Positions 1 to 62,768 of a stretch of DNA of 62,768 nucleotides are shown here, piece after piece. The DNA comes from a virus. Lineage: Duplodnaviria; Caudoviricetes. The translations under genes were made by a program, and so were the position numbers. Within the stretch, counting starts at the first letter, position 1; each line of letters opens with the position of its first letter. The notes under the pieces were generated by a model, which searched no databases, was not told the origin of the DNA, and saw nothing but the letters and a program-made list of their open reading frames with translations. The stretch covers positions 1 to 62,768 of the IMG/VR virus record IMGVR_UViG_3300020123_000165; one strand, 5' to 3'.

Positions 1-127
1 ACGTCATGGGTCACTGCGTCGGCGACTATTGCGACGATGTAGCTTCTGGCCAGACAGGTATCTACTCTCTGCGAGACAAGAGCGGAAAGTCTCACGTAAC
101 GATTGAGACTAGCAAAAGTAAGAGAGT
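1..127. repeat. 127-bp terminal direct repeat (copy 1), probable assembly circularisation overlap
   Basis: Identical to 62642-62768; a reading frame runs straight through the junction. Confidence 0.95.
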
Positions 128-683
128 TCCTGATAAAGAACCTTTACAGATTTACGAAGAACTTCCTCAAGAACTTCGACAGAAGCTTTATAATCGTCAT
201 GGCCCCGAAAGTGAGCTAGGATTCTCTGAACGTATCTGGACAGATCCTGATATGCGAAAATATGTGGCCGAGAATTATCCTCTTACGCATAATCTTGAAC
301 AGATTCAGCAGATCAAAGGCTCAGGTAAGAAAGACTCGATGCAGCGCATTCTACCTGAGGACATTCCCAAGTATCAACCATACCTCAAAGACTTTCTCAA
401 TAGTCAGCCCTGGGGAACCGTAAAGGACATGAAGAACACTGGGTTGATAGATTCTCATGTACGCTACACTCCGGCAAAGGAGCAAGGCCTTCCTCGCTTC
501 ATGACGGAAGAAGAACTGAAGCCATACCAGGATGTTTTTGGTAAGTCCGATATGGAAAAAGCTATTGATGATCCCAATTTTGGTCAAGGTTGGGAGCCGG
601 ATGAGCAAATTGAGTTTGCTAATGGTGGTTTGGTCCGAGAGCCGGACTATTTTCAGGATCTTGACGCGTTCCTTGCTCGGTAG
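1..683 (+). CDS. C-terminal part of a 682-aa PcfJ-like-domain protein that starts at 61276 and spans the origin
   Basis: In frame across the junction; motif EGDVMGHCVGDY..G...IYSLRD..G..HVTIE is typical of PcfJ-like domains; ends with FANGGLV tag. Confidence 0.8.
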   Translation, partial: VMGHCVGDYCDDVASGQTGIYSLRDKSGKSHVTIETSKSKRVPDKEPLQIYEELPQELRQKLYNRHGPESELGFSERIWTDPDMRKYVAENYPLTHNLEQIQQIKGSGKKDSMQRILPEDIPKYQPYLKDFLNSQPWGTVKDMKNTGLIDSHVRYTPAKEQGLPRFMTEEELKPYQDVFGKSDMEKAIDDPNFGQGWEPDEQIEFANGGLVREPDYFQDLDAFLAR

Positions 684-718
684 TTGAGGTATAATAAGAA
701 AAATTTTCGGAGAAACTC

Positions 719-856
719 ATGCCTCTAGCTAAGTCCGCCTCTAAAAAGGCCGTCTCCAAGAACATCAAGACCGAGATAGCCGCGGGGAAGCCTCAGAAAC
801 AGGCTGTCGCTATTGCTCTATCAGTTCAACGGAAAGCCAAATCACGTGGAAAATGA
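719..856 (+). CDS. Small basic phage protein (45 aa, MPLAKSASKKAVSKNIKTEIAAGKPQKQAVAIALS)
   Basis: Read manually (below track cutoff); GGAG RBS; KPQKQAVAIALS motif common before portal genes. Confidence 0.8.
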   Translation: MPLAKSASKKAVSKNIKTEIAAGKPQKQAVAIALSVQRKAKSRGK

Positions 857-3539
857 CCTCAACCCCTTAACTTTGGGTGAGACTCCTGAAGATTTGATCG
901 AGAACCCCGATGGTTCGGTGGATGTGCCTCTCGAAGACTCTTCCGAGCCCCATTCTGGCGAGTTTATGGAGAATCTGGCGGAGGAATTGCCAGAAAGTGA
1001 GCTTATCGACATCGCCACTGAGCTTTGTGAGCTCATTGAGAAGGACAAGAAGAGCCGTGAAAAACGTGATAAGCAGTATCAGGAAGGCCTTCGTCGCACT
1101 GGTTTGGGTGACGATGCTCCAGGCGGAGCTGAGTTTGAGGGCGCTTCTAAGGTGGTACATCCAGTGTTGGCCGAAGCCTGTGTGGATTTTGCTAGTCGCG
1201 CAATCAAAGAACTGTTCCCGGCCTCTGGTCCTGTAAAGCCTTGGGTCATTGGGACCATTTCACCAGAGAAGCTTGAGCGGGCCAATCGTAAGACTCGGTA
1301 CATGAACTGGCAGCTCACGACCCAGATCAAAGAGTATCGTGATGAGCTGGAACAGATCCTGACTCAGGTCCCGATGGGTGGTAGCCAGTACCAAAAGTTC
1401 TGGTATGATGAGCGCTTTCATCGAGCTAAGGTCGAATTTGTCCCAATCGACGATGTCTTTCTGCCGTTCTCTGCCACCAATTTCTACACGGCTCAGCGAG
1501 TAACTCATCGCCAGTCGATCACGAAGTATGAGTATCAAGAACGAGTCAAATCAGGGCTCTATCGTGACATCTTCATACCGTCGAAGAACTCGGCTCCTGA
1601 GCAATCTCGGTCAGCGAAAGCTAATGACAAGATCGAAGGTCGTGAAGAAGACGGTTACAATGAGGATGGCCTTCGCGCTATCCTGGAGATCTATACCTGG
1701 CGTGGACTCGAAGGCGATGAACTGACCGCTGGGGAGTACGCCCCTTACATCATCACCATCGATGAAGACACCGAAGAAGTCTTGGCTATCTATCGAAACT
1801 GGAAAGAGAACGATCCCACTTTCGAGAAGCTGGACTGGTTCGTCGAATGGAAGTTCATCCCCTGGCGAGGCGCATATGCGATTGGTCTTCCTCATCTTAT
1901 TGGCGGCCTTAGTGCTGCTCTTACAGGTTCTCTGCGGGCCTTACTCGACTCTGCCCATATAAACAATGCCGCGACTATGCTCAAACTCAAGAGCGGTCGC
2001 ATCATTGGACAGAACACTCAGGTCAACGTAACACAGGTACAGGATATTGAAGGTCCTGCGGGTATTGACGACATTCGCAAGCTCGCGATGCCGATGCCGT
2101 TCAATCCCCCGAGCCCCGTCCTATTCCAGCTCATGCAAGAGCTGTATGGCCTGGCTAAGGGCGTAGTTGCTACGGCTGAGGAGAAGATTGGCCAGGTGGG
2201 CGATCGTACTCCAGTCGGAACGACGATGGCATTGATTGAGCAAGGATCAAACACCTACTCAGCCATCCACGCTCGTCTACATGAGTCTCAGAAGAAGGCT
2301 CTGGCCATTCTGCACCGCATCAATCAGGATTACCTGGATGAGCAGAATTCTACCTTTGATCTGGGTGAACAGACAGTATCTCGAGAAGACTTCCAGGGAA
2401 CAATGGACGTCATCCCAGTCTCTGATCCCACGATCTTCTCTGAGGCTCAACGATTCGCTCAAGCTCAAGCCGTCCTTCAGATGGCTCAGCAAGATGCGGG
2501 GAATCCGAAGGTTCCATGGAATCAAATTGCGGTACGTCGCCGGATCCTGAAGCAGATGCGAATCGAGGGGGTAGATGAACTTCTACCTGCTGAGAAAGAA
2601 CCTATCACCTCGGACTCCCTGACCGAGAACACAATGCTTCTTCAGGGCCATCCACTGGAAGCCGCTCCAGAGCAAGACCATTATATGCATATCCAGTCGC
2701 ATATGATGTTTTTGTCCAGCCCGATTCAACTGAAGAATCCGCTGGTTCAACCTCAGGTATTGATGCAGCTGCTAGGGCATATTGGAGAGCATATTCAGAT
2801 GTACCAGACTCGCTTGGTCATGAGTATCGCTGAGCAAGGCGGCATGCAAGATCAGGCCATTCTTCAGGGTATGGTGAAAGCTCAACAGGTTCTCACTACC
2901 CAGCTTGGTGAGCTTCTTACCCAGATTCCCCAAATTCAACAAGAGCTCCAGAAGCGTATTCCTCAGGCTCCAATGCCTCCTGAAGTTCAGGCCTCCCTCC
3001 AGATTGCTCAGATGGATACGCAACGTAAGGCTCAGTTCGATCAGGCCACTATCCAGTCTAAGCAAGCTGAACAACAAGCGGCTCAGCAGTTGGAGAATGC
3101 TAAGGTTCAGATGAAGCAGGCTGAGATGCAGTTCAATCAACAGGTTGAACAGATGAATCAGCAATTTGAGCAGCAGATGCGTCAGCTTGAGCTGAAGATC
3201 GAGAATGACTCTCATCAGGCACGCCAGCAAGTTGAGCTCATGAAGAATGAACAGGACAATCATCAGAAACAGATGACTGACCTGATCAAGAATCGAGATG
3301 ATAATGAGACTAAGGTTCTCATCGCACAGATGAGTAAGCAACTGGAGGCTATGACCCAAGTTAAGCCTCCGGAGAGCCCTATTGCTTCTCAAGTAGACCT
3401 CACTCCGCAGATCGAACAGCTTAATGGCCTTCTGGATCAACTGGGCAAGCAGCAAACTAGTGACGCCTTAGCTGAGACCATGAACAGTCTGAAAGCTATG
3501 GTCGAAGGTTTGAGTCAACCAACCACTAAGGTATACTGA
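846..3539 (+). CDS. Portal protein with long Q-rich coiled-coil C-terminus
   Basis: Position near terL; VHPVLAEACVDF, MNWQL, PVGTTMALIEQG..YSAIHARLH motifs; GTG 846 preferred over the track's TTG 813. Confidence 0.9.
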   Translation: MENDLNPLTLGETPEDLIENPDGSVDVPLEDSSEPHSGEFMENLAEELPESELIDIATELCELIEKDKKSREKRDKQYQEGLRRTGLGDDAPGGAEFEGASKVVHPVLAEACVDFASRAIKELFPASGPVKPWVIGTISPEKLERANRKTRYMNWQLTTQIKEYRDELEQILTQVPMGGSQYQKFWYDERFHRAKVEFVPIDDVFLPFSATNFYTAQRVTHRQSITKYEYQERVKSGLYRDIFIPSKNSAPEQSRSAKANDKIEGREEDGYNEDGLRAILEIYTWRGLEGDELTAGEYAPYIITIDEDTEEVLAIYRNWKENDPTFEKLDWFVEWKFIPWRGAYAIGLPHLIGGLSAALTGSLRALLDSAHINNAATMLKLKSGRIIGQNTQVNVTQVQDIEGPAGIDDIRKLAMPMPFNPPSPVLFQLMQELYGLAKGVVATAEEKIGQVGDRTPVGTTMALIEQGSNTYSAIHARLHESQKKALAILHRINQDYLDEQNSTFDLGEQTVSREDFQGTMDVIPVSDPTIFSEAQRFAQAQAVLQMAQQDAGNPKVPWNQIAVRRRILKQMRIEGVDELLPAEKEPITSDSLTENTMLLQGHPLEAAPEQDHYMHIQSHMMFLSSPIQLKNPLVQPQVLMQLLGHIGEHIQMYQTRLVMSIAEQGGMQDQAILQGMVKAQQVLTTQLGELLTQIPQIQQELQKRIPQAPMPPEVQASLQIAQMDTQRKAQFDQATIQSKQAEQQAAQQLENAKVQMKQAEMQFNQQVEQMNQQFEQQMRQLELKIENDSHQARQQVELMKNEQDNHQKQMTDLIKNRDDNETKVLIAQMSKQLEAMTQVKPPESPIASQVDLTPQIEQLNGLLDQLGKQQTSDALAETMNSLKAMVEGLSQPTTKVY

Positions 3540-4045
3540 TGACAGACTTCAATTCAGCCTTTGATAAGATGATTGTCAATGAAGGCGGGTATAAACTCAC
3601 TGAGGTGAAGGGTGATCGGGGCGGGCAGACCTATGCCGGGATCGCTCGGAAAGCTTGGCCGCGTTGGGATGGTTGGACAGCTATCGATGATGGCCAAACA
3701 CCTTCTACTCAGTCGGTCCGCGACTTCTACAAAGTCAACTTTTGGGACAAGGTTCAGGGAGATTTCCTGGAGCATCAGCGAGTAGCGGTAAGCCTGTTTG
3801 ACTTCGCCGTCAACGCAGGTGTTAAGACGGCCATCAAGTTGGCTCAGATCATCGCTGGCACAGCTCCGGACGGAGTGCTCGGGGATAAGACTCTCGGTGC
3901 TCTCAACACCATTCCCGAGGATGATTTCGTCGCTCGCTATGCCCTGGCCAAGGTCGCTCGTTACGCACAGATTGTTACACATGACCGCTCACAAGGCAAG
4001 TTTCTCCTGGGCTGGATTAACCGTACACTTCGGGAGGTCGTATGA
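3539..4045 (+). CDS. Endolysin, glycoside hydrolase family 108 with C-terminal peptidoglycan-binding domain
   Basis: EGGY..DRGGQTYAGI motif; FDFAVNAG; FLLGWINR. Confidence 0.92.
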   Translation: MTDFNSAFDKMIVNEGGYKLTEVKGDRGGQTYAGIARKAWPRWDGWTAIDDGQTPSTQSVRDFYKVNFWDKVQGDFLEHQRVAVSLFDFAVNAGVKTAIKLAQIIAGTAPDGVLGDKTLGALNTIPEDDFVARYALAKVARYAQIVTHDRSQGKFLLGWINRTLREVV

Positions 4046-4455
4046 GTATTCTAACTGACTTGGTCTCGGGCGGTGTAGGTGGAATCATTGAGTCTGTGGG
4101 CAAGGTGGCCGGGGATTTGATCACCACTGACAAAGAACGAATGCAGGCAGACCTGGATGCCTACAACGCGGAAACGACGCGGATGCAGGGGCAGGTGGAT
4201 GTCAATAAGATCGAGGCGGGTAGCAGTTCCTTCTTCGTGGCCGGCGCTCGCCCCTTCATCATGTGGATCTGCGGTATCGCCTTCGCATATGCCAGTGTGG
4301 TGGAGCCGATGCTCAGGTTCGGCGCGAAGGTCTGGTTCGGCTATCACGGTGACTTTCCTATCATCGACACCAACCTGACTATGCAAGTCCTCTTCGGTAT
4401 CCTGGGGCTTGGAGTAATGCGTAGCTACGACAAGAAAGCCGGCACTGCCAAGTGA
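4042..4455 (+). CDS. Holin (3TM/GTA-type)
   Basis: ARPFIMWICG and LGLGVMRSYDK motifs, hydrophobic segments, adjacent to lysin. Confidence 0.85.
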   Translation: MSILTDLVSGGVGGIIESVGKVAGDLITTDKERMQADLDAYNAETTRMQGQVDVNKIEAGSSSFFVAGARPFIMWICGIAFAYASVVEPMLRFGAKVWFGYHGDFPIIDTNLTMQVLFGILGLGVMRSYDKKAGTAK

Positions 4456-4471
4456 CTAAAGGACACTAGCA

Positions 4472-4786
4472 ATGGACACTCAAATCATTCTACTAATTAT
4501 CTCTGGCACCGGCGTGGTCATGTGGTACTTGCTTAGGCAAAAGGACCAACAGCAGGCCGACTCTATCGCCCTCCTGTTCAAGAAGCATGACGATGACTAT
4601 GCTGAGCTACAGGCTTTGAAATTACAAATTGCCTCACACTACTATGTCAAGAGTGAGCTGGATGTGAAGTTTGATAGGCTGGAGACGGCCTTCAACAACG
4701 GCTTTAATACTCTAGGCCTGAAGTTCGATAAGCTTGGAGATGCCCTGACAAACCATATCAATATGGAAGACGTACGTAAGCCCTAA
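4472..4786 (+). CDS. Membrane-anchored coiled-coil protein of the lysis module
   Basis: N-terminal TM helix then heptad-like region; follows holin. Confidence 0.6.
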   Translation: MDTQIILLIISGTGVVMWYLLRQKDQQQADSIALLFKKHDDDYAELQALKLQIASHYYVKSELDVKFDRLETAFNNGFNTLGLKFDKLGDALTNHINMEDVRKP

Positions 4787-4806
4787 ATTAATTCATACTC
4801 AGCCAG

Positions 4807-4828
4807 ATACCCCTTCGGGGGTATTTTT
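4807..4828 (+). terminator. Intrinsic terminator
   Basis: ATACCCC-TTCG-GGGGTAT followed by T run. Confidence 0.9.
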
Positions 4829-4852
4829 GTAGACGAGTTTCAAATATATTGG

Positions 4853-4869
4853 GCTTGACGTGGTAAAAT
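4853..4869 (+). promoter_or_regulatory. Putative late promoter (extended -10 TGgTAAAAT)
   Basis: GCTTGACGTGGTAAAAT, 15/17 identical to 59940-59956; after terminator, before head operon. Confidence 0.5.
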
Positions 4870-4914
4870 TTGAACTAGGCAAGACCCAGTCACTCATCAT
4901 GCAAGGAGAAAGAA

Positions 4915-5073
4915 ATGGGAAAGTTGGCTCAGCAACTCAGCGGGCAAAGCCAAGTCAAGGCTTATAAGAACGGCGGTAAGGTCAATGATGATGCTAAGGC
5001 AGATAAGAAGCTCATCAAAGAAGAACTCAAGAAGAGTGGCTGTATGAAGCGCGGTGGAAAGGTGAAGAAATAA
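4915..5073 (+). CDS. Small Lys-rich protein (52 aa) with two GG tags (YKNGGKV, MKRGGKV)
   Basis: Read manually; AAGGAG RBS; stop overlaps next ATG. Confidence 0.8.
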   Translation: MGKLAQQLSGQSQVKAYKNGGKVNDDAKADKKLIKEELKKSGCMKRGGKVKK

Positions 5074-5249
5074 TGGCCAAGTTCCTGGTTACCTATGCCG
5101 ATGGCTCTCAGAAAACTGAGGAGCAATCCGACTGCTCTACGGTAGAGCAATTCATCAACTGCCGCTTCGGTACGGCCGATACTTCTGGTGTCAAGGTCGA
5201 GCTGGAAGGTGAGGAAGCTCCAGTGGCTAAGAAGGCCAAAGGTAAGTGA
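5073..5249 (+). CDS. Hypothetical protein (58 aa, MAKFLVTYADGSQK...)
   Basis: Read manually; TAATG and GTGA coupling to neighbours. Confidence 0.7.
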   Translation: MAKFLVTYADGSQKTEEQSDCSTVEQFINCRFGTADTSGVKVELEGEEAPVAKKAKGK

Positions 5250-5428
5250 GCCTTACTGGTCAACTCGTCCTGAGTATCAAGAACCGGATTCAAGAACTCC
5301 GGGAGGATCTATCGGACCTTTCTGCCACTGATCTATATGTAGTTGGTAAACTACAAGGCAGGATCCAGGGCCTTAAAGAGTCACTGATGCTCCTGGAGAA
5401 CCTCATAGAAGAGACCGACAAAGATTAA
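5246..5428 (+). CDS. Hypothetical small helical protein
   Basis: ORF track; coupled to previous gene; Y..GKLQG..QGL motif. Confidence 0.7.
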   Translation: MSLTGQLVLSIKNRIQELREDLSDLSATDLYVVGKLQGRIQGLKESLMLLENLIEETDKD

Positions 5429-5495
5429 GTCTACCTCACTCTCCGACGGGAGAGGACATCTGCCCCGATGTCATGAGGTAGACCCTAATGGGGCA
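5429..5495 (+). ncRNA. Putative structured RNA: three-way junction with pseudoknot, upstream of groES
   Basis: Perfect stems 5429-38/5474-83, 5439-44/5449-54, 5455-60/5467-72; loop TGCCCC complementary to GGGGCA at 5490-95. Confidence 0.7.
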
Positions 5496-5510
5496 TATTG
5501 GAGAATCGAA

Positions 5511-5918
5511 GTGATTCCAGCATCAAAGTTAGAAGACGCCTTCCCGGCGGTAGAACCTGGCGTGTATCCATTGGGCACCCGTGTCTTGGTTCAACTTCGG
5601 ACGGTACGACAGAAGACCGCCTCGGGGATTGTCCTGGTGGAGGACACCAAGCAATTTAATAAGGTGACCACTCAACTGGCCAAGGTAGTTCAACTTGGCC
5701 CCATCTCCTTCTGTAATCGCGAGTCAGCCAAACCCTGGCCTGAAGGTGTCTGGGTGCGAGCAGGTGACTTCATTCGGATGCCCAAGTATGGCGGTGATCG
5801 CTTCGAGCGAAAGATTCCCGGCACCGAGGATACCGCCCTCTTTGCTATCTTCCAGGATCATGAGATCATCGCAAAGGTAGACCCATCGGCCTTCGAAGAA
5901 CTGGACGACATACTATGA
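5511..5918 (+). CDS. groES: GroES-like co-chaperonin
   Basis: PLGTRVLV..KTASGIVL..AKVVQLGP..GD..KYGG motifs; GTG start after GGAG. Confidence 0.9.
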   Translation: MIPASKLEDAFPAVEPGVYPLGTRVLVQLRTVRQKTASGIVLVEDTKQFNKVTTQLAKVVQLGPISFCNRESAKPWPEGVWVRAGDFIRMPKYGGDRFERKIPGTEDTALFAIFQDHEIIAKVDPSAFEELDDIL

Positions 5919-6229
5919 GTGCCGATACTCAAGTCGAGGATATGATCCTCCGTAAAGGCCTGACCGCTCCGCGTGTCACTCCCGCTCAGATCGAAGCTTT
6001 GGTGGGTCGAGTACATCACACTTATGAGGTCCAGGGCACCTCAACTTTCTGTCATGCCTTTCTGGATGGGAAGTTCTACCTGGGCTCGGGCCACTCCGCC
6101 TGTGTGTCTCCTGAGAACTTTGATGAGGGAGTGGGTCGCACGGTCGCCTTCAATAATGTAGGGACAGTCGTACGCAATAAGCTTTGGGAACTCGAAGGCT
6201 ACTCTCTGTACAAGGAACTCAACAAATGA
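5915..6229 (+). CDS. N4 Gp49/Sf6 gp66 family protein (Acb4-like nucleotide sponge candidate)
   Basis: GLTAPRVT..IE, GHSACVSPENFDEGVG, KLWELEGY motifs. Confidence 0.8.
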   Translation: MSADTQVEDMILRKGLTAPRVTPAQIEALVGRVHHTYEVQGTSTFCHAFLDGKFYLGSGHSACVSPENFDEGVGRTVAFNNVGTVVRNKLWELEGYSLYKELNK

Positions 6230-6381
6230 AACTTCGATTTGAACTGACGCCGGAAGAGGCCAACCTGGTAGTAGCTGGCTTGTTGGAACTGCCCGCCAAG
6301 AATTCGATGGCCCTGATCCAGAACCTGCAACAGCAAGCTGCTGCTCAGCTTACCCCCAAGGAGGAGAACAATAATGGCTGA
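6226..6381 (+). CDS. Hypothetical protein (51 aa)
   Basis: ATG 6226 overlaps previous stop; L.ELP...S..LI..LQQQA pattern. Confidence 0.7.
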   Translation: MKLRFELTPEEANLVVAGLLELPAKNSMALIQNLQQQAAAQLTPKEENNNG

Positions 6382-7324
6382 TGAGATTGAACTAAATATC
6401 GAGACGGGTGAAGAGGTTCTTAAGAACTCTGCGCCTGAAGATGAGCATCTTGACCAACCAGAGGGAGTCAAGGAGGAGGGTGATGAAGATCGTCCTCTTA
6501 ATACCGACAACGCCTCGGATGAGGAGCTCAACAATGCCGAAGACGATGAAGAACGAGAAGCAATTCGTGAGCGTCGTCGTCAAGAGCGCAAGCATCGTAA
6601 AGAGGCTCAGCGTGAACGTGAAGATACCCTTCGCCGAGAACTGGCTTCACGTGATGCAGTCATCAATGAGCTTCGTGGTAAGGTTGACCTTATTGAGCGT
6701 CGCAATACCGGGAGTGAGCTAGCTCAGGTAGACAATGCCATCCAGCAAGCTCAATCTGCCTACGCTTTCTTCAAGAACCAAATCCAGGTCGCCACTGAGG
6801 CTCAGAATGGCGCAGCGGTAGCTGATGCCACTGAGAACCTCTTCAAGTCTCAACGCAAGATTGAGGAACTGAATGGGCTGAAGAATGCTTTCTCTCAGCG
6901 TCAAGCTCAGCCCCAGCCCCTCGATCCCCGCATGAAGACACATGCTGAAGGCTGGATGAAACGCAACTCCTGGTATGACCCAACGGGTCGGGACCAAGAC
7001 TCTGAGATCGCTATGCGACTGGATCAGCGTATGGCCCAAGAAGGCTGGGATCCTACTACCGCCGAGTACTGGACGGAGTTGGATTCAAGAGTGAAAAAAT
7101 ATTTACCACATCGCGCAACTAGTGGTAAAATTCCCAGTAACAAGCCACGATCGGTTGTTACTGGATCTGGACGTGAAAGTAGTGGAAACGGTTCTTCTAC
7201 CACCTACAAACTTTCCGCTGATAGGGTTTCGGCTCTGAAAGAGGCTGGTATGTGGGATGATCCGAAGAAACGTGCTGAAGCTATCAAACGCTTCCGTGAC
7301 TATGACAAACAGAACAAGGCTTAA
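6374..7324 (+). CDS. Capsid scaffolding protein (probable)
   Basis: Acidic N-terminus, coiled coil, W..RNSWY; upstream of capsid genes. Confidence 0.7.
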   Translation: MADEIELNIETGEEVLKNSAPEDEHLDQPEGVKEEGDEDRPLNTDNASDEELNNAEDDEEREAIRERRRQERKHRKEAQREREDTLRRELASRDAVINELRGKVDLIERRNTGSELAQVDNAIQQAQSAYAFFKNQIQVATEAQNGAAVADATENLFKSQRKIEELNGLKNAFSQRQAQPQPLDPRMKTHAEGWMKRNSWYDPTGRDQDSEIAMRLDQRMAQEGWDPTTAEYWTELDSRVKKYLPHRATSGKIPSNKPRSVVTGSGRESSGNGSSTTYKLSADRVSALKEAGMWDDPKKRAEAIKRFRDYDKQNKA

Positions 7325-7336
7325 GGAGCGATCAGA

Positions 7337-7894
7337 ATGAGCGATAACAAAATTATGGGTAGCGATGACAGGCTGAAGAAGTCTGCGGCTCCAGGTGTTC
7401 GCGGTGATCGCGTAGAGGATGATGCCTCAAGAACGCAAGTCGATGGTACTGCTATGAGTATGGAAGAGCGTCGGAGAATGCTTCGCTCTGAAACCACTCA
7501 GGATGTGCTGCCGCAACCCCCTAACATGCCGGGCTGGCATTACTGCTGGTTATCTACTACGAACTCGACTGATCCAATCTACAAACGGATGCAGAAAGGT
7601 TACGAGCCCGTTCGGGTCAGTGAGATCCCGGGTTTTGCCCAGTTCACGGCAACTAGTGGGGAATTCGAAGGCTGTGTAGCTTGTAATGAGATGCTTCTCT
7701 TCAAGCTTCCAGAGGAGCTCTACCAGGAGTTGATGTTAATCAACCATTATGAGCGTCCGCTGGAAGAAGAGGAGATCCTCAAAGCTAATGCCGTAGATGC
7801 CGTCAAAGAACGTGATAGCGATGGCCGGGATCTGGGTGAAACCCAGGGCTTTGACTCCCTAGGCCGTCGTGTCAAACCACCTCAATTTGCTTAA
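7337..7894 (+). CDS. Conserved head-module protein
   Basis: PG..Y.W, GYEPV, NEMLL.K.P.E motifs; between scaffold and capsid. Confidence 0.6.
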   Translation: MSDNKIMGSDDRLKKSAAPGVRGDRVEDDASRTQVDGTAMSMEERRRMLRSETTQDVLPQPPNMPGWHYCWLSTTNSTDPIYKRMQKGYEPVRVSEIPGFAQFTATSGEFEGCVACNEMLLFKLPEELYQELMLINHYERPLEEEEILKANAVDAVKERDSDGRDLGETQGFDSLGRRVKPPQFA

Positions 7895-7903
7895 GGAATA
7901 AAC

Positions 7904-8473
7904 ATGGCACTTGTTGCTTCTCCTTCGGGCTTTTTGCTGCGTAAGAATCCTTCGGGCCAATCGCGCGCAAATACCTACACCATCGGCACCGGTTACGCCT
8001 CGGCTATCGGTTACGGTGATCCCGTTCTCCTCAACACCGACGGCACGCTGAACATTGCCACCGCTGGCGCTGATATCATCGGCATCTTCGCAGGTGTTCA
8101 GTACACCGACGCAACCGGCAAGCCGACGTTCTCCAAGAACTGGCCGGCCAACACCACGGCAACCAACATCGTTGCCTACGTGTATGACGATCCTACAGAT
8201 GTGTACGAAGTCCAGGTTGCCTCCGGTGGCACTGGCTACGTTCAAACTGCCATCGGTGCGCAGGCCAATGCAGTGTTCAATGCACCGAACGCTACCACCG
8301 GCCAGTCTACTTCTTCGCTGAACGCCACGCTGATCGCCGCCAGTTCGCAGGGTCAATTCCGTATCATCGGCTTTGGTCCAGATGGCGTGTATGATGCTAC
8401 CCTCAACCCGTTCCCGACTGTTTTGGTGCAGATTGCTCAGCATCAGTACATCGCTAACAAGACCGCTATCTAA
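7904..8473 (+). CDS. Capsid decoration/minor capsid protein
   Basis: Beta-rich, A/T/G-rich; YDDP..VYEVQ; directly before MCP; strongly biased codons. Confidence 0.7.
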   Translation: MALVASPSGFLLRKNPSGQSRANTYTIGTGYASAIGYGDPVLLNTDGTLNIATAGADIIGIFAGVQYTDATGKPTFSKNWPANTTATNIVAYVYDDPTDVYEVQVASGGTGYVQTAIGAQANAVFNAPNATTGQSTSSLNATLIAASSQGQFRIIGFGPDGVYDATLNPFPTVLVQIAQHQYIANKTAI

Positions 8474-8484
8474 GGAGAGCTAGA

Positions 8485-9396
8485 ATGGCTGGCACTATTA
8501 TGCGTAGTACTCAGTTTCGCTCGATCGTTGAGCCGATCCTGAATCAAGCCTTCGACGGCGTCTATGATCAACGTACTGATGAGTACAAAAAGATCTTCAC
8601 CGAAGAGAACGGCACTCCTCGCGCTTACCATGAAGAAGTTGTCCTGTATGGTATGGGCGCTGCTCCGATCCTGCCGGATGGCCAGGCTATCACGTACGAT
8701 GAGGGCGGTCAGCTCTACGTCAAGCGTTACACCTACGATGTCTATGGTCTGGCTTTTGCGCTGACCAAGGTCCTTGTGGAAGATGGTGATCACATCCGTG
8801 TGGGCTCGACGATGTCCAAGCATCTGGCCCAGGCCATGGATGAGACCCTGGAGACCGTCACGGCCAATCACTTGAACCGCGCTTTCACCTCTGGCTACAA
8901 CGGCGGCGATGGTGTGGTCCTCTGCTCGGCCTCGCACCCGGTCATCAGTGGCACTCAGTCTAACGTTCTGACTTCAGCCGCTCTGTCTCAGACCTCGGTC
9001 GAGCAAGCTCTGATCCAGGTTCGTCAGGCTCAAGACAGCCGTGGTAAGCGTATTCGTCTGACGCCGAAGAAGTTGATCGTGCATCCGGCCAATATGCTCC
9101 AGGTCGAAGTTCTGCTGAAGTCCATCCTGCGCACTGGTACCACCAACAATGATCTTAACCCGATCAAGTCTGCTGGTTCCCTCCAGGACTCCGTGGTCAT
9201 CAGCCGCCTGACCTCTTCGACCGCTTGGTTCGTCCAGACCGATGCCCGTGATGGCTTGAAGGTTCTCTGGCGTCGTAAGCTGGAAAAGGCCATGGAAGGC
9301 GACTTCGAAACCGACAGCGTTCGCTATAAGTCCACCATGCGCTTCGGCTCTGGCTGGACTGACTGGCGGAACATCTACGGCAACGCTGGCGTTTAA
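8485..9396 (+). CDS. Major capsid protein (HK97 fold)
   Basis: GGDGVVLCSASHP, PKKLIVHP, GDFETDSVRYK..RF..GWTDWR; followed by strong terminator. Confidence 0.9.
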   Translation: MAGTIMRSTQFRSIVEPILNQAFDGVYDQRTDEYKKIFTEENGTPRAYHEEVVLYGMGAAPILPDGQAITYDEGGQLYVKRYTYDVYGLAFALTKVLVEDGDHIRVGSTMSKHLAQAMDETLETVTANHLNRAFTSGYNGGDGVVLCSASHPVISGTQSNVLTSAALSQTSVEQALIQVRQAQDSRGKRIRLTPKKLIVHPANMLQVEVLLKSILRTGTTNNDLNPIKSAGSLQDSVVISRLTSSTAWFVQTDARDGLKVLWRRKLEKAMEGDFETDSVRYKSTMRFGSGWTDWRNIYGNAGV

Positions 9397-9413
9397 CTAC
9401 TCTGGTGTTAAAT

Positions 9414-9437
9414 ATAGGCCCTTCGGGGCCTATTTTT
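9414..9437 (+). terminator. Intrinsic terminator after MCP
   Basis: ATAGGCCC-TTCG-GGGCCTAT plus T run. Confidence 0.92.
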
Positions 9438-9514
9438 GTATTATCTAGACATGGACTCTAAACTAGTCTAGTGGTAATATAACTGTATCAAGCAACTAGA
9501 TAACCTCTGATATT

Positions 9515-9982
9515 ATGTCTAGTAAACTCATAGCTCAATTAAAATCTAAGATTCTAATAGACCAAGGTGAGTGTTGGAATTGGGTAGGTTTGCTTAACCA
9601 TGAAGGGTACGGTCGAAATGGCTTTGGACTGGCTCAAGGATTTTCAAGGAGAGCCCACCGAGCTTCTTGGCAAGTCTTCAATGGGGACATTCCAAAGGGA
9701 CTAATGGTTTGTCATAGTTGTGATAATCCCTCTTGCATCAATCCTAAGCATTTGTTCTTATCTGATAATGCTGGAAATTTAAAAGATATGCGGGATAAAG
9801 GGAGAAGTCCTTTAGGGGAGAAACACTGGAAGCATAAGTTATCTGACCCAGAGATTAAGCAAATAAGAGAGTCAAAACTAAGCGGTCTTGAACTATCACA
9901 GTATTTTAAGATCTCCAAGAGTCAAGTTAGTAATATCCGTAGTAATAGACGACGTTTTTCTCAACCCTTAAACTTTTCATGA
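9515..9982 (+). CDS. HNH homing endonuclease (HNH_3 type)
   Basis: CWNW..GYG..AHRASW..VCHSCDNPSCINPKHL; AT-richer than flanks. Confidence 0.9.
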   Translation: MSSKLIAQLKSKILIDQGECWNWVGLLNHEGYGRNGFGLAQGFSRRAHRASWQVFNGDIPKGLMVCHSCDNPSCINPKHLFLSDNAGNLKDMRDKGRSPLGEKHWKHKLSDPEIKQIRESKLSGLELSQYFKISKSQVSNIRSNRRRFSQPLNFS

Positions 9983-9997
9983 AGTGAAGGAACTAAA

Positions 9998-10711
9998 ATG
10001 CAAATTTCCGACGACCTGATGCTCGGTCCCGTAGTCTCCGGCAAACCAAATACTGATGGCCCTTCTATCATGGACACTGGTGTTGGCCCGATGGGTCGTG
10101 TCTATGTCTTCGACGTGGTCCCGCTTGCCCTCAACCTAACTGGCCTTGCCGCTGCTCAAGCTGTAGCTGGTGCCGGGAACTTGACCCTGACGGCTGGTAC
10201 GGGTGTCACTCTGACCAACGGCCGTTACGTCCTGGACACTCCGCGTTGCGTTGACATTCTGTCTTCCAGCGCCGGTGATACCACGCAGACCGCCACCGTC
10301 TCGGGCTTTGACCAATACGGCCAAGCCATGAGTGAACTGATTGCTTTCAACGGCACGACTCGCGTTGCCGGCAAGAAGGCATTCAAGTCGGTTACCAATG
10401 TGGCTATCAGTGCCGCTCTGGCCGGTAACGGCTCCGTCGGTACTACCGATACCATCGGCCTTCCATATCGTCTGTTGTCCAAAGACTACATCACCTTCAA
10501 CTACAATGCGACGGTTGGTCTTCTGGCGGCAGTTACGGCTGCGGTCACAACTTCGCCGGCAACCACGACCACTGGTGACGTTCGCGGTACCATTGCTCTG
10601 GCCTCGGCTTCTGACGGTGCTAAGCGTTTGGTAGCATTCATGGCGATGCCCGCTATTGCTTGTGGCCCAAACGCTACTCGCATCGGTGCCCTGGGCGTTA
10701 CTCAGGCCTAA
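9998..10711 (+). CDS. Virion structural protein
   Basis: A/T/G-rich beta protein, TTTTGDVRGT motif; codon bias like MCP. Confidence 0.7.
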   Translation: MQISDDLMLGPVVSGKPNTDGPSIMDTGVGPMGRVYVFDVVPLALNLTGLAAAQAVAGAGNLTLTAGTGVTLTNGRYVLDTPRCVDILSSSAGDTTQTATVSGFDQYGQAMSELIAFNGTTRVAGKKAFKSVTNVAISAALAGNGSVGTTDTIGLPYRLLSKDYITFNYNATVGLLAAVTAAVTTSPATTTTGDVRGTIALASASDGAKRLVAFMAMPAIACGPNATRIGALGVTQA

Positions 10712-10720
10712 GTTGTAGTA

Positions 10721-10746
10721 AAACCGGGGGCTTCGGCCCCTAGTTT
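10721..10746 (+). terminator. Probable intrinsic terminator
   Basis: GGGGC-TTCG-GCCCC hairpin then short T run. Confidence 0.65.
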
Positions 10747-10760
10747 CTAGGAGTACGAGT

Positions 10761-11027
10761 ATGATCGCAGATAAACTTGGGTATTTTAACCAGGCCACTA
10801 CGGCGGGTGTACAAATCAAGTCCGGCCCCTCGGGGTTCTTTGGGGTGGTTTCCACTGTGGGCGGCGGGGCTTGCACCATTTATGACGGCACCGATACCTC
10901 TGGGAAGATCCTGTTCACCAAGACCCTGGCCGTAGGTGATGTTATCCACTTTGGTGGTTTGGGTTTCGCGGCTAAGTTGGGTCTCTTCATCGTAGTCACT
11001 GGCACTGTCAACGTGCTCTACACTTGA
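10761..11027 (+). CDS. Small virion protein
   Basis: AGGAG RBS; beta-rich; within structural module. Confidence 0.65.
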   Translation: MIADKLGYFNQATTAGVQIKSGPSGFFGVVSTVGGGACTIYDGTDTSGKILFTKTLAVGDVIHFGGLGFAAKLGLFIVVTGTVNVLYT

Positions 11028-11028
11028 T

Positions 11029-12057
11029 ATGGCTACCTCCGGAACCGTTGGCACTACGGTAATCAATACCTCCAAAATCGTGGAGAAAGCCCTGCGGCGA
11101 GTAGGATTGATGCCACAAGCTTTGACCCCGGAGATGGTAGCTACCGCCGAGGAAGACCTGTACTTGCTCCTTCTGAGCTTGTCTAGTCGAGGACTTAACC
11201 TCTGGTGCCTGGATCAAATCTTCATCCCTCTGGTGGCTAACACTGCCACTTACACCCTTCCGGTTGGCACTCAGAATCTGCTCAATGTGGTGTACTCCCC
11301 CGGCACTGTAGTGTCTTTAGGGGCCACGGTAAGCTTTGGGGCTACTTTGGTTGGGGATGACTATTTCCCGGGAGAGTATGTTAAAGTGGTTTTGACCACT
11401 GGACAGACACTCAGTCAAGTGGGTGTTCAATTTCCGGGATCCGAATGTACCTCATTCAAGGTCCAAGGATCGAATGATGGCATCAGCTGGACCACGCTTC
11501 GTGAGGTTGATGGAAACTATCAACCCACTCGGTACAACTGGTTTGAGGTATCTTCTGATGTTGCATATACTCAGTATCGGAAGGTGTTTCCTCGAACGAC
11601 GGGATCAGTAGCCAGCTCGAGTTCATTTGATATCATCAACGGCCTGAGGAGAGATTTACCGATCACTCCTCTGAACCACGATGACTACATGCAGCTTCCT
11701 GACAAGTTCAATAAGTCGCTTATCCCGACGTCATTTTACTTCGAGAAGCTGATCAATCCTCAGATTACTCTCTGGCCAGTCACGCCAGATACTCAAGGCT
11801 ATATGACTATCCTGAGAAGTCGCCAGGTCCAGGACATCGGAACTTTGACTCAGGAACTAGAGATTCCGGCTCGCTGGACCGAGTCTATCACCTGGCAACT
11901 GGCCGTGAGGCTATCCTTTGAATTCCCAGGAGTAGATCCGGCTCGACGAGCTGAGGTGATCCAGATGTCCCAGGGTATGACCGTAGAAGTCGAGAGCGAT
12001 GAAACTGATAACGCTCCTACCTACCTGTCTCCTAACATTCGGGCCTATACAGCATGA
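11029..12057 (+). CDS. Head-tail adaptor-like protein with inserted discoidin/F5-8-like domain
   Basis: MATSGT start, RGLNLW, VQGSNDGISWTTL, Y..LPDK, ITLWPV. Confidence 0.65.
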   Translation: MATSGTVGTTVINTSKIVEKALRRVGLMPQALTPEMVATAEEDLYLLLLSLSSRGLNLWCLDQIFIPLVANTATYTLPVGTQNLLNVVYSPGTVVSLGATVSFGATLVGDDYFPGEYVKVVLTTGQTLSQVGVQFPGSECTSFKVQGSNDGISWTTLREVDGNYQPTRYNWFEVSSDVAYTQYRKVFPRTTGSVASSSSFDIINGLRRDLPITPLNHDDYMQLPDKFNKSLIPTSFYFEKLINPQITLWPVTPDTQGYMTILRSRQVQDIGTLTQELEIPARWTESITWQLAVRLSFEFPGVDPARRAEVIQMSQGMTVEVESDETDNAPTYLSPNIRAYTA

Positions 12058-12284
12058 GCCTTTATGAATCGGTCTCTACAAAAGGTGTCGTCGCTATCGG
12101 CATCTGTGACCGGTGCAAGAAAAAGGTTCCTTACACTGAACTGAGGCCCGACGGGAATAGCCCGGGCCTGAGGGTCTGTCAAGATCCTGGATGTTGGGAT
12201 GTGAAAGATCCCTGGAGACTTTCAGCTAAGAAGTCTGAGAATATCTCACTAAGATACCCCCGACCTGACGAACCATTGGAGTAA
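12054..12284 (+). CDS. Small Cys/Zn-binding morphogenesis protein
   Basis: ICDRC ... VC..PGCWD..DP ... LRYPRPD. Confidence 0.65.
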   Translation: MSLYESVSTKGVVAIGICDRCKKKVPYTELRPDGNSPGLRVCQDPGCWDVKDPWRLSAKKSENISLRYPRPDEPLE

Positions 12285-12286
12285 CC

Positions 12287-12904
12287 ATGGCAGGATCCAT
12301 GACTTATGATAGCTTAGTCCAAGATCTATCGAATTACTGTGAGCGAGATGACGAGCCATTTATGTCTCAGATACCTCGTTTCATCACCCTGGCTGAGATG
12401 CGGATTGCCTCGGAGGATAAGCCTTTGGGTTTCCTGCGCACTGTAGGCGGAACACTCTCGGGAAATACTCTGGCGAAGCCGGCCCGGTGGAGGAAGACTA
12501 AGAACTTCTCGCTAATTGTGGGGGCTGAGCGTCGGCATCTTTATAGTCGAGCTTATGAGTATCTGCGAGTTTACTGGCCGAACAGCGCTTTGCAAGCTGT
12601 TCCAATGTTCTATGCTGACTATGATTATGAGCATTATTTCATCGCTCCTAATCCCGACTTGGCTTATCAATTCGAGATCCAGTACTACGAACTTCCTGAA
12701 CCTCTGTCCAGTGTAAAGCAGACTAGTTGGACTACTCAATATGCTCCTCAGCTCTTGCTATATGCCACCTTAATGGAGGCCCAGCCTTTCTTGAAGACTT
12801 CAGAACGTATTGCCGAATTCCAAGCCTTGTATGACCGAGCTCTGCAGGCTATCGTTAAAGAAGACCAGGGACGCAGCTTAGACTCGTCTGCCGTGAGGAG
12901 CTAA
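12287..12904 (+). CDS. Tail adaptor/tubular-type protein
   Basis: MTYDSL, IP.FI.LAE.RI, LLLYATLMEA..FLK motifs. Confidence 0.7.
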   Translation: MAGSMTYDSLVQDLSNYCERDDEPFMSQIPRFITLAEMRIASEDKPLGFLRTVGGTLSGNTLAKPARWRKTKNFSLIVGAERRHLYSRAYEYLRVYWPNSALQAVPMFYADYDYEHYFIAPNPDLAYQFEIQYYELPEPLSSVKQTSWTTQYAPQLLLYATLMEAQPFLKTSERIAEFQALYDRALQAIVKEDQGRSLDSSAVRS

Positions 12905-12905
12905 T

Positions 12906-15413
12906 ATGGCTTATACTGATGTTTTTGGAAACCAAACCCTACCCCCTTCGGAGTATGGGTATAGTTCACTAGTCATTGTAGCCAATGCTACTCTAGTCTG
13001 GCCCTTCAATACCGACGACTCCACCCTGGCCATCGCCAAGATCATGAACGTTTCCTGCGGACCCGGAAACGTAGTCACACTGCCGGATGCCACTGAAGTA
13101 TCTACGGGAGAGGACTTCCTGCTTCGCAACGTAGGAGCCAATACTCTAACCGTTAAAGACTCTTCGGGAGTACAGATTGCCACGGTCGCGGTAGGGGCGG
13201 CCTCTTACTTCTACCTGACAAACAATACTACCGCTGCTGGAGTATTTGGGGTCATTGGGTTTGGAGTAGGAACTAGCACGGTTGACGCCGCCTCACTGGT
13301 GGGCTATGGCATCAAGGCCATTGGAGCCTCTCTGAACCAGTCCCATCCGGTAGTCCCCACAAACACCGGGATCACCCTGGGTTCTGATCATCGATCTAAG
13401 CTGGTAACCTTCACCGGTGGAGTAGCTACTTTTGATCTTACCTCAGCCGCTACTTTGGGTGATGACTATTTCACCCTGTTCCGTAATCAGGGAACTGGCA
13501 CAGTGACTTTGGACCCGGCTTCGGCTGAGACCATTGATGGTATGGCCACTATGCAGGTCCAGCCAGGTGAGTCTTTGATGCTCATTTGTACGGGCACCCA
13601 ATGGTATACCGTTGGCTATGGCCGCTCGACCCTGTACCAGTTTACTCAACTGACTAAGGATGTATCTGGAGGCGGCACTATTACCCTGACGGCTACTGAG
13701 GCGGCCAATAAACTGATCACCTTCATAGGTAACCCCGCCGGTGCAGTAACGGTGGTGGTGCCGTCGATAGTGGCGGTTTATTATACTCAGAGTTCAATCT
13801 CGACGGCCCAGACGATCACTCTGAAGACCGCGGCAGGGACGGGTATTGGCCTCACTCAGGGGTCTCGTATTATCGCTCTATGCGATGGCACTAATGTAGT
13901 GGCCGCTCAATCCGCTACTGCCAATGCCTCACTCTCCTTGATTGATGGAAGTGCGGCAGTACCCTCTCTATTCTTCGCTTCCAAGACTAACACCGGCCTC
14001 TTTAAGTCTGGGACTCAGGACCTTGGTGTCACGGTCAACGGAACGCTAGTGGGGATCTTTGGTTCTACGGGCCTCCAGATCGCCAGTGTTGGACCAAATA
14101 GTTCCCAACAACACCTGGTGCCGGCAGTAGCCTCTGACGTATTCGCTCTGGTAACGGCCTCCCAAGTATTCAATAATAAGTCAATTAACCTGACCACTAA
14201 CACACTTAGTGGTACCTTGGCCCAGTTCAACACCGCCTGCTCCGACGCGGATTTTGCGTCACTGGCTGGAGCTGAAATACTGACCAATAAGACACTCAAT
14301 CTCGCCAACAACACGTTGACAGGAACGCTTGCCCAGTTCAACACGGCTTGTTCTGATGCTGACTTTGCATCAATTGCCTCGCCAACATTTACAGGCGACC
14401 CCAAAGCACCTACTCCGGCAGTCAATGACAACGATACGTCGATCGCGACTACTGCTTACGTATTTGCTGAACGAGCTAATACGATCACACTAACTAACAA
14501 GACGTTAGCCGCCGCCACCAACACGGTAGAAGCGACCAGTGGGCCGAATAGCTCACCATTTAGTTTCCGTAATCGGATTATCAATGGGGACATGCGTGTT
14601 GATCAAGTCAATAATGGCGCCGCACAAACTATTACCTCGGCAGCATTCCAGTATTGTCTGGATATGATGATTGCCACGGCAAGTAGCACTTCATTCTCAG
14701 GGCAGAGGGTCGCCGGGGCTGTGCCAGACCAATTCCTGTGGCAAGCTACGGGCGCTGGAGGCGTTACTGGTTTGTCCTTCGGTACAAGAATAGAATCAAA
14801 CAACATTGCAGATCTTGCAAGTTCCACAGTTACATTCTCCTGTGAACTGTCGAACAGCTTGCTCACTACCGTCAATTGGTTAGCCACTTATGCCAATTCT
14901 ACGGATAACTTTACAACCACTACCGCAATCGCCAGTGGATCTTTCACTGTCAATAGTTCACTCGCCCGGTATTCTGCACAAATAGCCCTCCCAGCCAATG
15001 CAGTAAATGGTATACAGATCGCCCTTAGTGTTGGGGCACAGACCTCTGGTACCTTCAAGGTTGGGGAGTTGCAACTGGAAGCAGGTTCAATAGCCACGCC
15101 GTTTGAACGCGTGCCCGTAGGTCTCGAACTAGCACTCTGTCATCGCTACTTCTATCGCTCAGCCAACAATGAGTTCATTTGGTCTGGTAATACAACCAAT
15201 GGCGTTACCTACTATCAGGAATACATACTTCCTACCCCCATGCGAGTCACCCCAACAATCAGTAATATCACATCTGCAGCGGGGTTCGGATTCCCAGCGA
15301 CAACCGCTGCTAATGCTAATACCAATAGATCTGGTTACTACAACAACAATGCAAATGCCACTCAGAATGGTTCCTTCATGTATTTCGGTGCTGACTTTTC
15401 CGCGAGGTTGTAA
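12906..15413 (+). CDS. Tail fibre/receptor-binding protein
   Basis: 835 aa, T/A/S/G-rich; SPTFTGDPKAPTP and NRIINGDM..QLEAGSIATPFE..CHRYF modules. Confidence 0.85.
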   Translation: MAYTDVFGNQTLPPSEYGYSSLVIVANATLVWPFNTDDSTLAIAKIMNVSCGPGNVVTLPDATEVSTGEDFLLRNVGANTLTVKDSSGVQIATVAVGAASYFYLTNNTTAAGVFGVIGFGVGTSTVDAASLVGYGIKAIGASLNQSHPVVPTNTGITLGSDHRSKLVTFTGGVATFDLTSAATLGDDYFTLFRNQGTGTVTLDPASAETIDGMATMQVQPGESLMLICTGTQWYTVGYGRSTLYQFTQLTKDVSGGGTITLTATEAANKLITFIGNPAGAVTVVVPSIVAVYYTQSSISTAQTITLKTAAGTGIGLTQGSRIIALCDGTNVVAAQSATANASLSLIDGSAAVPSLFFASKTNTGLFKSGTQDLGVTVNGTLVGIFGSTGLQIASVGPNSSQQHLVPAVASDVFALVTASQVFNNKSINLTTNTLSGTLAQFNTACSDADFASLAGAEILTNKTLNLANNTLTGTLAQFNTACSDADFASIASPTFTGDPKAPTPAVNDNDTSIATTAYVFAERANTITLTNKTLAAATNTVEATSGPNSSPFSFRNRIINGDMRVDQVNNGAAQTITSAAFQYCLDMMIATASSTSFSGQRVAGAVPDQFLWQATGAGGVTGLSFGTRIESNNIADLASSTVTFSCELSNSLLTTVNWLATYANSTDNFTTTTAIASGSFTVNSSLARYSAQIALPANAVNGIQIALSVGAQTSGTFKVGELQLEAGSIATPFERVPVGLELALCHRYFYRSANNEFIWSGNTTNGVTYYQEYILPTPMRVTPTISNITSAAGFGFPATTAANANTNRSGYYNNNANATQNGSFMYFGADFSARL
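14175..14372 (+). repeat. Tandem duplication (111-nt period) in the tail fibre
   Basis: GTLAQFNTACSDADFAS occurs twice, 37 aa apart. Confidence 0.9.
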
Positions 15414-15416
15414 ATC

Positions 15417-15791
15417 ATGTATAAACTGACCAATACTACTTCAATCCAGCGACTTACCGATGGCGCTCTTATCCCCACCGATGAAGGAAATGCTGATTAT
15501 CAACAATACCTAGCTTGGGTTGCAGATGGTAATACCCCAGAGCCGGTTGATCCTATTGTCAAGGTAATTCAGCCTGTCTCTCCACGTCAAATCCGGCAAG
15601 CCCTCACCGCCTTGAATTTTCGCGCCGGGGTGGAAGCGGCTGTTGCAGCGGGTGATCAAAACCTGAAAGACTGGTGGGAGTTCTCCACTGCTTTCGAACG
15701 CGGCCATGAGGAAGTTGTCACGATGGGAGAGCAACTCGGAGTTTCCCCTGAACAACTCGATGGCCTTTGGCTGGTCGCAGGTGCACTGTGA
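15417..15791 (+). CDS. Tail fibre assembly/chaperone-like protein
   Basis: [19 protein letters not shown]; [10 protein letters not shown]; directly after fibre. Confidence 0.7.
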
Positions 15792-16165
15792 ACAAGGTCT
15801 CATGGACCCCGAAGTGGCAAATCCCGCTTCGGCGAAAACTCAACCCCCTGTTCTGGGTGGAGAACCTCGATGACCCGGTGCCTCCTGCCTGGTACACCAA
15901 AGGAAAGTTTCGCTGGTGGTGGCGTAATCCGTTTCACAACCTGATGTTCTATTGTCTTGGTTTTCAGGACAAGCCGTCAGTTTCCTATGGTCGTTACCCC
16001 AGTCAAGTGTTCTCTGATGCTTTGGGGTGGAACTGGGCGATTACGGTAGTCAAGGGTTGGTTCCCAGCACCGTTCGTGTCACACAAAGGGAAATGGGTTC
16101 GTTGGTATGCTGGGTGGAAGTGTCCGGGGGCTAGTCTCGGGTTTGAGTTTAGGCGGAATTCATGA
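15788..16165 (+). CDS. Trp-rich tail-associated hypothetical protein
   Basis: GTG overlapping previous stop; WWWRNP..N motif. Confidence 0.6.
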
Positions 16166-16542
16166 ATCCGAACCAAGAGGCTGAACTCACTGGGGGCGGA
16201 GACTGTTTCTTACACCACCACTCTGCCGACCAAGCCCCAAGCCAAGAGCTTCTTCACGGGCTCCAGATGGTGGCTTCTCAGAAACCTATCTCCTCTGACA
16301 CCACTCTGGTGGGTACCGAGGATTTTGTTTTGGTGGACACTACGGCCCAGAGCCTTAATATAACCCTGCCAAGGGCCATCAATGGACTTGAACGAGAGAT
16401 CATGAAACTGGTGAATCCAAACACTATAGTGGTGCTACCTCAGGGAACCGATACTATCCTGGGGACTTCTGGAGTGACTATAAGCTCGGGTGGAGCTTCC
16501 TTGCGGTTCAAAGCTATTGGCACCGACTGGAGACCGATATGA
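16162..16542 (+). CDS. Tail-associated structural protein
   Basis: VLVDTT..NITLP beta motif; coupled ORF. Confidence 0.6.
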   Translation: MNPNQEAELTGGGDCFLHHHSADQAPSQELLHGLQMVASQKPISSDTTLVGTEDFVLVDTTAQSLNITLPRAINGLEREIMKLVNPNTIVVLPQGTDTILGTSGVTISSGGASLRFKAIGTDWRPI

Positions 16543-17801
16543 GTTACCTTCCACTGGACCAAATGGCTTACCGAGATGGACCTGGTCTAGATGCTTTCGG
16601 TCGCTTGAGAATAGCGGACAGTATTCAACTGCTCGGGGCAGCACAGGAATATACCTTCCATCCACTGACTTGGGATCACTTCACTTCTGGTGCAGGTACG
16701 GCCACCTACAGCGCCAATACCTCCAGCACCGTTCTTCGCACTGGGGCTTCTACCAGCGGAGCACGCGCTCTAAGACAAACCAAGATTTATTACCGCTACA
16801 ATCCTGGGAAATCACACCTGATCAAGTTGACGGGAACCATACGGAAGTCAGGAACACCGGCAGGAGCTTCCTTTACTTCACTGGGATACTACGACGACGA
16901 CAATGGTTTGTTCTTTCGCAGCAAAGTGACTGGGGTATATGTCACCAGCCGAACCAACACGTCGGGAGCTCCAGTAGAAACTGAAGTAGTTCAGTCCAGT
17001 TGGAATCTGGATAAGCTGGACGGCACCGGTTCTTCTGGGGTGACCGTTGATTGGACCAAAGAACAAATCTTTATCTTTGACCTCCAATGGTTGGGCGTAG
17101 GAAGAGCACGGTTTGGTTTGTTCATTGGTGGATCCATCATCTATGTTCATGAGATGTTGCATTCCAACTTGTTCACCGCCGCCTACATGCGAACCGCGAA
17201 TCTTCCAGTTCGGTATGAGGCTTTCAACTCCGGTGGTGCTGGAGCAGACGTTTCGCTGGAAGCCATCTGCGCCTCAGTAGAATCTGAGGCTGGTGTTCAG
17301 GAAGATAACTTCTACCCTTTCTCCTATTCAGCTTATCTTACAGCCATGGCGCTGGACACCACTCTGCGTCCAGTGGTGACTCGTCGACTGCGCGATACCT
17401 TCAATGGCCTCACTGTTCGCGGACACGCCACTCTGTCGGATTTTCAGTTGCGAGTAGGTACGAATGATATCTACTGGGAAATTCGGTATAACCAGACGGT
17501 GACTCTTGGTGGCGGCGGTTCAACCACCACCAATAATGTTGATGCCACTTACTCTATCAGCGAGTACGATACCTATGCAGGAGCGGCGAATACCGTCAGT
17601 GGTGGAATACTTATTGCTAGCGGGTTTGTCTCTACTGGGGCTGGATCAGTTAGAGGAGTTGATCAGATCAGTGCGGCAGATTCCTTGTTGATACTTGGTC
17701 GCACATACGCTAATGTCAGAGACTCCTTTACTTTGTCGGCTCGTTCAATGACAGGTGCAGCGACACTATCCCTAGCTTCAAACATCAAGGAGCAATATTG
17801 A
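16539..17801 (+). CDS. Virion protein with probable lectin-like beta-sandwich
   Basis: DAFGRLR, YNPGKS, W.LDKLDGTG.SG, QWLGVG motifs. Confidence 0.6.
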   Translation: MSYLPLDQMAYRDGPGLDAFGRLRIADSIQLLGAAQEYTFHPLTWDHFTSGAGTATYSANTSSTVLRTGASTSGARALRQTKIYYRYNPGKSHLIKLTGTIRKSGTPAGASFTSLGYYDDDNGLFFRSKVTGVYVTSRTNTSGAPVETEVVQSSWNLDKLDGTGSSGVTVDWTKEQIFIFDLQWLGVGRARFGLFIGGSIIYVHEMLHSNLFTAAYMRTANLPVRYEAFNSGGAGADVSLEAICASVESEAGVQEDNFYPFSYSAYLTAMALDTTLRPVVTRRLRDTFNGLTVRGHATLSDFQLRVGTNDIYWEIRYNQTVTLGGGGSTTTNNVDATYSISEYDTYAGAANTVSGGILIASGFVSTGAGSVRGVDQISAADSLLILGRTYANVRDSFTLSARSMTGAATLSLASNIKEQY

Positions 17802-19537
17802 TGGCGGAAATCAAGAAACTCTATCAAGTCACCTCCCTGTCTGGCATTAAGCGCGATGGAACTGTGCTGGATGGTGACAATTTCTCCGATGGTCAGTGGA
17901 CTCGGTTCAATCGAGGTCGGCCTAAGAAAATAGGTGGCTATCAGGAGAATAATACCTCTATTCCCGGGCCTATTCGTGGCTTAATCGTATGGTCCAGGGG
18001 CCTATTCAATGCCCTTATCTGTGCTAGTCAGTCAGCTATTACTCAGTCTAATGTTGATCAGAATGGAGGATCAGGCACCTCTTATGACCGTACGCCCGTG
18101 GGGATGACCTCACTGGATGGTTGTTGGACCCTGGATACCATGTATGATGACGCGGTGGGTAGCAAGAATACTATCGTAATAGCTCATCGTAATAATGCCC
18201 TATCTCAGATAGATGAGGCTACAGCATACCCTGTCTACTTTGGAGTAGCTGATGATACCGCTCCCCTTACTGCTATTGCTGGCCTTAGCGTTTCTGGTGG
18301 TATTGTCTGCATTGCCCCTTATCTGGTATATTATGGCTCGGATGGCCTCGTGGGATGGTCTGATGTCAACCAACCACAAACCCTTAACAGTGGAGACGCC
18401 GGAACCGATAGAGTCACAGGAACCAAAGTAGTTAAAGGCCTGCCCCTTCGATCTGGTACTGGACCAGCGGCTATTCTGTGGTCACTAGACTCGGTTATCA
18501 GGATGGATTATATCGGGGGATCCACCATCTTCAGATTCTCTACACTGAGCGCTCAGTCTTCTATCCTGTCACAGAATGGGGTCATCGAGTATGATGGTGA
18601 CTACTTCTGGGCCGGAATCGACCGCTTCCTGGTCTACTCCGGAGGGAAGGTTCAAGAGCTCCCCAACCAGATGAACAAGAACTGGTTCTTTGACAATCTG
18701 AACTATTCTCAGCGCCAGAAGGTGTGGGTCACCAAGATTCCACGTTTTGGTGAGATTATTTGGCATTTCCCCTTTGGGGACTCCACTGAGTGCAACAAAG
18801 CGGTGGTTTATAACGTACTAGAAAGAGTCTGGTATGATTTCGAGGTTTCTCGGACGGCCGGTTACTATTCCCAGGTTTTCAAGTATCCCGTGTGGGCCGG
18901 TGATTCTTCTCTATTCAAGACCTACGTAAAGCTATCGGGAGTGACTGGGAGCTATGTTGTGGGAGACAGTGTATTGGGATCCTCTACTAATGTTCCCGGG
19001 ATTGTGGATTCGGTCATTAGCTCTACCGAACTGACCATCCGGGCTCAGAACCCTGCCAGAGTTCCACTTATCTCCGTTGGCGAGAACCTGGTCAACAATA
19101 CCCGTTCTGGGTCTGGGGGAGTCACTCGAGTCGACGAGATCCACTCTGCTTATATTCATGAGAAGGGCTTGAATGCTGTTACTTCCGCTGGGGAGCAGGC
19201 TATCCTGGCCCACTTTACTACCTCGGACTTCGGGTTTCCCACCGGGGGAGCTCAGCAAAATAACATTGAAGGGCTGAATCGCTGGACACGTTTGATCCGT
19301 ATCGAGCCTGACTTCATACAGTCGGGGGATATGGAAGTTCAGGTAGTCCAGAGTGAGTTTGCTCAGAACCCAGATACGACAAGCGAGGTATTTACGTTTG
19401 GGCCAGACACGGGTAAAATTGATATGCGGAAACAAGGTAGACAAATTCGTCTCAAGTTTACTAGCAACACATTAAATGGGAACTTTGAAATGGGTCGAGT
19501 CATCCTGCATACTGAACCCGGCGATGTAAGGAGCTAA
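17801..19537 (+). CDS. Tail nozzle/tubular B-like (beta-propeller) protein
   Basis: GIKRDGT, RF.RGRPKKIGG, FGEIIWHFP, R..GRQIRLK; podovirus position. Confidence 0.75.
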   Translation: MAEIKKLYQVTSLSGIKRDGTVLDGDNFSDGQWTRFNRGRPKKIGGYQENNTSIPGPIRGLIVWSRGLFNALICASQSAITQSNVDQNGGSGTSYDRTPVGMTSLDGCWTLDTMYDDAVGSKNTIVIAHRNNALSQIDEATAYPVYFGVADDTAPLTAIAGLSVSGGIVCIAPYLVYYGSDGLVGWSDVNQPQTLNSGDAGTDRVTGTKVVKGLPLRSGTGPAAILWSLDSVIRMDYIGGSTIFRFSTLSAQSSILSQNGVIEYDGDYFWAGIDRFLVYSGGKVQELPNQMNKNWFFDNLNYSQRQKVWVTKIPRFGEIIWHFPFGDSTECNKAVVYNVLERVWYDFEVSRTAGYYSQVFKYPVWAGDSSLFKTYVKLSGVTGSYVVGDSVLGSSTNVPGIVDSVISSTELTIRAQNPARVPLISVGENLVNNTRSGSGGVTRVDEIHSAYIHEKGLNAVTSAGEQAILAHFTTSDFGFPTGGAQQNNIEGLNRWTRLIRIEPDFIQSGDMEVQVVQSEFAQNPDTTSEVFTFGPDTGKIDMRKQGRQIRLKFTSNTLNGNFEMGRVILHTEPGDVRS

Positions 19538-19543
19538 CCCAGC

Positions 19544-21622
19544 ATGGCACTAACCTCCTACGCTGACTATCTCGCCCAGAACACTACGGACAATCCCAAC
19601 TACCCTAGTTCGTGGAATGTGTTACCGTGGATGGCCCACGATGATGACACTGGCACTCCTGCTCCGCAGGCCACGATCACGAACAAAGGTTTGCTGGACT
19701 ATCTTGACTATGCTATGCCGGGTCAAGTACCCCAGGATGTAGCGGACAGCTACAAGCGTCAGTTGGACGCTACCGGACAGCCGGGTGGCTTCGGTGACAG
19801 CATGGGTTTCCTTACCGGGGCGTGGAGCACCAATCCGATCACCGGGAACATGAATTTGACGCCGCAGGAATATCTTCGCGGAAGAACTGATCTACCTCAG
19901 GAAGTGCTAGACGCGCTTTATAATCCGAGCGATGCACGATTGCACAGTTCCGATCCGACGGTTCAGCGTCTCAATTCCATGTACAAGTATCAACCTGAAT
20001 CCTACGGGTATTTGAATCAAGATACTGGTGGAGAGTTCCCGATCATTAGCAAAGGAAAAGGGGGTCTTGGGTCTTGGGACTTGGGCGACGGCAAAACGCT
20101 TGTTCCTGTTAGAGAAGAGCAGTATGAAATTGCTCCGGGCCAAAGTCAAGCAGATGGTTCTATTGGCTTTCTACAAGGTTTCAATTCACTAGCCCCGACC
20201 GCCTACAATCCAGATGGTTCCTTCAACCCATCCGGGTGGCGTGTTGCTGACTTACGCAGTGAATCGCGCCGTCAAGCCCAAGGGCATCTGAAAGGTGTGG
20301 CAAGCGTTCTGGGCGCAGCTCTGGGAAGCTATCTTATGGGTCCGGCGGGTGGCGCTGCTGCGGATATTCCAGCTGGTTCTGAGGGTGTGATGACTGCTGC
20401 CCCCGGAACTACCGCCACGGCAGGAACCGCAACAACTTCTCCCGGTGTGTTCGGTCAGTCTTCTCTGGATACGGGTAGCCAAGTTGGAAACAAAGCTATC
20501 GAGAGTGGTATCAAATCCTATGTAATGAGTGGGGGTGATCCGAACAAAGCCTTGTTAGGGGCTTTGAGTGCTCCTCTGGCCAGTACTGTGAGCTCTTCTA
20601 TAGGGGATTCTGCGGGTGACTTTTCCTCTGGCCTGGGAAAGCTAGCCACTAACCAAATCATGAGCCTGTTGGCGGGAAAGGGGTTGAACCTGAATCCCAT
20701 GCAACTGGCTTCATTAGCACCAGGGGCTCTGAAGAGTGTCTCCGACTGGTCGCCTAACACCTCTTCCATGGATACGAACATGCCTGACGACTTTGACGCT
20801 TCCTCATATACCCCCGAATGGTCCTCTATCTCCGGAGACTCTGGCCTTAATAGCTACCTTGGATACGACAGTAATGGTAACTACGTCGGTAATGGAATAA
20901 ACACTGACTATAGCAATTTTGGCCTCGGCGACACCTCTCCCGGCATCAGCGGAGACTCCTCACTCGATGACTACCTAAGGTCTATCCTGAGCGGAGTCAA
21001 TACCAATGAGGGTACTTTCCAAGGTGCTCCGGCGGCTGATACTTCTTGGGATCAGGCAGCTCAACTGGCGGCCTTGAATAATCAGGCGGCTAAGCTTCCA
21101 ACGAGCGGATCTTCTGGCCCAAGGGCTGGCTCCGGCTCCGGCTCAGGTTCTGGAGTCAATTCGGCCCTCTCTGGACTCAGCCTGGCCCTTGCCCTGGCTC
21201 AGGCTCTTAGAAAGAACCCTACGGCTCCAGTCTCTTCTCGGGGCAATCAGGGCCAAACTTTTGCTCCCGCCTACCGAGGAGCCACCGCCCCCCGGACCAA
21301 GTATGCTTCCGGTGGCGATGTGCAAGCTCCCGGTGGTCTGTCGGCCATCACCGCTGCACTAGCTCAACATGCTCAGCGTCGGGGATTGCTTCATGGTAAT
21401 GCTGGGGGCCAGGATGATGTTCTTGATATCAAGGCTGCGCCAGGTGAGTATGTGATGGATGCCGAAACGGTATCTCATCTGGGAGATGGCAGCACGGATG
21501 AGGGAGCTCGTAAGTTGGATCAGATGCGGGAAGCTATTCGAGCCCATAAGCGTATGGGTCCTCTATCTCAAATCGCCCCTAAGGCAAAAGATCCTATGCA
21601 CTATCTGAGGAAGGGGAAGTAA
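19544..21622 (+). CDS. Probable internal virion/ejection protein
   Basis: G/S-rich; YASGGDV tag followed by GGQDD...GEYVMDAE.VS.LGDGS..GA.KLD domain. Confidence 0.65.
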   Translation: MALTSYADYLAQNTTDNPNYPSSWNVLPWMAHDDDTGTPAPQATITNKGLLDYLDYAMPGQVPQDVADSYKRQLDATGQPGGFGDSMGFLTGAWSTNPITGNMNLTPQEYLRGRTDLPQEVLDALYNPSDARLHSSDPTVQRLNSMYKYQPESYGYLNQDTGGEFPIISKGKGGLGSWDLGDGKTLVPVREEQYEIAPGQSQADGSIGFLQGFNSLAPTAYNPDGSFNPSGWRVADLRSESRRQAQGHLKGVASVLGAALGSYLMGPAGGAAADIPAGSEGVMTAAPGTTATAGTATTSPGVFGQSSLDTGSQVGNKAIESGIKSYVMSGGDPNKALLGALSAPLASTVSSSIGDSAGDFSSGLGKLATNQIMSLLAGKGLNLNPMQLASLAPGALKSVSDWSPNTSSMDTNMPDDFDASSYTPEWSSISGDSGLNSYLGYDSNGNYVGNGINTDYSNFGLGDTSPGISGDSSLDDYLRSILSGVNTNEGTFQGAPAADTSWDQAAQLAALNNQAAKLPTSGSSGPRAGSGSGSGSGVNSALSGLSLALALAQALRKNPTAPVSSRGNQGQTFAPAYRGATAPRTKYASGGDVQAPGGLSAITAALAQHAQRRGLLHGNAGGQDDVLDIKAAPGEYVMDAETVSHLGDGSTDEGARKLDQMREAIRAHKRMGPLSQIAPKAKDPMHYLRKGK

Positions 21623-21623
21623 G

Positions 21624-22514
21624 ATGGCCACGATGCCCGTTACCCAAAACACGGAGTACATGTACCCCCAAGCCGTCAACCAAATGACGGATACCGCGGC
21701 CAACTATGCTTCCGGTATCCCCGGACTGGCTACTCAAGCCTATCAAAACTGGTATGATCAGCCCCTGTCCACTGGTCAGACGCCCATGCAGACTCAGGCA
21801 TGGGATACGGCAATGTCGAACCCTTCGCAGCAGTGGCTTAGCCCGCTGCAGCAGGCTTCTTCGATGTACCAACAGGGTGGGACTTACGATCCAAACCAGC
21901 TTCAGCAATTCCTGGACCCCTACACCAATGATGCGGCCAATGCTACAATGGCCCAAGTCAATCGGAACCTGACAGAGAACATCCTGCCCCAAGTCAATAG
22001 CACCTTTGCTGGCAATGGTCAGTTTGGCTCTAGCCGGAATGGTGATTTTGAGAATCGTGCTATCCGGGATACCCAAACGGGGCTGGCCGAGACCCTGGCT
22101 AAGCAGAATGTGGCTAACTACAACCTGGCTAATCAGGATTACCTGAACTGGGCTAGGCAGCAGCAACAGAGTGCGCAAGGGCTGCAGGGGGTGGCTGGCA
22201 CCGGCTCGAACATCACTCAGACGGGTCTGACCAACCAACTAATGGCGGCTCAAGCTCAGCAACAACAAGAGCAGTCTACCCTGGACAAGAATTACCAAGA
22301 TTATCTGACTCGTCAGCAGTTCCCTCTTTCCGCACTTCAAGCTATTGGATCTGCCACTAGCAACATTGGTCGGACCGAGAATCCAAATGTCAATACCCCA
22401 ACGGTTCAGCCTGATGCGGTGTCTCGAGCTTTGGCATCCCTTCAATTACTGCAGTCGGGATTGAATAGCACGGATATTCAGTCTCTGATGTCCTCCATGG
22501 GCCTTTCCTTCTAA
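21624..22514 (+). CDS. Probable ejection protein
   Basis: Q/N/A-rich helical; F.DPY, G.FGSSR motifs. Confidence 0.65.
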   Translation: MATMPVTQNTEYMYPQAVNQMTDTAANYASGIPGLATQAYQNWYDQPLSTGQTPMQTQAWDTAMSNPSQQWLSPLQQASSMYQQGGTYDPNQLQQFLDPYTNDAANATMAQVNRNLTENILPQVNSTFAGNGQFGSSRNGDFENRAIRDTQTGLAETLAKQNVANYNLANQDYLNWARQQQQSAQGLQGVAGTGSNITQTGLTNQLMAAQAQQQQEQSTLDKNYQDYLTRQQFPLSALQAIGSATSNIGRTENPNVNTPTVQPDAVSRALASLQLLQSGLNSTDIQSLMSSMGLSF

Positions 22515-22523
22515 GGATCTAAT

Positions 22524-24101
22524 ATGCCACTAATGAATCAAGCTCCGGCCCAAGATCCTAATAGTGTTCAGGGAGTCCTTCAGAAGCTCTTGACAACTCA
22601 AACAGATAATCGTGATCAGCTTAAGCAGCAGCAACAGACGGCACAGCAGAGCTATCGAGACGTATTAGGTGAGCCTCTTCCTGATATTGACCCGGTGCGT
22701 AGAATGGTCAGTGATTACCTTCAGCGATACTCTACTAATACGAGTCAGCGATGGAATGCTATGGCTGGCGCTATTGGAGCTGAGGCGGGTCGTCAACAGG
22801 ATATGGATGTAGCTCAACAGGCCCGTCGCGAGAATGCAGCTAAGCTGGGTCTGGGCATGTCCGATACTAACCTGAAAGAGGAAGACGCTTATACTGCCAA
22901 ACTGATGGCTGCCGCTGCACGAAGCGGTAAGATGGGTGCTGGAGGCTCACCCGTGGTGAAGATGGATAAGGATGGAAACATGGTAGTTTATGATCCATCC
23001 ACCCAGGAGACCAAGGTAGTTCATGCCTCTCAGCGGGGAGAGTACCAGCGAATCTGGACTTCCGCCTATCAAAAGGCAGTGTCTAATGAGATGGAAGATC
23101 CTGAGGGATATGCTCATACCATAGCTAGTCAGGTCTTGTCGGCTTCTCCCGGATTCAATCCCCAGAAGTCGGCTATTCCCTCTTCTAGCTCTACAGTTCC
23201 TTCTGAGAACCTTCCTCCGATCCCGACGGGCATTACTCCCTCTCAGGCGCCACAAGCGGCTCCAGCTCCGAGTAGTCTGGCCCAAGGCCAGGCTCAGTGG
23301 AATGCTAATGGTCCTCGTAATGTGGAGCTTATTAAGCAGGAAATGGCTCGTCCAGAGAACCAGACTCCCGATAAGCAACTCATCTTTAAGCAAGAGCTGG
23401 AAGCTGAAATGGCTAAGCAAGGTCAGGCTCCGGTATCGACCGCGACTTCTGCCGCTCCTCAAGTAGCTCCTTCAACTCCTACTCCAGTGGCTCGTGGTAT
23501 GGAGTACAAGGATCCCCGGGTGGCAGCCCAGCAGAAGGGATATGGCGGTAAGGAAGGTGAAGGACTGTATAAAGAACGTCAGGCCCTTACTGACCTAAGT
23601 GGAGCTAATACTAAGCTCCTTGGTCAGTTGGATGCTCTTGAACAGATCTATGCCAATCCGAATATTCCCCAGGGTGAGTTGGCTAACCTTCAACAACAGG
23701 TTCGTTCCGGCCTTGTTACTCTGGGGGTTCCCGGGGCTAAAGAGGTTGGGGTTACCGACTTCGCCAAGGCACTTGGAACGAGCCTGTCCCTAACACAAAA
23801 GAATGCTGATGGGCAGAATCTGCTGCCGGGCGCGATGTCTAACTACGAAGATCAGCTGCTCCAGAAGATGGCCCCCACTCTGTCATTGACAAATGAGGGT
23901 CGGGTCATGTTGGTTCAGTTCATGAAGCAAGTGGCCGCGGCGAATCTTCGAATGGCTCAGGAAGGCACTAAGATGGCTGCGGCCAACAAAGATATGTTGC
24001 CACCCAACTGGTATGAACGCAAAGAGCGTATCATGCGAGAGGAGATGGCTAAGCTTCGTCTTCTGTCTTCTAAGATGATCCAAAACTCTGGAGCTCAATA
24101 A
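22524..24101 (+). CDS. Probable ejection protein
   Basis: Large helical protein; PGAMSNYE..LL..P.L motif; position after tail genes. Confidence 0.6.
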   Translation: MPLMNQAPAQDPNSVQGVLQKLLTTQTDNRDQLKQQQQTAQQSYRDVLGEPLPDIDPVRRMVSDYLQRYSTNTSQRWNAMAGAIGAEAGRQQDMDVAQQARRENAAKLGLGMSDTNLKEEDAYTAKLMAAAARSGKMGAGGSPVVKMDKDGNMVVYDPSTQETKVVHASQRGEYQRIWTSAYQKAVSNEMEDPEGYAHTIASQVLSASPGFNPQKSAIPSSSSTVPSENLPPIPTGITPSQAPQAAPAPSSLAQGQAQWNANGPRNVELIKQEMARPENQTPDKQLIFKQELEAEMAKQGQAPVSTATSAAPQVAPSTPTPVARGMEYKDPRVAAQQKGYGGKEGEGLYKERQALTDLSGANTKLLGQLDALEQIYANPNIPQGELANLQQQVRSGLVTLGVPGAKEVGVTDFAKALGTSLSLTQKNADGQNLLPGAMSNYEDQLLQKMAPTLSLTNEGRVMLVQFMKQVAAANLRMAQEGTKMAAANKDMLPPNWYERKERIMREEMAKLRLLSSKMIQNSGAQ

Positions 24102-25912
24102 TGGACACTTCTCAAATGTCTCCTGAACAACTTGGTGAGTATTTGGCGGGTTTGTCCGACAAAGAGCTTAATGAGATCGCTTTGGGTGGAGCTATCACTG
24201 CGGCCAAGCAGCGTCAAGCTACTCCTGAACCCGTAAAGTCGCCTAATGACCTCACGAAAGGTATGTCAGGTCCAGAGCTCTTTGCTGCTGGCATGGGTCA
24301 ACGAGCTATGCAAATTCCTCGGGGCTTGAAAGAGCTAGGAGTGGGGGCTTTCGGTACTCCAGAAGAGATCGCTGCCCACAATCAAGAAAAGGCGGCCCAG
24401 TCGGCTATCGATGCTCCTCTGCTGAATACCTGGGAGGGAAAAGCTGGAGGTTTTGGCACGGACGCTCTGCTAGCTGCTCTAATGCCAGCTCGGTCTGGAG
24501 TTCAGGCACTGACTCAGGGGGTAGGAGCAGCGCTCAGCCCCACACCGGGCCCTATCAGCGGCCTTGATTTGCCGGCCCGTGCACTACAGGGAGCGACAGC
24601 CGCCGGTACGACTGCCTTGATTGCCTCACCTCTGCAACTATTGGGTAGGGTAGCTGGGGCGGCTACTAAGCGTTATACCCCCGAAGGCCAGGAAGCTCTT
24701 CGCTTGAATGATGCTGCCAACCGTCTGGGGGTTCGCCGGAATGTCGGGGGCTTAGATCCTTCTTCTTCTATCAACGCATTTGAGACTAATCTTCCAGGCT
24801 ATGCTCGTACCGTTGAAGAGCAAGCTAAGAATTTCTCCAAGGCTGCGGATGTTACGAAGGATATTCCTTCAAAGACCGGTAAGTCTTTTGAGAGCCGGAA
24901 GCTGGGCGGTGAGAATCTTCGCCAGGCCGTGGAGGAAGGTGGTAAGAATCTAGAGGGTGTCGGCGGATCTCTCTGGAAAGACCTGGATTCTTTCATTGTC
25001 CAGAACAACATCGCCCCAGTGGGAGCTAAGAACACTCAAGCTCGTGTCAATGATATTGTTCAGAAGTATACTCCCATCACCAAGAAGGGTATGCAGATAG
25101 ATAAGAATCCGGCCATTCAGCGGATCAGTGAGTATGACCCTGACTCAGCCCAGTTAATGACTCAACTGCTAGCTAATCCTGGCCAGGTTCCTACGGTTCC
25201 TTTCTCTGACCTGCATAAGCTCTCTTCAGCCGTTGGTAAAGCTATGGGGCGAGCTGAGAAAGATGCCTCGGCTCCCGGGGCTTCCCTACTGGATCGCCAG
25301 ATGAAGCGTGAACTGAAGGACCTATACGGTAGTCTGATGTCCGATGTAGATAACTGGGGAACTAAGAACCCTCAAGCCAAGTCTATGTATGACGAGGCTA
25401 AGACTTTTTGGCGGGATGCGGTAGTACCCGGTGCTTTGACTAATAAGGTCTATAGCAAAGCCTCTAAGGGGGTCTATGGAATGAATCCCCGGGGCTACTC
25501 TGAGCCTTCTCAGCTGTACTCTGATGTAGTGAAGAATCCACGAGCTATGCAGGATCTTTACCCTTATATGAGTCAGCCAGGCCGTGACTTGACAGACACA
25601 CTTCAGACTATGCCAGATGTGGCCCGCTCCCTGATCACGAATACTCCGCATCCCCCGGCCCCGGGAATGGGCACACTGACGACCCTGGCGGGTATGGCTG
25701 TAGGTTCTCCCCTCCAGCTGGTGAAGGGGGTGATCTCTCACACCCCGGGATTCCAGACACTAGCTACTTCTGATCCCGCTAAGAGACTGTATTTCTCTCG
25801 TGATGTTCTTCGAGATACTCCAGCAGGTCGAGCTGCATATGGGGCATTACAGTACCCGCAAGATCAGTTGGAAGGGGGGGTGAATCGTTTCGTAGGGGCA
25901 CGAAGGCAGTAA
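24101..25912 (+). CDS. Probable ejection protein
   Basis: 603 aa, A/G-rich helical; last gene of late arm. Confidence 0.6.
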   Translation: MDTSQMSPEQLGEYLAGLSDKELNEIALGGAITAAKQRQATPEPVKSPNDLTKGMSGPELFAAGMGQRAMQIPRGLKELGVGAFGTPEEIAAHNQEKAAQSAIDAPLLNTWEGKAGGFGTDALLAALMPARSGVQALTQGVGAALSPTPGPISGLDLPARALQGATAAGTTALIASPLQLLGRVAGAATKRYTPEGQEALRLNDAANRLGVRRNVGGLDPSSSINAFETNLPGYARTVEEQAKNFSKAADVTKDIPSKTGKSFESRKLGGENLRQAVEEGGKNLEGVGGSLWKDLDSFIVQNNIAPVGAKNTQARVNDIVQKYTPITKKGMQIDKNPAIQRISEYDPDSAQLMTQLLANPGQVPTVPFSDLHKLSSAVGKAMGRAEKDASAPGASLLDRQMKRELKDLYGSLMSDVDNWGTKNPQAKSMYDEAKTFWRDAVVPGALTNKVYSKASKGVYGMNPRGYSEPSQLYSDVVKNPRAMQDLYPYMSQPGRDLTDTLQTMPDVARSLITNTPHPPAPGMGTLTTLAGMAVGSPLQLVKGVISHTPGFQTLATSDPAKRLYFSRDVLRDTPAGRAAYGALQYPQDQLEGGVNRFVGARRQ

Positions 25913-25946
25913 ACTCATGTAGCCCATGTTCCCTCCAACTATCATC

Positions 25947-25978
25947 GCCCCACGGTCTAACTGTGGGGCTTATTTTTG
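25947..25978 (+). terminator. Terminator at convergence of the two arms
   Basis: GCCCCACGG-TCTAA-CTGTGGGGC then TTATTTTT. Confidence 0.8.
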
Positions 25979-26404
25979 GTGGGTTAGGTTCGCCTCCGAA
26001 CCACCAGTTTGAACAGGTACCCATAGATCCTCCATTGATATCGTTAAGGCATCCAACTCACTTCGAGTCATTTCATTAAACTCCCTGGCATGTTTTCCTG
26101 GGATGATGTAAGTAATGTCCAGGTCCTCTACATAACCTGCTATATAGCATCGGCCTCCAACACGAGAACGCTTATATAACCAGACAACCTGCTCGGGCCG
26201 TAAACACCCCTTGAATACGGGGGTGTCTGATCTCTTGGGCATGGTCTTCACCTGTTTAAATTCGACCCAAAACTCAACTCCCTCGATACAATCGTTGAAG
26301 TCAGGAGTCCCAGGGCAAGCTGGGTTCTCCACCCGAATGTCGTGACCCGCTTTCAACTTGCTTCTGAATCTCTTTCCGAACCGTGTCTCGGGGTTTGCTG
26401 CCAC
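25970..26404 (-). CDS. Holliday-junction resolvase/VRR-NUC-like nuclease
   Basis: RVEN...GTPD....G.EFWVEFK...LRPEQ..W PD-(D/E)xK signature. Confidence 0.8.
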   Translation of the reverse strand: MAANPETRFGKRFRSKLKAGHDIRVENPACPGTPDFNDCIEGVEFWVEFKQVKTMPKRSDTPVFKGCLRPEQVVWLYKRSRVGGRCYIAGYVEDLDITYIIPGKHAREFNEMTRSELDALTISMEDLWVPVQTGGSEANLTHQK

Positions 26405-26633
26405 TCTTGCTCTCCTTAATGAATCGATGAATTAGACCTTCAAGGGGATGCGTGACAGTAACATGCTCAGGCATATGAAGCCTTTCGTAGATAACATCCC
26501 ATTGAGTGCGCCCAGGCTGACGAACCTGCATCAGTTGCCAATCACCCCTACCAGGGCGATACTCTATTCCCTGAGTGTCTAGCCACTGCTTAAGTTCTTC
26601 CAACTTATCTTTATGTAATAGGTTTCTGGACAT
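26301..26633 (-). CDS. Hypothetical phage protein (MSRNLLHKDKLEELKQWL...)
   Basis: AGGAG RBS before ATG 26633; 3' end overlaps resolvase by 104 nt. Confidence 0.7.
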   Translation of the reverse strand: MSRNLLHKDKLEELKQWLDTQGIEYRPGRGDWQLMQVRQPGRTQWDVIYERLHMPEHVTVTHPLEGLIHRFIKESKSGSKPRDTVRKEIQKQVESGSRHSGGEPSLPWDS

Positions 26634-26655
26634 CTTGACTACTCCTGATGCAAAA

Positions 26656-26686
26656 GTGGGGAGCCGCATGACCGACCCCCCACCCT
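26656..26686 (-). terminator. Probable intrinsic terminator
   Basis: Minus strand GGGUGGGGGGUCG-loop-CGGCUCCCCACUUUU with G-U pairs. Confidence 0.65.
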
Positions 26687-26704
26687 TGTACTGCCCCGGA
26701 AAAC

Positions 26705-26935
26705 TTACTCGGCGTCGGCCGTAGCTTCTTCCTTCTCAGCCTTAGCTGCCGGCGTCAGGAGGGCGACGATTTCTTCCTTGCGTTCGATCGGGAAGACCCA
26801 GCGGAAGCCTTCGCCCTTGGCATCGGCCAGCTTCTTGCGCAGCTTGACACGAGCGCCCTGCGGCTTGATGCCCATTTCCTTGCAGATCTCGGCGAGAGTG
26901 ATTTCGTTGGAATTGACTTCTTGGTTTTCGGCCAT
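26705..26935 (-). CDS. Small HTH DNA-binding protein (paralogue family member 1)
   Basis: ITLAEICKEMGIKPQGARVKLRK...RWVF; AGGAG RBS. Confidence 0.8.
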   Translation of the reverse strand: MAENQEVNSNEITLAEICKEMGIKPQGARVKLRKKLADAKGEGFRWVFPIERKEEIVALLTPAAKAEKEEATADAE

Positions 26936-26966
26936 GGTATTTCTCCTAGATGTTGATGTAAAATGA

Positions 26967-28262
26967 TTACAGGTTTGTTGAACCAGAACTTTCATTATAT
27001 GGAAGTTTGGAGTGCTTGTAAATGGCCATAATAGCTTCTGACAACTTTTTCTTCTCGACTACGGCATTATAAACCACTTCATCCATAGTGCCTTCGATGA
27101 GTAGATAATAGTATCGTACCCAGGGAGTATCTACCAAGACGATACGATCCTTGAACTGCTCCCATTTGAGGTAGGAATAGTTCATCGAGAAGATGATCAT
27201 ATGGTTGTGGTGGGCCAGGTTGATAGCTTCCCCGGCTGAGGGATTGAGCAGGGTCACCTGGCTACGATCTTTTGGGTCATACTGATGCTTACCACGAATC
27301 TGGACATGAGTAATACCCCGTTCTGTGAGTCCCTGATCAATAGCATCCATCTCAGCTTTGTAGTTAGCTACAACGCAGATTGATTGTCCTTTAAGCTCCC
27401 CGTCAATCAAGCTCCAAAGGTAGTCCAGCTTATCTTGGTGTACTGAGTGAGTTGTTCGTTCATCATCCTTAACAAACCCCCCACAGACTTGGTGTAACTT
27501 GAGTGCTTTCGTGAGGGCCATTGGGGCCGTAATCAGGTTCCCCTGGATTTCCGTCATCAGGGCTTTTTCTAATTCCATATATGGGCGCCAGAAGGCCTCT
27601 CCGGCCTTAATACGGCACTTCCTGGACTGTACCATAGTCTTCACAGTGGATACTTCGTCCCGAGTGATGCGGAAAGAAATGCCTTTGAGGATCTCTTTGA
27701 ATTGCTCCTGGTTCTTGTATCCCTCAATGGTGGGAAAAGGGTCTTCTCTCCCATTGATATATCGCTCTCCAATGATTAGGTACTTCTCCGAGAATTCTCC
27801 CCAGGTAGGGAAGAGGTCAGGGCGTATGAACTTGAGTTGAGAGTAATAATCTTCACACCCATTTCCTTGTGGGGTTCCCGTCAGGATTAGCCTTTTCTTG
27901 GCCTTTCTTCCTACTTTCCAACAAGCCTTTGTCTGTTGGCTCCCTCGCTCCTTAATACGATGTGACTCATCTATAATCACTAAAGCTCGGTTCCTGACTA
28001 GGCTCAGGTGTTTAATTCTAAAAGACTCGAAGCTAAATATCTCGAATTCTTCTAGTTTTAATCCCATCCTAGTAATTTCTTGAGACCATACAGGTATGGC
28101 CTTTTTGGGACAAATGATGAGATTATCATGACAATCCCATCTTTTTGAAAGCTCTAGGGCGGTTATAGTTTTTCCCGTCCGAGGTTGCATAAATAGTCCG
28201 TAGCCATCATGTGATAGTGCGGCCATTACGGCTTGTTCTTGATAATCTCTAAGTATAATCAT
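26967..28262 (-). CDS. SNF2-family helicase
   Basis: LRDYQ, PRTGKT, IIDESHRIK, LTGTP, helicase C-terminal motifs. Confidence 0.92.
   Translation of the reverse strand: MIILRDYQEQAVMAALSHDGYGLFMQPRTGKTITALELSKRWDCHDNLIICPKKAIPVWSQEITRMGLKLEEFEIFSFESFRIKHLSLVRNRALVIIDESHRIKERGSQQTKACWKVGRKAKKRLILTGTPQGNGCEDYYSQLKFIRPDLFPTWGEFSEKYLIIGERYINGREDPFPTIEGYKNQEQFKEILKGISFRITRDEVSTVKTMVQSRKCRIKAGEAFWRPYMELEKALMTEIQGNLITAPMALTKALKLHQVCGGFVKDDERTTHSVHQDKLDYLWSLIDGELKGQSICVVANYKAEMDAIDQGLTERGITHVQIRGKHQYDPKDRSQVTLLNPSAGEAINLAHHNHMIIFSMNYSYLKWEQFKDRIVLVDTPWVRYYYLLIEGTMDEVVYNAVVEKKKLSEAIMAIYKHSKLPYNESSGSTNL
26994..27022 (-). promoter_or_regulatory. Sigma70-like promoter
   Basis: TTTACA-N17-TATAAT on minus strand. 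Confidence 0.75.
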
Positions 28263-28702
28263 AGATGACTCCAGGAACTTCGAAGCTTTATCTTGCTTAC
28301 CATACTTTGAGTGATTCTATATTCTTTAGCTATAGTAGACTGAGTTCTAGTATCCCGCCTAATACTGATAACCTGATCCGGGGATAGCCGACTCATCCCA
28401 TTTCTAGAGCCTATAGTTTGACGTGATCTGCTTACCTTATCTTTCACATTGTCAATATCATTACCCAGCCTAAGATGCATAGGATTACAACACTTTCGAT
28501 TGTCACAAGAATGAAGTACATCCCATCCCAGGGGAAGCTCTCCTCGGGTTAATAAGTAGGCTACCCGATGAGCTCCCACTACTGACTTTTGGAAAGTGAC
28601 TCTTCCATAGCCGTTGGGAAAAGAACTCCGCGTCCACTCCCAACATTCGTCTAGTCCAGCAACTCTGACTTTACTCCAGAATAGGCTGCTACCCATTAGC
28701 AA
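28259..28702 (-). CDS. HNH homing endonuclease
   Basis: FWSKV..ECWEW..GYG..AHRVAY..HSCDNRKCCNP.HL. Confidence 0.9.
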   Translation of the reverse strand: MLMGSSLFWSKVRVAGLDECWEWTRSSFPNGYGRVTFQKSVVGAHRVAYLLTRGELPLGWDVLHSCDNRKCCNPMHLRLGNDIDNVKDKVSRSRQTIGSRNGMSRLSPDQVISIRRDTRTQSTIAKEYRITQSMVSKIKLRSSWSHL

Positions 28703-29153
28703 AACACTCCTTCAGCATACCAGCAATCTTATCGGCCTCTTCCGGAGACCAGGCCCAGCGCCCGCCGGGCTTCTCGACAAGCTTCCGAAGGAACTTTCGG
28801 CACTTGGAAGGCTCCCAGTTATTCGCCTGCGCGATTTCCTCCAGGGATACACTAGTCCCGGAAAAACTAGCCCGCTCTTCTGGGGCCTCCGATTCGCTGG
28901 AATACCCTAATACCCCCCGCAAAATAACCCGGGCCTGGCGGGAAATGGACAGAAAACTCTTCAGATACACCTCGGCGAAGTGTTCTGGAGTATGCTTCTC
29001 ATATTTCTTGAACCGAAGGTAGTCTTTGGCGGTAAGCTGAACGCAGTCAATGCCCCCACTACACATCGTGACAAAGTGTCGGGTCTTTCCAGCATCCCGA
29101 TACTGTAAGTAGGTGTGGCGATTCCGATCCTGATATACGGCGTATTCTGACAT
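28689..29153 (-). CDS. Protein with C-terminal HTH (paralogue family member 2)
   Basis: SLEEIA...EPSKCRKFLRK...GRWAW; GGAG RBS before ATG 29153. Confidence 0.7.
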   Translation of the reverse strand: MSEYAVYQDRNRHTYLQYRDAGKTRHFVTMCSGGIDCVQLTAKDYLRFKKYEKHTPEHFAEVYLKSFLSISRQARVILRGVLGYSSESEAPEERASFSGTSVSLEEIAQANNWEPSKCRKFLRKLVEKPGGRWAWSPEEADKIAGMLKECFANG

Positions 29154-29191
29154 TTGATGGGCTCCGATTGGGTACAAACCCATTATATGAC

Positions 29192-29213
29192 AAAAAGCCC
29201 TCTATGAGGGCTT
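29192..29213 (-). terminator. Intrinsic terminator, directly upstream of a TATAAT box (29182-29187)
   Basis: AAGCCCTC-ATA-GAGGGCTTTTT on minus strand. Confidence 0.75.
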
Positions 29214-29345
29214 CTTACTTACTTTCTTTCTCATCCACTCGATGAGCCTTCGAGATTGCCATCCAGCATATGAGCCTATCATGAAAGATAGACCCATAGC
29301 CAGGATGACATCTCCGCGACCGGCGAAGATGCCAACCGTACTCAT
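29202..29345 (-). CDS. Small membrane protein (47 aa)
   Basis: Read manually: MSTVGIFAGRGDVILAMGLSFMIGSYAGWQSRRLIEWMRKKVSKKPS. Confidence 0.55.
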   Translation of the reverse strand: MSTVGIFAGRGDVILAMGLSFMIGSYAGWQSRRLIEWMRKKVSKKPS

Positions 29346-29346
29346 G

Positions 29347-29835
29347 TTAGCTAAAGGCTTTCAATGGGTGGGGTAGGTTTGAATCACATCGGCTTTGCTC
29401 ACCGGCATGAGGACCTTTCAGGAAGTCGTCGGCAATGTAGCAACCTAGCGACTGGCTGGAGGTAGAACACCAGATTTGCTTCTTCTCAACCTCTTTACCC
29501 TGAACTCGCATGATATTGACCCATGCCCAACCACTGCCCTGGGGACAAGCCGGGGAGATTTGGTCGTCGGTATGGGGGATCTTGGTCCAGGTTGTGTCGA
29601 ACCGGGGATTGGTGGCGAAGTAGGCTCCGGCGTTTTTGGTGGCGTTGTTGAGTGCGGTAGAACGCTGTTGCTCCAGCAGGTCTTGGAGCTTGGCATTTTC
29701 TGCGCTTTTGGCCAAGGCCGAAGCTCTCTGTTCTTCCACTGTCGGGGGACGAGCAACTTCTTCCTTACCACAGGCGGTGATGAGGATGGCAACAGCCGCC
29801 AGGATGGCAGCAATAGCGAAACGATTCTTTTTCAT
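29347..29835 (-). CDS. Lipoprotein
   Basis: MKKNRF + hydrophobic stretch + ITAC lipobox; four further Cys. Confidence 0.8.
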   Translation of the reverse strand: MKKNRFAIAAILAAVAILITACGKEEVARPPTVEEQRASALAKSAENAKLQDLLEQQRSTALNNATKNAGAYFATNPRFDTTWTKIPHTDDQISPACPQGSGWAWVNIMRVQGKEVEKKQIWCSTSSQSLGCYIADDFLKGPHAGEQSRCDSNLPHPLKAFS

Positions 29836-29893
29836 GTGATTTCCTTGGAGTGAGTTGGGGCTACTCATCAGAAAGACTTTTGCCCCGAATTAC

Positions 29894-30484
29894 TTAAGCT
29901 TCAGTCAGCTCGGAGGGGTCGAGTTCCCACTCCTCCTCGTTACCGTCGACCTTCACCAGGACGACGACCTTTCCGCTCTCCATACCCTGGACAGTACCTT
30001 CCATCTGAGAGCCGTCAAAGTCGAAGGTTACCTTGGAACCCTTCTTCGGGCCTTTGGTTGCCGTGGAAGAGGAGGATTCCGTCGGAGCGGCATCACGCAG
30101 GAAGTCCATGATACGGGGCTTCTGCTTACCCTGGTAGGTTTCGTTGCCGATGGCTGCCATCGTCTTCATACCGATGTAGTCCTTGAAGGACAGGGCCATC
30201 TTACCATCGGTGACATCCACTCCCAGGCACTCCAGGAGACCCTTCAGGCGCCACAGAGCCGTCGGCTTGAGAGAGGTGTTATCATAGATGGTGACACCCT
30301 TGTAAGTGCCATCGGCCACCTTCCACTTCCAGGCCAGATAGGCATTGCCTTCTTGAGATTCTTTCTCTTCGATTGAGAGAACCTCCAACAGGTACTCACC
30401 ATCAGGAACGGAACGACCGCCGGATTCAACACCGCTGAAGTCAACCGAGACATCAGAACGCTTACGACTGCTTGGACCTGCCAT
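29894..30484 (-). CDS. DUF669-like ssDNA-binding protein
   Basis: VDFSGVE...VPDGEY, ALWRLK..L..LG; adjacent to Sak4. Confidence 0.8.
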   Translation of the reverse strand: MAGPSSRKRSDVSVDFSGVESGGRSVPDGEYLLEVLSIEEKESQEGNAYLAWKWKVADGTYKGVTIYDNTSLKPTALWRLKGLLECLGVDVTDGKMALSFKDYIGMKTMAAIGNETYQGKQKPRIMDFLRDAAPTESSSSTATKGPKKGSKVTFDFDGSQMEGTVQGMESGKVVVLVKVDGNEEEWELDPSELTEA

Positions 30485-30486
30485 GA

Positions 30487-31257
30487 TTATTTCTCCTTAG
30501 AAACAGAACGACGAACGGGTTTGACTTCACCTTGAGCCATCAGCTCATTGATCTTGTCGAAGGTGGGGTCGATGATGTACTCCGGGATGGTAGTCCCCAG
30601 GGGGTTTCTCATCTTCGTGGTGTAGTATGCGTGAGGACCGATCCGCATGCAGTATTCCACCTTACGGGTCTTGTCTTCCAGGAAGACCTCCCGAACGAAG
30701 GTGTTGCCGATGGCCTTCACCGCACCATTCAGCATACCCGCCACACTGGGCATCAGACGAGCCCCGATCTGAGGGTCGATGGTATCATCATCCTCACCAG
30801 ATTCACCCTTACTGGCACGATCATGGGCCAGGAAGATGACATTGATACTGTCCTCGACCAGGTCTCGATAGTTCAGCAACCAGGTCTTCATCAAGCCGGA
30901 AGTCACACCCCACAGGCGCTGAGACATTACCTCCTTGCCTTCCTCTGCCATGGCATGTTCCATCGCGAGGTCTTGCATAGAGCTGATCTGGTCCAAGATA
31001 ACTGACTTGTACTTCTTCTCTTTCTTCAGGTACCAGAAGACCTCCTCCAGCTCTGACCAGGACTGGATTGAGACTACATCCACTCCATCACGGTCAGCTA
31101 TGCTGTCAGTGCCTTTCTCCCGAATGTCTATCAGAAGAGCCGGAGTGGGAAAGGATGCCCCAAAGGTAGTCTTCCCCGTTCCTGAGCGCCCATAGACCAG
31201 CATGGACAAGACCTTCGGCAGTGCCTTCACCGAAGTAATACGTTCTAACACAGACAT
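30487..31257 (-). CDS. Sak4-like AAA ATPase/single-strand annealing protein
   Basis: LVYGRSGTGKTT, SVILD, VIFLAH; AGGAGGAG RBS before ATG 31257. Confidence 0.85.
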   Translation of the reverse strand: MSVLERITSVKALPKVLSMLVYGRSGTGKTTFGASFPTPALLIDIREKGTDSIADRDGVDVVSIQSWSELEEVFWYLKKEKKYKSVILDQISSMQDLAMEHAMAEEGKEVMSQRLWGVTSGLMKTWLLNYRDLVEDSINVIFLAHDRASKGESGEDDDTIDPQIGARLMPSVAGMLNGAVKAIGNTFVREVFLEDKTRKVEYCMRIGPHAYYTTKMRNPLGTTIPEYIIDPTFDKINELMAQGEVKPVRRSVSKEK

Positions 31258-31268
31258 TAACTCCTCCT

Positions 31269-31316
31269 TCCCTATTTGATAGGAAAATGGTCCGAAGGAT
31301 CGGTCGGACCTACCGA
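31269..31316 (-). promoter_or_regulatory. H-type RNA pseudoknot plus hairpin in the Sak4/SSB leader
   Basis: UCGGU-A-GGUCCG-ACCGA-UCCUU-CGGACC, then UUCCUAU-CAA-AUAGGGA next to the RBS. Confidence 0.6.
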
Positions 31317-31323
31317 ACAGCAA

Positions 31324-31755
31324 TTATACCAGGTTAGCTACTGATTTCCAGCTCTTCTTCCTTCGAATTCTACTAATCTGAGCTTTACTAATTTTATACT
31401 CTTCAGACATCACTTTAAGCTCCCTTGAGTCTAATAGAATAGCCAGAACTTTGTTCGGGGATAGCTTAGAAGCCTGCCGACCCTTAGCTTTCATATCATC
31501 CATATTATCTTGATCCGTACCACAGAACAGATGACAAGGATTACAACATTTGCGATTATCACAGGAATGACATACTTTCATCCCTGGCGGGATAGGGCCA
31601 CGGGTTAGCTCATAAGCTATCCTGTGCGAACGTTTAGCATGACCACTTACCCCAAACCACCCATACCCTTTCTCGGTTAATCCCGCTCGCCACTCCCAAC
31701 ATTCATCTAGTCCAACGACCCGGATTTTACTCCAGAATCGTTGAGCTAATTTCAT
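31324..31755 (-). CDS. HNH homing endonuclease
   Basis: FWSKI..ECWEW..GYG..SHRIAY..VCHSCDNRKCCNP.HL. Confidence 0.9.
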   Translation of the reverse strand: MKLAQRFWSKIRVVGLDECWEWRAGLTEKGYGWFGVSGHAKRSHRIAYELTRGPIPPGMKVCHSCDNRKCCNPCHLFCGTDQDNMDDMKAKGRQASKLSPNKVLAILLDSRELKVMSEEYKISKAQISRIRRKKSWKSVANLV

Positions 31756-32687
31756 TTTGATTCCTTGACAGTAAACATTTGTTTACGAGTGAAAGATGAA
31801 TCTATACCTCGCACCTCAGCTGAACAAATCTGATAGTAGGTACAGGATTTACAATCGCGAGTTAAATTGCGACAGAAGTGCTTTCCCGGGTGCTGGATGA
31901 TCTCTCGGGCCGTCCCAAAGAAATCCCCCACCACTGATTCGATAAGTTCTTCAGCGGGCTTGGGAAGGTACACTCGCTTGAAGAAGGTGTTCTTGGCAGT
32001 CAGAGCCAGCATATCAGCATAGTCAGCCGGATCAAGGCCATTAGCCTGAATGGTAGCAAGGTAAGTGTCAGCATCACAGTCGATGTTCTTACGCTTACTA
32101 AGAGTACCATTCTTCAGAACCTCGGGAGCCGTAGGCGGCTTGGTACGCAGGTAATCCCAGAGGATTCCGTCGACATGCTCACCATTCTCCCGCATACCCC
32201 AGTAGTACAGAACCGTCTGGATGTCGGAGAAACGGGTGTGTTCATCGGGCAGGACCTTATGGGTCTTGTGGTCATCCAACCAGCGTCGGCCATGTTGATC
32301 GTCAGGAAGAGCGTCGATGATACCCTTGAACTTCATCCCTTCGAATTCGGCTTCCAGGGTAATTTCGGCTCGGCCACCATAGTCCAGGCCGTCATTGGCC
32401 CAATGCCTGTTGTATCGGATGATGGTAGATTCCAGCTCCTCTGGAGTAGGATAGCCCTCTGCCTCCTCGCCCCAAAGCGTACCAAAGACTTTCCGGTACT
32501 CCTCCAGAGGAACTCGCCAGTCAGTGCCTTTGATCTGGGCTTCCAGCATGGCATGCAGAGTGGTGCCCCGAAGCAAAGCGATCGGAGCCGCTTTCCTGAC
32601 CAGTCCTTGAATGTATTTGTATTCATAAGACTTTTGGCAGCGTCTCCAGGTCTTTACTTTGGATTGGCTGAAGTAATCTACTTCCAT
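31752..32687 (-). CDS. Cas4/RecB-like PD-(D/E)xK exonuclease
   Basis: S.S....RCQ, GTTLH, GIID...DHKT, C-terminal C..C.Y..IC. Confidence 0.88.
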   Translation of the reverse strand: MEVDYFSQSKVKTWRRCQKSYEYKYIQGLVRKAAPIALLRGTTLHAMLEAQIKGTDWRVPLEEYRKVFGTLWGEEAEGYPTPEELESTIIRYNRHWANDGLDYGGRAEITLEAEFEGMKFKGIIDALPDDQHGRRWLDDHKTHKVLPDEHTRFSDIQTVLYYWGMRENGEHVDGILWDYLRTKPPTAPEVLKNGTLSKRKNIDCDADTYLATIQANGLDPADYADMLALTAKNTFFKRVYLPKPAEELIESVVGDFFGTAREIIQHPGKHFCRNLTRDCKSCTYYQICSAEVRGIDSSFTRKQMFTVKESK

Positions 32688-32688
32688 G

Positions 32689-32895
32689 CTAATAACTCCT
32701 ATCGGTGATAAGTAAGCAGTTTCCTACAGTGGCGTTGAATTTAACCATATCCTTGGCCAATACTATCTGGGGGATTCCGCGACCTTCCAAAGCCCTCTGA
32801 AGTGTCAGGGCAGCCTCTTCCTGAGAAGGAGCACAGACGACAGCTGAGCTCCCCATCAGGTAGTGACCTTTGAAAGTATTGTTGATGAAGATCAT
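32689..32895 (-). CDS. Hypothetical protein
   Basis: ORF track; fits operon. Confidence 0.6.
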   Translation of the reverse strand: MIFINNTFKGHYLMGSSAVVCAPSQEEAALTLQRALEGRGIPQIVLAKDMVKFNATVGNCLLITDRSY

Positions 32896-32940
32896 TGTTC
32901 GTCAGTGGCGTTCAGCTTGAAGAGAGCACGCTTAACCATG

Positions 32941-33702
32941 TTATTCCCCCTGAGTAGCGTAAGTAGAAGCCAGGTCGAACAGTTCAGCGTTGAACTTGAA
33001 GTCACGCTTAACATTCTTCACTGGCATGATATTGAGAGTTCGGTTGTTAGAGGTATGTCCCGTGAATCCCCCTTGGGTCAAGTTCTCCTGGACGCGGTTG
33101 AAAACGTGCCAGAGGTCATTGCCACGGTCAGGATCGCGCCGGGCCAACAACAGTTGCTCGGCCGTTACGGGGGTCTTTTCACCCCAGCGAATGGCAATAG
33201 CTTTGTTAGCAAATTCCTCTTGGGCTTTGAAGGGAACTTCAACATCCATCCACTGTTTGACCGTTCCGGAGAGTTTCTTGGTCAGGTCATCCATCTTACC
33301 CGTGACAGCAGTAATCTGGTCTTCCAGGTTCTTGATGTTGTAGTGCTTCAGTGAAACGCCTTCCCAGACACTGCCGGCGACCATACCGTTGCAGCAGACC
33401 ATCCGAAACATGCCCAGAGCCATACGCAAAGCCCAGGAACCATTGTGTGAGTTCAGGACGATCAGCTCGGGAATGACTCCGCCTTCAGCGATGTCCGAGA
33501 AGTCAGGATGGCGCAGCCGAAGAGCATGGCGAGCGAACTGAGGAGCCTTAGAGTGCCGGGCAGCGTTAGCCGAAGCTACCTGCCAGCCCATACCTTGAAA
33601 GCGGGAAAGTACGTCAGCCGTCTTGATATGAACGTACTTCTCAGACATCTTCGAAGAATGAGTTTCGGAGAAGACGGCGGAGGGAAGAATGAGGTCAGAC
33701 AT
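32941..33702 (-). CDS. DUF932/DUF945-family protein
   Basis: S.KY.HI.T, NSHNGS, FRMVCCNG, LWHVFNRVQENL..GG. Confidence 0.85.
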   Translation of the reverse strand: MSDLILPSAVFSETHSSKMSEKYVHIKTADVLSRFQGMGWQVASANAARHSKAPQFARHALRLRHPDFSDIAEGGVIPELIVLNSHNGSWALRMALGMFRMVCCNGMVAGSVWEGVSLKHYNIKNLEDQITAVTGKMDDLTKKLSGTVKQWMDVEVPFKAQEEFANKAIAIRWGEKTPVTAEQLLLARRDPDRGNDLWHVFNRVQENLTQGGFTGHTSNNRTLNIMPVKNVKRDFKFNAELFDLASTYATQGE

Positions 33703-33757
33703 TTGAATCCCCTTAAAGTGGTGGTAACCAGGATCAGCGGTCAGTGCCGATAAGTTC

Positions 33758-33787
33758 ATTATATGACAAGTAAGGGATGTTATGTAA
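33758..33787 (-). promoter_or_regulatory. Putative sigma70-like promoter
   Basis: TTACAT-N18-TATAATGAA on minus strand. Confidence 0.55.
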
Positions 33788-33995
33788 CCTTCTTCTTGTA
33801 CTTATCGCAAATATGTAGTTTTCCTTTCTTTCCAAAGAGTCTCCACCCTTCTCCAGTAAGTTCCCAGTGGAGGGTGGATTTTCCGCAGTATTTGCAAGTC
33901 TTCAATGATGAAGCTGGCCGAACAGATCCATAGGGGTTCCACTCTGGATAGGCATCCATCATATCGTCGATTAGGAAGTCAGCCATCTCACCCAT
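33780..33995 (-). CDS. Small Zn-ribbon protein
   Basis: CKYCG..L.W....WRL......H.C. Confidence 0.7.
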   Translation of the reverse strand: MGEMADFLIDDMMDAYPEWNPYGSVRPASSLKTCKYCGKSTLHWELTGEGWRLFGKKGKLHICDKYKKKVT

Positions 33996-33997
33996 GA

Positions 33998-35179
33998 TCA
34001 GCTCTTATCTTCTCTGATACGGAAGAAGCGAGGGTGGCGAAGAGACCCATCGGGAGTAATCTGGTGATAATGGATCTCGATCACCTTGTCCTTGATGAGT
34101 GAGGGAGTATCCCAGAAGAGCTTACGTTCCTCATCAGACCAGCCGGCACCTACACTCACTCGCTTACCGTTGAACTTGACAATGACTGCGCCCAGCATCC
34201 CATAGTACTTACCTTCACCCTGGACCAAGGACTCCACTCGTAGGTCTACATCATTGACCTCCTTGAGTTTGAGCCAATCCCGATGCTTACCTTTCCTGTA
34301 AAGGCCTTTCACATTCTTAACGATGGCTCCCTCATACCCTGAGTCCAGGAAGCGGTTGTAAAGGGCCATGACTTCATCATCTGTCTCCACTCGGAAAGAG
34401 GGAACTAGCTTCAGGTTCTTATGTTCCACTCCCCCAGAAAATAGGCCTTCAAGAGCCTGGCGACGTTGGTAATAATGTCGGGATGGGCTCTTCCACTCAT
34501 CCATGTCCATGACATCGAATAGATGATAATTGGTATGCTCATTCTGCTGTTCCTTACGGCGAACGGCCGAGCTGGATTCATTGAAGTTTCCAGATATCAA
34601 CTCACCATCCAGAACACAGTCACCGAATTTCTTGGTAAGAACCAGGATCTGTTCTTTCAAGTGGTCTGAGGATGTGAAGGGAAGACCATTGCGAGAGAGC
34701 AGAGTAACACTCTGGCCATCCACAATAGCTACGCAGCGTAGACCATCATACTTGGGTTCCACGGCATAGGCCAGGCGTGGTTTGGCCCCATCATACTTAT
34801 GAGCTCGCATAACCTTGAACTGACGAATCAAGTCAGGGTAGGCTCGAAGGACCAGCTGAGGACCAATTCCACAGCGAAGGTCCTTCCGAATGATACGGGT
34901 GACCAATTCCTGGTCCTCAGCATCCAGGCAGGCCTCGCCCAGTAATCGGCGGGCTTCACTCCCGGTCAGGTCACGTTTGGCGCAGCGTTCCAGGATTTTG
35001 AAGGTGTCAGCCAAGCCCAGAGGCTCTCCTTCCACTGAGGTGATCCCGAAGGTGATAAAGGGGTCAGTGGCCAACCGAAGCACTTCCTTGAGCTCCCCCT
35101 GATATGGGTAGGCCTTGATCAGGTTGACTTTGTCATCGGGCGAGTTGAACTCGGCGATAGTATTGAATAGTTCAATCAT
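33998..35179 (-). CDS. ATP-dependent DNA ligase
   Basis: EPKYDGLR, LDGEL, YEGAIVK, WLKLK, SLRHPRF. Confidence 0.95.
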   Translation of the reverse strand: MIELFNTIAEFNSPDDKVNLIKAYPYQGELKEVLRLATDPFITFGITSVEGEPLGLADTFKILERCAKRDLTGSEARRLLGEACLDAEDQELVTRIIRKDLRCGIGPQLVLRAYPDLIRQFKVMRAHKYDGAKPRLAYAVEPKYDGLRCVAIVDGQSVTLLSRNGLPFTSSDHLKEQILVLTKKFGDCVLDGELISGNFNESSSAVRRKEQQNEHTNYHLFDVMDMDEWKSPSRHYYQRRQALEGLFSGGVEHKNLKLVPSFRVETDDEVMALYNRFLDSGYEGAIVKNVKGLYRKGKHRDWLKLKEVNDVDLRVESLVQGEGKYYGMLGAVIVKFNGKRVSVGAGWSDEERKLFWDTPSLIKDKVIEIHYHQITPDGSLRHPRFFRIREDKS

Positions 35180-37661
35180 TGTATTTCTGTCCTTTCCAAG
35201 TTTGGCCGGCGCCCCAGGTGCCGACTTCAATGTCCGCTACGATCGGGACAGGTAATTCTATCCCAAATTTGGCCAGCCACTCAGGGTTCTCCATACATTC
35301 TTTTATTCGGGGGAGCATCTCGTCCAGGTACTCAGTCTTTACCCACATGAGTATAGAGTCATGAACCTCGCCCTTGATACGAAGCTTAGCTCCATTGTCA
35401 GGAGCCTGTAGATTGTGATAGACAGATAGCATCCCCATCACCTTCAGGTCACCAATGAATCCCTGGACAGGGCTGTTGATAGCCTGGCGTTCAGCTTCAG
35501 CTTTAACCTGGCGATCCGGTGACCAAATACCCGGAAGCCGACGCTTACGACCCGATAGACTGCGAACGAATCCATCAATCTTGACCATAGCTCGTTGTCG
35601 ATCGTGCCATAGCGGGAGTGAAGAATAAGTTGAGAAGAAGCCATCTCGGATGTCAGAAGATTCATTGAAACTCACATCCCACTCATACTTCAACTTAGCG
35701 TATTCACAGAACTTGTTGGCTCCCATTCCGTAGACATACCCGAAGTTCACGCCTTTAGACTGTTTCCGTTTTTCTTTCCAGTGCTTGTTGATAGAGACCG
35801 CCTCATCTGGCCCCATATTCTCCAGAATGTCCAGGATACCCGTGACCGTCTTAGGTTCCCCTACCTGATGCCTTTCACAGTATACTTGAACTGTTCTTCG
35901 GGCTACTGAGAGATCCGTGGGATTTCCGCCCATTCGGAGGATGCCTAGAGTGGTTCTCCAGTGGACGTCGATGCCTTCATTGTAGCACTTGACCAACTCG
36001 GGGTCTTGTGAGACGATAGCGATGACTCGGAGCTCAGCCTGAGAAAGGTCACCCTGAATGAATGTCCAGCCTTCAGGAGCTTCAATTAGATTGCGAATAG
36101 TCCCATCTCGGGGAACAGTATGCATGCGGGAGGAGAATCGCCCCGTGACCGTTCCATGGAGTTTGGTCCCTAAGAACAAAGATGACCCAACCATATACTC
36201 ATCCCAACCATCTATATAGGTTGAGAGCATTTTCTGGTGTGATCGATAATCATTCAAGAGAGCCACTACGGGATGACCTTCCATCTCCGCCAGGGCGGCT
36301 TCTCCAGTAGACGGAGCCCCTTTGTCAGTGAATACCTGGGGAGTGAGGCCCAGCTTTCCGTACAGGACCTCTCCCACCTGCTTAGGACTATTCCAATTGA
36401 CTACAGATCCCGCCATCTTATTGAGCTGTTCCTCAGCGGCTTTCATCAGGATCTCGAGGTGTTCTTTTGCCTCCGCTTTGCGCTTCAGATTGACATGATG
36501 ACCTTCCCGCTCGATGACTTCATACATACGTGAGGCTGGCATCGTAAGGTGCTCATAGATATTGCGAGTCTCCTTATCCTGCATAAGCATCCGACGGAAT
36601 AGCCTGGCCAGAAGATAGGTGCGGTAACAGTCTCGGCCGCAATAGGTGAATAGCTTCGAGGCCTCAACATTACCTTTCTTCTCTGAAGTGGTTAGGTCGT
36701 AGTCCGGGGCGTTCAGCCAAAGGCGGGAGTTCTCTTTCAGGCCATGCGGAGTGTTCTCGTCCAGGTTGTAATGCATGAGCATCGTATCATCCTTGTTGTA
36801 GAATGATACTCCCATCTTCAGCCAGAGCCAGAGGCTATCGAATTTCCAGTTCTGGTTGATGACGGGAATGCCCTGATCTGCCATCCAGTGCAATAGCTTA
36901 CGCTGGGCTTCAGTGGGTAAAGTGGGGGCTTTTCGTACCGGAAGAACCCAGCAGGAGTCCGATTTAGGCAGGTAGAAGCCCGCACAGTTTATGTAACTGG
37001 CCGGGTTATACCAGTCCAAACCGGAAGTTTCCAAATCGCATACGAATTCTGGTTCATCTTGGTAGAGATCCATGAATTCTTGAAGATTTGATCGATCAAT
37101 GATACGGATCCGAGGCTCTACCCACTCAGTCTCAGCCGTTCCTTTGACCAAGTCCCCGAATCGCTTGATGATTCGTTTGAATTCGGGTTCTTTACTGGGA
37201 TCGCGAAGGACATAGGCAGGGGAGTAGCAGGGAACGTAAGTCACTCCGTCCTTCTCAATAAACTTACCAGCTACACTTGAGAGATTAGCTGCTTTCACCA
37301 CCGCTTTAGCCGCGGTCGCTCCGATGACCAGGACATACTTGGGTTTCTGCTCTTTGAGCTCATCCTGGATATATCCAGCACAGGCCTTGCACTCAGATGG
37401 TTCCACTTTCTTTCCATCTGGAGGCTGACACTTCACTACCCCGGTGGCATAGAAGTCTTTGATCCCCACACGCTCGAGCTCTGAGATCAGTACCTTACCG
37501 GGACCTCCAGTCAGGTACTCTTCTCGGTGGATGTTAGTGGCACTAGGGGCATCCCCAATGACCATCACTCCAGAGGAAGCAGCAGATCCATTCCCCCACA
37601 AACAGACTACCGCCGAGGATTGGTTAAGTGAGCATAGGGTGCATTTCTCATTTCTCATCAT
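35172..37661 (-). CDS. polA: Family A DNA polymerase with N-terminal UDG-like (SPO1-type) and 3'-5' exonuclease domains
   Basis: DLETSG, DLSQAELRV, K.VNFG..YG, VHDS; N-terminal C..C....C, GDAP, KCQPP. Confidence 0.95.
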   Translation of the reverse strand: MMRNEKCTLCSLNQSSAVVCLWGNGSAASSGVMVIGDAPSATNIHREEYLTGGPGKVLISELERVGIKDFYATGVVKCQPPDGKKVEPSECKACAGYIQDELKEQKPKYVLVIGATAAKAVVKAANLSSVAGKFIEKDGVTYVPCYSPAYVLRDPSKEPEFKRIIKRFGDLVKGTAETEWVEPRIRIIDRSNLQEFMDLYQDEPEFVCDLETSGLDWYNPASYINCAGFYLPKSDSCWVLPVRKAPTLPTEAQRKLLHWMADQGIPVINQNWKFDSLWLWLKMGVSFYNKDDTMLMHYNLDENTPHGLKENSRLWLNAPDYDLTTSEKKGNVEASKLFTYCGRDCYRTYLLARLFRRMLMQDKETRNIYEHLTMPASRMYEVIEREGHHVNLKRKAEAKEHLEILMKAAEEQLNKMAGSVVNWNSPKQVGEVLYGKLGLTPQVFTDKGAPSTGEAALAEMEGHPVVALLNDYRSHQKMLSTYIDGWDEYMVGSSLFLGTKLHGTVTGRFSSRMHTVPRDGTIRNLIEAPEGWTFIQGDLSQAELRVIAIVSQDPELVKCYNEGIDVHWRTTLGILRMGGNPTDLSVARRTVQVYCERHQVGEPKTVTGILDILENMGPDEAVSINKHWKEKRKQSKGVNFGYVYGMGANKFCEYAKLKYEWDVSFNESSDIRDGFFSTYSSLPLWHDRQRAMVKIDGFVRSLSGRKRRLPGIWSPDRQVKAEAERQAINSPVQGFIGDLKVMGMLSVYHNLQAPDNGAKLRIKGEVHDSILMWVKTEYLDEMLPRIKECMENPEWLAKFGIELPVPIVADIEVGTWGAGQTWKGQKYND

Positions 37662-38073
37662 ACAACTCCACGGGTATTCCTACTGATCTCAATAGCTGAG
37701 TACCTGAGTCATCTCGATAGGGAGTCTTGTAAACTACCCGAGCTATTCCCGAGTTGATGATCAATTGACTACATTTTAGGCAGGGTTGATGGGTACAGTA
37801 TAATGTCCCCCCTTGTAGCTTTATTCCAGACCTGGCGGCATAAGTGATAGCTCCCGCTTCGGAGTGAACAGTTCTATTACAAGGTGAGGCGGGACTGCAA
37901 TTCGTGGAATCACAGTGGGGAACTCCCGAGGGGGCTCCAGCATAACCCGTGGAGACTATTCGCCCATCTTGGGAGATCACCGAACCCACTTTAAGTCTGG
38001 TACAGGTGGACCTGAGGGCCATCAGCTCAGCGGTTTTCATGAGTAAAGAATCTCGACTTATACGGTCTTCCAT
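37648..38073 (-). CDS. dCMP deaminase
   Basis: RSTC.R..VG, HSE, PCLKC. Confidence 0.92.
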   Translation of the reverse strand: MEDRISRDSLLMKTAELMALRSTCTRLKVGSVISQDGRIVSTGYAGAPSGVPHCDSTNCSPASPCNRTVHSEAGAITYAARSGIKLQGGTLYCTHQPCLKCSQLIINSGIARVVYKTPYRDDSGTQLLRSVGIPVELYDEK

Positions 38074-38495
38074 GATTTCCTTTTCCTAATATTGCAAATG
38101 TGTCCGGGAGACACTTTAAATTCAGCTGATAGTTCTTTGCAAGTCTTCGTAGAATCCCTAATGCTCATCACTTCAGCCACTGTTAATTTTACTATATTAT
38201 GGTGAATCCCAGATAAAGATCTTCCTTTATTTACTTTATCTTTTTCGTTATCAGTTCTAGTTCCCAGTGACAGATGCTCGGGATTAACGCACAGTTTATT
38301 GTCGCAGCTATGCATTACTTCTAATCCCTCTGGAATGACTCCCTTATATAGCAAATAAGCTATACGATGAGCCCAACTTGTTCCTAGGTATTTCTTATAG
38401 GTTTGGTAGACTCCATAGCCATTCTTAGCCGTCGAGCCCTTCCATACCCAACAATCGGGTGACTTTTGGAATCTTAGTTCAAATCCATTTGAGGA
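38058..38495 (-). pseudogene. HNH endonuclease lacking an in-frame start (frameshifted or degenerate)
   Basis: Frame is open from the stop at 38496-98 and encodes DCWVW..GYG..AHRIAY upstream of the track's TTG; the coupled ATG at 38533 is in another frame. Confidence 0.6.
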
Positions 38496-38529
38496 TTACC
38501 ATTAAGAATCCTAGGAAACCCGAATTTCT

Positions 38530-39420
38530 TCATTTCAACCACCCCATCAGGGTATTGATGTCGGTGGAGAAGCCCGCGGCATTCTTATGACCCCCACCGC
38601 CAAAGGCCCTGGCGATAAGTGAAACATCATAATCTCCATTGCTGCGCAAGGAGCATTTGACTTTGTTGTCTTGATCAACATACCAGATAAGACCGTAGGT
38701 GAGCCCGGCATTAGCTAGTTCATGGCCTATCTCAGACATATGGATATTGGTATTGATGGCCAGGCCCAAGTAGTGATGCCATTCAGGAAGGTCATCTTCA
38801 TGCGTGTAGTGCTTCACCACCAGGTCACAGCTTCTGGCTTTTTTCGCCATAGACTTGACCTGACGTTCTTGCTCAGCCAAGAGGATCGACCCCTCGAATA
38901 CAATCTGCGTCAGGTAGTCTGATCCAACATCTGTACGCCACTGATCGAAGGTCCAGGGCTTACGAGCGGCCATTCCAGCATGGAATGACTTGCTATCATT
39001 GATTTTGAACTGCCAACGATCACGATCATCGATGCAATGAACCCAATCAGGTACCTTGGTCCCTGGATGGAAGTATTTCCAGGAAAGCATAGCCCCTGAC
39101 TTGTTGTTGTCCAGGACAATGTAAGTGTATTCAGTCTCATCGACATACAACTGACGTTCATCCCCCGCCCAGTTTTCAAAGGCGGTCTTATGGTGATCCA
39201 ACCAAACGACATACTCAGCCTGTTGGATGATATCTTTCATCACTTCCGCAGGAAAGCTGAAGTCCAGGATATGCACTGATCGGCCAGCTACTTCACAAGG
39301 TATAGGATTACCATAGTCCACTGGAATATACTCTGCAGTATCACCCATCGCCAGCCATGCAGCGAAGGCGGCACCGAAACCATCAGTGCAATTGGCATGG
39401 TAAATCACGAGTCGTTTCAT
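38530..39420 (-). CDS. DHH/DHHA1 phosphoesterase
   Basis: YH..C.DG, LDFS, LDHH, D.RDRW, SLRS, GGGGHKNAAG. Confidence 0.92.
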   Translation of the reverse strand: MKRLVIYHANCTDGFGAAFAAWLAMGDTAEYIPVDYGNPIPCEVAGRSVHILDFSFPAEVMKDIIQQAEYVVWLDHHKTAFENWAGDERQLYVDETEYTYIVLDNNKSGAMLSWKYFHPGTKVPDWVHCIDDRDRWQFKINDSKSFHAGMAARKPWTFDQWRTDVGSDYLTQIVFEGSILLAEQERQVKSMAKKARSCDLVVKHYTHEDDLPEWHHYLGLAINTNIHMSEIGHELANAGLTYGLIWYVDQDNKVKCSLRSNGDYDVSLIARAFGGGGHKNAAGFSTDINTLMGWLK

Positions 39421-40046
39421 CTTCTTGTCCCCATATTCATAAACATCATTAAATCTTCAAGTCCTTGAGCCTGACTTCCGTAATAAGAAGGTGGACTCTC
39501 TCGTCGGGGGTCACACTCATAAGACCAGTCGGCGATAGCTTCAAGGCACTTATCACAGAGAGCTCGGCGATGCTGAATCAGCAGATAGTCTTGAATAGCC
39601 TTAGTCCGATTCTGCTTAGCTACTACCTGAATAGGATTGAACCCCTTGACCCGAATACGTCTTCCCACTTGTCTCCATCGTTTAGCGGTGGCCCGTAACC
39701 CCTGAAGGCCTTTCATCAGATCTTTACGAGTGTATTTGAAATGGTCTCGGACCTCCTTCATGAGGTCAGTATATTCTACATCACTCGCCTCAGCCACTGT
39801 AGAGAAAACCTGAGCTATGATCTCGAAGACGCTCGATTCTTGTTGGGATCCCGTCTCCCCTGTAGAATCATACCGTTGACGCTTCTCATCATCCATAAGA
39901 ACTTCGTAAGCTTTCTTAATCTGTACGAACTTCTCATGAGATCCCCCTTTGTCAGGATGATGCTTGGAAGCCTTAGTACGATAAGCTTTCTTAATGGTCG
40001 CCGAGTCCGCATCACGAGCTACTCCTAAGTCGTCATATAGGCTCAT
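39417..40046 (-). CDS. J-domain (DnaJ-like) protein
   Basis: Y..LGV, IKKAYR, HPDK, AYEVL.D..R..YD. Confidence 0.9.
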   Translation of the reverse strand: MSLYDDLGVARDADSATIKKAYRTKASKHHPDKGGSHEKFVQIKKAYEVLMDDEKRQRYDSTGETGSQQESSVFEIIAQVFSTVAEASDVEYTDLMKEVRDHFKYTRKDLMKGLQGLRATAKRWRQVGRRIRVKGFNPIQVVAKQNRTKAIQDYLLIQHRRALCDKCLEAIADWSYECDPRRESPPSYYGSQAQGLEDLMMFMNMGTRR

Positions 40047-40255
40047 GATGATATCTGAGCTTGAAGAGGAACTTCAGTAAGGCCATACTCCTCTGCCTGG
40101 CCTTCGAATTCCTGTTTGTCATACATGAAAGCGAACTTCCCTTGGGTTACATCATCTACCAGCCTACGGGCTTCTCCGTAGTCTACCCCTAACACTTTAG
40201 AGTAGCAGTTTGCTAGGTTACTACCCAATCCATAAGTCACGAAAAATTCCGGCAT
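40043..40255 (-). CDS. Hypothetical protein
   Basis: ORF track; coupled to next gene. Confidence 0.65.
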   Translation of the reverse strand: MPEFFVTYGLGSNLANCYSKVLGVDYGEARRLVDDVTQGKFAFMYDKQEFEGQAEEYGLTEVPLQAQISS

Positions 40256-40262
40256 AATTTCC

Positions 40263-41057
40263 TCATTTCAATACTACTTTGTCGGTTTGAAAGCAGTGTA
40301 GCGACGTGATGTGCATGGTGAGAGTTCCCGGAACCACGTTAGCCCAGTCCATCTCGGGTCGGGCCAGACGACACTGATCCAAGACCCAGAGCTGTAACCG
40401 TAAGGTAAGATAGACATCATCCCGAAAGTGTCGAACAAAGTCGCATGAGCGTAAGTAGTAAACGCAGTGTAGTCGATTGTTCCGCATGATGAAGTGATAG
40501 CCCAAAGAGCAGGGCACCCTCTTCTCCTGAACGGCGGCGCCCAAGTCCTCGGGAAACCAGACTGGCAAGTATGCTTGACGAGTCGTAGGTTCGTTAGCCA
40601 GGATCGTAACCAAATCATCTAAGTCTCCGTAAATGAAACGAATTCCATGGTGGGGTGATATATAATCTGAATGGAGGATTCCTCCAGAGGTTGTTCCAGC
40701 GGCTTTTGGCCAGTATCGTTCAGCATAGCTGTGGTCAAATTGGGGATCTTCTTCACCCTCTCGGCGATGTGTGTCGGCAGACGCTGAATAAGGCCAGATT
40801 CGCCATGTTTGTCCAGGATTGATCGGATCACCACTAACTCTCTCCTCGAGAAAGTGACGGTCTGCCCAGGGGAGGTTAGGTTTGATTTGCTCACGATAGA
40901 AGTCCAGATCCTCGGTAGGAAGATCATAAGTGAAGGAGTAATTCAACAGTTCCAGCATCGGCTGTGGAGCTTTGATAGACTGCCAACGAGTACCCTCGAC
41001 GATTGAAGCGTTCCTCAGTCGAGTGGAGACGTCTTGAGGTATGTTATCGAAGATCAT
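40263..41057 (-). CDS. Thymidylate-synthase-fold enzyme, probable dCMP hydroxymethylase/methylase
   Basis: TTRQA, RVPC, RSCDFVRHFRDD (Asp at the specificity position), SLH. Confidence 0.8.
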   Translation of the reverse strand: MIFDNIPQDVSTRLRNASIVEGTRWQSIKAPQPMLELLNYSFTYDLPTEDLDFYREQIKPNLPWADRHFLEERVSGDPINPGQTWRIWPYSASADTHRREGEEDPQFDHSYAERYWPKAAGTTSGGILHSDYISPHHGIRFIYGDLDDLVTILANEPTTRQAYLPVWFPEDLGAAVQEKRVPCSLGYHFIMRNNRLHCVYYLRSCDFVRHFRDDVYLTLRLQLWVLDQCRLARPEMDWANVVPGTLTMHITSLHCFQTDKVVLK

Positions 41058-41241
41058 TGATGGTGTCCAGGTCAATTACTTCCATTTTCTGGCTGAAAGT
41101 GGGGCAGGTACATGGTTTCTCTGGATCGACCAGCTGAGCGGGCAGCGCCCAGAAAGGTACAGGAAATTCACAGACATAGTACCCGGTGGTCGTCTTCTGG
41201 CTGATATGAACACAGTTCTTGCATTGTTCACGATCCGACAT
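41044..41241 (-). CDS. Small Cys-rich protein
   Basis: CKNC..C..C.C pattern; AAGGA RBS. Confidence 0.6.
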   Translation of the reverse strand: MSDREQCKNCVHISQKTTTGYYVCEFPVPFWALPAQLVDPEKPCTCPTFSQKMEVIDLDTINDLR

Positions 41242-41425
41242 GTTTATTCCTTTCTTCTAACATGGTTTGAGCAATACCGTAACATTGACCAGCCGCGTAT
41301 CGGCCAGAGGCTAAGGCTGACTGAGCGAAGTGATCCAACAGGACCTCTTTGAGAAGCTTATTCTGTCGCTCCAGGTAGTTGATCCGGGACTCATAAGTGG
41401 CTTGGTCATCCTTCGTTATCATCAT
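41228..41425 (-). CDS. Hypothetical phage protein
   Basis: DHFAQSAL...Y.IA..ML.ER pattern. Confidence 0.6.
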   Translation of the reverse strand: MMITKDDQATYESRINYLERQNKLLKEVLLDHFAQSALASGRYAAGQCYGIAQTMLEERNKHVGS

Positions 41426-42149
41426 CCTCTCCAATTCCTTCATCATTAAAGCTGGCCCCATTGGCCGTACAGTAATCTGCCAGGGCCTTACAGTCCAATT
41501 TCTCCTGGGCTATACCCCACATTTTAACCCTATGCTTATATGCGTACCGGCATTCCTTCTCATAGAATTTAGCTGTGGCATTCAAGAAGGTTCGGTAGTA
41601 TCGTGGATCATGCTTCTTCAGAAGCTCATAGAACTCCACAGCGTCGGTATGCTGAAACAGGATAGGAGCGAAGAGGGCCGTGAGAAAGCAATTTGCAAAG
41701 TAGAGTCGGTAGGTTCGTGGAGTGTGAGCAAGGCCCAGCTGACCAAGGATAATTGGAAGCAGCGCATAGTCAGCGGTGTGTTTTTGGATGAGCTCAGTAG
41801 ATCGGTATATGACATCCACTTCGGTCCATTTTGGCGTTTGTGTAATGATGATGGACCGTATACAATGACCTTGAGATCGTGCATCCTTCTTTTCTCCCAG
41901 TGTATTGAGGGCCACAGAGGTATGTGGCGATTTGCGGCGGGCCGCTAGTTTTGTCCGGGCGGCGTCCACTTCAGCCTGATTGAAATAGTTCCGCATCAGC
42001 TGGGCCACTTTACCCCCGCGATACCCCAACTGAGCCAGGTCCACCTCAGGTAGGGTGTTCATTTCCCAGGATACGCCTTGAACGACTTTGCGTACCCCCG
42101 TATAGATACCAGGTTGTTGAATGACATGCTTACAAAGATCAACTAACAT
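41406..42149 (-). CDS. Divergent second thymidylate-synthase-fold protein
   Basis: QGHCIRS (PC equivalent) and YRSTELIQKHTAD (RSxD..D equivalent); near TS gene. Confidence 0.6.
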   Translation of the reverse strand: MLVDLCKHVIQQPGIYTGVRKVVQGVSWEMNTLPEVDLAQLGYRGGKVAQLMRNYFNQAEVDAARTKLAARRKSPHTSVALNTLGEKKDARSQGHCIRSIIITQTPKWTEVDVIYRSTELIQKHTADYALLPIILGQLGLAHTPRTYRLYFANCFLTALFAPILFQHTDAVEFYELLKKHDPRYYRTFLNATAKFYEKECRYAYKHRVKMWGIAQEKLDCKALADYCTANGASFNDEGIGEDDDNEG

Positions 42150-42541
42150 TACGCTCCTAACAAGAATGATACTACGGATGGTATTTGAACGACTTTATTC
42201 ATTTTACGCTGAGAACGCTTTCGAGCTGCTTCCCTCTCCTTGACTCCTTCGTTGAGCCGATACTCTGCTTTAGTGATGAGATGTGGTTTTTGAGGTTCAT
42301 TGTCATTAGCACCCCATAGATACTCGGGAGTCCAACGACCTTGTGGGCTATCTCTCCTCCATCCGGTGATATGGATTTCTTTCATGGAGTGAAGAAGGCT
42401 AAGGTACTCGCGCCCATTACGTGCCGAGATGAAACATCTGGCCTCAATATCATGGAAAGTAAGCTTCTGTCCTTTCTGAAGCTCCCGCCTGATGCGATTC
42501 ATATTAGGATGCATTACCCTTGGGAGCATTTGATGGCACAC
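42149..42541 (-). CDS. Winged-helix-like DNA-binding protein
   Basis: R.YL..LH..IHI.GW.R....P.Y.WG. Confidence 0.55.
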   Translation of the reverse strand: MCHQMLPRVMHPNMNRIRRELQKGQKLTFHDIEARCFISARNGREYLSLLHSMKEIHITGWRRDSPQGRWTPEYLWGANDNEPQKPHLITKAEYRLNEGVKEREAARKRSQRKMNKVVQIPSVVSFLLGA

Positions 42542-42777
42542 TGGACAAGTCGATCAACCTCATCATCAGAGTAGTCATGTGAGACCATCATCTGAGTCAC
42601 GTCATCTGACATATGGGTATAGAGTGGATAGTCTACTAGATCACACCAAGTACCCTCTGGCCAGTAATAGATAGATCGCATACTCTTCTTCCCAAAGATG
42701 AGGTCATAGTTCTCTCGACCCTGCTCACTCAAAGCTTTGGAGACTAACCGATCCCCCGTGATATCATTCTTACTCAT
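42514..42777 (-). CDS. Hypothetical protein
   Basis: NDITGD..SK and WPEGTWC..HMSDD motifs. Confidence 0.6.
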   Translation of the reverse strand: MSKNDITGDRLVSKALSEQGRENYDLIFGKKSMRSIYYWPEGTWCDLVDYPLYTHMSDDVTQMMVSHDYSDDEVDRLVQCAIKCSQG

Positions 42778-43001
42778 GACTTGACCTCATAGCAAACGCT
42801 TTGTTGGATCAGAGAATCAGCTGTGTTCTTGGCGTTGTTCTCGGAGATTGCCATCAGCTTGACCTCGTAATTGGCGTCTGAGGTGTAGTAATTATATGTC
42901 CGCCATTCCTGCCATAGCAGGTGATACCATTTCTTGTATTCGACCGTGAAAGTCTTCCCTATGGGGTCATGCACTACGCGTGCTTTACGGTAGAGCCTCA
43001 T
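42774..43001 (-). CDS. Hypothetical protein
   Basis: ORF track; coupled. Confidence 0.6.
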   Translation of the reverse strand: MRLYRKARVVHDPIGKTFTVEYKKWYHLLWQEWRTYNYYTSDANYEVKLMAISENNAKNTADSLIQQSVCYEVKS

Positions 43002-43276
43002 TATTCATTCTCCAGTTCTTGCGGGGATGGAATGATGTGGAGGGGCTTTCGCTTTCCATATACCTGCTCTTGATAGATTCCGGGTATCGCTGACTTATGC
43101 ATTGGATGTCCAGAACCATCTATGTAGGCTGCTGCTGGCTCCTTCCGCAGCTTCTCGATCATGGCGAGTTGGATGTCGCAGGCGAATTTTTGGGCTATAG
43201 ACGCACCGACAGAACTGCTATCACAAGTCTTTACCCAAATTTCTCTAACTTCTTGCTCAGTCAGCAAAATGCTCAT
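43001..43276 (-). CDS. Hypothetical protein
   Basis: ORF track; coupled. Confidence 0.6.
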   Translation of the reverse strand: MSILLTEQEVREIWVKTCDSSSVGASIAQKFACDIQLAMIEKLRKEPAAAYIDGSGHPMHKSAIPGIYQEQVYGKRKPLHIIPSPQELENE

Positions 43277-43662
43277 GATTCCTCCGAGGGGGATGGTGCA
43301 GGTGGAAGTGGCATCCAGTGGGATACGCGATAATTCTTAGGACAGTCGTCCTCGTCAGCATCTTCGCTATACCAGTTTCCGGACTTCCTGTTATCAAGAC
43401 CGCCGTCTTTCAACTGGAACCACAATGTTTCCATCCCGTATGATTTGTGCCATACAAGGTAGCTACCCCATTCCGTAGGCGCAGTTTCAATCGGCATCCA
43501 CTGTGGCGAACTCAGTGCGGCTTGCCAGCCAGTCCACATTGATTGAATATGCTCGTGGTCGTATTTGAATTCACAGCTCCAAGTATCAACACGGCCAGTG
43601 ATATCAAGGCTCCTTGATTTTGCCCACTTCTCGAACTGCTTACGGATTTTCTGGTTGGTCAT
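43273..43662 (-). CDS. DUF551-like protein
   Basis: WMPIETAP ... VSHWMPLPPAP. Confidence 0.8.
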   Translation of the reverse strand: MTNQKIRKQFEKWAKSRSLDITGRVDTWSCEFKYDHEHIQSMWTGWQAALSSPQWMPIETAPTEWGSYLVWHKSYGMETLWFQLKDGGLDNRKSGNWYSEDADEDDCPKNYRVSHWMPLPPAPSPSEES

Positions 43663-43775
43663 TTCAATTCATCCTTATGAATAAAGACGCTGGAGTTATC
43701 TGAAAAGTAAAGTGTGTAGAATTGACCACACAAAGAGTGAAGTTTTCTGGTTACATGCTTCCCTTTGTAAGTCAT
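43659..43775 (-). CDS. Small hypothetical protein (38 aa)
   Basis: Read manually; ATGA overlaps at both ends. Confidence 0.45.
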   Translation of the reverse strand: MTYKGKHVTRKLHSLCGQFYTLYFSDNSSVFIHKDELK

Positions 43776-44311
43776 GGTTTCCACTCCCCTTTCCTGATCT
43801 TGTCTGCGATGTCCATTAGATGACAGTAAGCCTCTTTGACAAAGCCTAGTGCAATCCTCTCCACCAGCTTCGCGTCATGCTCACGGAGGGTGGAATTATC
43901 GGATTTGGTTGCGAGGGCCGCATGCGCAAGATCAAGCACCGATTCCGTGTAGTGATCTTGGTGCATATGCGGGGTTTTAGTGATCTTCTGCAAAGCCTCC
44001 CGCAGCTTATCGTTCTCAGCCTGCGCTTGGGCAAGTTGCTGGCGGAGTCCCCTTTCGGACTCACAACAGTCGGCATAGTGAACCTCTGTTTCTTTGAGTG
44101 AGATATTCTCAGCCTCCAGTTCTCCAACCTTGGCAGCGTAGTCAGAGATGATTGTATTATCCAGAGCTACCTTGGCTTCTAGGTCGGCTCGGGCGAAGGT
44201 GGAGAAGGCTTCAAGTGCCTCAAACTCACCGGCAATATCACCTTGGGGGAAGCAGTAGATTTCTGATTCCTTTGCCCACTGCACTACCTGCTCTTTGGTC
44301 GGTATGGTCAT
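43772..44311 (-). CDS. Hypothetical coiled-coil protein
   Basis: ORF track; coupled. Confidence 0.6.
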   Translation of the reverse strand: MTIPTKEQVVQWAKESEIYCFPQGDIAGEFEALEAFSTFARADLEAKVALDNTIISDYAAKVGELEAENISLKETEVHYADCCESERGLRQQLAQAQAENDKLREALQKITKTPHMHQDHYTESVLDLAHAALATKSDNSTLREHDAKLVERIALGFVKEAYCHLMDIADKIRKGEWKP

Positions 44312-44571
44312 TTCATTCCCCCTTTCTTTAGTAATTCAGTATCCTCTTTGCGGGAATCAAGATCGAGCAGTTCGCTGTACCCATAGCATCGTTGCCCATC
44401 AGTGAAGCCTGCCGCGATAGGTTCCCTGAAAAGACGTGTCCAGTTGTACCCACCTGTCTTGATGTGGGATAACACCTCGGCAAACGCATCATGGCCGATT
44501 GATTTCGGGAAGATGAAAAGCTGCTCGCCGTCTTCCTCGCACGTAACGACTACATATTTCATTTCAACCAT
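44308..44571 (-). CDS. Hypothetical phage protein
   Basis: MKYVV..FIFP..H...AGF..CYG.S..L.SR..D. Confidence 0.7.
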   Translation of the reverse strand: MVEMKYVVVTCEEDGEQLFIFPKSIGHDAFAEVLSHIKTGGYNWTRLFREPIAAGFTDGQRCYGYSELLDLDSRKEDTELLKKGGMK

Positions 44572-45124
44572 TTACTTTCCCCTTAACGGTGGCTAGGGCG
44601 TCGCATATAGCCGTCCTAATTTTAAAATAGCGTTCTGTCTCAAGAGGTTGTCCTACGGTCGCGTATATCTGATTATTGACCGATTCCAACGCATCCACCA
44701 GCACCTTCACCTTGTCTTGCTCGGCGGAGAGTTGTTGCCTAAGACTTTGCTTACTATGTAAAGCCTCGTTGAGTGCTTGCTGTAAAGAAGTATTAGAAGC
44801 CTCAAGCTCGGCTACTCTGGCGCGGAGGGCTTCGATTTCAGTCGCAGACCTACCATAGGCATAGGCGTCATCGTCTCCACTGAGTTTCACTGGGAGAGGG
44901 TGGGTGAAAAGGTAGGTTCCTACAGGGGGTAAAGGAGCCAGCTGTTTGAGGGCTGTGAATTTAGCAAAACCATTGTCGGTGTTGACCACCTCGGCCACCG
45001 GCTCCTGCTTGCTCAGTTCTGCGACCAGGGCGTGGGCGAAGTCTTGCGTCAGCCCAGCAGGGAGGCCAATTCTGAATCTGCTTTCGCCGTTGACCAAACG
45101 CAGGGCGATTTCTTTAATGTTCAT
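44564..45124 (-). CDS. Hypothetical protein
   Basis: QEPVA..LPPVGT.LF motif plus coiled coil. Confidence 0.6.
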   Translation of the reverse strand: MNIKEIALRLVNGESRFRIGLPAGLTQDFAHALVAELSKQEPVAEVVNTDNGFAKFTALKQLAPLPPVGTYLFTHPLPVKLSGDDDAYAYGRSATEIEALRARVAELEASNTSLQQALNEALHSKQSLRQQLSAEQDKVKVLVDALESVNNQIYATVGQPLETERYFKIRTAICDALATVKGKVNG

Positions 45125-45414
45125 TCATATCTCCCGTAATTGCTGAACAATATACCTGTATGTTTTGAGTACCGAAGACGGTAGTAGAAGCGACCAACCC
45201 TGATAATGAACCCAAAACTGTAGCGATCCCATAAAGACCAGAAACTAATCCCTTGCGGCGGGATCATCCCTTCCTGCCTGATGATGTGAATCATCGCGTG
45301 CTCCTCAGCAATGTTTCCACTTGCCGCACATGTGGCAACGGTACGTATATTCTGTAGCATCACCCCCGCAATATGACCACTGGCAGGGGATTCCGGATGT
45401 GGTTTGTATGTCAT
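45121..45414 (-). CDS. Hypothetical protein
   Basis: AAGGAG RBS; ORF track. Confidence 0.55.
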   Translation of the reverse strand: MTYKPHPESPASGHIAGVMLQNIRTVATCAASGNIAEEHAMIHIIRQEGMIPPQGISFWSLWDRYSFGFIIRVGRFYYRLRYSKHTGILFSNYGRYE

Positions 45415-45426
45415 TTCATTCTCCTT

Positions 45427-45540
45427 ATCAGCTAACCCTGAAGCCCCGTCGTGATTCGAAAACTAATACCCGAAGGGTGGCACGACAACTACCGGCTAAT
45501 CAAGAGGGCACGTCCTCTGTCGACTCCAGGGCTAACTGAT
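45427..45540 (-). ncRNA. Putative structured RNA (19-bp closing stem, multibranch interior)
   Basis: AUCAGUUAGCCCUGGAGUC/GGCUUCAGGGUUAGCUGAU with 4 G-U pairs; inner stems AGAGG/CCUCU and GUCGUG/CACGAC; two UUCG loops. Confidence 0.7.
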
Positions 45541-45845
45541 CATAGCGCCGGTAAGGCGCGAAGTTCTTGGATCTTCTGGTCAATCTCATTGATCTTGAGT
45601 TGAGTCTCTGCCAGAAGCTTGGCTTTTTTGATTTCAAACATGTTGATAGTCTGGAGGGTAAAGTCATTGTCTTCGGCTTCGAAGACAATGTGAGCTTGTC
45701 CCACTCTGATCCAGCCATGCCCACTCATATCTTGTGAATAGAATGACATCTGCCCGATGATATCCTTGGGAGACATCTGCGGCCAAAGGGATGTGTTAGT
45801 GTATTCGCTGGTAATCCAAGCGGACAGGGTTGCTTTTACTCTCAT
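45540..45845 (-). CDS. Hypothetical protein
   Basis: ATG overlaps upstream stop; ORF track. Confidence 0.6.
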   Translation of the reverse strand: MRVKATLSAWITSEYTNTSLWPQMSPKDIIGQMSFYSQDMSGHGWIRVGQAHIVFEAEDNDFTLQTINMFEIKKAKLLAETQLKINEIDQKIQELRALPAL

Positions 45846-46288
45846 GATTTCTCCCACCAATAAGGTGCTGGACGCCCACGGTTCCACTGGGCAAAGGTTT
45901 TGGTATGGTAATACTTGCGATATGCTTCTACCGGATCAGTGCAGCGCATACTTTCTGGCATACACTGAACGAACTCGGAGACTCCTACGGGAAAGCGATT
46001 TCCCTCATTGGCCAGGGATGCGATGATCTTCTGGCACATATGGACCTTCTGGTAGCGGAAGGTGTATTCCTCGCATAGGGCCAGAGCATGCATAGCCAGC
46101 CAGTTATAATTGGTCCGGTTCTTTCTGGCCCAGAGGGTACAGGGGTGGTTCATATGGCTGATCCTGTATGGGCCGTCAGCCACTGCACTCATTATCTGAG
46201 TAGACTCCAAGCATTGTTTGACTATGTGTTTGTCACATAGCATTTGAGCTGCTAAAACTGGGTTTGTGTCTACTACGAAGATTTGCAT
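45842..46288 (-). CDS. Pyrimidine-dimer DNA glycosylase (endonuclease V-like)
   Basis: M.IF....P..AA...CDKH.VK..LE..Q, H.NHPC..W, EY..RY.K.H, DPV.AYR.YY. Confidence 0.85.
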   Translation of the reverse strand: MQIFVVDTNPVLAAQMLCDKHIVKQCLESTQIMSAVADGPYRISHMNHPCTLWARKNRTNYNWLAMHALALCEEYTFRYQKVHMCQKIIASLANEGNRFPVGVSEFVQCMPESMRCTDPVEAYRKYYHTKTFAQWNRGRPAPYWWEKS

Positions 46289-46290
46289 GA

Positions 46291-46854
46291 TTACCTCTTG
46301 TGTTTAGAGTAGAATTTAGCCATCAGAATAAGCTCATCAATCGTAGCATCTTTCTTCAGTATGTTAGCCCGACGACTTACTATTATTATATTCTCTTTTG
46401 TGTACCCTTTATCATTCTCTATTCGATCAATAGATGGAGCATTCATCCAAGTCGATTTATCCTCTCTATGCAAAGGTATACCAAATACCGGGCAGGTTTC
46501 GGGTATGATTATGTCAGAGAGTTGTATAGTGTGTTCCATGCCAAGTTTCTTGGCTCGTTGGCGAGAATTTCTCCATATTACATAAGCCGCTTTATGAGTC
46601 CAATTTCTAGAACGTCTAGCTTGTACTATATCACCTCGTCCACATTTCTTGCACTGAGACTTCTTTCCGGAACTAAGGTCTCCCCGTATATTGTAAGAAA
46701 AGGCCCCTTTAGGTTTAGCCTCTCCACATGAAATGCAAACTTGATTCTCACCCATGTTAGATTCAAGTCTTTTCTTTCCGTTGAATTGATTAGAGCAGGT
46801 ATTAGAACAGAATTTTCGTTTGGTGGATTTTCCACAATTGGGACAAATATTCAT
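46291..46854 (-). CDS. HNH endonuclease with Zn-finger N-terminus
   Basis: CPNCG..FCS..C; CPVFG; PSIDRI....GY...N......AN..K. Confidence 0.85.
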   Translation of the reverse strand: MNICPNCGKSTKRKFCSNTCSNQFNGKKRLESNMGENQVCISCGEAKPKGAFSYNIRGDLSSGKKSQCKKCGRGDIVQARRSRNWTHKAAYVIWRNSRQRAKKLGMEHTIQLSDIIIPETCPVFGIPLHREDKSTWMNAPSIDRIENDKGYTKENIIIVSRRANILKKDATIDELILMAKFYSKHKR

Positions 46855-46914
46855 GGTTTATTCGAGGTGAAAATTACATTTTACACTAGATAATCGAGTT
46901 AGTGCACTTGCTTG

Positions 46915-47203
46915 TTACAGTTTCTCCATGAACTCAGCAGAGAATACCATGAAAGCCACCACTTGCTCATCTTTGGGGACTTTGGCTACCACTGCGTGCA
47001 GGTTCTTGATGCATTCGTTGATCCGGTCACGCTGGTCGCTCGGAAGACTGGCGATCATGCCCAGGGCCAGGACTTTCTCCAGGCTGAGCTGAGGACGGTA
47101 CTGGTCGACAGGAACCATCACAGTGTAGTCGCATTTGACGCAGAGAGGAGCTTTCGATCCCTCTTTCTGGGTTCCGCATTTAGGGCAGACATATGCAACG
47201 GTA

Positions 47204-47214
<11 letters not shown>
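46915..47214 (-). CDS. Hypothetical Zn-ribbon protein
   Basis: CPKC...CVKC. Confidence 0.6.
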
Positions 47215-47766
<552 letters not shown>

Positions 47767-47770
<4 letters not shown>

Positions 47771-48081
47771 TGCTCTTGCTCCTTAGCGAAGTCAAATAGG
47801 CTTTTCCAGAGCTGCTCACGATACTCAAGAACCTGCTCTTGTTGCTGTTTGTTAAGGTTGCCGGCATGGAGTCCGGGAAACAAGTATTCAATAACGGAGA
47901 ACTTGTCTTTGATATCAGCTTTAATGAAGTCAAGCAAAGGACGAGTGAGGGGGTATGTAGGAATATACCGGCCATGGATTTCGTCCTCTACGGAGGTGAT
48001 GCAGTCGCAGATGTAAGGCGAGTATTTCTCGTCATACTTGAGACGAGCTTTAACCAGGATTTCATACAGGGTGTGTGCCAC
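47767..48081 (-). CDS. Hypothetical protein
   Basis: ORF track; GAGG RBS. Confidence 0.6.
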
Positions 48082-48120
48082 TTGAGTACCTCTTTATTGA
48101 ATTGGGACAATTCATTATAT

Positions 48121-48163
48121 GAGAAATTGGGTCATTTCGGTGGCCCAATTTCTCTTTTCTTTT
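48121..48163 (+). terminator. Strong hairpin, T-tailed on the + strand
   Basis: GAGAAATTGGGTCA-loop-TGGCCCAATTTCTC then TTTTCTTTT. Confidence 0.65.
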
Positions 48164-48548
48164 ACAGTGATTGTACCATCTTCTCAAGCTCTTCCAACGG
48201 CGTCTCGCCCAACTGATCTCTCTTCTTCTGGGCGATGAGAGCCATGATCTCCTGCTTTTTCTGGCGATTCTCTGCCTCAGTAGCAGCAGCATCACGCTCA
48301 GCTAATTTGACGTCGATGATATGTTTCACGATATCAAAGGCCAGTTGAACCGTCTCATCCGACTTGCGTTCTTTGATCACGAATGAGACGTCTTCGCTGT
48401 TCTTCAACTTAGCATGCAGATTGCGAGCAATGTCATCCAGATTAGTTTTAGATGCACTGGTGAGGGGCAGATCCCATAGATCCGATACAAACAGCATACC
48501 AATCGGGGTATCGAAATGAAGTTTGATACGAGAGGCTTTTTCAAACAT
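48162..48548 (-). CDS. Conserved hypothetical phage protein
   Basis: MFEKASR.KL.F....G....DLWDLPL...LD.IA. Confidence 0.75.
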   Translation of the reverse strand: MFEKASRIKLHFDTPIGMLFVSDLWDLPLTSASKTNLDDIARNLHAKLKNSEDVSFVIKERKSDETVQLAFDIVKHIIDVKLAERDAAATEAENRQKKQEIMALIAQKKRDQLGETPLEELEKMVQSL

Positions 48549-48559
48549 GGTGTTACTCC

Positions 48560-50566
48560 TTAGAACTTGATGTTAATGATACGAGAGAAGCTGCCCTTGA
48601 CCCGGCAGACAAGTGAGTTGCGTTGCGTACTGCTAAAACCGAGGCCACTCAGTTGATCCCGGGATTCTTCTGTACGCATACGGGAGCCCACCATCTCCAT
48701 GACCTTACGATGCGATTCCAGTGACGTATTGAGGAACTCATTATAGAATCCCCGAGCCGTACCGTCATTCTGACAACCATCGATCATGAAGAAATAATGG
48801 CGATTGCCTACTCCCTGACCATCCCAGTGGTTTGGTGATAGCATGATAGCATTAACCCGCTGGAAGGTTCGGGTCTGGATACCCCACACTTCTTGGGTCT
48901 TAACCTCTTGGGATGAAGATAGTGACTTGATCATCTCAATACCTTTATCATGTGAGTACCTGAACTGGGCCACCAAGATCGTCTCTCCATCCCTGACCGC
49001 CTTTTCATAAGCAAAGCGATGAACGTCTCCCAAGAAATCCATTTCTACTTCAAACCCCACATTTGTAGACTCACGTTTTCGGTAGTTATGTACTATCAGT
49101 TGGTAGACACCTTCTTTCATTGCCCGCTTATTGCCGTAGAAGATATTCTCTACTGGTTCCCGAGTAGATCCTACTCCAGCATTCATGTCAACGTCCAGGC
49201 GACCACCACTGGGAGAGGTATTGTTACGATTTCCAAAATAAATCTCGTAACCCCCCGGCTCTTGCATATGAAAGTCAAGGTCATCAAAATTGAACCAAGC
49301 TAACCGACAGCATAGATCACCTGAGACGTTCCCACCCGCTTTCTTTACCCGTTCTTTGATACTGTCAGTCACGTCACCATTGTATGACCAGCTGAATCCG
49401 TTGTCCCACTTGAATAGCCGCTGGGCAGTAGGGTCGACTGGAGCAATCAAACTGACCAGGTTGCCGGTGTGACTGTTGTCCATCATCACTTCAATACTGT
49501 CAGCCTTGGGAAGAATGTCAGTGATGAACTTGTCAATACTGACTTCTTCTATCCGATCTAAGCGAGGCACGCTGTCTTTGGTACTGGAAGCCAGGTCGTC
49601 GAACACACTACCTTCCATCCGCTTTCGAGCTGAACGGTCGGCGAACAGTACGTTGTTGACGGAGATGTCAGGCAGCTTGGCGTACCGCCGTTCAAGTGAT
49701 GAGGTCAATCCCAAGTCTTCCACCGTTTCCTTGGCCTTGTCAATCATCGCCTTGGTCACGAGTGCTGTCGGGCGCTTGTAGTTCTGGGGGGCCACCATCG
49801 CTTCGAACCGTTTAACAGCGTCTTCCAATTCCATGCCTTCGGACAGTTCGGTGAGCAATGTGCCAATACTGGTGTTGCGGATACGAGTGATAGCCTGAGA
49901 AATGCTGGCACTGACCTTGGTCCACACCCAGATATCGTCGGTGTATTGGGCCTTTAGTTTCTTGAACTCTGAGACCGCGAACCGGTTTTCTTCCCCTTTA
50001 TACAGGCTATTCTGATCGATGAGTTCAAGGACGGTGTCCAACGCCTCGAAAGTGATCTCATTAAGACCACGCTTGAATACGTCGAAGGTGGATCGCTTTT
50101 CGCCGAGATATGCACCGGGATCTTTCTTGACATACTCTGCAGGGATGTTGATGAAGAAGTGGTTCCAGGTCTTGACACCGTTGATAGTGTCTTCGAAGTT
50201 CTTGTCCGTGCCGGCAGTACGTTCTTCATGCGTGAACACGTTGTCAATCGGGAAGGACTTAACGAAAAAAGCCATCTTATCAGCAACATCCTGATACTCA
50301 GGCTCACCACTGATAGTCGTGTCCCAGAGACTGACTACCTTGCCGTCAATGATAGCGACCACATTGCCGACCGCACGAATGAACTGTTTGCAGCACGAGC
50401 AGTCATGCTCAGTGCGTTCACGATACAGCGGATTGGATCCCTCAGGAAAGCTGTTGAGATAGGTATCCCACAGACCTTCCTTTGGAGCCTGTGTGCGGTA
50501 CAGCGGGTGTTGTTGCATAGTGGCGAATTGCCGAGCAACCGCCTCTTTAAAAGCTACGAAATTCAT
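48560..50566 (-). CDS. Large conserved phage protein (668 aa) with HDCxxC and YfaP/DUF2135-like region
   Basis: HDCSCCKQFIR; DDLDFH..P....IYF; GRLDVD.N...PVENI. Confidence 0.7.
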   Translation of the reverse strand: MNFVAFKEAVARQFATMQQHPLYRTQAPKEGLWDTYLNSFPEGSNPLYRERTEHDCSCCKQFIRAVGNVVAIIDGKVVSLWDTTISGEPEYQDVADKMAFFVKSFPIDNVFTHEERTAGTDKNFEDTINGVKTWNHFFINIPAEYVKKDPGAYLGEKRSTFDVFKRGLNEITFEALDTVLELIDQNSLYKGEENRFAVSEFKKLKAQYTDDIWVWTKVSASISQAITRIRNTSIGTLLTELSEGMELEDAVKRFEAMVAPQNYKRPTALVTKAMIDKAKETVEDLGLTSSLERRYAKLPDISVNNVLFADRSARKRMEGSVFDDLASSTKDSVPRLDRIEEVSIDKFITDILPKADSIEVMMDNSHTGNLVSLIAPVDPTAQRLFKWDNGFSWSYNGDVTDSIKERVKKAGGNVSGDLCCRLAWFNFDDLDFHMQEPGGYEIYFGNRNNTSPSGGRLDVDMNAGVGSTREPVENIFYGNKRAMKEGVYQLIVHNYRKRESTNVGFEVEMDFLGDVHRFAYEKAVRDGETILVAQFRYSHDKGIEMIKSLSSSQEVKTQEVWGIQTRTFQRVNAIMLSPNHWDGQGVGNRHYFFMIDGCQNDGTARGFYNEFLNTSLESHRKVMEMVGSRMRTEESRDQLSGLGFSSTQRNSLVCRVKGSFSRIINIKF

Positions 50567-50593
50567 TACGAATCTCCTTAAATGGCAAACAAG

Positions 50594-50839
50594 TTAGTTG
50601 TGAATGATGCCGCCATTGAGTTGACGGCGACGACGAGCGATCTCGCGCTTGCCATTGGTCTGTCCACCCAGCATTTCCCTCCAAGGGGTTCCGGAATTGG
50701 TCTGGCCTTTCCCACTGGGCTTGTTTTGACCATGGCCGCGAGAAACATATTCCCCCATTTGAGACAATGCAGCATTGAGACCCGACATGGCAATAAGGGC
50801 CATCATAGCTTTGGCTCGAGCGAACGGATTTGACTTCAT
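50594..50839 (-). CDS. Small basic hypothetical protein
   Basis: AAGGAG RBS; ORF track. Confidence 0.6.
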   Translation of the reverse strand: MKSNPFARAKAMMALIAMSGLNAALSQMGEYVSRGHGQNKPSGKGQTNSGTPWREMLGGQTNGKREIARRRRQLNGGIIHN

Positions 50840-50929
50840 TTACTTCTCCTTAAGGCTTAGGTTGTGGAACGTGTCCACGATGATCATGCCAGCTCATTTC
50901 TCGCTCCAGGTATGGGTTAGTGACAATTC

Positions 50930-50958
50930 ATTATATCCTAACCCAATCCCATGGTCAG
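50930..50958 (-). promoter_or_regulatory. Sigma70-like promoter
   Basis: CTGACC-N17-TATAATGAA; -10 flanked by TGGGTTAG/CTAACCCA inverted repeat. Confidence 0.65.
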
Positions 50959-51497
50959 TACTTGTTCTGGATTCTTTCTTCGTTAGTGCGATGCTTAGCC
51001 ATGTAAATAGCATGGAAGTCATGGCCTTGATGACGAATCACCATCAGCAGACGATAAAGCACCTGGGCGACTTGAGCTTGGAACTGCTCCAGATCGGTAA
51101 CCTGGGGATTCCGTTTCCAATGTTTGGCCTTCAGCATGTTAACTGCCAGGCCCAGAGCGATAGACACGTCCAGCATTTGGTAGGTCCAAGGGAGGCCTTC
51201 GTATTGGTCTGCCTGGCGCAGTGCTTCGATCCGGTCACTGGTAATGCCCGCCAGGATACAGAGTTCTACCGCGAAGTGGAGACAGTCAGCCAGTTCTTCG
51301 CTCAGTGACTGGGGAGTGGCTGTCCAAACCTCTACCATTTCCTCTTGCAGATACCAGGACATCAGCCGGAACCAATCTTGACCGGCTCGACTGGTAAAAT
51401 CTAGCGGAACCGGGGGTGGGGTATATCCCAGTTCGGTTTCGACAGGAGCCAGTTTTTCCATCAGGCTACGTTGGAATTCAAATACTTTTTGCAGCAT
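50955..51497 (-). CDS. All-alpha NTP pyrophosphatase (dUTPase/dCTPase, MazG-like)
   Basis: EE..E, EELADCLHF, LK.K.WK, Y..K...N..R....Y. Confidence 0.8.
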   Translation of the reverse strand: MLQKVFEFQRSLMEKLAPVETELGYTPPPVPLDFTSRAGQDWFRLMSWYLQEEMVEVWTATPQSLSEELADCLHFAVELCILAGITSDRIEALRQADQYEGLPWTYQMLDVSIALGLAVNMLKAKHWKRNPQVTDLEQFQAQVAQVLYRLLMVIRHQGHDFHAIYMAKHRTNEERIQNKY

Positions 51498-51498
51498 T

Positions 51499-51984
51499 TT
51501 ACATCCTTTCCAGTGCAGAAGTGAGGTTGCGAAGAAGTGTTGGATAAGAACGGGGGTTGGTGAAATCATATATGAAATCAGGCTCCAGCTCCATCATCAG
51601 ATCCTGATATGCGTCGTACAATGCTATGAGATTCTCATGCGTTCCTTGCATCTGGTCACGCAGTTCGTATGTGGCCTTGATCGTTTGGATGTTCGGGCAG
51701 CAGAAGACCAGGTAATGTTTGGCCCGAGCCTTATATGCCGCTTCTTTGGTCATGGCTGTGGTACTGCGGATGATGGGACCATATACCAGGTCACTGATAT
51801 TCGGGTGACGGTCCAAAATCAAAGTTTTCGGGCAGGCGTTTGCCCAGTTGTGCCACCGCTGTGCCTCTTCCAGTGACTTCGCCGTTGAGCGATGCGCGTG
51901 TGCGTACGGGAGCTTAAAATGCTCACTGAGCTGATTGATCAAGGTGCTCTTCCCTGCGTTATCCATTCCTTCTATGATTATCAT
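51499..51984 (-). CDS. dNMP kinase (thymidylate-kinase-like)
   Basis: IIEGMDNAGKSTL, ILDRH..SDLVYG. Confidence 0.85.
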   Translation of the reverse strand: MIIIEGMDNAGKSTLINQLSEHFKLPYAHAHRSTAKSLEEAQRWHNWANACPKTLILDRHPNISDLVYGPIIRSTTAMTKEAAYKARAKHYLVFCCPNIQTIKATYELRDQMQGTHENLIALYDAYQDLMMELEPDFIYDFTNPRSYPTLLRNLTSALERM

Positions 51985-52125
51985 TGATGTCCCCGGAAAT
52001 AAAGATACATTATAAACTAAAACTTTTAGACGAGTTTAATTTTTCAGGGTAAAATGGAACTCCCTGGACAGAAAAAATGATCTCTGTTGTAGGGGAAGAT
52101 AACAATTCACGTAGGGAAAGATAAC

Positions 52126-52341
52126 ATGATAAGTGTAGGTGAGGCGGCTACTCAACTGGGGGAGAGTTACCATTGGGTCTCTCGTTGGGTGAAGAAAAAG
52201 AACCTGGGTCAGAAGTGTGGTTGGGGTGTAGTCCTGAGTGAGGACGATGTAAAAACTCTGAAAACCTGCGGAAGACTTGGGAACAACCATGGTAATGAAA
52301 AGATTGCACAAAACCCCTCCGCAGATCACGCGATTATATAG
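52126..52341 (+). CDS. Small HTH protein
   Basis: SVGEAATQLGESYHWVSRW. Confidence 0.65.
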   Translation: MISVGEAATQLGESYHWVSRWVKKKNLGQKCGWGVVLSEDDVKTLKTCGRLGNNHGNEKIAQNPSADHAII

Positions 52342-54415
52342 TAGGGGCATCAAAAGCGTTATACCTCTTCTGCACGGAAAATCCCCAGGATATGAGGGTT
52401 GGCAGAAGGTTACTGATGAAGAAGCTCAGAAGAAAATCTGGGGATGGTCAGGTGACCAGGAAGACCAGAAAGTAAACTTCGGTTTGCGTCTCGGTCCTCA
52501 ATGGGGCGATATATGTGACATTGACCTTGACAGTAGCGAAGCTCGTCAACTGGCGGATTATTACCTGCCTGAGACGGCTAAGTTCGGTCGAGGAGGCAAT
52601 TGTACTCACTACCTGTATAAGCAACTTGGCGGTAAGAGTGACAAGAACCCATCTAAGCGATACCAATGGGACAAGCGTAACGAGAAATCGGTATTGCTTG
52701 AGCTCAGGGCTTCGGGTCAGACAATGGGACCTGGGAGCGTACACCCTGAGACAGGTGAAGCGATCGAGTGGATGAATGAAGAGGAGATCAGGGAAGTTGA
52801 ATCTGCCGATCTCCTTCGTTGCGTTAATAACCTCGCTGCAGCATCTCTTCTGTTTCGCGATTGGCAGAGTGGTGGTCGCGATGAGCTGGCTGTGTGCCTT
52901 GTGGGATCCATGGTACGCGGTGATTGGGATGACTCTGACATAGACGCGTTCCTTGAACCCATATTGATTGAGTCTGGGGATGAGGAGAGTGTCAAGCGTC
53001 TGAAGGCTGAGCGTCTTCGTCATGAGCTTGAAAGTGGCGGCCGCGTTCCGGGTCTCAAAAGACTGCGAGAACTCTGTTCGGGTGGTGGTCTGGGTGTCCA
53101 GGGATTCGAGCGTATCGTTGAATGGCTCGAACTGGGTGGTGGTGACATACTTGAGGAAATCAATAATGACTTTGCTGTGGTGTCTCTTCGTGGGGGCGGT
53201 GTCGCTATTATGCGTGAGCGAGGCGAGAGCGTGGAGTTTATGGATAAGTCTAGCTTCAATCTACTCTGGGCTAATCGTATGGTGGGCCATCGTGGTCGAG
53301 ATGTCACAGCGGACCGTTTTTGGCTCGCTCACAAAGATCGTCGCGAATATCTAGGCGGAGTGGTCTTTCGTCCTGGCCAGGAATGTGCGCAGGGTGAGTA
53401 TAATCTCTGGCGTGGCTTCTCAGTGGAGCCGGCTGAGGGAACCTGGGGATGTGGATGGGAGATCTTCCGTGATCATCTGATGGGTGATGTCTGTGGGGGT
53501 GATGAGCGTATCTTTGAATGGCTCATCGGCTGGATGGCTCATCGTGTTCAACGCCCCTGGGAGGTTCCTGAGTCCGCTGTAGTGTTGATTGGTGAACGCG
53601 GCGATGGCAAATCATCTGTATTCAAGATCCTGGGATCGCTGTTCGGCAAGCATTATATGACCGTGACCAACCCTCGACAGTTGATGGGCAACTTCAACGC
53701 TCACCTGATGGATAAAGTTCTGGTCCTGGCGGATGAAGCTGTCTGGGGCGGTGATAAAACCAACGAAGGTATTCTGAAGGTGATGATCTCGGAAGATAAG
53801 CGGGTCATCGAAATCAAAGGCAAGGACGCTTTCGAGGTTGATAACTGCACTGCCTATGGTATATGCTCAAACAACGATTGGGTGGTCCCTGTTGGTCGCC
53901 AGGAGCGTCGCTTCCTGATCCTACGTACAGGTAGTAGTAGGCAGGGTGACCTCGCGTTCTGGGATCAGATGTATGATGTGATGAGTGCTAGCGGCGGTGG
54001 TCTTGCACGCATGCTGTACGACCTTCAGGCAGTGGATCTTTCGACGTGTGTGGGTGGGCAACAGTGGCGGGGCAATCGGCCGCCATCAACCTCGGAGCTT
54101 CAGCTGCAAGCATCTCGTGGCATGGAGCATTGGGTGCAATTCCTGGTATGGAAGTGGGAGAAGGATGCTTTCTCTGGTGGGGGAGTGTTCGCCGACGACC
54201 TGTACACCGAGTATTGCAGTTGGGTCTCTCGTATGGGTTGGCGATGTGAGACTGAGAAAGTGTTTCTAACCTGCGTAGATCGAATGCTAGGGGGAGTGAT
54301 GGTGAAGGTTCGCCGCCGTAAAATGCTCAGAGACGGCTCTCACTGTATGAGAAACCGCCTGGAGTTCGGGAGTGTAGCAGAAGTTAAGGGGGCCATCGAT
54401 TCATTTGTAGGATAG
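52289..54415 (+). CDS. Primase-helicase (Prim-Pol plus SF3-type helicase)
   Basis: DIDLD, HYLY, GS.HPETG; GERGDGKS, FN, ADE, SNN, RRF; exact start uncertain (52289/52295). Confidence 0.9.
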   Translation: MVMKRLHKTPPQITRLYSRGIKSVIPLLHGKSPGYEGWQKVTDEEAQKKIWGWSGDQEDQKVNFGLRLGPQWGDICDIDLDSSEARQLADYYLPETAKFGRGGNCTHYLYKQLGGKSDKNPSKRYQWDKRNEKSVLLELRASGQTMGPGSVHPETGEAIEWMNEEEIREVESADLLRCVNNLAAASLLFRDWQSGGRDELAVCLVGSMVRGDWDDSDIDAFLEPILIESGDEESVKRLKAERLRHELESGGRVPGLKRLRELCSGGGLGVQGFERIVEWLELGGGDILEEINNDFAVVSLRGGGVAIMRERGESVEFMDKSSFNLLWANRMVGHRGRDVTADRFWLAHKDRREYLGGVVFRPGQECAQGEYNLWRGFSVEPAEGTWGCGWEIFRDHLMGDVCGGDERIFEWLIGWMAHRVQRPWEVPESAVVLIGERGDGKSSVFKILGSLFGKHYMTVTNPRQLMGNFNAHLMDKVLVLADEAVWGGDKTNEGILKVMISEDKRVIEIKGKDAFEVDNCTAYGICSNNDWVVPVGRQERRFLILRTGSSRQGDLAFWDQMYDVMSASGGGLARMLYDLQAVDLSTCVGGQQWRGNRPPSTSELQLQASRGMEHWVQFLVWKWEKDAFSGGGVFADDLYTEYCSWVSRMGWRCETEKVFLTCVDRMLGGVMVKVRRRKMLRDGSHCMRNRLEFGSVAEVKGAIDSFVG

Positions 54416-54608
54416 CTCTTAAGCCTTGAGTGGTCAAGTGGTAAGATGAGAGGTACGGGAAATGCTCCAGCGGTGGACGTTGGGGCATTCCTTTTGTGTA
54501 GTGCATCCAGAGCTGTCGTCGCGTGAAGCGGGGCTGTTCGGTGAGTGCCTTGAGAGCTTTACGTAAGCGAGATGGTGAATATGGTATGGTGGTCGTGGTC
54601 GTGGTCAT
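54384..54608 (-). CDS. Hypothetical protein
   Basis: ORF track; ATGA coupling to upstream gene. Confidence 0.45.
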   Translation of the reverse strand: MTTTTTTIPYSPSRLRKALKALTEQPRFTRRQLWMHYTKGMPQRPPLEHFPYLSSYHLTTQGLRAILQMNRWPP

Positions 54609-54922
54609 TTGAACCATTCCAGAGGGAACTCGACAGTGCGGATCAGCTTCTGGGATTGTGGGGTTCGTGAGTATTTAACAGTTGATGCTAGCTCTGCGGG
54701 AAGTATTGCTCGAAGTTTCCTGAGGGGCATATTGACCACTTGAGCTAGTCTGGCTAACGGTACCCTACCTTTATAGGAGGAGGCTATCAAATCCTTGATC
54801 GCTTGGGATTTTAGAAGACTGGAGATATCTCTTACCTTTTTGTAGTCCTCAGACAAAGTAATACTAAGGTAGCTTACAGTATCTTCTAAGCGGCGTATAC
54901 GTTCTTCGAGTGACGGTTTCAT
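54605..54922 (-). CDS. Hypothetical protein, possible HTH
   Basis: ORF track; directly after promoter. Confidence 0.55.
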   Translation of the reverse strand: MKPSLEERIRRLEDTVSYLSITLSEDYKKVRDISSLLKSQAIKDLIASSYKGRVPLARLAQVVNMPLRKLRAILPAELASTVKYSRTPQSQKLIRTVEFPLEWFK

Positions 54923-54951
54923 GTGAGTCCATTGGGTTAGTGGAGTGATAA

Positions 54952-54980
54952 ATTATATTCCAAGTGGGTCATCTTGTATA
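54952..54980 (-). promoter_or_regulatory. Sigma70-like promoter
   Basis: TATACA-N17-TATAAT on minus strand. Confidence 0.65.
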
Positions 54981-54984
54981 TAAA

Positions 54985-55400
54985 CAAACTGATTTACCTT
55001 TAGCACATTGGAATATGTTTTTAGAATAAGGTAAATCAGAAAAAATTTTCCTGAGTATAAAAAATAGGCAAAAAAATGAAAAAACTTAGATGAATCAATT
55101 CCCATCTGTCCTAAAATATGTTTTTATGCTAACAAAAAGTTATATAAATCAGGGGTTTAGAATTAACTTAGACGACTTAGACCAGACGCGGGGTTCCCGG
55201 TCCGTAAATTTTTTCACTGAAAAAAAAGCCCTTTTCAAAAAAACACCTTTTTACTATTTTACTTTTTTGTTAGGTTAGTCTAAGAATATACTATAAGTTA
55301 CTGATATATATACTTTTTTTTTATTGACGAAGACTTAGATCAAGATATGAGAATCTATTGTAGGACGTATCAATATTTTAGGACATAGGCATATACTCTC
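54985..55400. other. AT-rich non-coding region with inverted repeats; candidate replication origin
   Basis: A/T tracts; IRs 54989-55000/55028-39 and 55107-19/55373-85; repeated ACTTAGA. Confidence 0.5.
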
Positions 55401-55421
55401 GATGGCAAATCGAGCCGCAAC

Positions 55422-55447
55422 AAAAATGCCCCCGGGGGTGGGGGGCA
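55422..55447 (-). terminator. Probable intrinsic terminator
   Basis: TGCCCCC-loop-GGGGGCA-TTTTT on minus strand. Confidence 0.6.
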
Positions 55448-55519
55448 GTGGGGTTTTAAAGGTACCTGGGAGATTACTGGCGGGGTGTACGCTGGCGGCG
55501 TATCAGTGCCGCGGTAGGG

Positions 55520-55708
55520 TCACTTACCCGCGTAACTGAAGGCCGCTACGAGGGCGATCAAGACAATGAGGTAATATACCAATTCTCGACCTGAACATGG
55601 AAATGGCTGAGGCTCGAGAGGAGCCTCGTTCCGATGCGGCGGGAACAGCTCCCCAATGAAATTCACCACCATGATGACGCCGAGGATCAGGCCGATGAAG
55701 TGGATCAT
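55520..55708 (-). CDS. Small two-TM membrane protein
   Basis: Two hydrophobic segments; coupled ORF. Confidence 0.6.
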   Translation of the reverse strand: MIHFIGLILGVIMVVNFIGELFPPHRNEAPLEPQPFPCSGRELVYYLIVLIALVAAFSYAGK

Positions 55709-55932
55709 GACAGCAGTCTCTGGCCAGCACCAGACACGGGACGGCCCGCGGGGATATGAGCCTTGGAACCTGCCTGATAACCCGCGTGGGACATGTTATG
55801 CTTGCCTCGGCGTCCTGAACCATCCTCCCCAAATGCCTCGACCATCGCTCGATCCCGGGGAGCCGCCGCAGGGTCTGCAGCGAGCGCCAGCAGCTTGCGG
55901 ATCTTATCCTGTAGTCTGGTATCAGTACGCAT
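55705..55932 (-). CDS. DUF2786-like protein, apparently internally deleted
   Basis: KIRKLLALA N-terminus joined after few residues to GYQAG..A.I C-terminus; only 75 aa. Confidence 0.55.
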   Translation of the reverse strand: MRTDTRLQDKIRKLLALAADPAAAPRDRAMVEAFGEDGSGRRGKHNMSHAGYQAGSKAHIPAGRPVSGAGQRLLS

Positions 55933-55943
55933 GGCGTAGCTCC
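55922..55943. repeat. 22-bp direct repeat, copy 1 (RBS + start, MRTD)
   Basis: TCAGTACGCATGGCGTAGCTCC identical at 56301-56322. Confidence 0.95.
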
Positions 55944-56159
55944 TTAATACGGCGGGGTGTCAGCGAGGAAGTCGAACAGGTCAGCCTCAGCACGGCGTTC
56001 CAGTCGGCAGGTGGGAGTGCGACCGGCCAGGATGTGGTTCGCAGCTTTCTTGAACCGGCGATCCAGGGTACGGCTGAGGACAGCCTGCCTCTTGGTCAGG
56101 CCACCGTAGGCCATGTCCAGGGCGATCAGCTTGGCGTAAGTATATTCGGGCATGATCAC
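55944..56159 (-). CDS. Hypothetical protein
   Basis: ORF track; coupled. Confidence 0.55.
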   Translation of the reverse strand: MIMPEYTYAKLIALDMAYGGLTKRQAVLSRTLDRRFKKAANHILAGRTPTCRLERRAEADLFDFLADTPPY

Positions 56160-56311
56160 ATTCCGATGAAGGCGAAGGTCAGGTCAGAGAACCAGTGGTT
56201 CCCGCGATCCTGGGCCGTGGGAGCCAGGTCCTTGCAGTGCAGGACCATAGCACGGTAATAGGCGGGGCTCAGTCCCATCAGCGATGGGCAGATACGGATG
56301 TCAGTACGCAT
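56156..56311 (-). CDS. Hypothetical protein (51 aa, MRTDIR...)
   Basis: GGAG RBS within the 22-bp repeat. Confidence 0.55.
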   Translation of the reverse strand: MRTDIRICPSLMGLSPAYYRAMVLHCKDLAPTAQDRGNHWFSDLTFAFIGM

Positions 56312-56322
56312 GGCGTAGCTCC
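56301..56322. repeat. 22-bp direct repeat, copy 2
   Basis: Identical to 55922-55943. Confidence 0.95.
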
Positions 56323-56483
56323 CTAGCTGGGGCCCAACCGAGTCGGGCCAGGTCCTCCTGAACCTCTTCCAATGAACCTGACAGCAGAGGACCATCGCCC
56401 AGCTGATAGCTGTAATGGCCTCGTTGCCAGAGAATAGCCCGGTCAGTACCATTTTTGACCATGGGGCAGATAAAGTTGACCAT
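56301..56483 (-). CDS. Hypothetical protein
   Basis: AGGAG RBS before ATG 56483. Confidence 0.5.
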   Translation of the reverse strand: MVNFICPMVKNGTDRAILWQRGHYSYQLGDGPLLSGSLEEVQEDLARLGWAPARELRHAY

Positions 56484-56545
56484 GTCACTTCTCCTGTGTG
56501 GGTAGATGTGCAGGGACCGCGGAAGGCAGTCCCTACCATCTGCCA

Positions 56546-57157
56546 TCACTCAGCAGCGTCGTCAGCTTCAGCTGCCTCAGCTCCCTGCTCAGCTGAGCGG
56601 GCCATACCCTCTTCCAGTTGTTCCTGGGTCATGTTCAGGACGTCCAGTGCAGCCGCCATTGGATTGGCCTTCGGAGGGTTCAGGGCCGCCTTAACTTTGG
56701 CCAGGTCTTCGCTGTCCTTGGTCCACTCCCAGCGGCTGCCAGTGCCGACGTTGCCCAGGGCCTTACGAAGAACCCGGCGGGCGATGCGTGGTACGACATT
56801 CAGCTCGTGGCACAGCTCCTTGAGGGTGACCAGATTCGGGTCGCGTTCAGCGGGGGCAGCCTTCTCTTTGGCCTCCTCCTCCTTGTGAGCGTCGCCGTTG
56901 GCCGCTTCCACCTGGGCCAGTGAGGCAGCCAAGGAACCACCGCGCTGGGCGGCCAGATCAGCAGCCTCAGCTTCCAGCTGTTCCTGGTCAGTTAGAACCT
57001 CCTCCTCCCAGGGACCGCGGACCACGTGTTTCTTTTGGACCGTCAGGGTGTCGCCAGCCTCGTCCTGGACCTGCCAACAGATACCCTTGTTGGCGATAAC
57101 CTGGAAGACGCCGGACAGGTTGGCGGACTTTACTTCTACGAATTTGTGCTTGGTCAT
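56546..57157 (-). CDS. Protein with internal HTH (paralogue family member 3)
   Basis: VTLKELCHELNVVPRIARRVLRK...SRWEW; GGAG RBS. Confidence 0.75.
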   Translation of the reverse strand: MTKHKFVEVKSANLSGVFQVIANKGICWQVQDEAGDTLTVQKKHVVRGPWEEEVLTDQEQLEAEAADLAAQRGGSLAASLAQVEAANGDAHKEEEAKEKAAPAERDPNLVTLKELCHELNVVPRIARRVLRKALGNVGTGSRWEWTKDSEDLAKVKAALNPPKANPMAAALDVLNMTQEQLEEGMARSAEQGAEAAEADDAAE

Positions 57158-57550
57158 GATCAGCTCCGGTTAGTTAAGTGGGTCGGTATTCAGTAGTGAG
57201 TGCCGATGAATTCATTCTAAACTAATTTGGGTCCTACCGTGGGCGGGGCAGAGATATTTTTTGGATTGCTAATAATCATTCTCAACACCACCTCACTTAT
57301 ACAACCGCGGGTGCGCCCACGCGTGCGTATACAGTACACTGAATGGTTTGTCCATGTCCACATCAATGCCGATCCTGTATCACATTGCGGCGCGTCTGTC
57401 CATGATATGCCATTGTCCTGGGCTTGCATGCCTATGTCATATGACGAATGGTGGGGAGCCCCAATTTGTTTTTACTATTAGATCTGGCTTCATCCGCGAA
57501 ACTCATAGAAAATTTTAAAAGCAACTCTCTACTCCAAGACTACCCACATC

Positions 57551-57559
57551 TGATATAAT
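57551..57559 (+). promoter_or_regulatory. Extended -10 promoter element before terS
   Basis: TGaTATAAT about 30 nt upstream of ATG. Confidence 0.55.
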
Positions 57560-57588
57560 CCCCCGTATCATCGAGTCTTGAGAAAATC

Positions 57589-57945
57589 ATGACGACACAT
57601 CCGCTTCATCCAAACAAAAGAGACAAAGGTCAAGTTGAGGTCCTCTCCGGCATGGGAGCCTCTGAAGACTTCATCGCGAATCACCTCTCTCTATCCATAG
57701 AAGAGCTTCACCTCCACTACCGCCAACAGCTACAGTCGGGCATCGAAGAGGCGAATCTCCAGGTCGCCAAGACCTTCCATGAGATGGCCACATCAGGCGA
57801 GCATCCCACCATGACCTTAGCTTGGCTCAAGATGCGCGCAGGTTGGTCCGACGCCAAGCAAGCCGAGGAAGAAGACACGACCGACTACCTGGCCGAAGCC
57901 AAAGAGAAGCTCCTCAAGCTACTCAACCGCGCTCACTCGGCATGA
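57589..57945 (+). CDS. terS: Terminase small subunit
   Basis: HTH, A..G......WLK.RAGW motif; directly before terL. Confidence 0.8.
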   Translation: MTTHPLHPNKRDKGQVEVLSGMGASEDFIANHLSLSIEELHLHYRQQLQSGIEEANLQVAKTFHEMATSGEHPTMTLAWLKMRAGWSDAKQAEEEDTTDYLAEAKEKLLKLLNRAHSA

Positions 57946-59438
57946 CCACACTCACCACACTCACCACACAAATAGTCACGCGTGAGGACATCGAGGCCCT
58001 CACTCTCCGAGAGGTCGTCGCTCTAACGCATGACTGGACCTTGTGGGCCAGACCTAATCAGCTACCACCTGACCTACCTCAGTCATCCAACTACTCAGAA
58101 GACCGAATCCTATGGGACTATTGGGTCGCTCTCGCCGGTCGAGGCTTTGGAAAGACGCGCCTGGGGGGCGAGCAAGTCCTGCGCTGGGTAGATCAGGGCT
58201 ACCGACGGATCGCGATCATCGCACCGACGACGGCTGATACGCGAGACGTGGTCACTGAAGGTGAGTCGGGCATCATGACTATTGCCCACCCGCGCAAGCG
58301 ACCAATCTATGAGCCCTCCAAGCGGCGCCTCACCTTCCCAAACGGGGCGATCGCCACCCTGTACTCCGCTGAAGAGCCGGAACGCTTACGGGGTCCACAG
58401 TTCGATGCGGCTTGGTTGGATGAGATCGCTGCTTGGCAGTATCCACAAGAGGTATGGGACATGCTGCACTTCGGCCTGCGCTTGGGCCGTCATCCGCAGG
58501 TGGTCGTCTCTACCACCCCGAAGCCGATTCCACTCATACGGCGACTCATTGACCAGGCGCGCAAGAACCCTAATAGTACAGTACTCACCACCGGATCCAC
58601 CTATGAGAACAAGGCCAACCTGGCGAAGACATTCTTCACTCAGGTATCGCAATATGAAGGCACTCGCCTGGGTAGGCAAGAGCTGCATGCGGAGCTCATT
58701 GACCCGAGAGAGGCAGGGATCATCAAGCAACCCTGGTTCAATCCATGGCCACACTCCCAAGCACTACCACGCTTCGAGCATATCCTGCAGAGCTACGACA
58801 CCGCGTTCACTGAGAAGACTCTGGATCGCAAGACCAAAGACCCTGACCCAAGCGCGCAGAGTACCTGGGGCGTGTTTGCGATCACTCAGACGCACAGAGA
58901 CATCGCCAAAGAGCACCAGCCGATACCGAAGCACGTCAAGTATGGCATCCTCCTACTCGACTCCTGGTCAGATCACTTGGGATTCCCTGAGCTAAGGCAG
59001 AAGGTCAAGAATGAATACTCCAATTCTTATTACGGTCCGGAAGGCGATGAGCGGCGCGCAGACACCGTACTGATTGAAGATAAAGGCTCCGGCATCTCCC
59101 TTCGTCAAGATCTGCAGCTCTCTGTACCCGTAAGAGCATACAACCCTGGCAAGGCTGATAAGGTAGAGCGTCTGCATGCGGTAAGCAACATCCCCTGCAT
59201 GGGCATGGTGTTCATTCCAGCCAGCAGCAAAGATCCAAGCAAGTTCGCTAAGTGGGCGGATCCCCTGGTCGACCAAGTATGCTCATTCCCCTTGGTTGAG
59301 CATGATGACTTGACAGACACCTTCAGCCAAGCGCTTCAGTACTTGAAAGATGCCGGCTGGCTCGTACCCGATGAGCAAGAAGAGGAAGACGAATATGCAG
59401 ATGATGTTCCGACAGCACGTAATCCATATGCTGTATAA
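57942..59438 (+). CDS. terL: Terminase large subunit
   Basis: AGRGFGKT, LRGPQF..AWLDE, TTP, SYDTAF, HDDLTD..SQAL; ATG 57942. Confidence 0.95.
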   Translation: MTTLTTLTTQIVTREDIEALTLREVVALTHDWTLWARPNQLPPDLPQSSNYSEDRILWDYWVALAGRGFGKTRLGGEQVLRWVDQGYRRIAIIAPTTADTRDVVTEGESGIMTIAHPRKRPIYEPSKRRLTFPNGAIATLYSAEEPERLRGPQFDAAWLDEIAAWQYPQEVWDMLHFGLRLGRHPQVVVSTTPKPIPLIRRLIDQARKNPNSTVLTTGSTYENKANLAKTFFTQVSQYEGTRLGRQELHAELIDPREAGIIKQPWFNPWPHSQALPRFEHILQSYDTAFTEKTLDRKTKDPDPSAQSTWGVFAITQTHRDIAKEHQPIPKHVKYGILLLDSWSDHLGFPELRQKVKNEYSNSYYGPEGDERRADTVLIEDKGSGISLRQDLQLSVPVRAYNPGKADKVERLHAVSNIPCMGMVFIPASSKDPSKFAKWADPLVDQVCSFPLVEHDDLTDTFSQALQYLKDAGWLVPDEQEEEDEYADDVPTARNPYAV

Positions 59439-59465
59439 TGATAGTTCACTAACTAAAGGACTATC

Positions 59466-59735
59466 ATGATACCTATCATACGCATCGAACTACAGAGTAT
59501 GAAAGAAACTCTGTCGGTGGCTATCCATGAGCATCTGCTAAAACAAGATGAGATGATACAGGCAGCTATCAATGCCATCACTCCCGAGCAAGTAACTGAG
59601 CTCATCAACCAAGAGATAAAGAAGATCTTGAAAGAGTCAGTTCAGAACTCATTGTCCTCCTATTACTTACATGGCAATGGTAGCGAGAAGATTAAAACAA
59701 TGGTCAAAGAGATTTTAGATCATGGCACTCGCTAA
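59466..59735 (+). CDS. Hypothetical protein
   Basis: AAGGA RBS; ORF track. Confidence 0.6.
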   Translation: MIPIIRIELQSMKETLSVAIHEHLLKQDEMIQAAINAITPEQVTELINQEIKKILKESVQNSLSSYYLHGNGSEKIKTMVKEILDHGTR

Positions 59736-59955
59736 TTCCTCATTCAATATCATCATGCGCCAAGAGCAATGGCACCAGGACAACATAGAGCGCCAGAAAG
59801 CCAATCGCATAGAAGTGGTAAAGGCGGGAGGATCCTGCCAGACCTGTGCGAAAGGAAAGAAAGCACTCTCTATGATCAAGTGCTCTCATAAGCAAAAGTT
59901 GCTCAACCCGTTTAATTACTGTGACGTTTACAAGCCCAAGCTTGACGCGGTATAA
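59722..59955 (+). CDS. Small Cys-rich protein
   Basis: C..C...C...C pattern. Confidence 0.55.
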   Translation: MALANSSFNIIMRQEQWHQDNIERQKANRIEVVKAGGSCQTCAKGKKALSMIKCSHKQKLLNPFNYCDVYKPKLDAV

Positions 59956-59956
59956 T
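59927..59956 (+). promoter_or_regulatory. Promoter for the effector cassette
   Basis: TTTACA-N18-TATAAT; contains GCTTGACGCGGTATAAT motif. Confidence 0.6.
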
Positions 59957-59983
59957 AGTGTAACATAGCCGTTGGAGTATTAA

Positions 59984-60607
59984 GTGCCGCCAATCGTCAG
60001 CCCTCTTCAAAAGGTGTTTCAAGCTATTCAGCGGTTGGCCAAAGGCACCGACCTCGCAGAGCCGGCAATAGAAAGAGCCCGATCTCTACCTGAGTACATT
60101 GACCCCTCCCGTTACAGTCCTCCGGCTCTCGCGAGAGCAACTCTGCAAATGCCAGCAGCTCAGAAAGGCTTTGCAGAGAGTCTAGTCTCCCAGAGACCGC
60201 CATTCGCATCCACTCTGGTCCGTCCAAGTGAGTGGGCTGAACATACACCACCGCTCGACTCAGTGCATGATGCGAACATTATTGAATACCTCAGAAACTC
60301 CTTAAGCAAGGACAAACTCAAAGAGCTCCCCGTCCTCTGGGCCGATCAGTACCCCCATGGGCTAGATCTAGGCTACGAAGGTCGCCACCGCATGGAAGCC
60401 TTGCGCCAGCTGTACGGTGACGATCCGGTGCTCACTAACCTGATCAAGGGCGATCGCTTTGATATAGTCAATAGCCCATACTACAAAGATCCAGTGAGAG
60501 AGTATCGTGGTGATATCAATATGAGTCCACTTGAGCTTCTCAGGCAACAGATGCAGTTCGGCGACAAACCATTCAAGGTAGACCCTCTCTGGATGAGCGA
60601 CAAGTAA
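59984..60607 (+). CDS. ParB/Srx-like domain protein
   Basis: P.L.......GYEGRHRMEAL resembles the ParB DGHHR box. Confidence 0.65.
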   Translation: MPPIVSPLQKVFQAIQRLAKGTDLAEPAIERARSLPEYIDPSRYSPPALARATLQMPAAQKGFAESLVSQRPPFASTLVRPSEWAEHTPPLDSVHDANIIEYLRNSLSKDKLKELPVLWADQYPHGLDLGYEGRHRMEALRQLYGDDPVLTNLIKGDRFDIVNSPYYKDPVREYRGDINMSPLELLRQQMQFGDKPFKVDPLWMSDK

Positions 60608-61071
60608 TGCCAAGCCCACTTGAACTCTTGAAGCGGGTCATAATGACCTCCAAAGATATGCCTGACTTCTTAGAGGCATTCAATCACATCCGTCGCCGTA
60701 CCCCGGACATCAACAGTACGAATGAATGGAACAAGGTCACGCTTCCTGATGAGATGGCAAACAACATGCAGCATCCTGACGTTCGCACTCATGTATTTTT
60801 TGACCCCTCAGGTCGAGCTCAGGGCGCATATCAACTAGACTCCCGGCAACAGATCCCGTACCTTCTATCTGATATGCCAGGCCTAGGTGCGCATCTTCTG
60901 GATGACGCTTATTTTGTTGCGCCTCAAAAGCCTCTAAGCTTGCATGCCATCCCCGGCAGTGAAGGATTCTACCGTAAGCAACCTGGCTGGGTAGAGTCGC
61001 AAGACGAAGGCATTTCCAAATTCATTCGTAAGGCCCAAGGCGGCCTCTGTCAATGTAGGGGTATGAAATGA
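60607..61071 (+). CDS. GNAT-like acetyltransferase
   Basis: PGLGAHLL (motif A) and L.AIPGSEGFYRK..GW (motif B); C-terminal KAQGGL. Confidence 0.65.
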   Translation: MPSPLELLKRVIMTSKDMPDFLEAFNHIRRRTPDINSTNEWNKVTLPDEMANNMQHPDVRTHVFFDPSGRAQGAYQLDSRQQIPYLLSDMPGLGAHLLDDAYFVAPQKPLSLHAIPGSEGFYRKQPGWVESQDEGISKFIRKAQGGLCQCRGMK

Positions 61072-61274
61072 GCAAACTTTCCACCAAAGCACGTAAGAAC
61101 CTTTCCAAGTCAGAGTTTGGTGAGCCATCGAAACGTAAGTATCCGATGCCTGACCGAGCTCATGCCGCTAATGCGAAGGCTCGTGCTTCTCAGCAGGTTG
61201 CTAAGGGTAACCTCTCCCGCAGCGAAGAGAAGAAGATTGACGCAAAAGCTAATCGTATCTTGAAGAAGAGCTAA
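61068..61274 (+). CDS. Small basic protein (DUF6582-like)
   Basis: L..K.RK.L..SEF..P..RKYP.PD..HA.NA.AR. Confidence 0.75.
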   Translation: MSKLSTKARKNLSKSEFGEPSKRKYPMPDRAHAANAKARASQQVAKGNLSRSEEKKIDAKANRILKKS

Positions 61275-61275
61275 C

Positions 61276-62768
61276 ATGGGACGTGCTACCGGTAGGAACA
61301 ACCGTGACCTTGGGCCTCTCGATTTATTGAGGGGTTTATATGAGACACTGGGTGGAGCAGCTAAAGGCGTAACCTCGGCGACCTTAGGCCTGCCAGGCGA
61401 TCTTGAGGGCCTCGCCCGAATGCTCATCCCTCGCATCTCTAATGAGTCTTCTCTGCCAAATACTGAAGATCTCATGAGACGCCTCCCAGGCCCAAACAAC
61501 ACAATGTCTGAGCTGGGCCGCAACCTGCCTTTGACGCCCACTCAAGCGGCTAAGCTTGGAGCCCCCCTCACTCGAGCCGCGGCTCAAGGTATTCATGAGG
61601 CGATGCAAGGTCGCGGTCCGCTTCAGGCGGCATTCTCAGCCATTCAACCAAAGTACGTGATCAAAGAACGTGGGGGTAATTGGTTGCCTGAAGGCTTGCC
61701 GATGCCGCAGAACCCTAAAGAGGCCCTTCAGCCTTACATTCCGGGGGGTGGCAGAAGCCGAGAAGAACTGCTTAAGGTATATGGGGAGAATCCTAACAAA
61801 GAAGCTATTCGTGGGGTAGATAATGCCAAAGTCATAGATCATTGGGTCAATGGACCCCTCCGCAAGTATATCATGCGGGATATGGCTACAGTGGACGACC
61901 CCATACGAAAACTAGCCGATCAGGGGATCCTCCACGTCGACCCCCAAGAGCTCAATTACAATATGCATAACTATGGTCGCTGGCCCCTTGAAGGACAAAC
62001 TTTCCACGCTAAGTCTGACATGGCAAAAGCTTGGGAAGGTGCATCAGACAATGCCGTTGGAATGTCCCCGCGATGGTCACTAGCTCCGGAACCGGGCTCT
62101 AGCAAGATCTCTCGCGAGCACCCCTGGATAGATAAGTTGCCGGAAGATACGAATCTGTATGGTATCTCAGACTCGAAGAACTTTGCCAATGACCTCGGAC
62201 TTGATCGGCTTATCGAATCCACCTATGATGATCTTCTGACTGGTCGCTTGACTCCTGAGCAACTTAAATCAGGATCCTTTAGTGTAGATGCCGCCGTACG
62301 TCAAGCTCACAACCGTCGCATGGAAGAAGTGGCTAAGCAAGAAGCTGAGCAGCTCAAGAATAGTCGCAATGCCGCAACGGTAACCCACAAAGAGTACCCT
62401 GATAGCCCCGAAGGCTTCCACTGGGTGCAGATCAAGCCTACAGGAAAAAAGGGGCTCCCCGAGGGATATACGGTAGAACCAGACTCTACCTATATGGGTA
62501 AGACTGGGTATCAGTTACGTATGCCAGATGGAACACGCTTAGGGCTTCCTCAGGAATCTGAAGAGTTGGCTTTTGCAGAGTTGAAAGACCCTCGTTATCA
62601 AGTAGATGGTGACCTTCAGAAAGCTCTCACTCATGAAGGTGACGTCATGGGTCACTGCGTCGGCGACTATTGCGACGATGTAGCTTCTGGCCAGACAGGT
62701 ATCTACTCTCTGCGAGACAAGAGCGGAAAGTCTCACGTAACGATTGAGACTAGCAAAAGTAAGAGAGT
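61276..62768 (+). CDS. N-terminal part of the 682-aa PcfJ-like protein (continues into 1-683)
   Basis: Read manually: ATG 61276 stays open to the window end, in frame with the ORF at 6. Confidence 0.85.
   Translation, partial: MGRATGRNNRDLGPLDLLRGLYETLGGAAKGVTSATLGLPGDLEGLARMLIPRISNESSLPNTEDLMRRLPGPNNTMSELGRNLPLTPTQAAKLGAPLTRAAAQGIHEAMQGRGPLQAAFSAIQPKYVIKERGGNWLPEGLPMPQNPKEALQPYIPGGGRSREELLKVYGENPNKEAIRGVDNAKVIDHWVNGPLRKYIMRDMATVDDPIRKLADQGILHVDPQELNYNMHNYGRWPLEGQTFHAKSDMAKAWEGASDNAVGMSPRWSLAPEPGSSKISREHPWIDKLPEDTNLYGISDSKNFANDLGLDRLIESTYDDLLTGRLTPEQLKSGSFSVDAAVRQAHNRRMEEVAKQEAEQLKNSRNAATVTHKEYPDSPEGFHWVQIKPTGKKGLPEGYTVEPDSTYMGKTGYQLRMPDGTRLGLPQESEELAFAELKDPRYQVDGDLQKALTHEGDVMGHCVGDYCDDVASGQTGIYSLRDKSGKSHVTIETSKSKR
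62642..62768. repeat. 127-bp terminal direct repeat (copy 2)
   Basis: Identical to 1-127. Confidence 0.95.

Follow-up and report, generated by a model that had tools for sequence, protein, structure and literature searches.

Introduction

Several systems are described in which a short sequence element or a domain decides which proteins enter a protein shell. Encapsulin cargo-loading peptides are short peptides of Gly and hydrophobic residues, with a Gly/Ser/Leu/Ile consensus, located in flexible terminal tails. They are shared by non-homologous cargo enzymes encoded near the gene of an HK97-fold shell protein, bind the luminal face of that shell, are sometimes repeated and are not cleaved. 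In phage T4, a short N-terminal capsid targeting sequence brings the unrelated internal proteins IPI−III and Alt into the prohead for later injection, binds the scaffold core and is removed by the prohead protease. Packaging of T4 Alt is mentioned by Iyer et al. (PMC5512222), who describe polyvalent proteins and effector domains that are encoded beside the portal gene, fused to the MuF/SPP1 gp7 head-targeting domain and predicted to be packaged and injected. Adenovirus and ASFV proteases cut virion-internal proteins and small basic core-peptide precursors at Gly-Gly sites, and P22 gp7 loses 20 N-terminal residues to the host protease OpdA according to its GenBank note. How podophages select the proteins that enter the head together with the DNA is largely unknown outside T4.

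Here we analyzed a stretch of 62,768 nucleotides (the window) from the Caudoviricetes record IMGVR_UViG_3300020123_000165. An original prediction made from the sequence alone had pointed to five similar di-glycine heptamers in four non-homologous late proteins, all at termini or domain boundaries, and proposed that they address cargo enzymes to the prohead for co-injection or mark a cleavage site, with the T4, adenovirus and ASFV systems as precedents. We find a seven-residue motif that recurs in the flexible ends of unrelated virion-module proteins of this phage and of many uncultured relatives, and that may serve as a shared docking label for proteins carried in the capsid.

Results

Translation reproduced all five heptamers exactly, in four unrelated ORFs of the late strand, so that the observation itself is confirmed (Table 1). 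As their Gly codons differ (GGT GGT, GGC GGT, GGT GGA, GGT GGC and GGC GGC, in the order of the table), the likeness exists at the protein and not at the DNA level. The ends of the window overlap by exactly 127 nt and the record is a virus record with direct terminal repeats, whereby the PcfJ-like ORF runs across the junction of the circular assembly and encodes 682 aa. The label GNAT given to the 154-aa protein holds by predicted fold, as its model matches GNAT acetyltransferases in the PDB.

Table 1. Features of the window that carry, flank or resemble the di-glycine tag.
Positions	Strand	Feature	Basis
128..683	+	3' part of the PcfJ-like ORF	Bases 1−127 repeat the last 127 bases of the window; PcfJ PF14284 21.4 bits here, below the cut-off
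615..635	+	Tag FANGGLV	Residues 661−667 of the 682-aa PcfJ-like protein, 15 residues from its C-terminus
4915..5073	+	52-aa Lys-rich peptide gene carrying two tags	Family of 9 sequences including that of the window; in locus L014 the homologue directly follows the portal gene
4963..4983	+	Tag YKNGGKV	Residues 17−23 of the 52-aa peptide
5044..5064	+	Tag MKRGGKV	Residues 44−50 of the 52-aa peptide
17798..19537		ORF of a folded structural protein with look-alike VYSGGKV	Heptamer in a conserved folded stretch; GG kept in 6 of 40 homologues
19544..21622	+	First ejection protein (E1), 692 aa	No Pfam or PHROG family; directly upstream of the phrog_4287 gene; synteny holds in phage RW, MW202545 and DSL-LC04
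21302..21322	+	Tag YASGGDV	Residues 587−593 of E1, 47 residues upstream of GEYV
21389..21619	+	Conserved C-terminal GGQDD...GEYV... domain of E1	Residues 616−692; tblastn match to Caulobacter phages and MW202545; ends in a degenerate tag-like Y-L-R-K-G-K, at the place where RW ends in YMDGGRV
21624..22514		DNA ejection protein	phrog_4287
41406..42149	−	Early gene with look-alike GYRGGKV	
48560..50566	−	Early gene with look-alike KKAGGNV	
60607..61071	+	154-aa GNAT-fold protein (predicted) with a low-confidence C-terminal tail	No Pfam hit; mean pLDDT 89.2, residues 146−154 below 50; best PDB matches GNAT acetyltransferases (E 1.3e-6 onward, prob 1.00, TMq 0.43−0.60)
61030..61050	+	Variant tag KAQGGLC	Residues 142−148 of the GNAT-fold protein
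61276..62768	+	5' part of the PcfJ-like ORF	PF14284 32.3 bits, cut-off 25; phrog_3169/8470

To assess chance, we compared the counts with those in 2000 shuffles. The originally proposed pattern, [FYMK][AK]xGGx[VC], gave 6 hits, the five heptamers plus KKAGGNV, against a shuffle mean of 0.18, with 0 of 2000 shuffles reaching 6. The pattern [FYM][AK].GG.[VI] gave 4 hits against 0.16 expected, with 0 of 2000 shuffles reaching 4. Both patterns were fitted after seeing the data, and a stricter test conditioned on the 96 GG sites of the window (F/Y/M at −3 against V/I at +3) gave counts of 4/10/11/71 with p=0.15, so that the evidence from the window alone is moderate and suggestive. The originally proposed pattern was too loose at its first position; KKAGGNV in an early gene and VYSGGKV in a folded structural protein are chance matches.

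Other genomes decide the matter. The distant phage DSL-LC04 carries 7 tags against 0.27 expected (0 of 2000 shuffles; Fisher p=0.0024 in the conditioned test), at different positions and in other proteins. In 80 IMG/VR loci around E1 we counted 53 hits on the late strand against 4.25 expected, but 1 against 0.46 on the other strand, while P22, used as a control, had 0 hits in 13,329 aa. The restriction to late genes was seen with 4 against 0 tags in the window and 7 against 0 in DSL-LC04. Among 205 unique cores collected with [FYMW]..GG.[VI], the unconstrained position −2 is A in 60 % and K in 18 % (1.62 bits), and the flanks are rich in G, S, P and A.

The motif is conserved while its flanks diverge. 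In E1, [FYM]A.GG.[VI] is present in 72 of 120 homologues and [FYM][AK].GG.[VI] in 60 of 118 further cluster representatives, at a median of 48 aa upstream of GEYV. All 16 PcfJ homologues compared carry xxxGGx[VI] within their last ~45 residues, 15 of 16 with F/Y/M/W at −3. In the 52-aa family the first tag is kept in 9 of 9 members, with G20 and G21 invariant, Y/F at −3 in 9 of 9, and V at +3 in 8 and A in 1, whereas the second tag is present in full form in 4 of 9, degenerate in 3 and absent in 2; the members P0129 and P0130 have four tags. KAQGGLC lacks the aromatic residue at −3, but it is a position-conserved K/R variant, as GG is invariant in 14 of 14 rows of the GNAT alignment, L147 is kept in 13 of 14 and 9 of 13 homologues have V/I at +3; none has an aromatic at −3, while F139 is invariant.

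The tag is furthermore portable between protein families and protein ends. PcfJ of DSL-LC04 has three tags at its N-terminus (residues 16, 39 and 55) rather than one at the C-terminus, and PcfJ in loci L030/L032 has five, at both ends. The tail GGL[VI]QMKxCxCG that ends the GNAT family also ends two proteins of 222 aa (locus L008) and 250 aa (locus L024), which BLASTP does not relate to the GNAT protein. Other tagged proteins are LPD23/HExxH, DUF6973 and DUF6496 proteins as well as the second and third ejection proteins in other phages. Multiple copies are common, as a 180-aa Lys-rich protein of locus L038 has 5−6 tags and a 449-aa protein of MW202545 has 5 strict and about 9 loose tags. Of 50 tags, 25 lie in the last and 13 in the first fifth of their protein; all five tags of the window are C-terminal or internal.

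In an AF2 model of E1 residues 563−692, built with 51 sequences, the C-terminal domain is helical with pLDDT 71−88, whereas the tag region has pLDDT about 55−64, no secondary structure, and is not packed on that domain, which gives no support for binding in cis. The tail of the GNAT-fold model likewise falls to pLDDT 57 and then 42, so that tags lie in poorly predicted and probably disordered sequence. Foldseek of the E1 model against viral models matched only uncharacterized proteins of uncultured phages, and PDB sequence searches with the E1 C-terminus and the PcfJ tail gave no match. The family defined by the E1 C-terminal domain is very large: a profile that also covers less conserved upstream columns finds 11,519 clusters at 50 % identity with E≤0.001 and 1,886 at E≤1e-30. 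In a single co-folding run of the capsid protein, the 316-aa scaffold candidate and the conserved head-module protein gp7337 with the 52-aa peptide as partner, made without controls and without portal, second ejection protein or oligomers, ipSAE was 0.00 and 0.00, which counts neither for nor against binding.

In agreement with the original prediction, no prohead protease is recognizable. No peptidase family appeared in the 31 of 39 plus-strand (late) ORFs of our list scanned with Pfam, nor in the 2 early-strand ORFs scanned; the capsid protein matches only the capsid part of fused protease-capsid PHROGs, and gp7337 and the scaffold candidate have no invariant Ser or His. A scan of genome contigs found only 11 MAG contigs and no isolate prophage. 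The cultured Caulobacter phage RW has the same head module, but carries only variant tags, in E1 (gp066c; MARGGYA, YMDGGRV) and in gp064c (WLNGGEV), and none in its portal-proximal small proteins, so wide tagging is not obligatory for this head type. The cultured Caulobacter phages GB2A, RLK and KcrB likewise carry variant tags in E1. P22 has no strict tag, and its gp7, gp20 and gp16 show nothing beyond a loose INSGGFL.

We found no description of this motif in print. Searches with typical tag strings returned no paper, PcfJ-like proteins in phages led to one unrelated DGR survey, and titles on capsid targeting and ejection proteins showed nothing on such a motif; the word motif does not occur in PMC10386132, section 8 of PMC12002296 describes no such motif, searches for the phages Pag-Yong1, Pra-JY27 and MinM2 gave only irrelevant hits, and DSL-LC04 appears only in its description paper. 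We likewise found no virion proteomics for any tagged phage, supplementary files, which could hold such tables, left aside.

Discussion

We interpret the heptamers as copies of a short linear motif, [Y/F/M]-[A/K]-x-G-G-x-[V/I], embedded in flexible Gly/Ser/Pro/Ala-rich termini and linkers of proteins that this phage lineage would carry inside the capsid. These are the ejection proteins and a variable set of putative cargo proteins encoded around the portal gene, namely PcfJ-like, GNAT-fold and metallopeptidase-like proteins, DUF6496-type small proteins and Lys-rich peptides. In this view the tag is an uncleaved docking peptide, whose two hydrophobic anchors, six residues apart across a Gly-Gly turn, would bind one common, as yet unidentified partner in the assembling head or pre-ejectosome. 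Any protein acquiring the tag would then be co-packaged and later co-ejected, and extra copies would add avidity. We give this reading a probability of about 0.5. Against it stand the non-significant association in the window alone, the few variant tags of RW and the missing aromatic anchor in the GNAT-family variant. Our analysis demonstrates that the motif is real, conserved, portable, mostly terminal, located in regions predicted with low confidence and restricted to late genes, while it is an inference that the tagged proteins are virion-internal, that the tag loads and docks them rather than being cut, and that the partner is a head component. The assignment as capsid-borne rests on gene position and on the PHROG name of the gene neighboring E1. 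The interpretation put forward in the original prediction is therefore partly supported: a real motif shared by non-homologous virion-module proteins, its location at termini or domain boundaries, its confinement to late genes and its conservation in homologues all hold, and its movement between protein ends and families is what an address or docking label would do, but presence of tagged proteins in virions and a loading function remain inferred. Much of the recurrence across families could also reflect spread of one tail module by recombination and not independent selection, although this would still need a function.

Among the alternatives, a role during or after ejection is the least unlikely. 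The tag could be an exit or ordering signal for passage through portal and tail channel, a joint of the trans-envelope ejectosome, or a handle for a conserved envelope or cytoplasmic host factor. The most constant carrier is E1, where the tag is coupled to a conserved C-terminal domain, second and third ejection proteins also carry tags, all carriers share ejection as much as packaging, and the motif is kept across phages whose records name hosts as different as Caulobacter, Planktothrix and Gammaproteobacteria. However, Lys-rich proteins with 5−9 copies fit avidity to a lattice or oligomer better than a one-off exit signal, tags on small enzymes without an envelope role such as the GNAT-fold protein argue against an ejectosome joint, and none of our results indicates a host factor. 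Proteolytic processing by a phage or host protease, removing targeting propeptides or releasing small basic peptides, is unlikely. It is suggested by the Gly-Gly core, a classic protease motif, by the resemblance of the two-site 52-aa peptide to adenoviral core-peptide precursors, by the N-terminal tag cluster in DSL-LC04 PcfJ, which could be a propeptide, and by the trimming of P22 gp7 by a host protease. Besides the lack of a peptidase among the scanned ORFs, some tags lie 0−6 residues from the C-terminus (YMDGGRV in RW, and FAEGGLVepry and FARGGLIrggkvv), where cutting would remove almost nothing, and tandem tags 9 residues apart in Lys-rich peptides would be chopped into fragments.

Cohesive stickers of aromatic and Gly-Gly residues, which would bind one another or DNA-bound basic linkers and gather internal proteins into a condensate-like body without a dedicated receptor, are similarly improbable. 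Low-complexity, poorly predicted surroundings, high copy numbers in Lys-rich proteins, the lack of an identified receptor and the absence of cis docking in the AF2 model would fit, but there is no direct evidence, conservation of Ala/Lys at −2 and Val/Ile at +3 is more specific than in typical sticker motifs, and many carriers have a single tag. Mimicry of the GroES mobile loop to recruit host GroEL for refolding of ejected proteins was considered because the head module encodes a Cpn10/GroES homologue (PF00166, 34.8 bits) whose loop reads KTASGIVL in the window, KTKGGIVL in DSL-LC04 and KTKGGIIL in RW, superficially like A-x-G-G-x-V. We rejected it on residue preferences as very unlikely: in tags the residue after GG is most often K, A, L, E or S and the residue after V/I is polar, so that the hydrophobic triplet of the GroES loops is missing, and the aromatic at −3 and Ala at −2 have no counterpart there. 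A chance or compositional artefact around GG in Gly-rich proteins would be compatible with the post hoc pattern, the p=0.15 in the window and the look-alikes, but is contradicted by the enrichment in an independent genome, the conservation at aligned positions in four families, the information at position −2 and the strand restriction.

A further and more tentative possibility is that the tag represents a generic, transferable cargo-loading peptide for tailed-phage capsids, functionally like an encapsulin targeting peptide, of which seven residues would suffice to dock any protein to the inner head, be it capsid protein, scaffold or portal-proximal core. A large, almost wholly uncultured podophage lineage would use it to load ejection proteins, DNA-coating basic peptides and an exchangeable arsenal of effector enzymes for co-injection. 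A label shared by ejection proteins and interchangeable enzymes next to the portal gene would give a testable rule for protein selection into the head, would make it possible to predict the injected-protein repertoire of thousands of uncultured phages directly from sequence, and could serve as a simple handle for loading foreign proteins into phage capsids.

Compared to the described systems, the tag resembles encapsulin targeting peptides in being a short peptide of Gly and hydrophobic residues in flexible terminal sequence of non-homologous proteins encoded near the gene of an HK97-fold shell protein, sometimes repeated and, by inference, not cleaved. Its consensus differs from that of the encapsulins, the shell is here a DNA-filled tailed-phage capsid with portal, scaffold and ejection proteins, ejection proteins are tagged as well as enzymes, and binding to the capsid protein is only a hypothesis. 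With the T4 capsid targeting sequence it would share the delivery of unrelated proteins into the head for injection, but the tags are mostly C-terminal or internal, often multiple, and no prohead protease was recognizable among the ORFs scanned. The MuF and polyvalent proteins (PMC5512222) share the effector domains encoded beside the portal gene, and one tagged protein carries LPD23, by its Pfam name one of the domain class of that paper, plus an HExxH motif. There the addressing element is a folded domain fused in one long polypeptide, whereas here the effectors are separate ORFs, each with a 7-residue motif; no MuF family was among the Pfam hits of the late proteins scanned or of 10 tagged relatives, and word searches of that paper found neither PcfJ nor glycine. 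The Gly-Gly sites of adenovirus and ASFV share the Gly-Gly core with an upstream hydrophobic residue in virion-internal proteins and small basic peptides, but in the tag this residue stands one position further from GG than in the adenovirus consensus, no cognate protease gene was found in the ORFs scanned, and tags occur at extreme C-termini and in tight tandem.

Genome architecture

The window represents a complete phage genome. The record is an IMG/VR virus record with direct terminal repeats and 100% estimated completeness, and as its two ends are identical over exactly 127 nt, the true circular length is 62,641 bp. No phage in the GenBank collection resembles it at DNA level. The late arm is encoded on the plus strand and comprises a large terminase, a block of small and enzyme-like ORFs, a PcfJ-like protein that crosses the assembly junction, the portal, an inserted lysis cassette, the gene of a 52-aa peptide, a Cpn10/GroES homologue, a highly charged 316-aa scaffold candidate, two conserved proteins of unknown function, an HK97-type capsid protein, SU10-type adaptors, tail fibre and structural proteins, and four ejection-type proteins, the first of which is termed E1 in the following. 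As the PcfJ-like ORF crosses the junction, neither end fragment alone shows the whole protein.

Coordinates of features in the window and in related loci
Feature	Position	Description
Terminal repeats	1-127 and 62642-62768	Identical over exactly 127 nt
Large terminase	57822-59438	Terminase_6N
Variable slot between terminase and PcfJ	59984-61274	Matching slot in IMG/VR loci L008-L035
Residues directly after the GNAT tag	61051-61068	QCRGMK
PcfJ-like protein	61276..62768 and 128..683	682 aa
PcfJ C-terminal tail after the tag	636-680	15 residues (REPDYFQDLDAFLAR)
Small basic ORF	719-856	45 aa, overlaps the annotated TTG start of the portal ORF
Portal	813-3539	phrog_1216
Lysis cassette	3539-4786	GH108 plus PG_binding_3 endolysin, GTA-type 3-TM holin, possible spanin
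Cpn10/GroES homologue	5511-5918	PF00166, 34.8 bits
HK97-type capsid protein	8485-9396
HNH_3 endonuclease ORF	9515-9982	Immediately downstream of the major capsid gene
ORF with near-match VYSGGKV	17798-19537	Match in a conserved folded stretch
Four ejection-type proteins	19544-25912	Second one is phrog_4287
E1	19544-21622	No Pfam or PHROG family, no PDB relative
Protein closed by the GNAT-type tail, locus L008	8058-8726	Not related to the GNAT family by BLASTP
Protein closed by the GNAT-type tail, locus L024	6725-7477	Not related to the GNAT family by BLASTP
Multi-tag protein, locus L001 (MW202545)	1610-2959	449 aa, Lys-rich, low complexity

The lysis cassette separates the portal gene from the 52-aa peptide gene, whereas in the related IMG/VR locus L014 the peptide gene follows the portal gene directly. 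The Cpn10/GroES homologue sits between the portal and the scaffold candidate and is conserved at that place in phage DSL-LC04 and Caulobacter phage RW, while 12 IMG/VR loci hold a BLASTP homologue. The HNH_3 ORF is probably a homing endonuclease insertion.

Occurrence of the motif in the genome

The original prediction, which described five similar di-glycine heptamers in four non-homologous late proteins, was correct in its observation, as all five were found in place. They use different Gly codons, so that the likeness is selected at the protein level. The descriptions given for the host proteins hold as well, including that of the GNAT, which Pfam does not detect, but whose AF2 model with a pLDDT of 89.2 matches acetyltransferases in the PDB.

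The originally proposed pattern gives 6 hits in the window against 0.18 expected, and the tighter pattern [FYM][AK].GG.[VI], referred to as the strict tag, gives 4 against 0.16, with none of 2000 shuffles reaching either count. As these patterns were fitted to the data, we also examined the 96 GG sites of the window, among which the joint presence of F/Y/M at −3 and V/I at +3 is not significant (p=0.15). The sixth hit of the original pattern, KKAGGNV, lies in an early gene, and the near-match VYSGGKV lies in a stretch where GG survives in only 6 of 40 homologues. The window on its own could therefore not decide the matter.

Conservation in related phages

Other genomes decide it. The C-terminal 123 residues of E1 have 363 homologues among 729 candidates, and of 120 of these, 72 carry [FYM]A.GG.[VI] and 101 a relaxed form, corresponding to 82 hits against 0.94 in shuffles. 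The tag typically lies 40–55 residues upstream of an invariant 'GGGQDD..GEYV' signature. This signature belongs to a C-terminal domain, 'GGGQDD..GEYV..LGDGS..G..LD.MR..IR.HKR..PPKAK.P..YLK' (seen in the window and in E1 homologues P0001-P0266), that defines a very large phage protein family, of which some members are called 'tape measure protein' in GenBank records. A profile search of 1.84 billion cluster representatives found 11,519 clusters at E<=0.001 and 1,886 at E<=1e-30, although the loosest count may be inflated, as the profile included less conserved upstream columns. Of 118 new representatives, 60 have the strict tag and 90 the relaxed one, at a median of 48 residues upstream of GEYV.

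For the PcfJ-like protein, one copy of each distinct homologue was compared from 32 IMG/VR loci found through the portal, leaving identical copies out. All 16 have xxxGGx[VI] within the last ~45 residues, and 15 of 16 have an aromatic residue or Met at −3. The 15 residues following the tag are conserved as xPxYFxDLDxFLxR in 9 of the 16 homologues; this tail appears reminiscent of the conserved C-terminal peptide of FtsZ that binds FtsA/ZipA, although a PDB sequence search returned no match. The family of the 52-aa peptide has 9 sequences including that of the window, and all 9 keep the first tag, while the second is complete in 4, degenerate in 3 and absent in 2, and two members have four tags. 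The GNAT-fold protein has 13 homologues, in which GG is invariant, the following Leu nearly invariant and V/I follows in 9 of 13, whereas none has an aromatic residue at −3. KAQGGLC, the heptamer of the window's GNAT-fold protein, is thus a conserved variant and not a chance match.

Phage DSL-LC04, a lake metagenome assembly whose PcfJ is 33% identical and whose gene order is the same, provided an independent genome that was not used to define the pattern. It has 7 strict tags against 0.27 expected, none of 2000 shuffles reaches 7, and all 7 are in the structural part of the genome. Their places differ from those in the window: three are found at the N-terminus of PcfJ, one each in a 114-aa and an 83-aa basic protein after the portal gene, one, together with a variant ending in Ala, in a 75-aa protein, and one in the third ejection protein, while E1 carries two further variants ending in Ala.

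The tag is also portable between proteins. More distant PcfJ proteins carry up to five tags, at both ends. The variable 'cargo slot' between the terminase and PcfJ holds a conserved 207-aa protein with a GYEGRHR motif (ParB/Srx-like by eye, without a Pfam hit), followed, depending on the relative, by a GNAT fold, an LPD23 plus HExxH protein, a DUF6973 protein or others, each of these alternative proteins being tagged. The tail GGL[VI]QMKxCxCG closes both the GNAT family and two proteins, in loci L008 and L024, that BLASTP does not relate to it; its Cys-x-Cys element might bind metal or form disulfides inside the head. MW202545 encodes the most extreme multivalent carrier seen, a Lys-rich protein two genes downstream of the capsid gene with five strict and about nine loose tags, as well as a DUF6496-type protein that ends in a tag. 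Proteins of this type carry tags in DSL-LC04 (83 aa), MW202545 (171 aa) and locus L030 (464 aa; PF20106 hit), whereas the 45-aa basic ORF of the window, which looks similar by eye, has none. Locus L038 has a 180-aa protein with five to six tags in tandem. Planktothrix phage Pag-Yong1 has YAEGGAL in E1 and YADGGFL in its third ejection protein, while P22 has none of the strict form.

Anatomy of the motif

In 205 unique cores found with a pattern that leaves position −2 free, this position is Ala in 60% and Lys in 18% (1.62 bits). Position −1 is polar or charged, the residue between GG and V/I is variable, and the flanks are rich in Gly, Ser, Pro and Ala. Of 50 tags, 38 lie in the first or last fifth of their protein. 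AF2 gives the E1 tag region a pLDDT of about 55–64 with no secondary structure and the GNAT tail 57 falling to 42. In 80 loci around E1 there are 53 tags on the late strand against 4.25 expected, and 1 against 0.46 on the opposite strand.

Putative role of the tag

The pattern has two hydrophobic anchors across a Gly-Gly turn, lies in poorly predicted termini, varies in copy number, hops between families and protein ends and is restricted to the virion module, which are the features of a docking short linear motif. The carriers either are ejection proteins or are encoded around the portal gene, where phages are known to keep packaged effectors (PMC5512222). The most economical reading is therefore a shared label that brings them to one partner in the assembling head or pre-ejectosome, to which we assign a probability of roughly 0.5. 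While the motif and its distribution are established by our analysis, the residence of the carriers in the virion, the docking and the partner are inferred. The idea put forward in the original prediction, a tag that addresses cargo to the prohead or marks a cleavage site, is supported in part. A single co-folding run aimed at the partner gave no answer, AF2 does not pack the tag on the C-terminal domain of E1 itself, and our sequence searches of the PDB and structural search of viral models found no solved or annotated relative. The cultured Caulobacter phages share the head module but carry only variant tags, in E1 and gp064c, making them a workable but lean model.

Among the alternatives, a role after ejection, which sequence alone does not separate from loading, appears unlikely but ranks next to docking. 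Cleavage is less likely, since no protease is recognisable among the late ORFs scanned, some tags end the protein, and tandem tags 9 residues apart would be shredded. Self-association and mimicry of the GroES loop are minor options of low likelihood, and chance is excluded for practical purposes.

Our literature searches, which did not extend to supplementary files, found no paper describing the motif. The tag is a member of none of the systems it was compared with, as its consensus, its position and the lack of a recognisable protease differ and no MuF domain was found in the proteins scanned. Its closest working analogies are the encapsulin cargo-loading peptides and the T4 capsid targeting sequence, and its closest biological context is the MuF/polyvalent-protein theme of packaged effectors.

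Follow-up and report, generated by a model that had tools for sequence, protein, structure and literature searches.

A pseudoknotted three-way-junction RNA upstream of a phage GroES-like gene: evidence for a structured cis-acting mRNA leader

The intergenic gap upstream of a GroES-like gene in a phage genome encodes a compact RNA element, approximately 70 nt in size, in which three short helices (P1, P2, and P3) meet at a three-way junction and the loop of P3 pairs with the single strand that follows P1, just before the Shine-Dalgarno (SD) sequence of the gene. The stretch of DNA analyzed (62,768 bp), referred to here as the window, represents an entire phage genome carrying direct terminal repeats. 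Comparison with at least 25 distinct homologous sequences on at least 36 viral or metagenomic contigs indicates that the element is far more than a chance fold, and we propose that it represents a new RNA family, a structured cis-acting leader of a phage mRNA with an architecture found neither in Rfam nor in the literature searched. Its function is inferred from sequence. The reading we favor, to which we assign a probability of roughly 0.4, is that the element acts as a stable 5′-proximal barrier and organizer of the head-gene message, with an xrRNA-like topology; a translational operator ranks second. The parts of the element and the neighboring features of the window are as follows.

5246–5428, + strand: upstream 60-aa ORF; its TAA stop abuts P1
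5420–5428, + strand: A/U-rich single-stranded 5′ flank, including the TAA stop (5426–5428) of the upstream 60-aa ORF
5429–5438, + strand: P1 5′ strand, GTCTACCTCA; 6 of 9 pairs change on both sides and three C-G pairs are invariant
5439–5454, + strand: P2 hairpin, CTCTCC / GACG / GGAGAG (5439–5444 with 5449–5454, loop 5445–5448); 6 of 6 pairs covary
5455–5472, + strand: P3 hairpin, GACATC / TGCCCC / GATGTC (5455–5460 with 5467–5472); 5 of 6 pairs covary
5461–5466, + strand: P3 loop TGCCCC, the 5′ strand of the pseudoknot, pairing with 5490–5495
5473, + strand: P3/P1 junction nucleotide; 2 nt (R-Y) in most homologues
5474–5483, + strand: P1 3′ strand, TGAGGTAGAC, pairing with 5429–5438
5484–5489, + strand: pyrimidine-rich linker CCTAAT from P1 to the pseudoknot strand; 4–13 nt in homologues
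5490–5495, + strand: pseudoknot 3′ strand GGGGCA, forming 6 bp with the P3 loop and ending 4 nt before the SD
5500–5503, + strand: SD sequence GGAG of the GroES-like gene, 2–8 nt after the pseudoknot strand in homologues
5503–5517 (about 5498–5520), + strand: weak predicted hairpin GAATC / GATTC at the ribosome-binding site (RBS), covering the 3′ part of the SD, the spacer, the start codon, and codons 2–3
5511–5918, + strand: GroES-like (Cpn10) gene, GTG start, 135 aa; Pfam PF00166, E 1.7e-8, 34.8 bits (cut-off 21.1)
8485–9396, + strand: major capsid gene
9414–9433, + strand: intrinsic terminator with an 8 bp stem (5 G-C pairs) and a T tract, 18 nt after the major capsid gene

When window positions 5425–5515 were folded with RNAfold, the three-way junction was returned as both the MFE and the centroid structure at −36.2 kcal/mol, as compared to a mean of −24.0 (sd 3.3) for dinucleotide shuffles (z −3.73; 0 of 200 equally stable). 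The junction itself spans 5429–5483, with a P1 of 10 bp and a P2 and P3 of 6 bp each, and the P1 10-mer is matched exactly on the + strand at 5429 and on the − strand at 5474–5483. All three stems described in the initial annotation are thereby recovered at the same bases, the comparison of homologues providing the decisive support.

Homologous loci were obtained by protein search and a conserved RBS-pattern scan of viral contigs, by an alignment-based search of metagenome contigs, and by a motif-only pattern scan of viral contigs (at least 115 stretches, 72 new loci searched); all loci except one (L133) were retrieved via the GroES-like gene or its RBS. A covariance model (R1) identified the element at 44 places in 91 loci, as well as in the window itself and in L133. 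Unconstrained folds of 103 nt contained the junction in 23 of 24 homologues and, with the tail trimmed, in 24 of 24, while the predicted energy of the junction alone ranged from −26 to −38 kcal/mol across the 24. RNAalifold, applied to a plain MAFFT alignment of the same number of homologues, recovered these helices, and 15 of its 19 pairs were compensatory. Within MAFFT alignment A3, standard pairs occupy 94.0% of 503 cells, as compared to 69.7% in shuffles and 41–45% when the partner strand is slid; the P3 stem is paired in 97.9% of its cells. Double-sided changes occur at 17 of the 21 pairs of this alignment, and 0 of 500 shuffles reach any of five measures, counts that are not to be read as probabilities, the homologues being phylogenetically related. 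A model-fitted alignment of 25 sequences, which leans towards structure, gave similar values (94.8% paired, 17 of 21 double-sided). Covariation, with the pseudoknot included, had been proposed at the outset as a check on the fold, and it supports the fold at both levels: stem pairs are compensatory, and loop–tail pairing is kept in 24 of 24 homologues.

The stems also carry information on strand. G·U cells outnumber A·C cells among the 480 scored in homologue stems (28 versus 9), which indicates that the folded strand is the + strand, that is, the mRNA strand, sense for the GroES-like gene. The combination of compensatory change and G·U excess leads us to reject a palindrome or operator acting at the DNA level, such as CIRCE. 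Sequence conservation is partial: three C-G pairs in P1 and the first pair of P3 are invariant, P3 is mostly GAAG/CUUC, and the P2 loop follows G-R-C-S (GACG or GGCC), with the G and the C each kept in 23 of 24 sequences. The junction strands comprise 1, 0, and 2 nt, leaving approximately three junction nucleotides unpaired. An A occupies the P1/P2 junction in 21 of 24 sequences, and the P3/P1 junction has 19 A and 5 G in column 58 and 13 C, 10 T, and 1 G in column 59; none of the unpaired junction positions is invariant among the 24. This near absence of conserved unpaired bases argues against a riboswitch or a ribozyme, which would be expected to have a ligand pocket or a catalytic core, respectively.

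Pairing between the P3 loop and the tail was scored with a custom script, MAFFT leaving the two strands out of register. The initial annotation had noted that GGGGCA at 5490–5495, 4 nt before the GGAG, is complementary to the whole P3 loop, and the comparison bears this out: a contiguous loop–tail helix of 5–7 bp can be formed in 24 of 24 junction-bearing sequences, with predicted duplex energies of −7.4 to −11.4 kcal/mol, and in each of them it lies 4–13 nt after P1 and 2–8 nt before the SD. A 6-bp loop–tail pairing is likewise seen in L133 by inspection. About a dozen different pseudoknot sequences occur among the homologues, for example TGCCCC/GGGGCA, AGTCTCC/GGAGACT, TGCTCCA/TGGAGCA, TCTCCTA/TAGGAGA, and CCCAGA/TCTGGG, together with CTCCAG/CTGGAG, GCCTCA/TGAGGC, GCCTCT/AGAGGC, TGCCTAT/ATAGGCG, and TACCCGG/TCGGGTA. 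Among 16 distinct loops, cognate tails scored a mean of 6.1 versus 4.0 for non-cognate tails, and 0 of 10,000 tail permutations reached the observed mean; shuffled tails gave a mean of 3.0 and a maximum of 3.7. The letters of the pseudoknot thus vary freely while the pairing is kept, suggesting that closure of the fold matters and its letters do not. A role of the pseudoknot as SD decoy or anti-SD was considered and rejected, as strands such as ATAGGC, CGGGTA, and GGGAC are not SD-like, and pairing of the P2 loop with the tail was rejected as amounting to only 1–3 bp.

The genetic context of the element is fixed among the loci found. In the complete genome of the window it is present in single copy (72.5 bits; next best match 10 bits with filters off), and all 44 model matches in the 91 loci, as well as L133, lie directly upstream of a GroES-like ORF. 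That the element is tied to this gene alone is indicated by the single copy in a complete genome and, among the matches listed, by one motif scan; copies away from GroES-like genes may exist. The element begins 0–6 nt after a stop codon or 6–7 nt after a tRNA. In two contigs a tRNA-Thr(UGU) precedes P1 by 6–7 nt on the same strand (L001:2835–2910 and L073:1333–1408), with a truncated tRNA in a third (L064:1–66); the L073 tRNA separates the element from the homologue of the upstream ORF. Across 21 distinct flanks, mean A+U content in the 8 nt preceding P1 is 0.80, to which the TAA stop contributes, versus 0.50 for the genome, and the word R-N-W-U-U, which is the RNase E preference, occurs in 12 of the 21 flanks versus 12% of random genome windows.

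The element is encoded on the sense strand of a polycistronic late message, immediately ahead of the GroES-like gene with which the head-gene block opens. The surrounding late block, all on the same strand, comprises the portal gene (813–3539), lysis-type and small genes, the element, the GroES-like gene, a Phage_gp49_66 gene, a small ORF, a gene for an acidic 316-aa (scaffold-like) protein, two genes for proteins of approximately 185 aa, the major capsid gene, and the terminator. The terminator at 9414–9433 is likely the 3′ end of the head-gene message headed by the element. In L073 (1908–1918) and L133 (6845–6860) the Phage_gp49_66 gene and the small ORF (window 5915–6381) are missing, and the scaffold-like gene directly follows the GroES-like gene.

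Related phages differ in whether they carry the element. The nearest cultured relative, Caulobacter phage RW (GroES identity 47.6%), has a gene order like that of the window (terminase, portal, small genes, GroES, and 316-aa, 184-aa, 188-aa, and 304-aa proteins) but lacks the element. Where the GroES-like gene is no more than 70% identical (L016–L025, L075, L076, L078, L079, and L081–L083), the element is likewise absent upstream of it, and a blastn search of positions 4400–6400 against cultured phages returned no match. A reduced form is found in four contigs of identical sequence (L008, L010, L014, and L015, the same loci as L028, L045, L052, and L061), in which a 10-bp hairpin with an 11-nt loop keeps the outer P1 sequence while P2, P3, and the junction are lost. 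This hairpin lies approximately 75 nt upstream of the GroES-like start, and a loop–tail pairing of −10.6 kcal/mol is possible, with 54 of 2000 shuffles as good.

None of the catalogued RNA classes considered accounts for the element. Rfam in gathering mode gave 0 matches across the whole window, and at E values up to 10 no family matched at the element in window positions 5000–6000 or in nine homologous loci; the absence of a familiar consensus remarked on in the initial annotation therefore extends to Rfam 15, none of whose families matches the element. The nine loci yielded three tRNA matches (L001, L064, and L073) and three sub-threshold matches, all off the element. Within 5000–6000, a sub-threshold THF-II riboswitch match inside the upstream ORF (5256–5305; 18.3 bits versus 41, E 0.95) is probably due to chance, and a mir-14 match on the − strand (E 9.7) was likewise taken as chance. 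An intrinsic terminator had been discounted initially for want of a U tail, correctly so: the tail after P1 is CCTAATGGGG, with no U tract, T runs occur in few homologues, and a terminator scan found no site at 5429–5490. A tRNA or tmRNA is not indicated, with no tRNA genes in the window by ARAGORN. A known riboswitch was rejected on the basis of variable loops, no conserved unpaired pocket, no Rfam match, and a small modelled change in SD accessibility, and the small self-cleaving ribozymes (hammerhead, HDV-like/theta, twister, pistol, and hatchet) for lack of an Rfam match. An RNA thermometer of the ROSE or fourU type is disfavored because the SD, which lies outside both the junction and the pseudoknot, is unpaired within the element, and no Rfam ROSE or fourU match was obtained. 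A recoding stimulator for the upstream ORF was also rejected, as in-frame read-through adds 15 codons and a tRNA intervenes in L001 and L073.

The initial annotation had offered a cis-regulator of the message running from groES to the capsid gene (translational switch, thermometer, or nuclease block) or else a small ncRNA. Action in cis stands. The thermometer is disfavored, for the reason just given, and so is the small ncRNA: no consensus promoter or terminator flanks the element, its distance from the SD is always 2–8 nt, and in one related lineage a tRNA lies 6–7 nt upstream on the same strand. Nuclease block and translational control appear to be the two best-standing of these earlier readings.

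We tentatively favor the first of these, in the form of a constitutively folded, very stable module that would act post-transcriptionally in cis. Endonucleolytic cleavage within the A/U-rich sequence bordering P1, or excision of the tRNA in the lineage that has one, would make the element the 5′-terminal structure of the head-gene mRNA. In that position it would shield the message from 5′-end-dependent decay, acting on RNase E 5′ sensing and/or on a 5′-to-3′ exonuclease, and the adjacent SD would be kept in a defined, insulated context. Head proteins, which are needed in abundance, would as a result be served by a message more plentiful and longer-lived than that of the portal and lysis-type genes upstream. 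Several observations are consistent with such a barrier, namely the free letters of the pseudoknot, the A/U-rich flank with its frequent R-N-W-U-U word, the high stability, the defined 3′ terminator, and the tolerated tRNA, whose end 6–7 nt before P1 in L001 and L073 means that processing must generate a 5′ terminus at the base of P1. The lineage without a junction also points this way, in that it keeps a hairpin and loop–tail pairing, and a mechanical role would survive such a loss better than a sequence-specific protein-binding site.

The ompA 5′ hairpin, the B. subtilis/SP82 5′ stabilizers, and processing of the f1 gene VIII message are structures that raise an abundant product relative to upstream genes. 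They would share with the element, as proposed here, a stable structure near the 5′ end of a processed message. These stabilizers are simple hairpins or ribosome-binding sites, whereas the element is a covarying junction with a pseudoknot; as a plain 5′ hairpin would suffice for protection, the conserved junction and pseudoknot exceed what a barrier would strictly need.

In topology, the closest likeness is to the flaviviral class 1 xrRNAs, in which, as in the element, three short helices meet at a three-way junction, the P3 loop (L3) forms a pseudoknot with the single strand 3′ of P1 (S4), a hairpin follows the pseudoknot strand, and the overall size is approximately 70 nt. According to PMC5760640, xrRNAs are sequence-independent mechanical blocks, one of which stops the bacterial RNase J1 in vitro; this activity, together with the shared junction and L3–S4 pseudoknot, lends support to the barrier reading. 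The element differs from xrRNAs in having neither conserved core nucleotides nor a base triple, in the shortness of its junction strands (1, 0, and 2 nt), in matching no Rfam model, and in its location, before an ORF in the message of a DNA phage rather than in the 3′ UTR of an RNA virus. In xrRNAs, the 5′ end forms base pairs with nucleotides of the junction (PMC5760640). In 8 of 24 homologues, the 8-nt 5′ flank contains a complement to the 2-nt P3/P1 junction, against a permuted mean of 10.8; with pairing of this kind unsupported, the xrRNA serves as a lead to how the element may work and not as a class to which it belongs. It is quite unlikely, in our estimation, that the element is the first prokaryotic counterpart of an xrRNA, mechanically stopping an RNase J-type exonuclease or RNase E scanning at the head-gene message. 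Such a counterpart would generate a stable, subgenomic-like capsid-assembly mRNA and would have an origin independent of the flaviviral and plant-virus xrRNAs.

Further considerations weigh against the barrier. The closeness of the pseudoknot to the SD (2–8 nt) fits translational control equally well, and a protein-binding site could explain why the junction-proximal pairs, the P2 loop, and the P3 stem are partly conserved in sequence. The same gene block is expressed by phage RW and by the phages of L075–L079 and L016–L023, none of which has the element. The closest relatives in culture are phages of Caulobacter with a GroES identity of only 47.6%.

A translational operator is possible, although we consider it unlikely on balance. 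The module would dock on the 30S platform next to the SD, be bound by a protein, and trap or exclude the ribosome, providing feedback on the head-gene block; the protein might come from the phage (one involved in head assembly, or the GroES-like protein itself) or from the host (a ribosomal protein, for example). The leaders of E. coli rpsO (S15) and T4 gene 32 are pseudoknot translational operators acting in cis, and the P22 scaffold is subject to post-transcriptional autoregulation. As in the rpsO and gene 32 operators, the pseudoknot of the element lies in an mRNA leader and adjoins the RBS, its 3′ strand ending 2–8 nt before the SD in 24 of 24 sequences; unlike theirs, it is set inside a three-way junction and excludes both the SD and the start codon. 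That the SD is not part of the element tells against an operator. Candidate contacts for a protein are provided by the conserved C-G pairs of P1, the first pair of P3, the A at the P1/P2 junction, the G-R-C-S loop of P2, and the GAAG/CUUC of P3, and occurrence in single copy per genome, tied to one gene, is also in keeping with this reading. The element is further accompanied by the weak hairpin over the SD and start codon, a structure predicted for all 29 sequences compared (−3.6 to −7.0 kcal/mol), relatives without the junction among them. Variants of this hairpin that keep the pairing include GAAATC/GATTTC (L080), GGAATC/GATTTC (L064 and L133), and GAG-ATC/GATCTC (L074), the variation being small. 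However, the reduced lineage has given up the junction, P2, and P3 and yet keeps a hairpin with loop–tail pairing, and relatives regulate the same genes without the element.

We regard as very doubtful a conformational switch, responsive to a ligand, Mg2+, or temperature, in which the linker would pair with the SD and turn translation off when the pseudoknot is open, and formation of the pseudoknot would pull the linker along P3 and free the SD. Complementarity between the linker and the SD region is slightly above chance (3.9 versus 3.3; reached by 3 of 1000 genome windows and 0 of 1000 shuffles), and 4–7 bp are possible in 19 of 24 homologues, but the remaining 5 of 24 are limited to 3 bp or fewer. 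The SD being invariant, such pairing is beyond the reach of covariation. Modelled SD accessibility is nearly the same in the two pseudoknot states (means 0.01 and 0.04), is higher with the pseudoknot formed in 13 of 24 homologues, and falls within the range of other genes of the same phage. The approximately three unpaired junction nucleotides, with no conserved core resembling a pocket and no Rfam riboswitch match, are also unfavorable to a switch. Pairing of the 5′ strand of P2 with the SD is not conserved, by inspection, and was rejected.

Processive antitermination is mediated by RNA in the put- and EAR-like elements, and a comparable role here, in which the nascent fold would modify RNA polymerase and permit read-through of the capsid terminator into the tail genes, is very improbable. 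The element contains two adjacent hairpins and lies within an extended run of late genes on one strand, 4 kb ahead of a strong terminator. Against this, the capsid gene of phage RW is followed by an equivalent terminator (11-bp; L093:7595–7620) although RW lacks the element, no sequence or model similarity to catalogued families was detected, and the tight link to the RBS of the GroES-like gene would be left unexplained. In the window, late genes run on the + strand from approximately 52 kb across the genome ends to approximately 26 kb, and replication genes (DNA polymerase and ligase) lie on the − strand; a scan of ten large proteins revealed no phage RNA polymerase.

Self-cleavage by a new class of ribozyme, cutting at its own 5′ edge to release the head-gene message or the upstream tRNA, is highly improbable. 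The fold is compact and pseudoknotted, its junction-proximal pairs are conserved, and in one lineage it follows a tRNA. HDV-like theta ribozymes adjoin phage tRNAs (PMC10879173), and the element resembles them as a small pseudoknotted RNA directly downstream of a phage tRNA gene. The tRNA, however, accompanies the element in one lineage only, and both the nested double pseudoknot and the catalytic core are absent. The nested double pseudoknot of the HDV type is not seen, since a closed hairpin with covarying pairs occupies the strand between P1 and P3. Moreover, no family matches even at E values up to 10, none of the approximately three unpaired junction nucleotides is invariant, and the reduced lineage dispenses with the junction altogether. 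A separate small trans-acting RNA or a functionless chance palindrome is scarcely credible: the fold is compact enough for a stable small RNA, with nothing more specific in its favor, but no consensus promoter or terminator flanks an element that begins 0–6 nt after a stop codon or 6–7 nt after a tRNA, and chance is excluded by covariation.

To our knowledge, very few structured cis-acting RNAs of tailed phages have been characterized, T4 gene 32 being the textbook case. The present element stands out for the unusual clarity of its comparative support, for its fixed genetic context, and for the lack of a database match. Literature searches combining xrRNA with bacteriophage returned no phage xrRNA among the matches listed, and those combining three-way junction, pseudoknot, phage, and GroES returned no prior description. 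Over 10,000 candidate viral structured RNAs are reported in PMC10690425, whose main text contains no motif associated with GroES or a chaperonin and whose supplementary tables may list the element; the gene 32 pseudoknot is absent from Rfam according to a passage of the same source (PMC10690425). If the element does form a decay barrier, the xrRNA principle would extend to bacteria, and a compact natural part would be available for stabilizing or insulating bacterial messages. An operator function would instead suggest that head assembly in the phage is under feedback control acting at a co-chaperonin.

Two further proteins of the window are of note. The portal protein (908 aa) ends in a long glutamine-rich, coiled-coil-like extension occupying approximately its 250 C-terminal residues, its RW homologue having 829 aa. 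A 668-aa protein encoded on the − strand at 48560–50566 matches phrog_1735 from end to end (E 4e-281; 557 phage records) and is 52–57% identical to proteins of giant Caulobacter (phiCbK group), Serratia, and Ralstonia jumbo phages.

Follow-up and report, generated by a model that had tools for sequence, protein, structure and literature searches.

The gene content of the phage genome analysed here (the window, 62,768 bp, which is the complete genome) suggests that the phage synthesises a C5-modified deoxycytidine nucleotide ahead of replication, which then takes the place of cytosine in its DNA. We infer cytosine substitution as the best reading of the data, and hold it with somewhat more confidence than doubt. 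The literature search returned no base-composition data for this phage or for any other phage carrying the gene cassette described below.

The gene cassette and its conservation

The first-pass annotation had listed a thymidylate synthase (TS)-fold enzyme with a characteristic motif, a second divergent TS-fold gene, a kinase/pyrophosphatase pair, a dCMP deaminase and a PolA, and all of them were recovered, each on the minus strand. TS1 (40263..41075, 270 aa; predicted to modify dCMP at C5) contains the motif YLRSCDFVRHFRDD. TS2 (41406..42149, 247 aa) is a cryptic protein whose TS fold is borne out by an AlphaFold2 model searched with Foldseek. The pair at 50955-51984 comprises an all-alpha (MazG / dimeric-dUTPase type) NTP pyrophosphatase (50955..51569) and a P-loop dNMP-kinase-like protein (51499..51984), and the remaining two genes encode a dCMP/dCTP-family zinc deaminase (37648..38073) and a family A DNA polymerase (PolA, 35172..37661). 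Two features were absent from the earlier account: TS2 as an obligate partner in the cassette, and a uracil-DNA glycosylase (UDG) domain on PolA.

The cassette has a fixed order in relatives (kinase, pyrophosphatase, TS2, TS1, deaminase, PolA) and is conserved in Serbin, Muddy and MW202455, and as TS2-TS1-PolA in Clostridium phage CP3. TS2 lies immediately upstream of TS1 in relatives, and TS1 directly follows TS2 in 21/21 TS2-seeded IMG/VR loci; deaminase and PolA come next in 19 of these, the other two stopping at a contig edge. When loci were seeded with TS1 instead, 38 of 80 (a set that includes 70 with distinct sequences) carried TS1 without TS2. TS1 and the deaminase adjoin or overlap in relatives. 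In MW202455 a ThyX gene adjoins TS1 and TS2, and the TS1/TS2 pair is therefore dispensable for dTMP in that phage.

TS1 carries an aspartate typical of dCMP-acting enzymes

TS1 scores 26.2 bits against Pfam PF00303 (cut-off 24.3) and matches phrog_160 'thymidylate synthase' (E 3.4e-29), with 18-36 bits against NCBIfam equivalogs whose cut-offs are 108-405. It is distant from every characterised enzyme, with 17% identity to E. coli ThyA. Translation may actually begin at an internal ATG, codon 7. To set the residue register, TS1 was aligned by MAFFT to E. coli ThyA, Xp12 TS and T4 gp42. D220, the last Asp of the motif, occupies the column of ThyA Asn177, the residue that reads O4/N3 of uracil, and Xp12 TS and T4 gp42 likewise have Asp in that column; the Asn-to-Asp argument of the earlier annotation is hence correct. 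HMMER placed TS1 in the same register against MilA and the HY126 dCMP hydroxylase. Since Asp177 is invariant in 46/46 aligned TS1-family members and in 80/80 IMG/VR homologues, it is no chance feature. The N177D change has been described as the determinant of dCMP use and as the residue that best distinguishes modified contigs from unmodified ones (Lee et al. 2026; Yang et al. 2021), and TS homologues with Asp177 are reported to be enriched when metavirome contigs are selected for modified cytosine (Yang et al. 2021 eLife; bioRxiv 10.1101/2024.12.05.627091).

Among the features of ThyA, and in its numbering, TS1 keeps Cys146, Arg166, Ser167, Asp169 and His207; besides Asn177 to Asp, it carries Leu143 to Arg, Arg127 to Gln and Tyr209 to Phe, and the Glu58 position is Asn/Ser, in a column that sits in an uncertain part of the MAFFT alignment. 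The C-terminal closing segment is missing, with 10 residues after the His207 equivalent versus 57 in ThyA, 63 in the Xp12 methylase and 30 in T4 dCMP hydroxymethylase (dCH). The apparent loss of Glu58, Arg127 and Tyr209 could indicate a different chemistry or a misaligned N-terminal half.

Published signatures place acidic residues at position 143 with hydroxymethylation and hydrophobic ones with methylation, and take replacement of Asp169 by Asn as the mark of 5-hydroxy-dCMP synthases (Lee et al. 2026). TS1 shares Asp177 with T4-type dCMP hydroxymethylases, but has Arg in place of their acidic residue 143, as do 77/80 TS1 homologues in a motif scan; it shares Asp177 with Xp12-type dCMP methylases, but has neither their ThyA-like tail nor a linked DHFR; and the 5-hydroxy-dCMP synthase position is Asp212 in TS1 and Glu119 in TS2. 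As aligned, Arg143 is outside both the methyl and the hydroxymethyl rule and, together with Asp169 and the very short C-terminus, leaves TS1 without a fit to any published signature, whether methyl, hydroxymethyl or hydroxyl. The position-143 rule is itself weak, because Xp12 carries Asn143. The best structural matches of the TS1 model are MilA, the HY126 dCMP hydroxylase and T4 dCH, and since these act on cytosine nucleotides the fold counts in favour of the cytosine reading.

TS2, a divergent second TS-fold protein

TS2 has no sequence match in Pfam, NCBIfam or the PDB. Its AlphaFold2 model (pLDDT 95.1) gave Foldseek PDB matches of which all those listed are thymidylate synthase, dCMP hydroxymethylase or dCMP hydroxylase chains, the best among them being T4 dCH (E 3.4e-5, TM ~0.47; TM range 0.4-0.5), and its ESM Atlas neighbours carry PF00303. 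Cys96, Arg116, Glu119, Asp127, Lys47 and Tyr55 are invariant in the TS2 family, and the Cys/Arg/Glu/Asp set does not change over 60 sequences with 23-61% identity to the window's TS2, a pattern that points to an active site under selection. The folate-binding region, from strand i to helix G, spans about 90 residues in ThyA; the TS2 model has about 46 there (31-76). TS2 keeps the catalytic Cys along with its contacts to pyrimidine and phosphate, but seems to lack the half of the fold that binds folate.

As an obligate cassette partner TS2 looks new, and we take it to be the predicted second catalytic step on the nucleotide of TS1. A bolder proposal, which we regard as unlikely, is that TS2 represents a new, catalytically active branch of the TS fold that has lost the folate site while retaining its Cys nucleophile and its contacts with cytosine and phosphate, and that, with TS1, it builds a C5-substituted cytosine other than 5mC, 5hmC or 5hoC at the mononucleotide level. 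One possible route would have TS2 re-open 5hm-dCMP to an exocyclic methylene, which would then capture another nucleophile or a reductant. If this were true, hundreds of phages would have a DNA base not yet described, among them relatives of Muddy, a mycobacteriophage used in therapy.

Thymidylate synthases are obligate dimers in which Arg126' and Arg127' are shared across the interface. This arrangement raises a different explanation for the pairing, to which we assign a low probability: TS1 and TS2 would pair as a heterodimer sharing a single composite active site, in which Arg166 of TS1 (its own numbering, equivalent to ThyA Arg126) reaches into a TS2 site that has no Arg there. TS2 lacks the Arg pair whereas TS1 keeps Arg126, and the constant company of TS1 at the TS2-seeded loci fits such a partnership; the TS1-seeded loci without TS2, on the other hand, imply that TS1 works alone in other phages.

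Accessory genes and the proposed pathway

The accessory genes match a pathway acting at the nucleotide level, as the first-pass annotation had held. The pyrophosphatase matches PF08761 dUTPase_2 (27.4 bits versus a cut-off of 22.9), phrog_173 and phrog_12184, and probably starts at Met25 (51497), one base past the kinase stop codon; the kinase has a GxxxxGKS P-loop and matches phrog_761 (E 5.7e-20). Both family matches are weak, and dCTP clearing and modified-dNMP kinase activity are roles predicted from family membership. The deaminase (PF00383, 81.5 bits) has HxE and PCxxC motifs, and its gene end overlaps the start of PolA. PolA (PF00476, 228 bits) has a 3'-5' exonuclease domain and, at its N-terminus, a UDG-superfamily domain (residues 25-165, 69 bits); a UDG domain is found on 35/41 cassette PolAs.

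We infer each step of the following mechanism, the data beneath it being family assignments and conserved residues. The pyrophosphatase would cut dCTP, and probably dUTP as well, down to the monophosphate, feeding TS1 and excluding canonical dCTP from DNA. Cys189 of TS1 would attack C6 of dCMP, with Asp220 reading the 4-amino group, and a substituent would be added at C5. The P-loop kinase would phosphorylate the modified dCMP, host NDP kinase would take it to the triphosphate, and the phage UDG-PolA would incorporate it. The deaminase would supply dUMP, or turn part of the modified dC pool into the matching dU/dT nucleotide.

The most likely single product is 5-hydroxymethyl-dC, a tentative choice that accounts for well under half of the total expectation; 5-methyl-dC comes next and is rather improbable, followed, at a comparably low level, by a different group whose formation needs TS2. 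Hydroxymethyl is favoured over methyl because of the short TS1 tail, the polar Arg143 and the lack of a DHFR, which Xp12 has. Against the cytosine reading, free undecorated 5hmC would be unusual as an end state, and a deaminase adjoining TS1 could remove modified C from the pool.

Scanning the 62,768-bp genome detected no glycosyltransferase, none having been visible in the earlier annotation, and no DHFR, ThyX, second ThyA or other dTMP source of the phage's own. The same annotation had called common restriction sites plentiful; all 64 palindromic hexamers do occur at least once, but counted against expectation they are mildly and generally depleted, with 698 observed versus 816 expected from a maximal-order Markov model (observed/expected 0.86) and 980 from base composition. 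Full protection by modification would not require such depletion, a point that weighs against the cytosine reading.

Alternative explanations

Neighbourhoods of the deaminase/TS(Asp177)/PolA type have already been tied to modified cytosine in published metavirome work: dCMP deaminases on modified-cytosine contigs are reported to co-localise with TS, PRA-PH and DNA_pol_A, the last two being among the top co-localised domains, and deaminases within 3 kb of a TS number 104/149 on modified-cytosine contigs versus 17/277 on unmodified ones (bioRxiv 10.1101/2024.12.05.627091). The deaminase beside TS1 could divert modified dC nucleotide towards dT or 5hmdU, a route of the kind that the same source proposes for 5mdCTP.

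Such channelling could in principle serve thymidine supply, TS1 converting dCMP to 5-methyl-dCMP and the deaminase yielding dTMP or dTTP at the mono- or triphosphate level, so that thymidine becomes independent of host ThyA and virion DNA is canonical or partly 5mC. The adjacency or overlap of TS1 and deaminase and the lack of a dTMP source in the window agree with this route, which has been proposed for Xp12-like phages and is backed by five of seven deaminase-linked TS homologues that gave 5mdC in vivo (bioRxiv 10.1101/2024.12.05.627091). We nevertheless consider it improbable, given the ThyX of MW202455, the missing DHFR and the loss in TS1 of the long C-terminal tail common to ThyA and the Xp12 methylase; moreover, it leaves TS2 without a role. 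It is also compatible with modified DNA, since Xp12 is reported to combine this route with full 5mC substitution.

Still less probable is that thymine, not cytosine, is substituted, a modified dCMP such as 5hmdCMP being deaminated to 5hmdUMP that replaces dT and is possibly hypermodified later, while UDG-PolA and the dUTPase-type pyrophosphatase exclude plain uracil. Deaminases of this neighbourhood type made 5hmdU in vivo from 5hmdC nucleotides (bioRxiv 10.1101/2024.12.05.627091). Active UDG-PolA fusions are described from SPO1-like and SP15-like phages, whose genomes are T-modified, and the UDG domain is prevalent on the cassette PolAs. In addition, the gene at 48560-50566 encodes a DUF8224 protein of a kind often found in ViI-like phages, whose thymine is reported to be hypermodified. 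However, the 70 scanned ORFs of the window gave no match to 5hmU DNA kinase, aGPT-pyrophosphorylase or other thymidine-hypermodification families, and a dUMP-specific Asn177 enzyme, which TS1 is not, would be a simpler route to hmU. The UDG motifs read GDAPS and YSPAY, which we take to differ from the family-4 consensus, and the database relatives of PolA come mostly from Vibrio, Salmonella, Escherichia and Klebsiella phages that appear to be N4-like, a group in which the UDG domain is reported to be inactive.

That TS1 is an ordinary divergent dTMP synthase, TS2 a degenerate non-catalytic duplicate and the DNA canonical is very improbable: databases annotate TS1 homologues as 'thymidylate synthase', TS1 passes the Pfam gathering score and mild palindrome avoidance suggests restriction exposure, but Asp177 is universal in the homologues, Arg127 and Tyr209 are replaced, the C-terminal segment that dTMP formation reportedly needs is missing, ThyX co-occurs in MW202455 and the TS2 residue set is invariant.

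Comparison with known systems

One of the closest parallels to the cytosine-substitution reading is the T4 hydroxymethylcytosine pathway (gp42 dCMP hydroxymethylase, gp56 dCTPase/dUTPase, gp1 dNMP kinase, Cd deaminase and alpha/beta glucosyltransferases), with which the window has in common an Asp177 TS-fold enzyme, an all-alpha pyrophosphatase (gp56 presumably belonging to PF08761 as well), a dNMP kinase, a dCMP deaminase and its own polymerase. Unlike T4, the window has no glycosyltransferase, a PolA instead of a PolB, and the extra TS2. TS1 resembles gp42 at the fold level only (Foldseek E 3e-11, 16-18% identity), with Arg143 in place of Asp, a Glu60 that is apparently not conserved, and a shorter C-terminus.

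The Xp12 5-methylcytosine pathway (TS homologue, dCMP deaminase, DHFR), for which complete C replacement is documented, shares Asp177, a TS adjoining the deaminase and a siphovirus-sized genome. Its TS, in contrast to TS1, is ThyA-like, with 31% identity to E. coli ThyA, a full C-terminal tail, Arg127 and Tyr209, and is flanked by a DHFR and a HAD hydrolase, whereas the window has no DHFR; a search of Xp12 with a profile built from 60 members of the TS2 family detected no TS2. The flavin-dependent 5-hydroxy-dCMP synthases RB69 gp48, DLP3 gp80 and HY126 AfhB are small dCMP-acting TS-fold enzymes that, like TS1, end soon past the His207 strand, and both TS1 and TS2 have them among their best structural matches; their Asp169-to-Asn change is absent here. 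MilA, the CMP hydroxymethylase of the mildiomycin pathway, is the best sequence-profile (E 7.5e-7) and fold (Foldseek E 2.7e-12) match of TS1 and shares its Asp177, but it comes from a bacterial antibiotic pathway, uses a ribonucleotide as substrate, and has Asp143 and a long C-terminal extension. Finally, the deaminase / TS(Asp177) / PRA-PH / DNA_pol_A neighbourhoods defined by MetaGPA match the window in domain set and residue logic (Yang et al. 2021 eLife; bioRxiv 10.1101/2024.12.05.627091); neither a second TS-fold gene nor the Arg143 / short-tail subtype appears in the parts of these accounts considered here, and the neighbourhoods and the window probably represent the same class of phages.

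Residues of TS1 point to dCMP as its substrate

The divergent thymidylate-synthase-fold protein TS1, encoded on the minus strand at 40263-41075 (270 aa, containing YLRSCDFVRHFRDD), passes the PF00303 model narrowly (26.2 bits against a cut-off of 24.3) and matches phrog_160 clearly (E 3.4e-29). TS1 and four members of its family were aligned with E. coli ThyA, the Xp12 TS homologue and T4 gp42, using annotated records. In E. coli ThyA numbering, Cys146, Arg166, Ser167, Asp169 and His207 are found in the E. coli, Xp12 and T4 proteins and in TS1. Position 177 is Asn in E. coli ThyA and Asp in the other three; HMMER alignments with MilA and the HY126 dCMP hydroxylase place Asp177 of TS1 in the same register, and this residue is present in 46/46 aligned TS1 homologues and in 80/80 homologues from IMG/VR. 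The first-pass annotation had based its prediction of cytosine modification on this Asp-for-Asn replacement, an argument that proves correct, since Asp177 aligns with the Asp of Xp12 and T4 and is kept across homologues. The remaining informative positions, with residues given for E. coli, Xp12, T4 and TS1 in turn, are 143 (Leu, Asn, Asp, Arg), 147 (His, Pro, Thr, Ser), 127 (Arg, Arg, Arg, Gln), 209 (Tyr, Tyr, Tyr, Phe) and 58 (Glu, Glu, Glu, Asn). A motif scan recovered Arg143 in 77 of the 80 IMG/VR homologues, the other three being possibly mis-anchored by the regular expression. The protein chain extends past the His207 equivalent by 10 residues in TS1, 57 in ThyA, 63 in Xp12 and 30 in T4.

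According to Lee et al. 2026, N177D confers dCMP preference, the choice between methyl and hydroxymethyl correlates with position 143, and D169N marks 5-hydroxy-dCMP synthases; Yang et al. 2021 report that PF00303 is linked to modified-cytosine contigs more strongly than any other domain, and that residues 177 and 147 discriminate best. None of the published product signatures fits TS1. Asp177 points to dCMP as the substrate and Asp169 argues against 5-hydroxylation. Arg143 is neither hydrophobic nor acidic, and the position-143 rule is weakened because the Xp12 methylase itself has Asn143. The C-terminus of ThyA is required for the reductive step, and Xp12 carries a DHFR gene beside its TS, whereas the window encodes no DHFR. 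The short TS1 tail, the lack of DHFR and the Arg143/Asp169 pattern together make us favour, with low confidence, a product formed without reduction, such as 5hm-dCMP.

A second, cryptic thymidylate-synthase-fold protein

TS2 (41406-42149, minus strand, 247 aa) has an unnamed PHROG as its sole family match; sequence searches of Pfam, NCBIfam and PDB returned nothing, and neither single-sequence nor profile searches of solved structures gave a relevant match. An exhaustive HMMER search nevertheless collected 200 representative proteins at E <= 0.001, and Lys47, Tyr55, Cys96, Arg116, Glu119 and Asp127 are invariant in an alignment of 60 of these. AlphaFold2 models TS2 with high confidence (pLDDT 95.1, pTM 0.89), and the Foldseek PDB matches listed for this model are all thymidylate synthase, T4 dCMP hydroxymethylase or HY126 dCMP hydroxylase (best E 3.4e-5, TM range 0.40-0.50). 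PF00303 is also found on its ESM Atlas neighbours. The second divergent TS-fold gene proposed in the first-pass annotation is confirmed. Residue equivalences with ThyA, which we infer from motif spacing and predicted secondary structure rather than superposition, would place Cys96 at the start of the strand bearing ThyA Cys146, equate R116-S-T-E119 with R166-S-C-D169, and make Asp127, eight residues further on, resemble Asn177. From the first strand (20-30) to the strand at 77-82 the model spans about 46 residues, compared with about 90 in ThyA, folate contacts included.

A profile-profile comparison of TS1 with TS2 gave no signal (probability 0.3%), and the two proteins are related only at the level of fold. 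A prediction of the TS1-TS2 complex, run without controls, gave a score of 0.00, where the mark is 0.32, and counts neither for nor against binding. TS2 may act on the TS1 product and, if it provides a second catalytic step, would represent a possible new enzyme class with a TS fold and without the usual folate site.

Accessory enzymes and a search for transferases

The kinase/pyrophosphatase pair, deaminase and PolA of the first-pass annotation are all present and backed by family matches. The P-loop kinase (51499-51984, minus strand) matches phrog_761 (E 5.7e-20), with scores in Pfam and NCBIfam that stay below cut-off, and a sequence search of solved structures gave SPbeta YorR as its sole match (E 0.023). 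The pyrophosphatase (50955-51569, minus strand) matches PF08761 dUTPase_2 (27.4 bits, cut-off 22.9) and two NTP-pyrophosphohydrolase PHROGs, with no match in a sequence search of solved structures; its start is likely Met25, one base past the kinase stop codon. The deaminase (37648-38073, minus strand) clearly belongs to PF00383 and has the HxE and PCxxC motifs. PolA (35172-37661, minus strand) combines UDG, exonuclease and polymerase domains, the UDG-superfamily domain being N-terminal (residues 25-165, PF03167, 69 bits), and a similar N-terminus lies within the same ORF in 35/41 cassette PolAs. The UDG motifs GDAPS and YSPAY differ from the family-4 consensus, and the Cys residues of the domain suggest an Fe-S cluster.

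Comparison of 70 window ORFs with Pfam and six-frame searches of the genome for named families gave no match to ThyX, DHFR, or glycosyltransferase families 1 and 2, in keeping with the earlier statement that no glycosyltransferase is visible. The six-frame search for T4 beta-glucosyltransferase was also negative and is uninformative, its control having been silent everywhere. Many large window ORFs belong to no family, so a novel transferase could be encoded. The 668-aa DUF8224/phrog_1735 protein (48560-50566, minus strand), with matches in 557 phage records that include Salmonella, Klebsiella, Bacillus and other phages and the Caulobacter phiCbK group, was considered as a modification enzyme and dropped, being absent within +/-8 kb in all 80 TS1 loci.

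Genomic setting

The 62,768-bp record, rated 100% complete in IMG/VR, has an exact direct terminal repeat of 127 bp. A PcfJ-like gene on the plus strand exits the 3' end (61276-62766) and resumes at the 5' end (3-683), and since the repeat is common to both ends, the start point of the record probably splits this gene. Structural and lysis genes (capsid, SU10-type adaptor, GH108 endolysin, holin) occupy the plus strand at about 0.8-26 kb, and a block for replication and nucleotide metabolism the minus strand at about 27-52 kb. Other genes include a Cpn10/GroES-like co-chaperonin (5511-5918, plus strand) and, on the minus strand, a DnaJ-domain protein (39417-40046), a pyrimidine-dimer DNA glycosylase homologue of the T4 endonuclease V family (45842-46288, PF03013) and an Imm5-like protein (47204-47770, PF21805) whose C-terminal half carries a long Ala/Asp/Tyr low-complexity repeat. 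GC skew is strongly positive (0.23, 0.16) at 52001-56000, unlike the rest of the genome; this stretch takes in the Prim-Pol/DUF5906 primase-helicase gene on the plus strand and what follows it. Megablast found no GenBank phage matching window positions 40000-52000, and hence no close DNA relative among them. Five public sequencing runs were identified, three carrying just 5-12% of sampled words as Logan contigs, which cannot reveal base modification; no RNA run is among those listed.

Conservation and spread of the cassette

The best database matches of TS1, TS2, the deaminase and PolA lie in the same phages. Serbin has the order kinase, 'dUTPase', hypothetical protein (TS2), TS, deaminase, PolA, which recurs from gp49 to gp44 in Muddy; MW202455 has kinase, NTP-PPase, ThyX, 'pyrimidine hmase synthase' (TS2), TS, ligase, PolA, and in Clostridium phage CP3 TS2 and TS1 adjoin PolA. 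The TS2 position of the Muddy cassette is occupied by gp47, a 297-aa hypothetical protein (L006, the Muddy locus, 5335-6228) that shares a G-x-C-M motif with TS2 (G-S-C-M in gp47), gives a weak profile match to it (hhalign probability 32%, E 4.8e-4) and was not matched in the six-frame HMM search; it may be a very divergent TS2.

The set seeded with TS1 comprised 80 IMG/VR loci with 70 distinct TS1 sequences, and within 8 kb of TS1 it contained TS2 in 37, PolA in 41 and the deaminase in 47. PolA and TS2 occurred together at 36 loci, PolA without TS2 at 5, TS2 without PolA at 1 and neither at 38, a distribution that is descriptive only because the loci are mutually related. Four of the five PolA loci lacking TS2 have the TS1 start less than 1 kb from a contig edge (three less than 100 bases), leaving L071 as a true miss, and the lone locus with TS2 and no PolA stops at a contig edge. 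IMG/VR was also searched with an 11-sequence TS2 alignment, the 60-sequence alignment being too diverse as a seed; TS1 lay directly downstream of TS2 in 21/21 loci, followed by the deaminase and PolA in 19/21, the other two contigs ending first. In these loci TS2 is thus always found with TS1 and TS1 often without TS2, so that TS2 depends on TS1 and TS1 also exists alone.

In the window the cassette is interrupted by HNH, DHH and DnaJ genes and by small genes amounting to about 9 kb. The genome has four dispersed HNH_3 homing-endonuclease-like genes (9515-9982, plus; 28259-28702, 31324-31755 and 38058-38354, minus). The last of them lies between the DHH gene and the deaminase, directly upstream of the latter, a place taken by TS1 in relatives; this HNH_3 gene may have helped split the cassette.

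TS1 homologues number 4,251 at E <= 1e-10; TS1 is matched in 120 GenBank phage records, and 430 IMG/VR stretches contain relatives. Cassette carriers are phages of Proteobacteria, Firmicutes and Actinobacteria and include Muddy-type phages, described in the literature as therapeutic. Among the carriers in culture are Serratia phage Serbin, Pseudomonas phages PMBT14 and Almagne, Mycobacterium phage Muddy (on M. smegmatis) and Brevundimonas phage Polewnik. TS1 homologues without TS2 occupy quite different gene settings. In contigs of 100-430 kb (L058 3096-13552) they adjoin a metallophosphoesterase, an R2K ATP-grasp protein and RNase HII; another (L012 4428-13747) lies near a different PolA, an asparagine-synthase-like amidotransferase and a C5 DNA methylase; a third (L043 4669-13831) is near a HAD-nucleotidyltransferase fusion, an FkbM methyltransferase and an ATP-grasp protein. 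Such settings may represent other modification pathways.

Proposed cytosine substitution and comparison with known systems

According to bioRxiv 10.1101/2024.12.05.627091, 104/149 deaminases on modified contigs and 17/277 on unmodified ones lie <=3 kb from a TS, the top neighbours are TS, PRA-PH and DNA_pol_A with its exonuclease, 5mdC is made by 5/7 deaminase-linked TS homologues, and the deaminases may convert 5mdCTP to dTTP. The window shows the same neighbourhood, and the general idea is therefore already published. Our literature search found no paper describing TS2, the Arg143/short-tail subtype or base analysis of any cassette carrier. Modification and thymidylate synthase terms are absent from the Yersinia phage P744 paper, the Serbin announcement gives a gene list only, and the available passages on Muddy and DNA modification are silent on base modification.

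Restriction sites had been described as plentiful and as fitting protection by modification. All 64 palindromic hexamers do occur, with mild depletion (698 observed, 816 expected), as for tetramers (3,180 observed, 3,548 expected); this mild and general avoidance is compatible with protection by modification and is no evidence for it. The broader reading, genome-wide pre-replicative cytosine substitution, is supported by Asp177 and the published neighbourhood but only in part, TS1 falling into no characterised subtype. The range of restriction, CRISPR and other nuclease defences that a phage evades depends on its modified bases, as does the suitability of its DNA for cutting, cloning, amplification or sequencing by standard methods. 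The logic of the predicted pathway resembles that of the pre-replicative cytosine pathways of T4 and Xp12, whereas the system of the window lies outside every characterised enzyme subtype and carries, in addition, an obligate second TS-fold protein, TS2.
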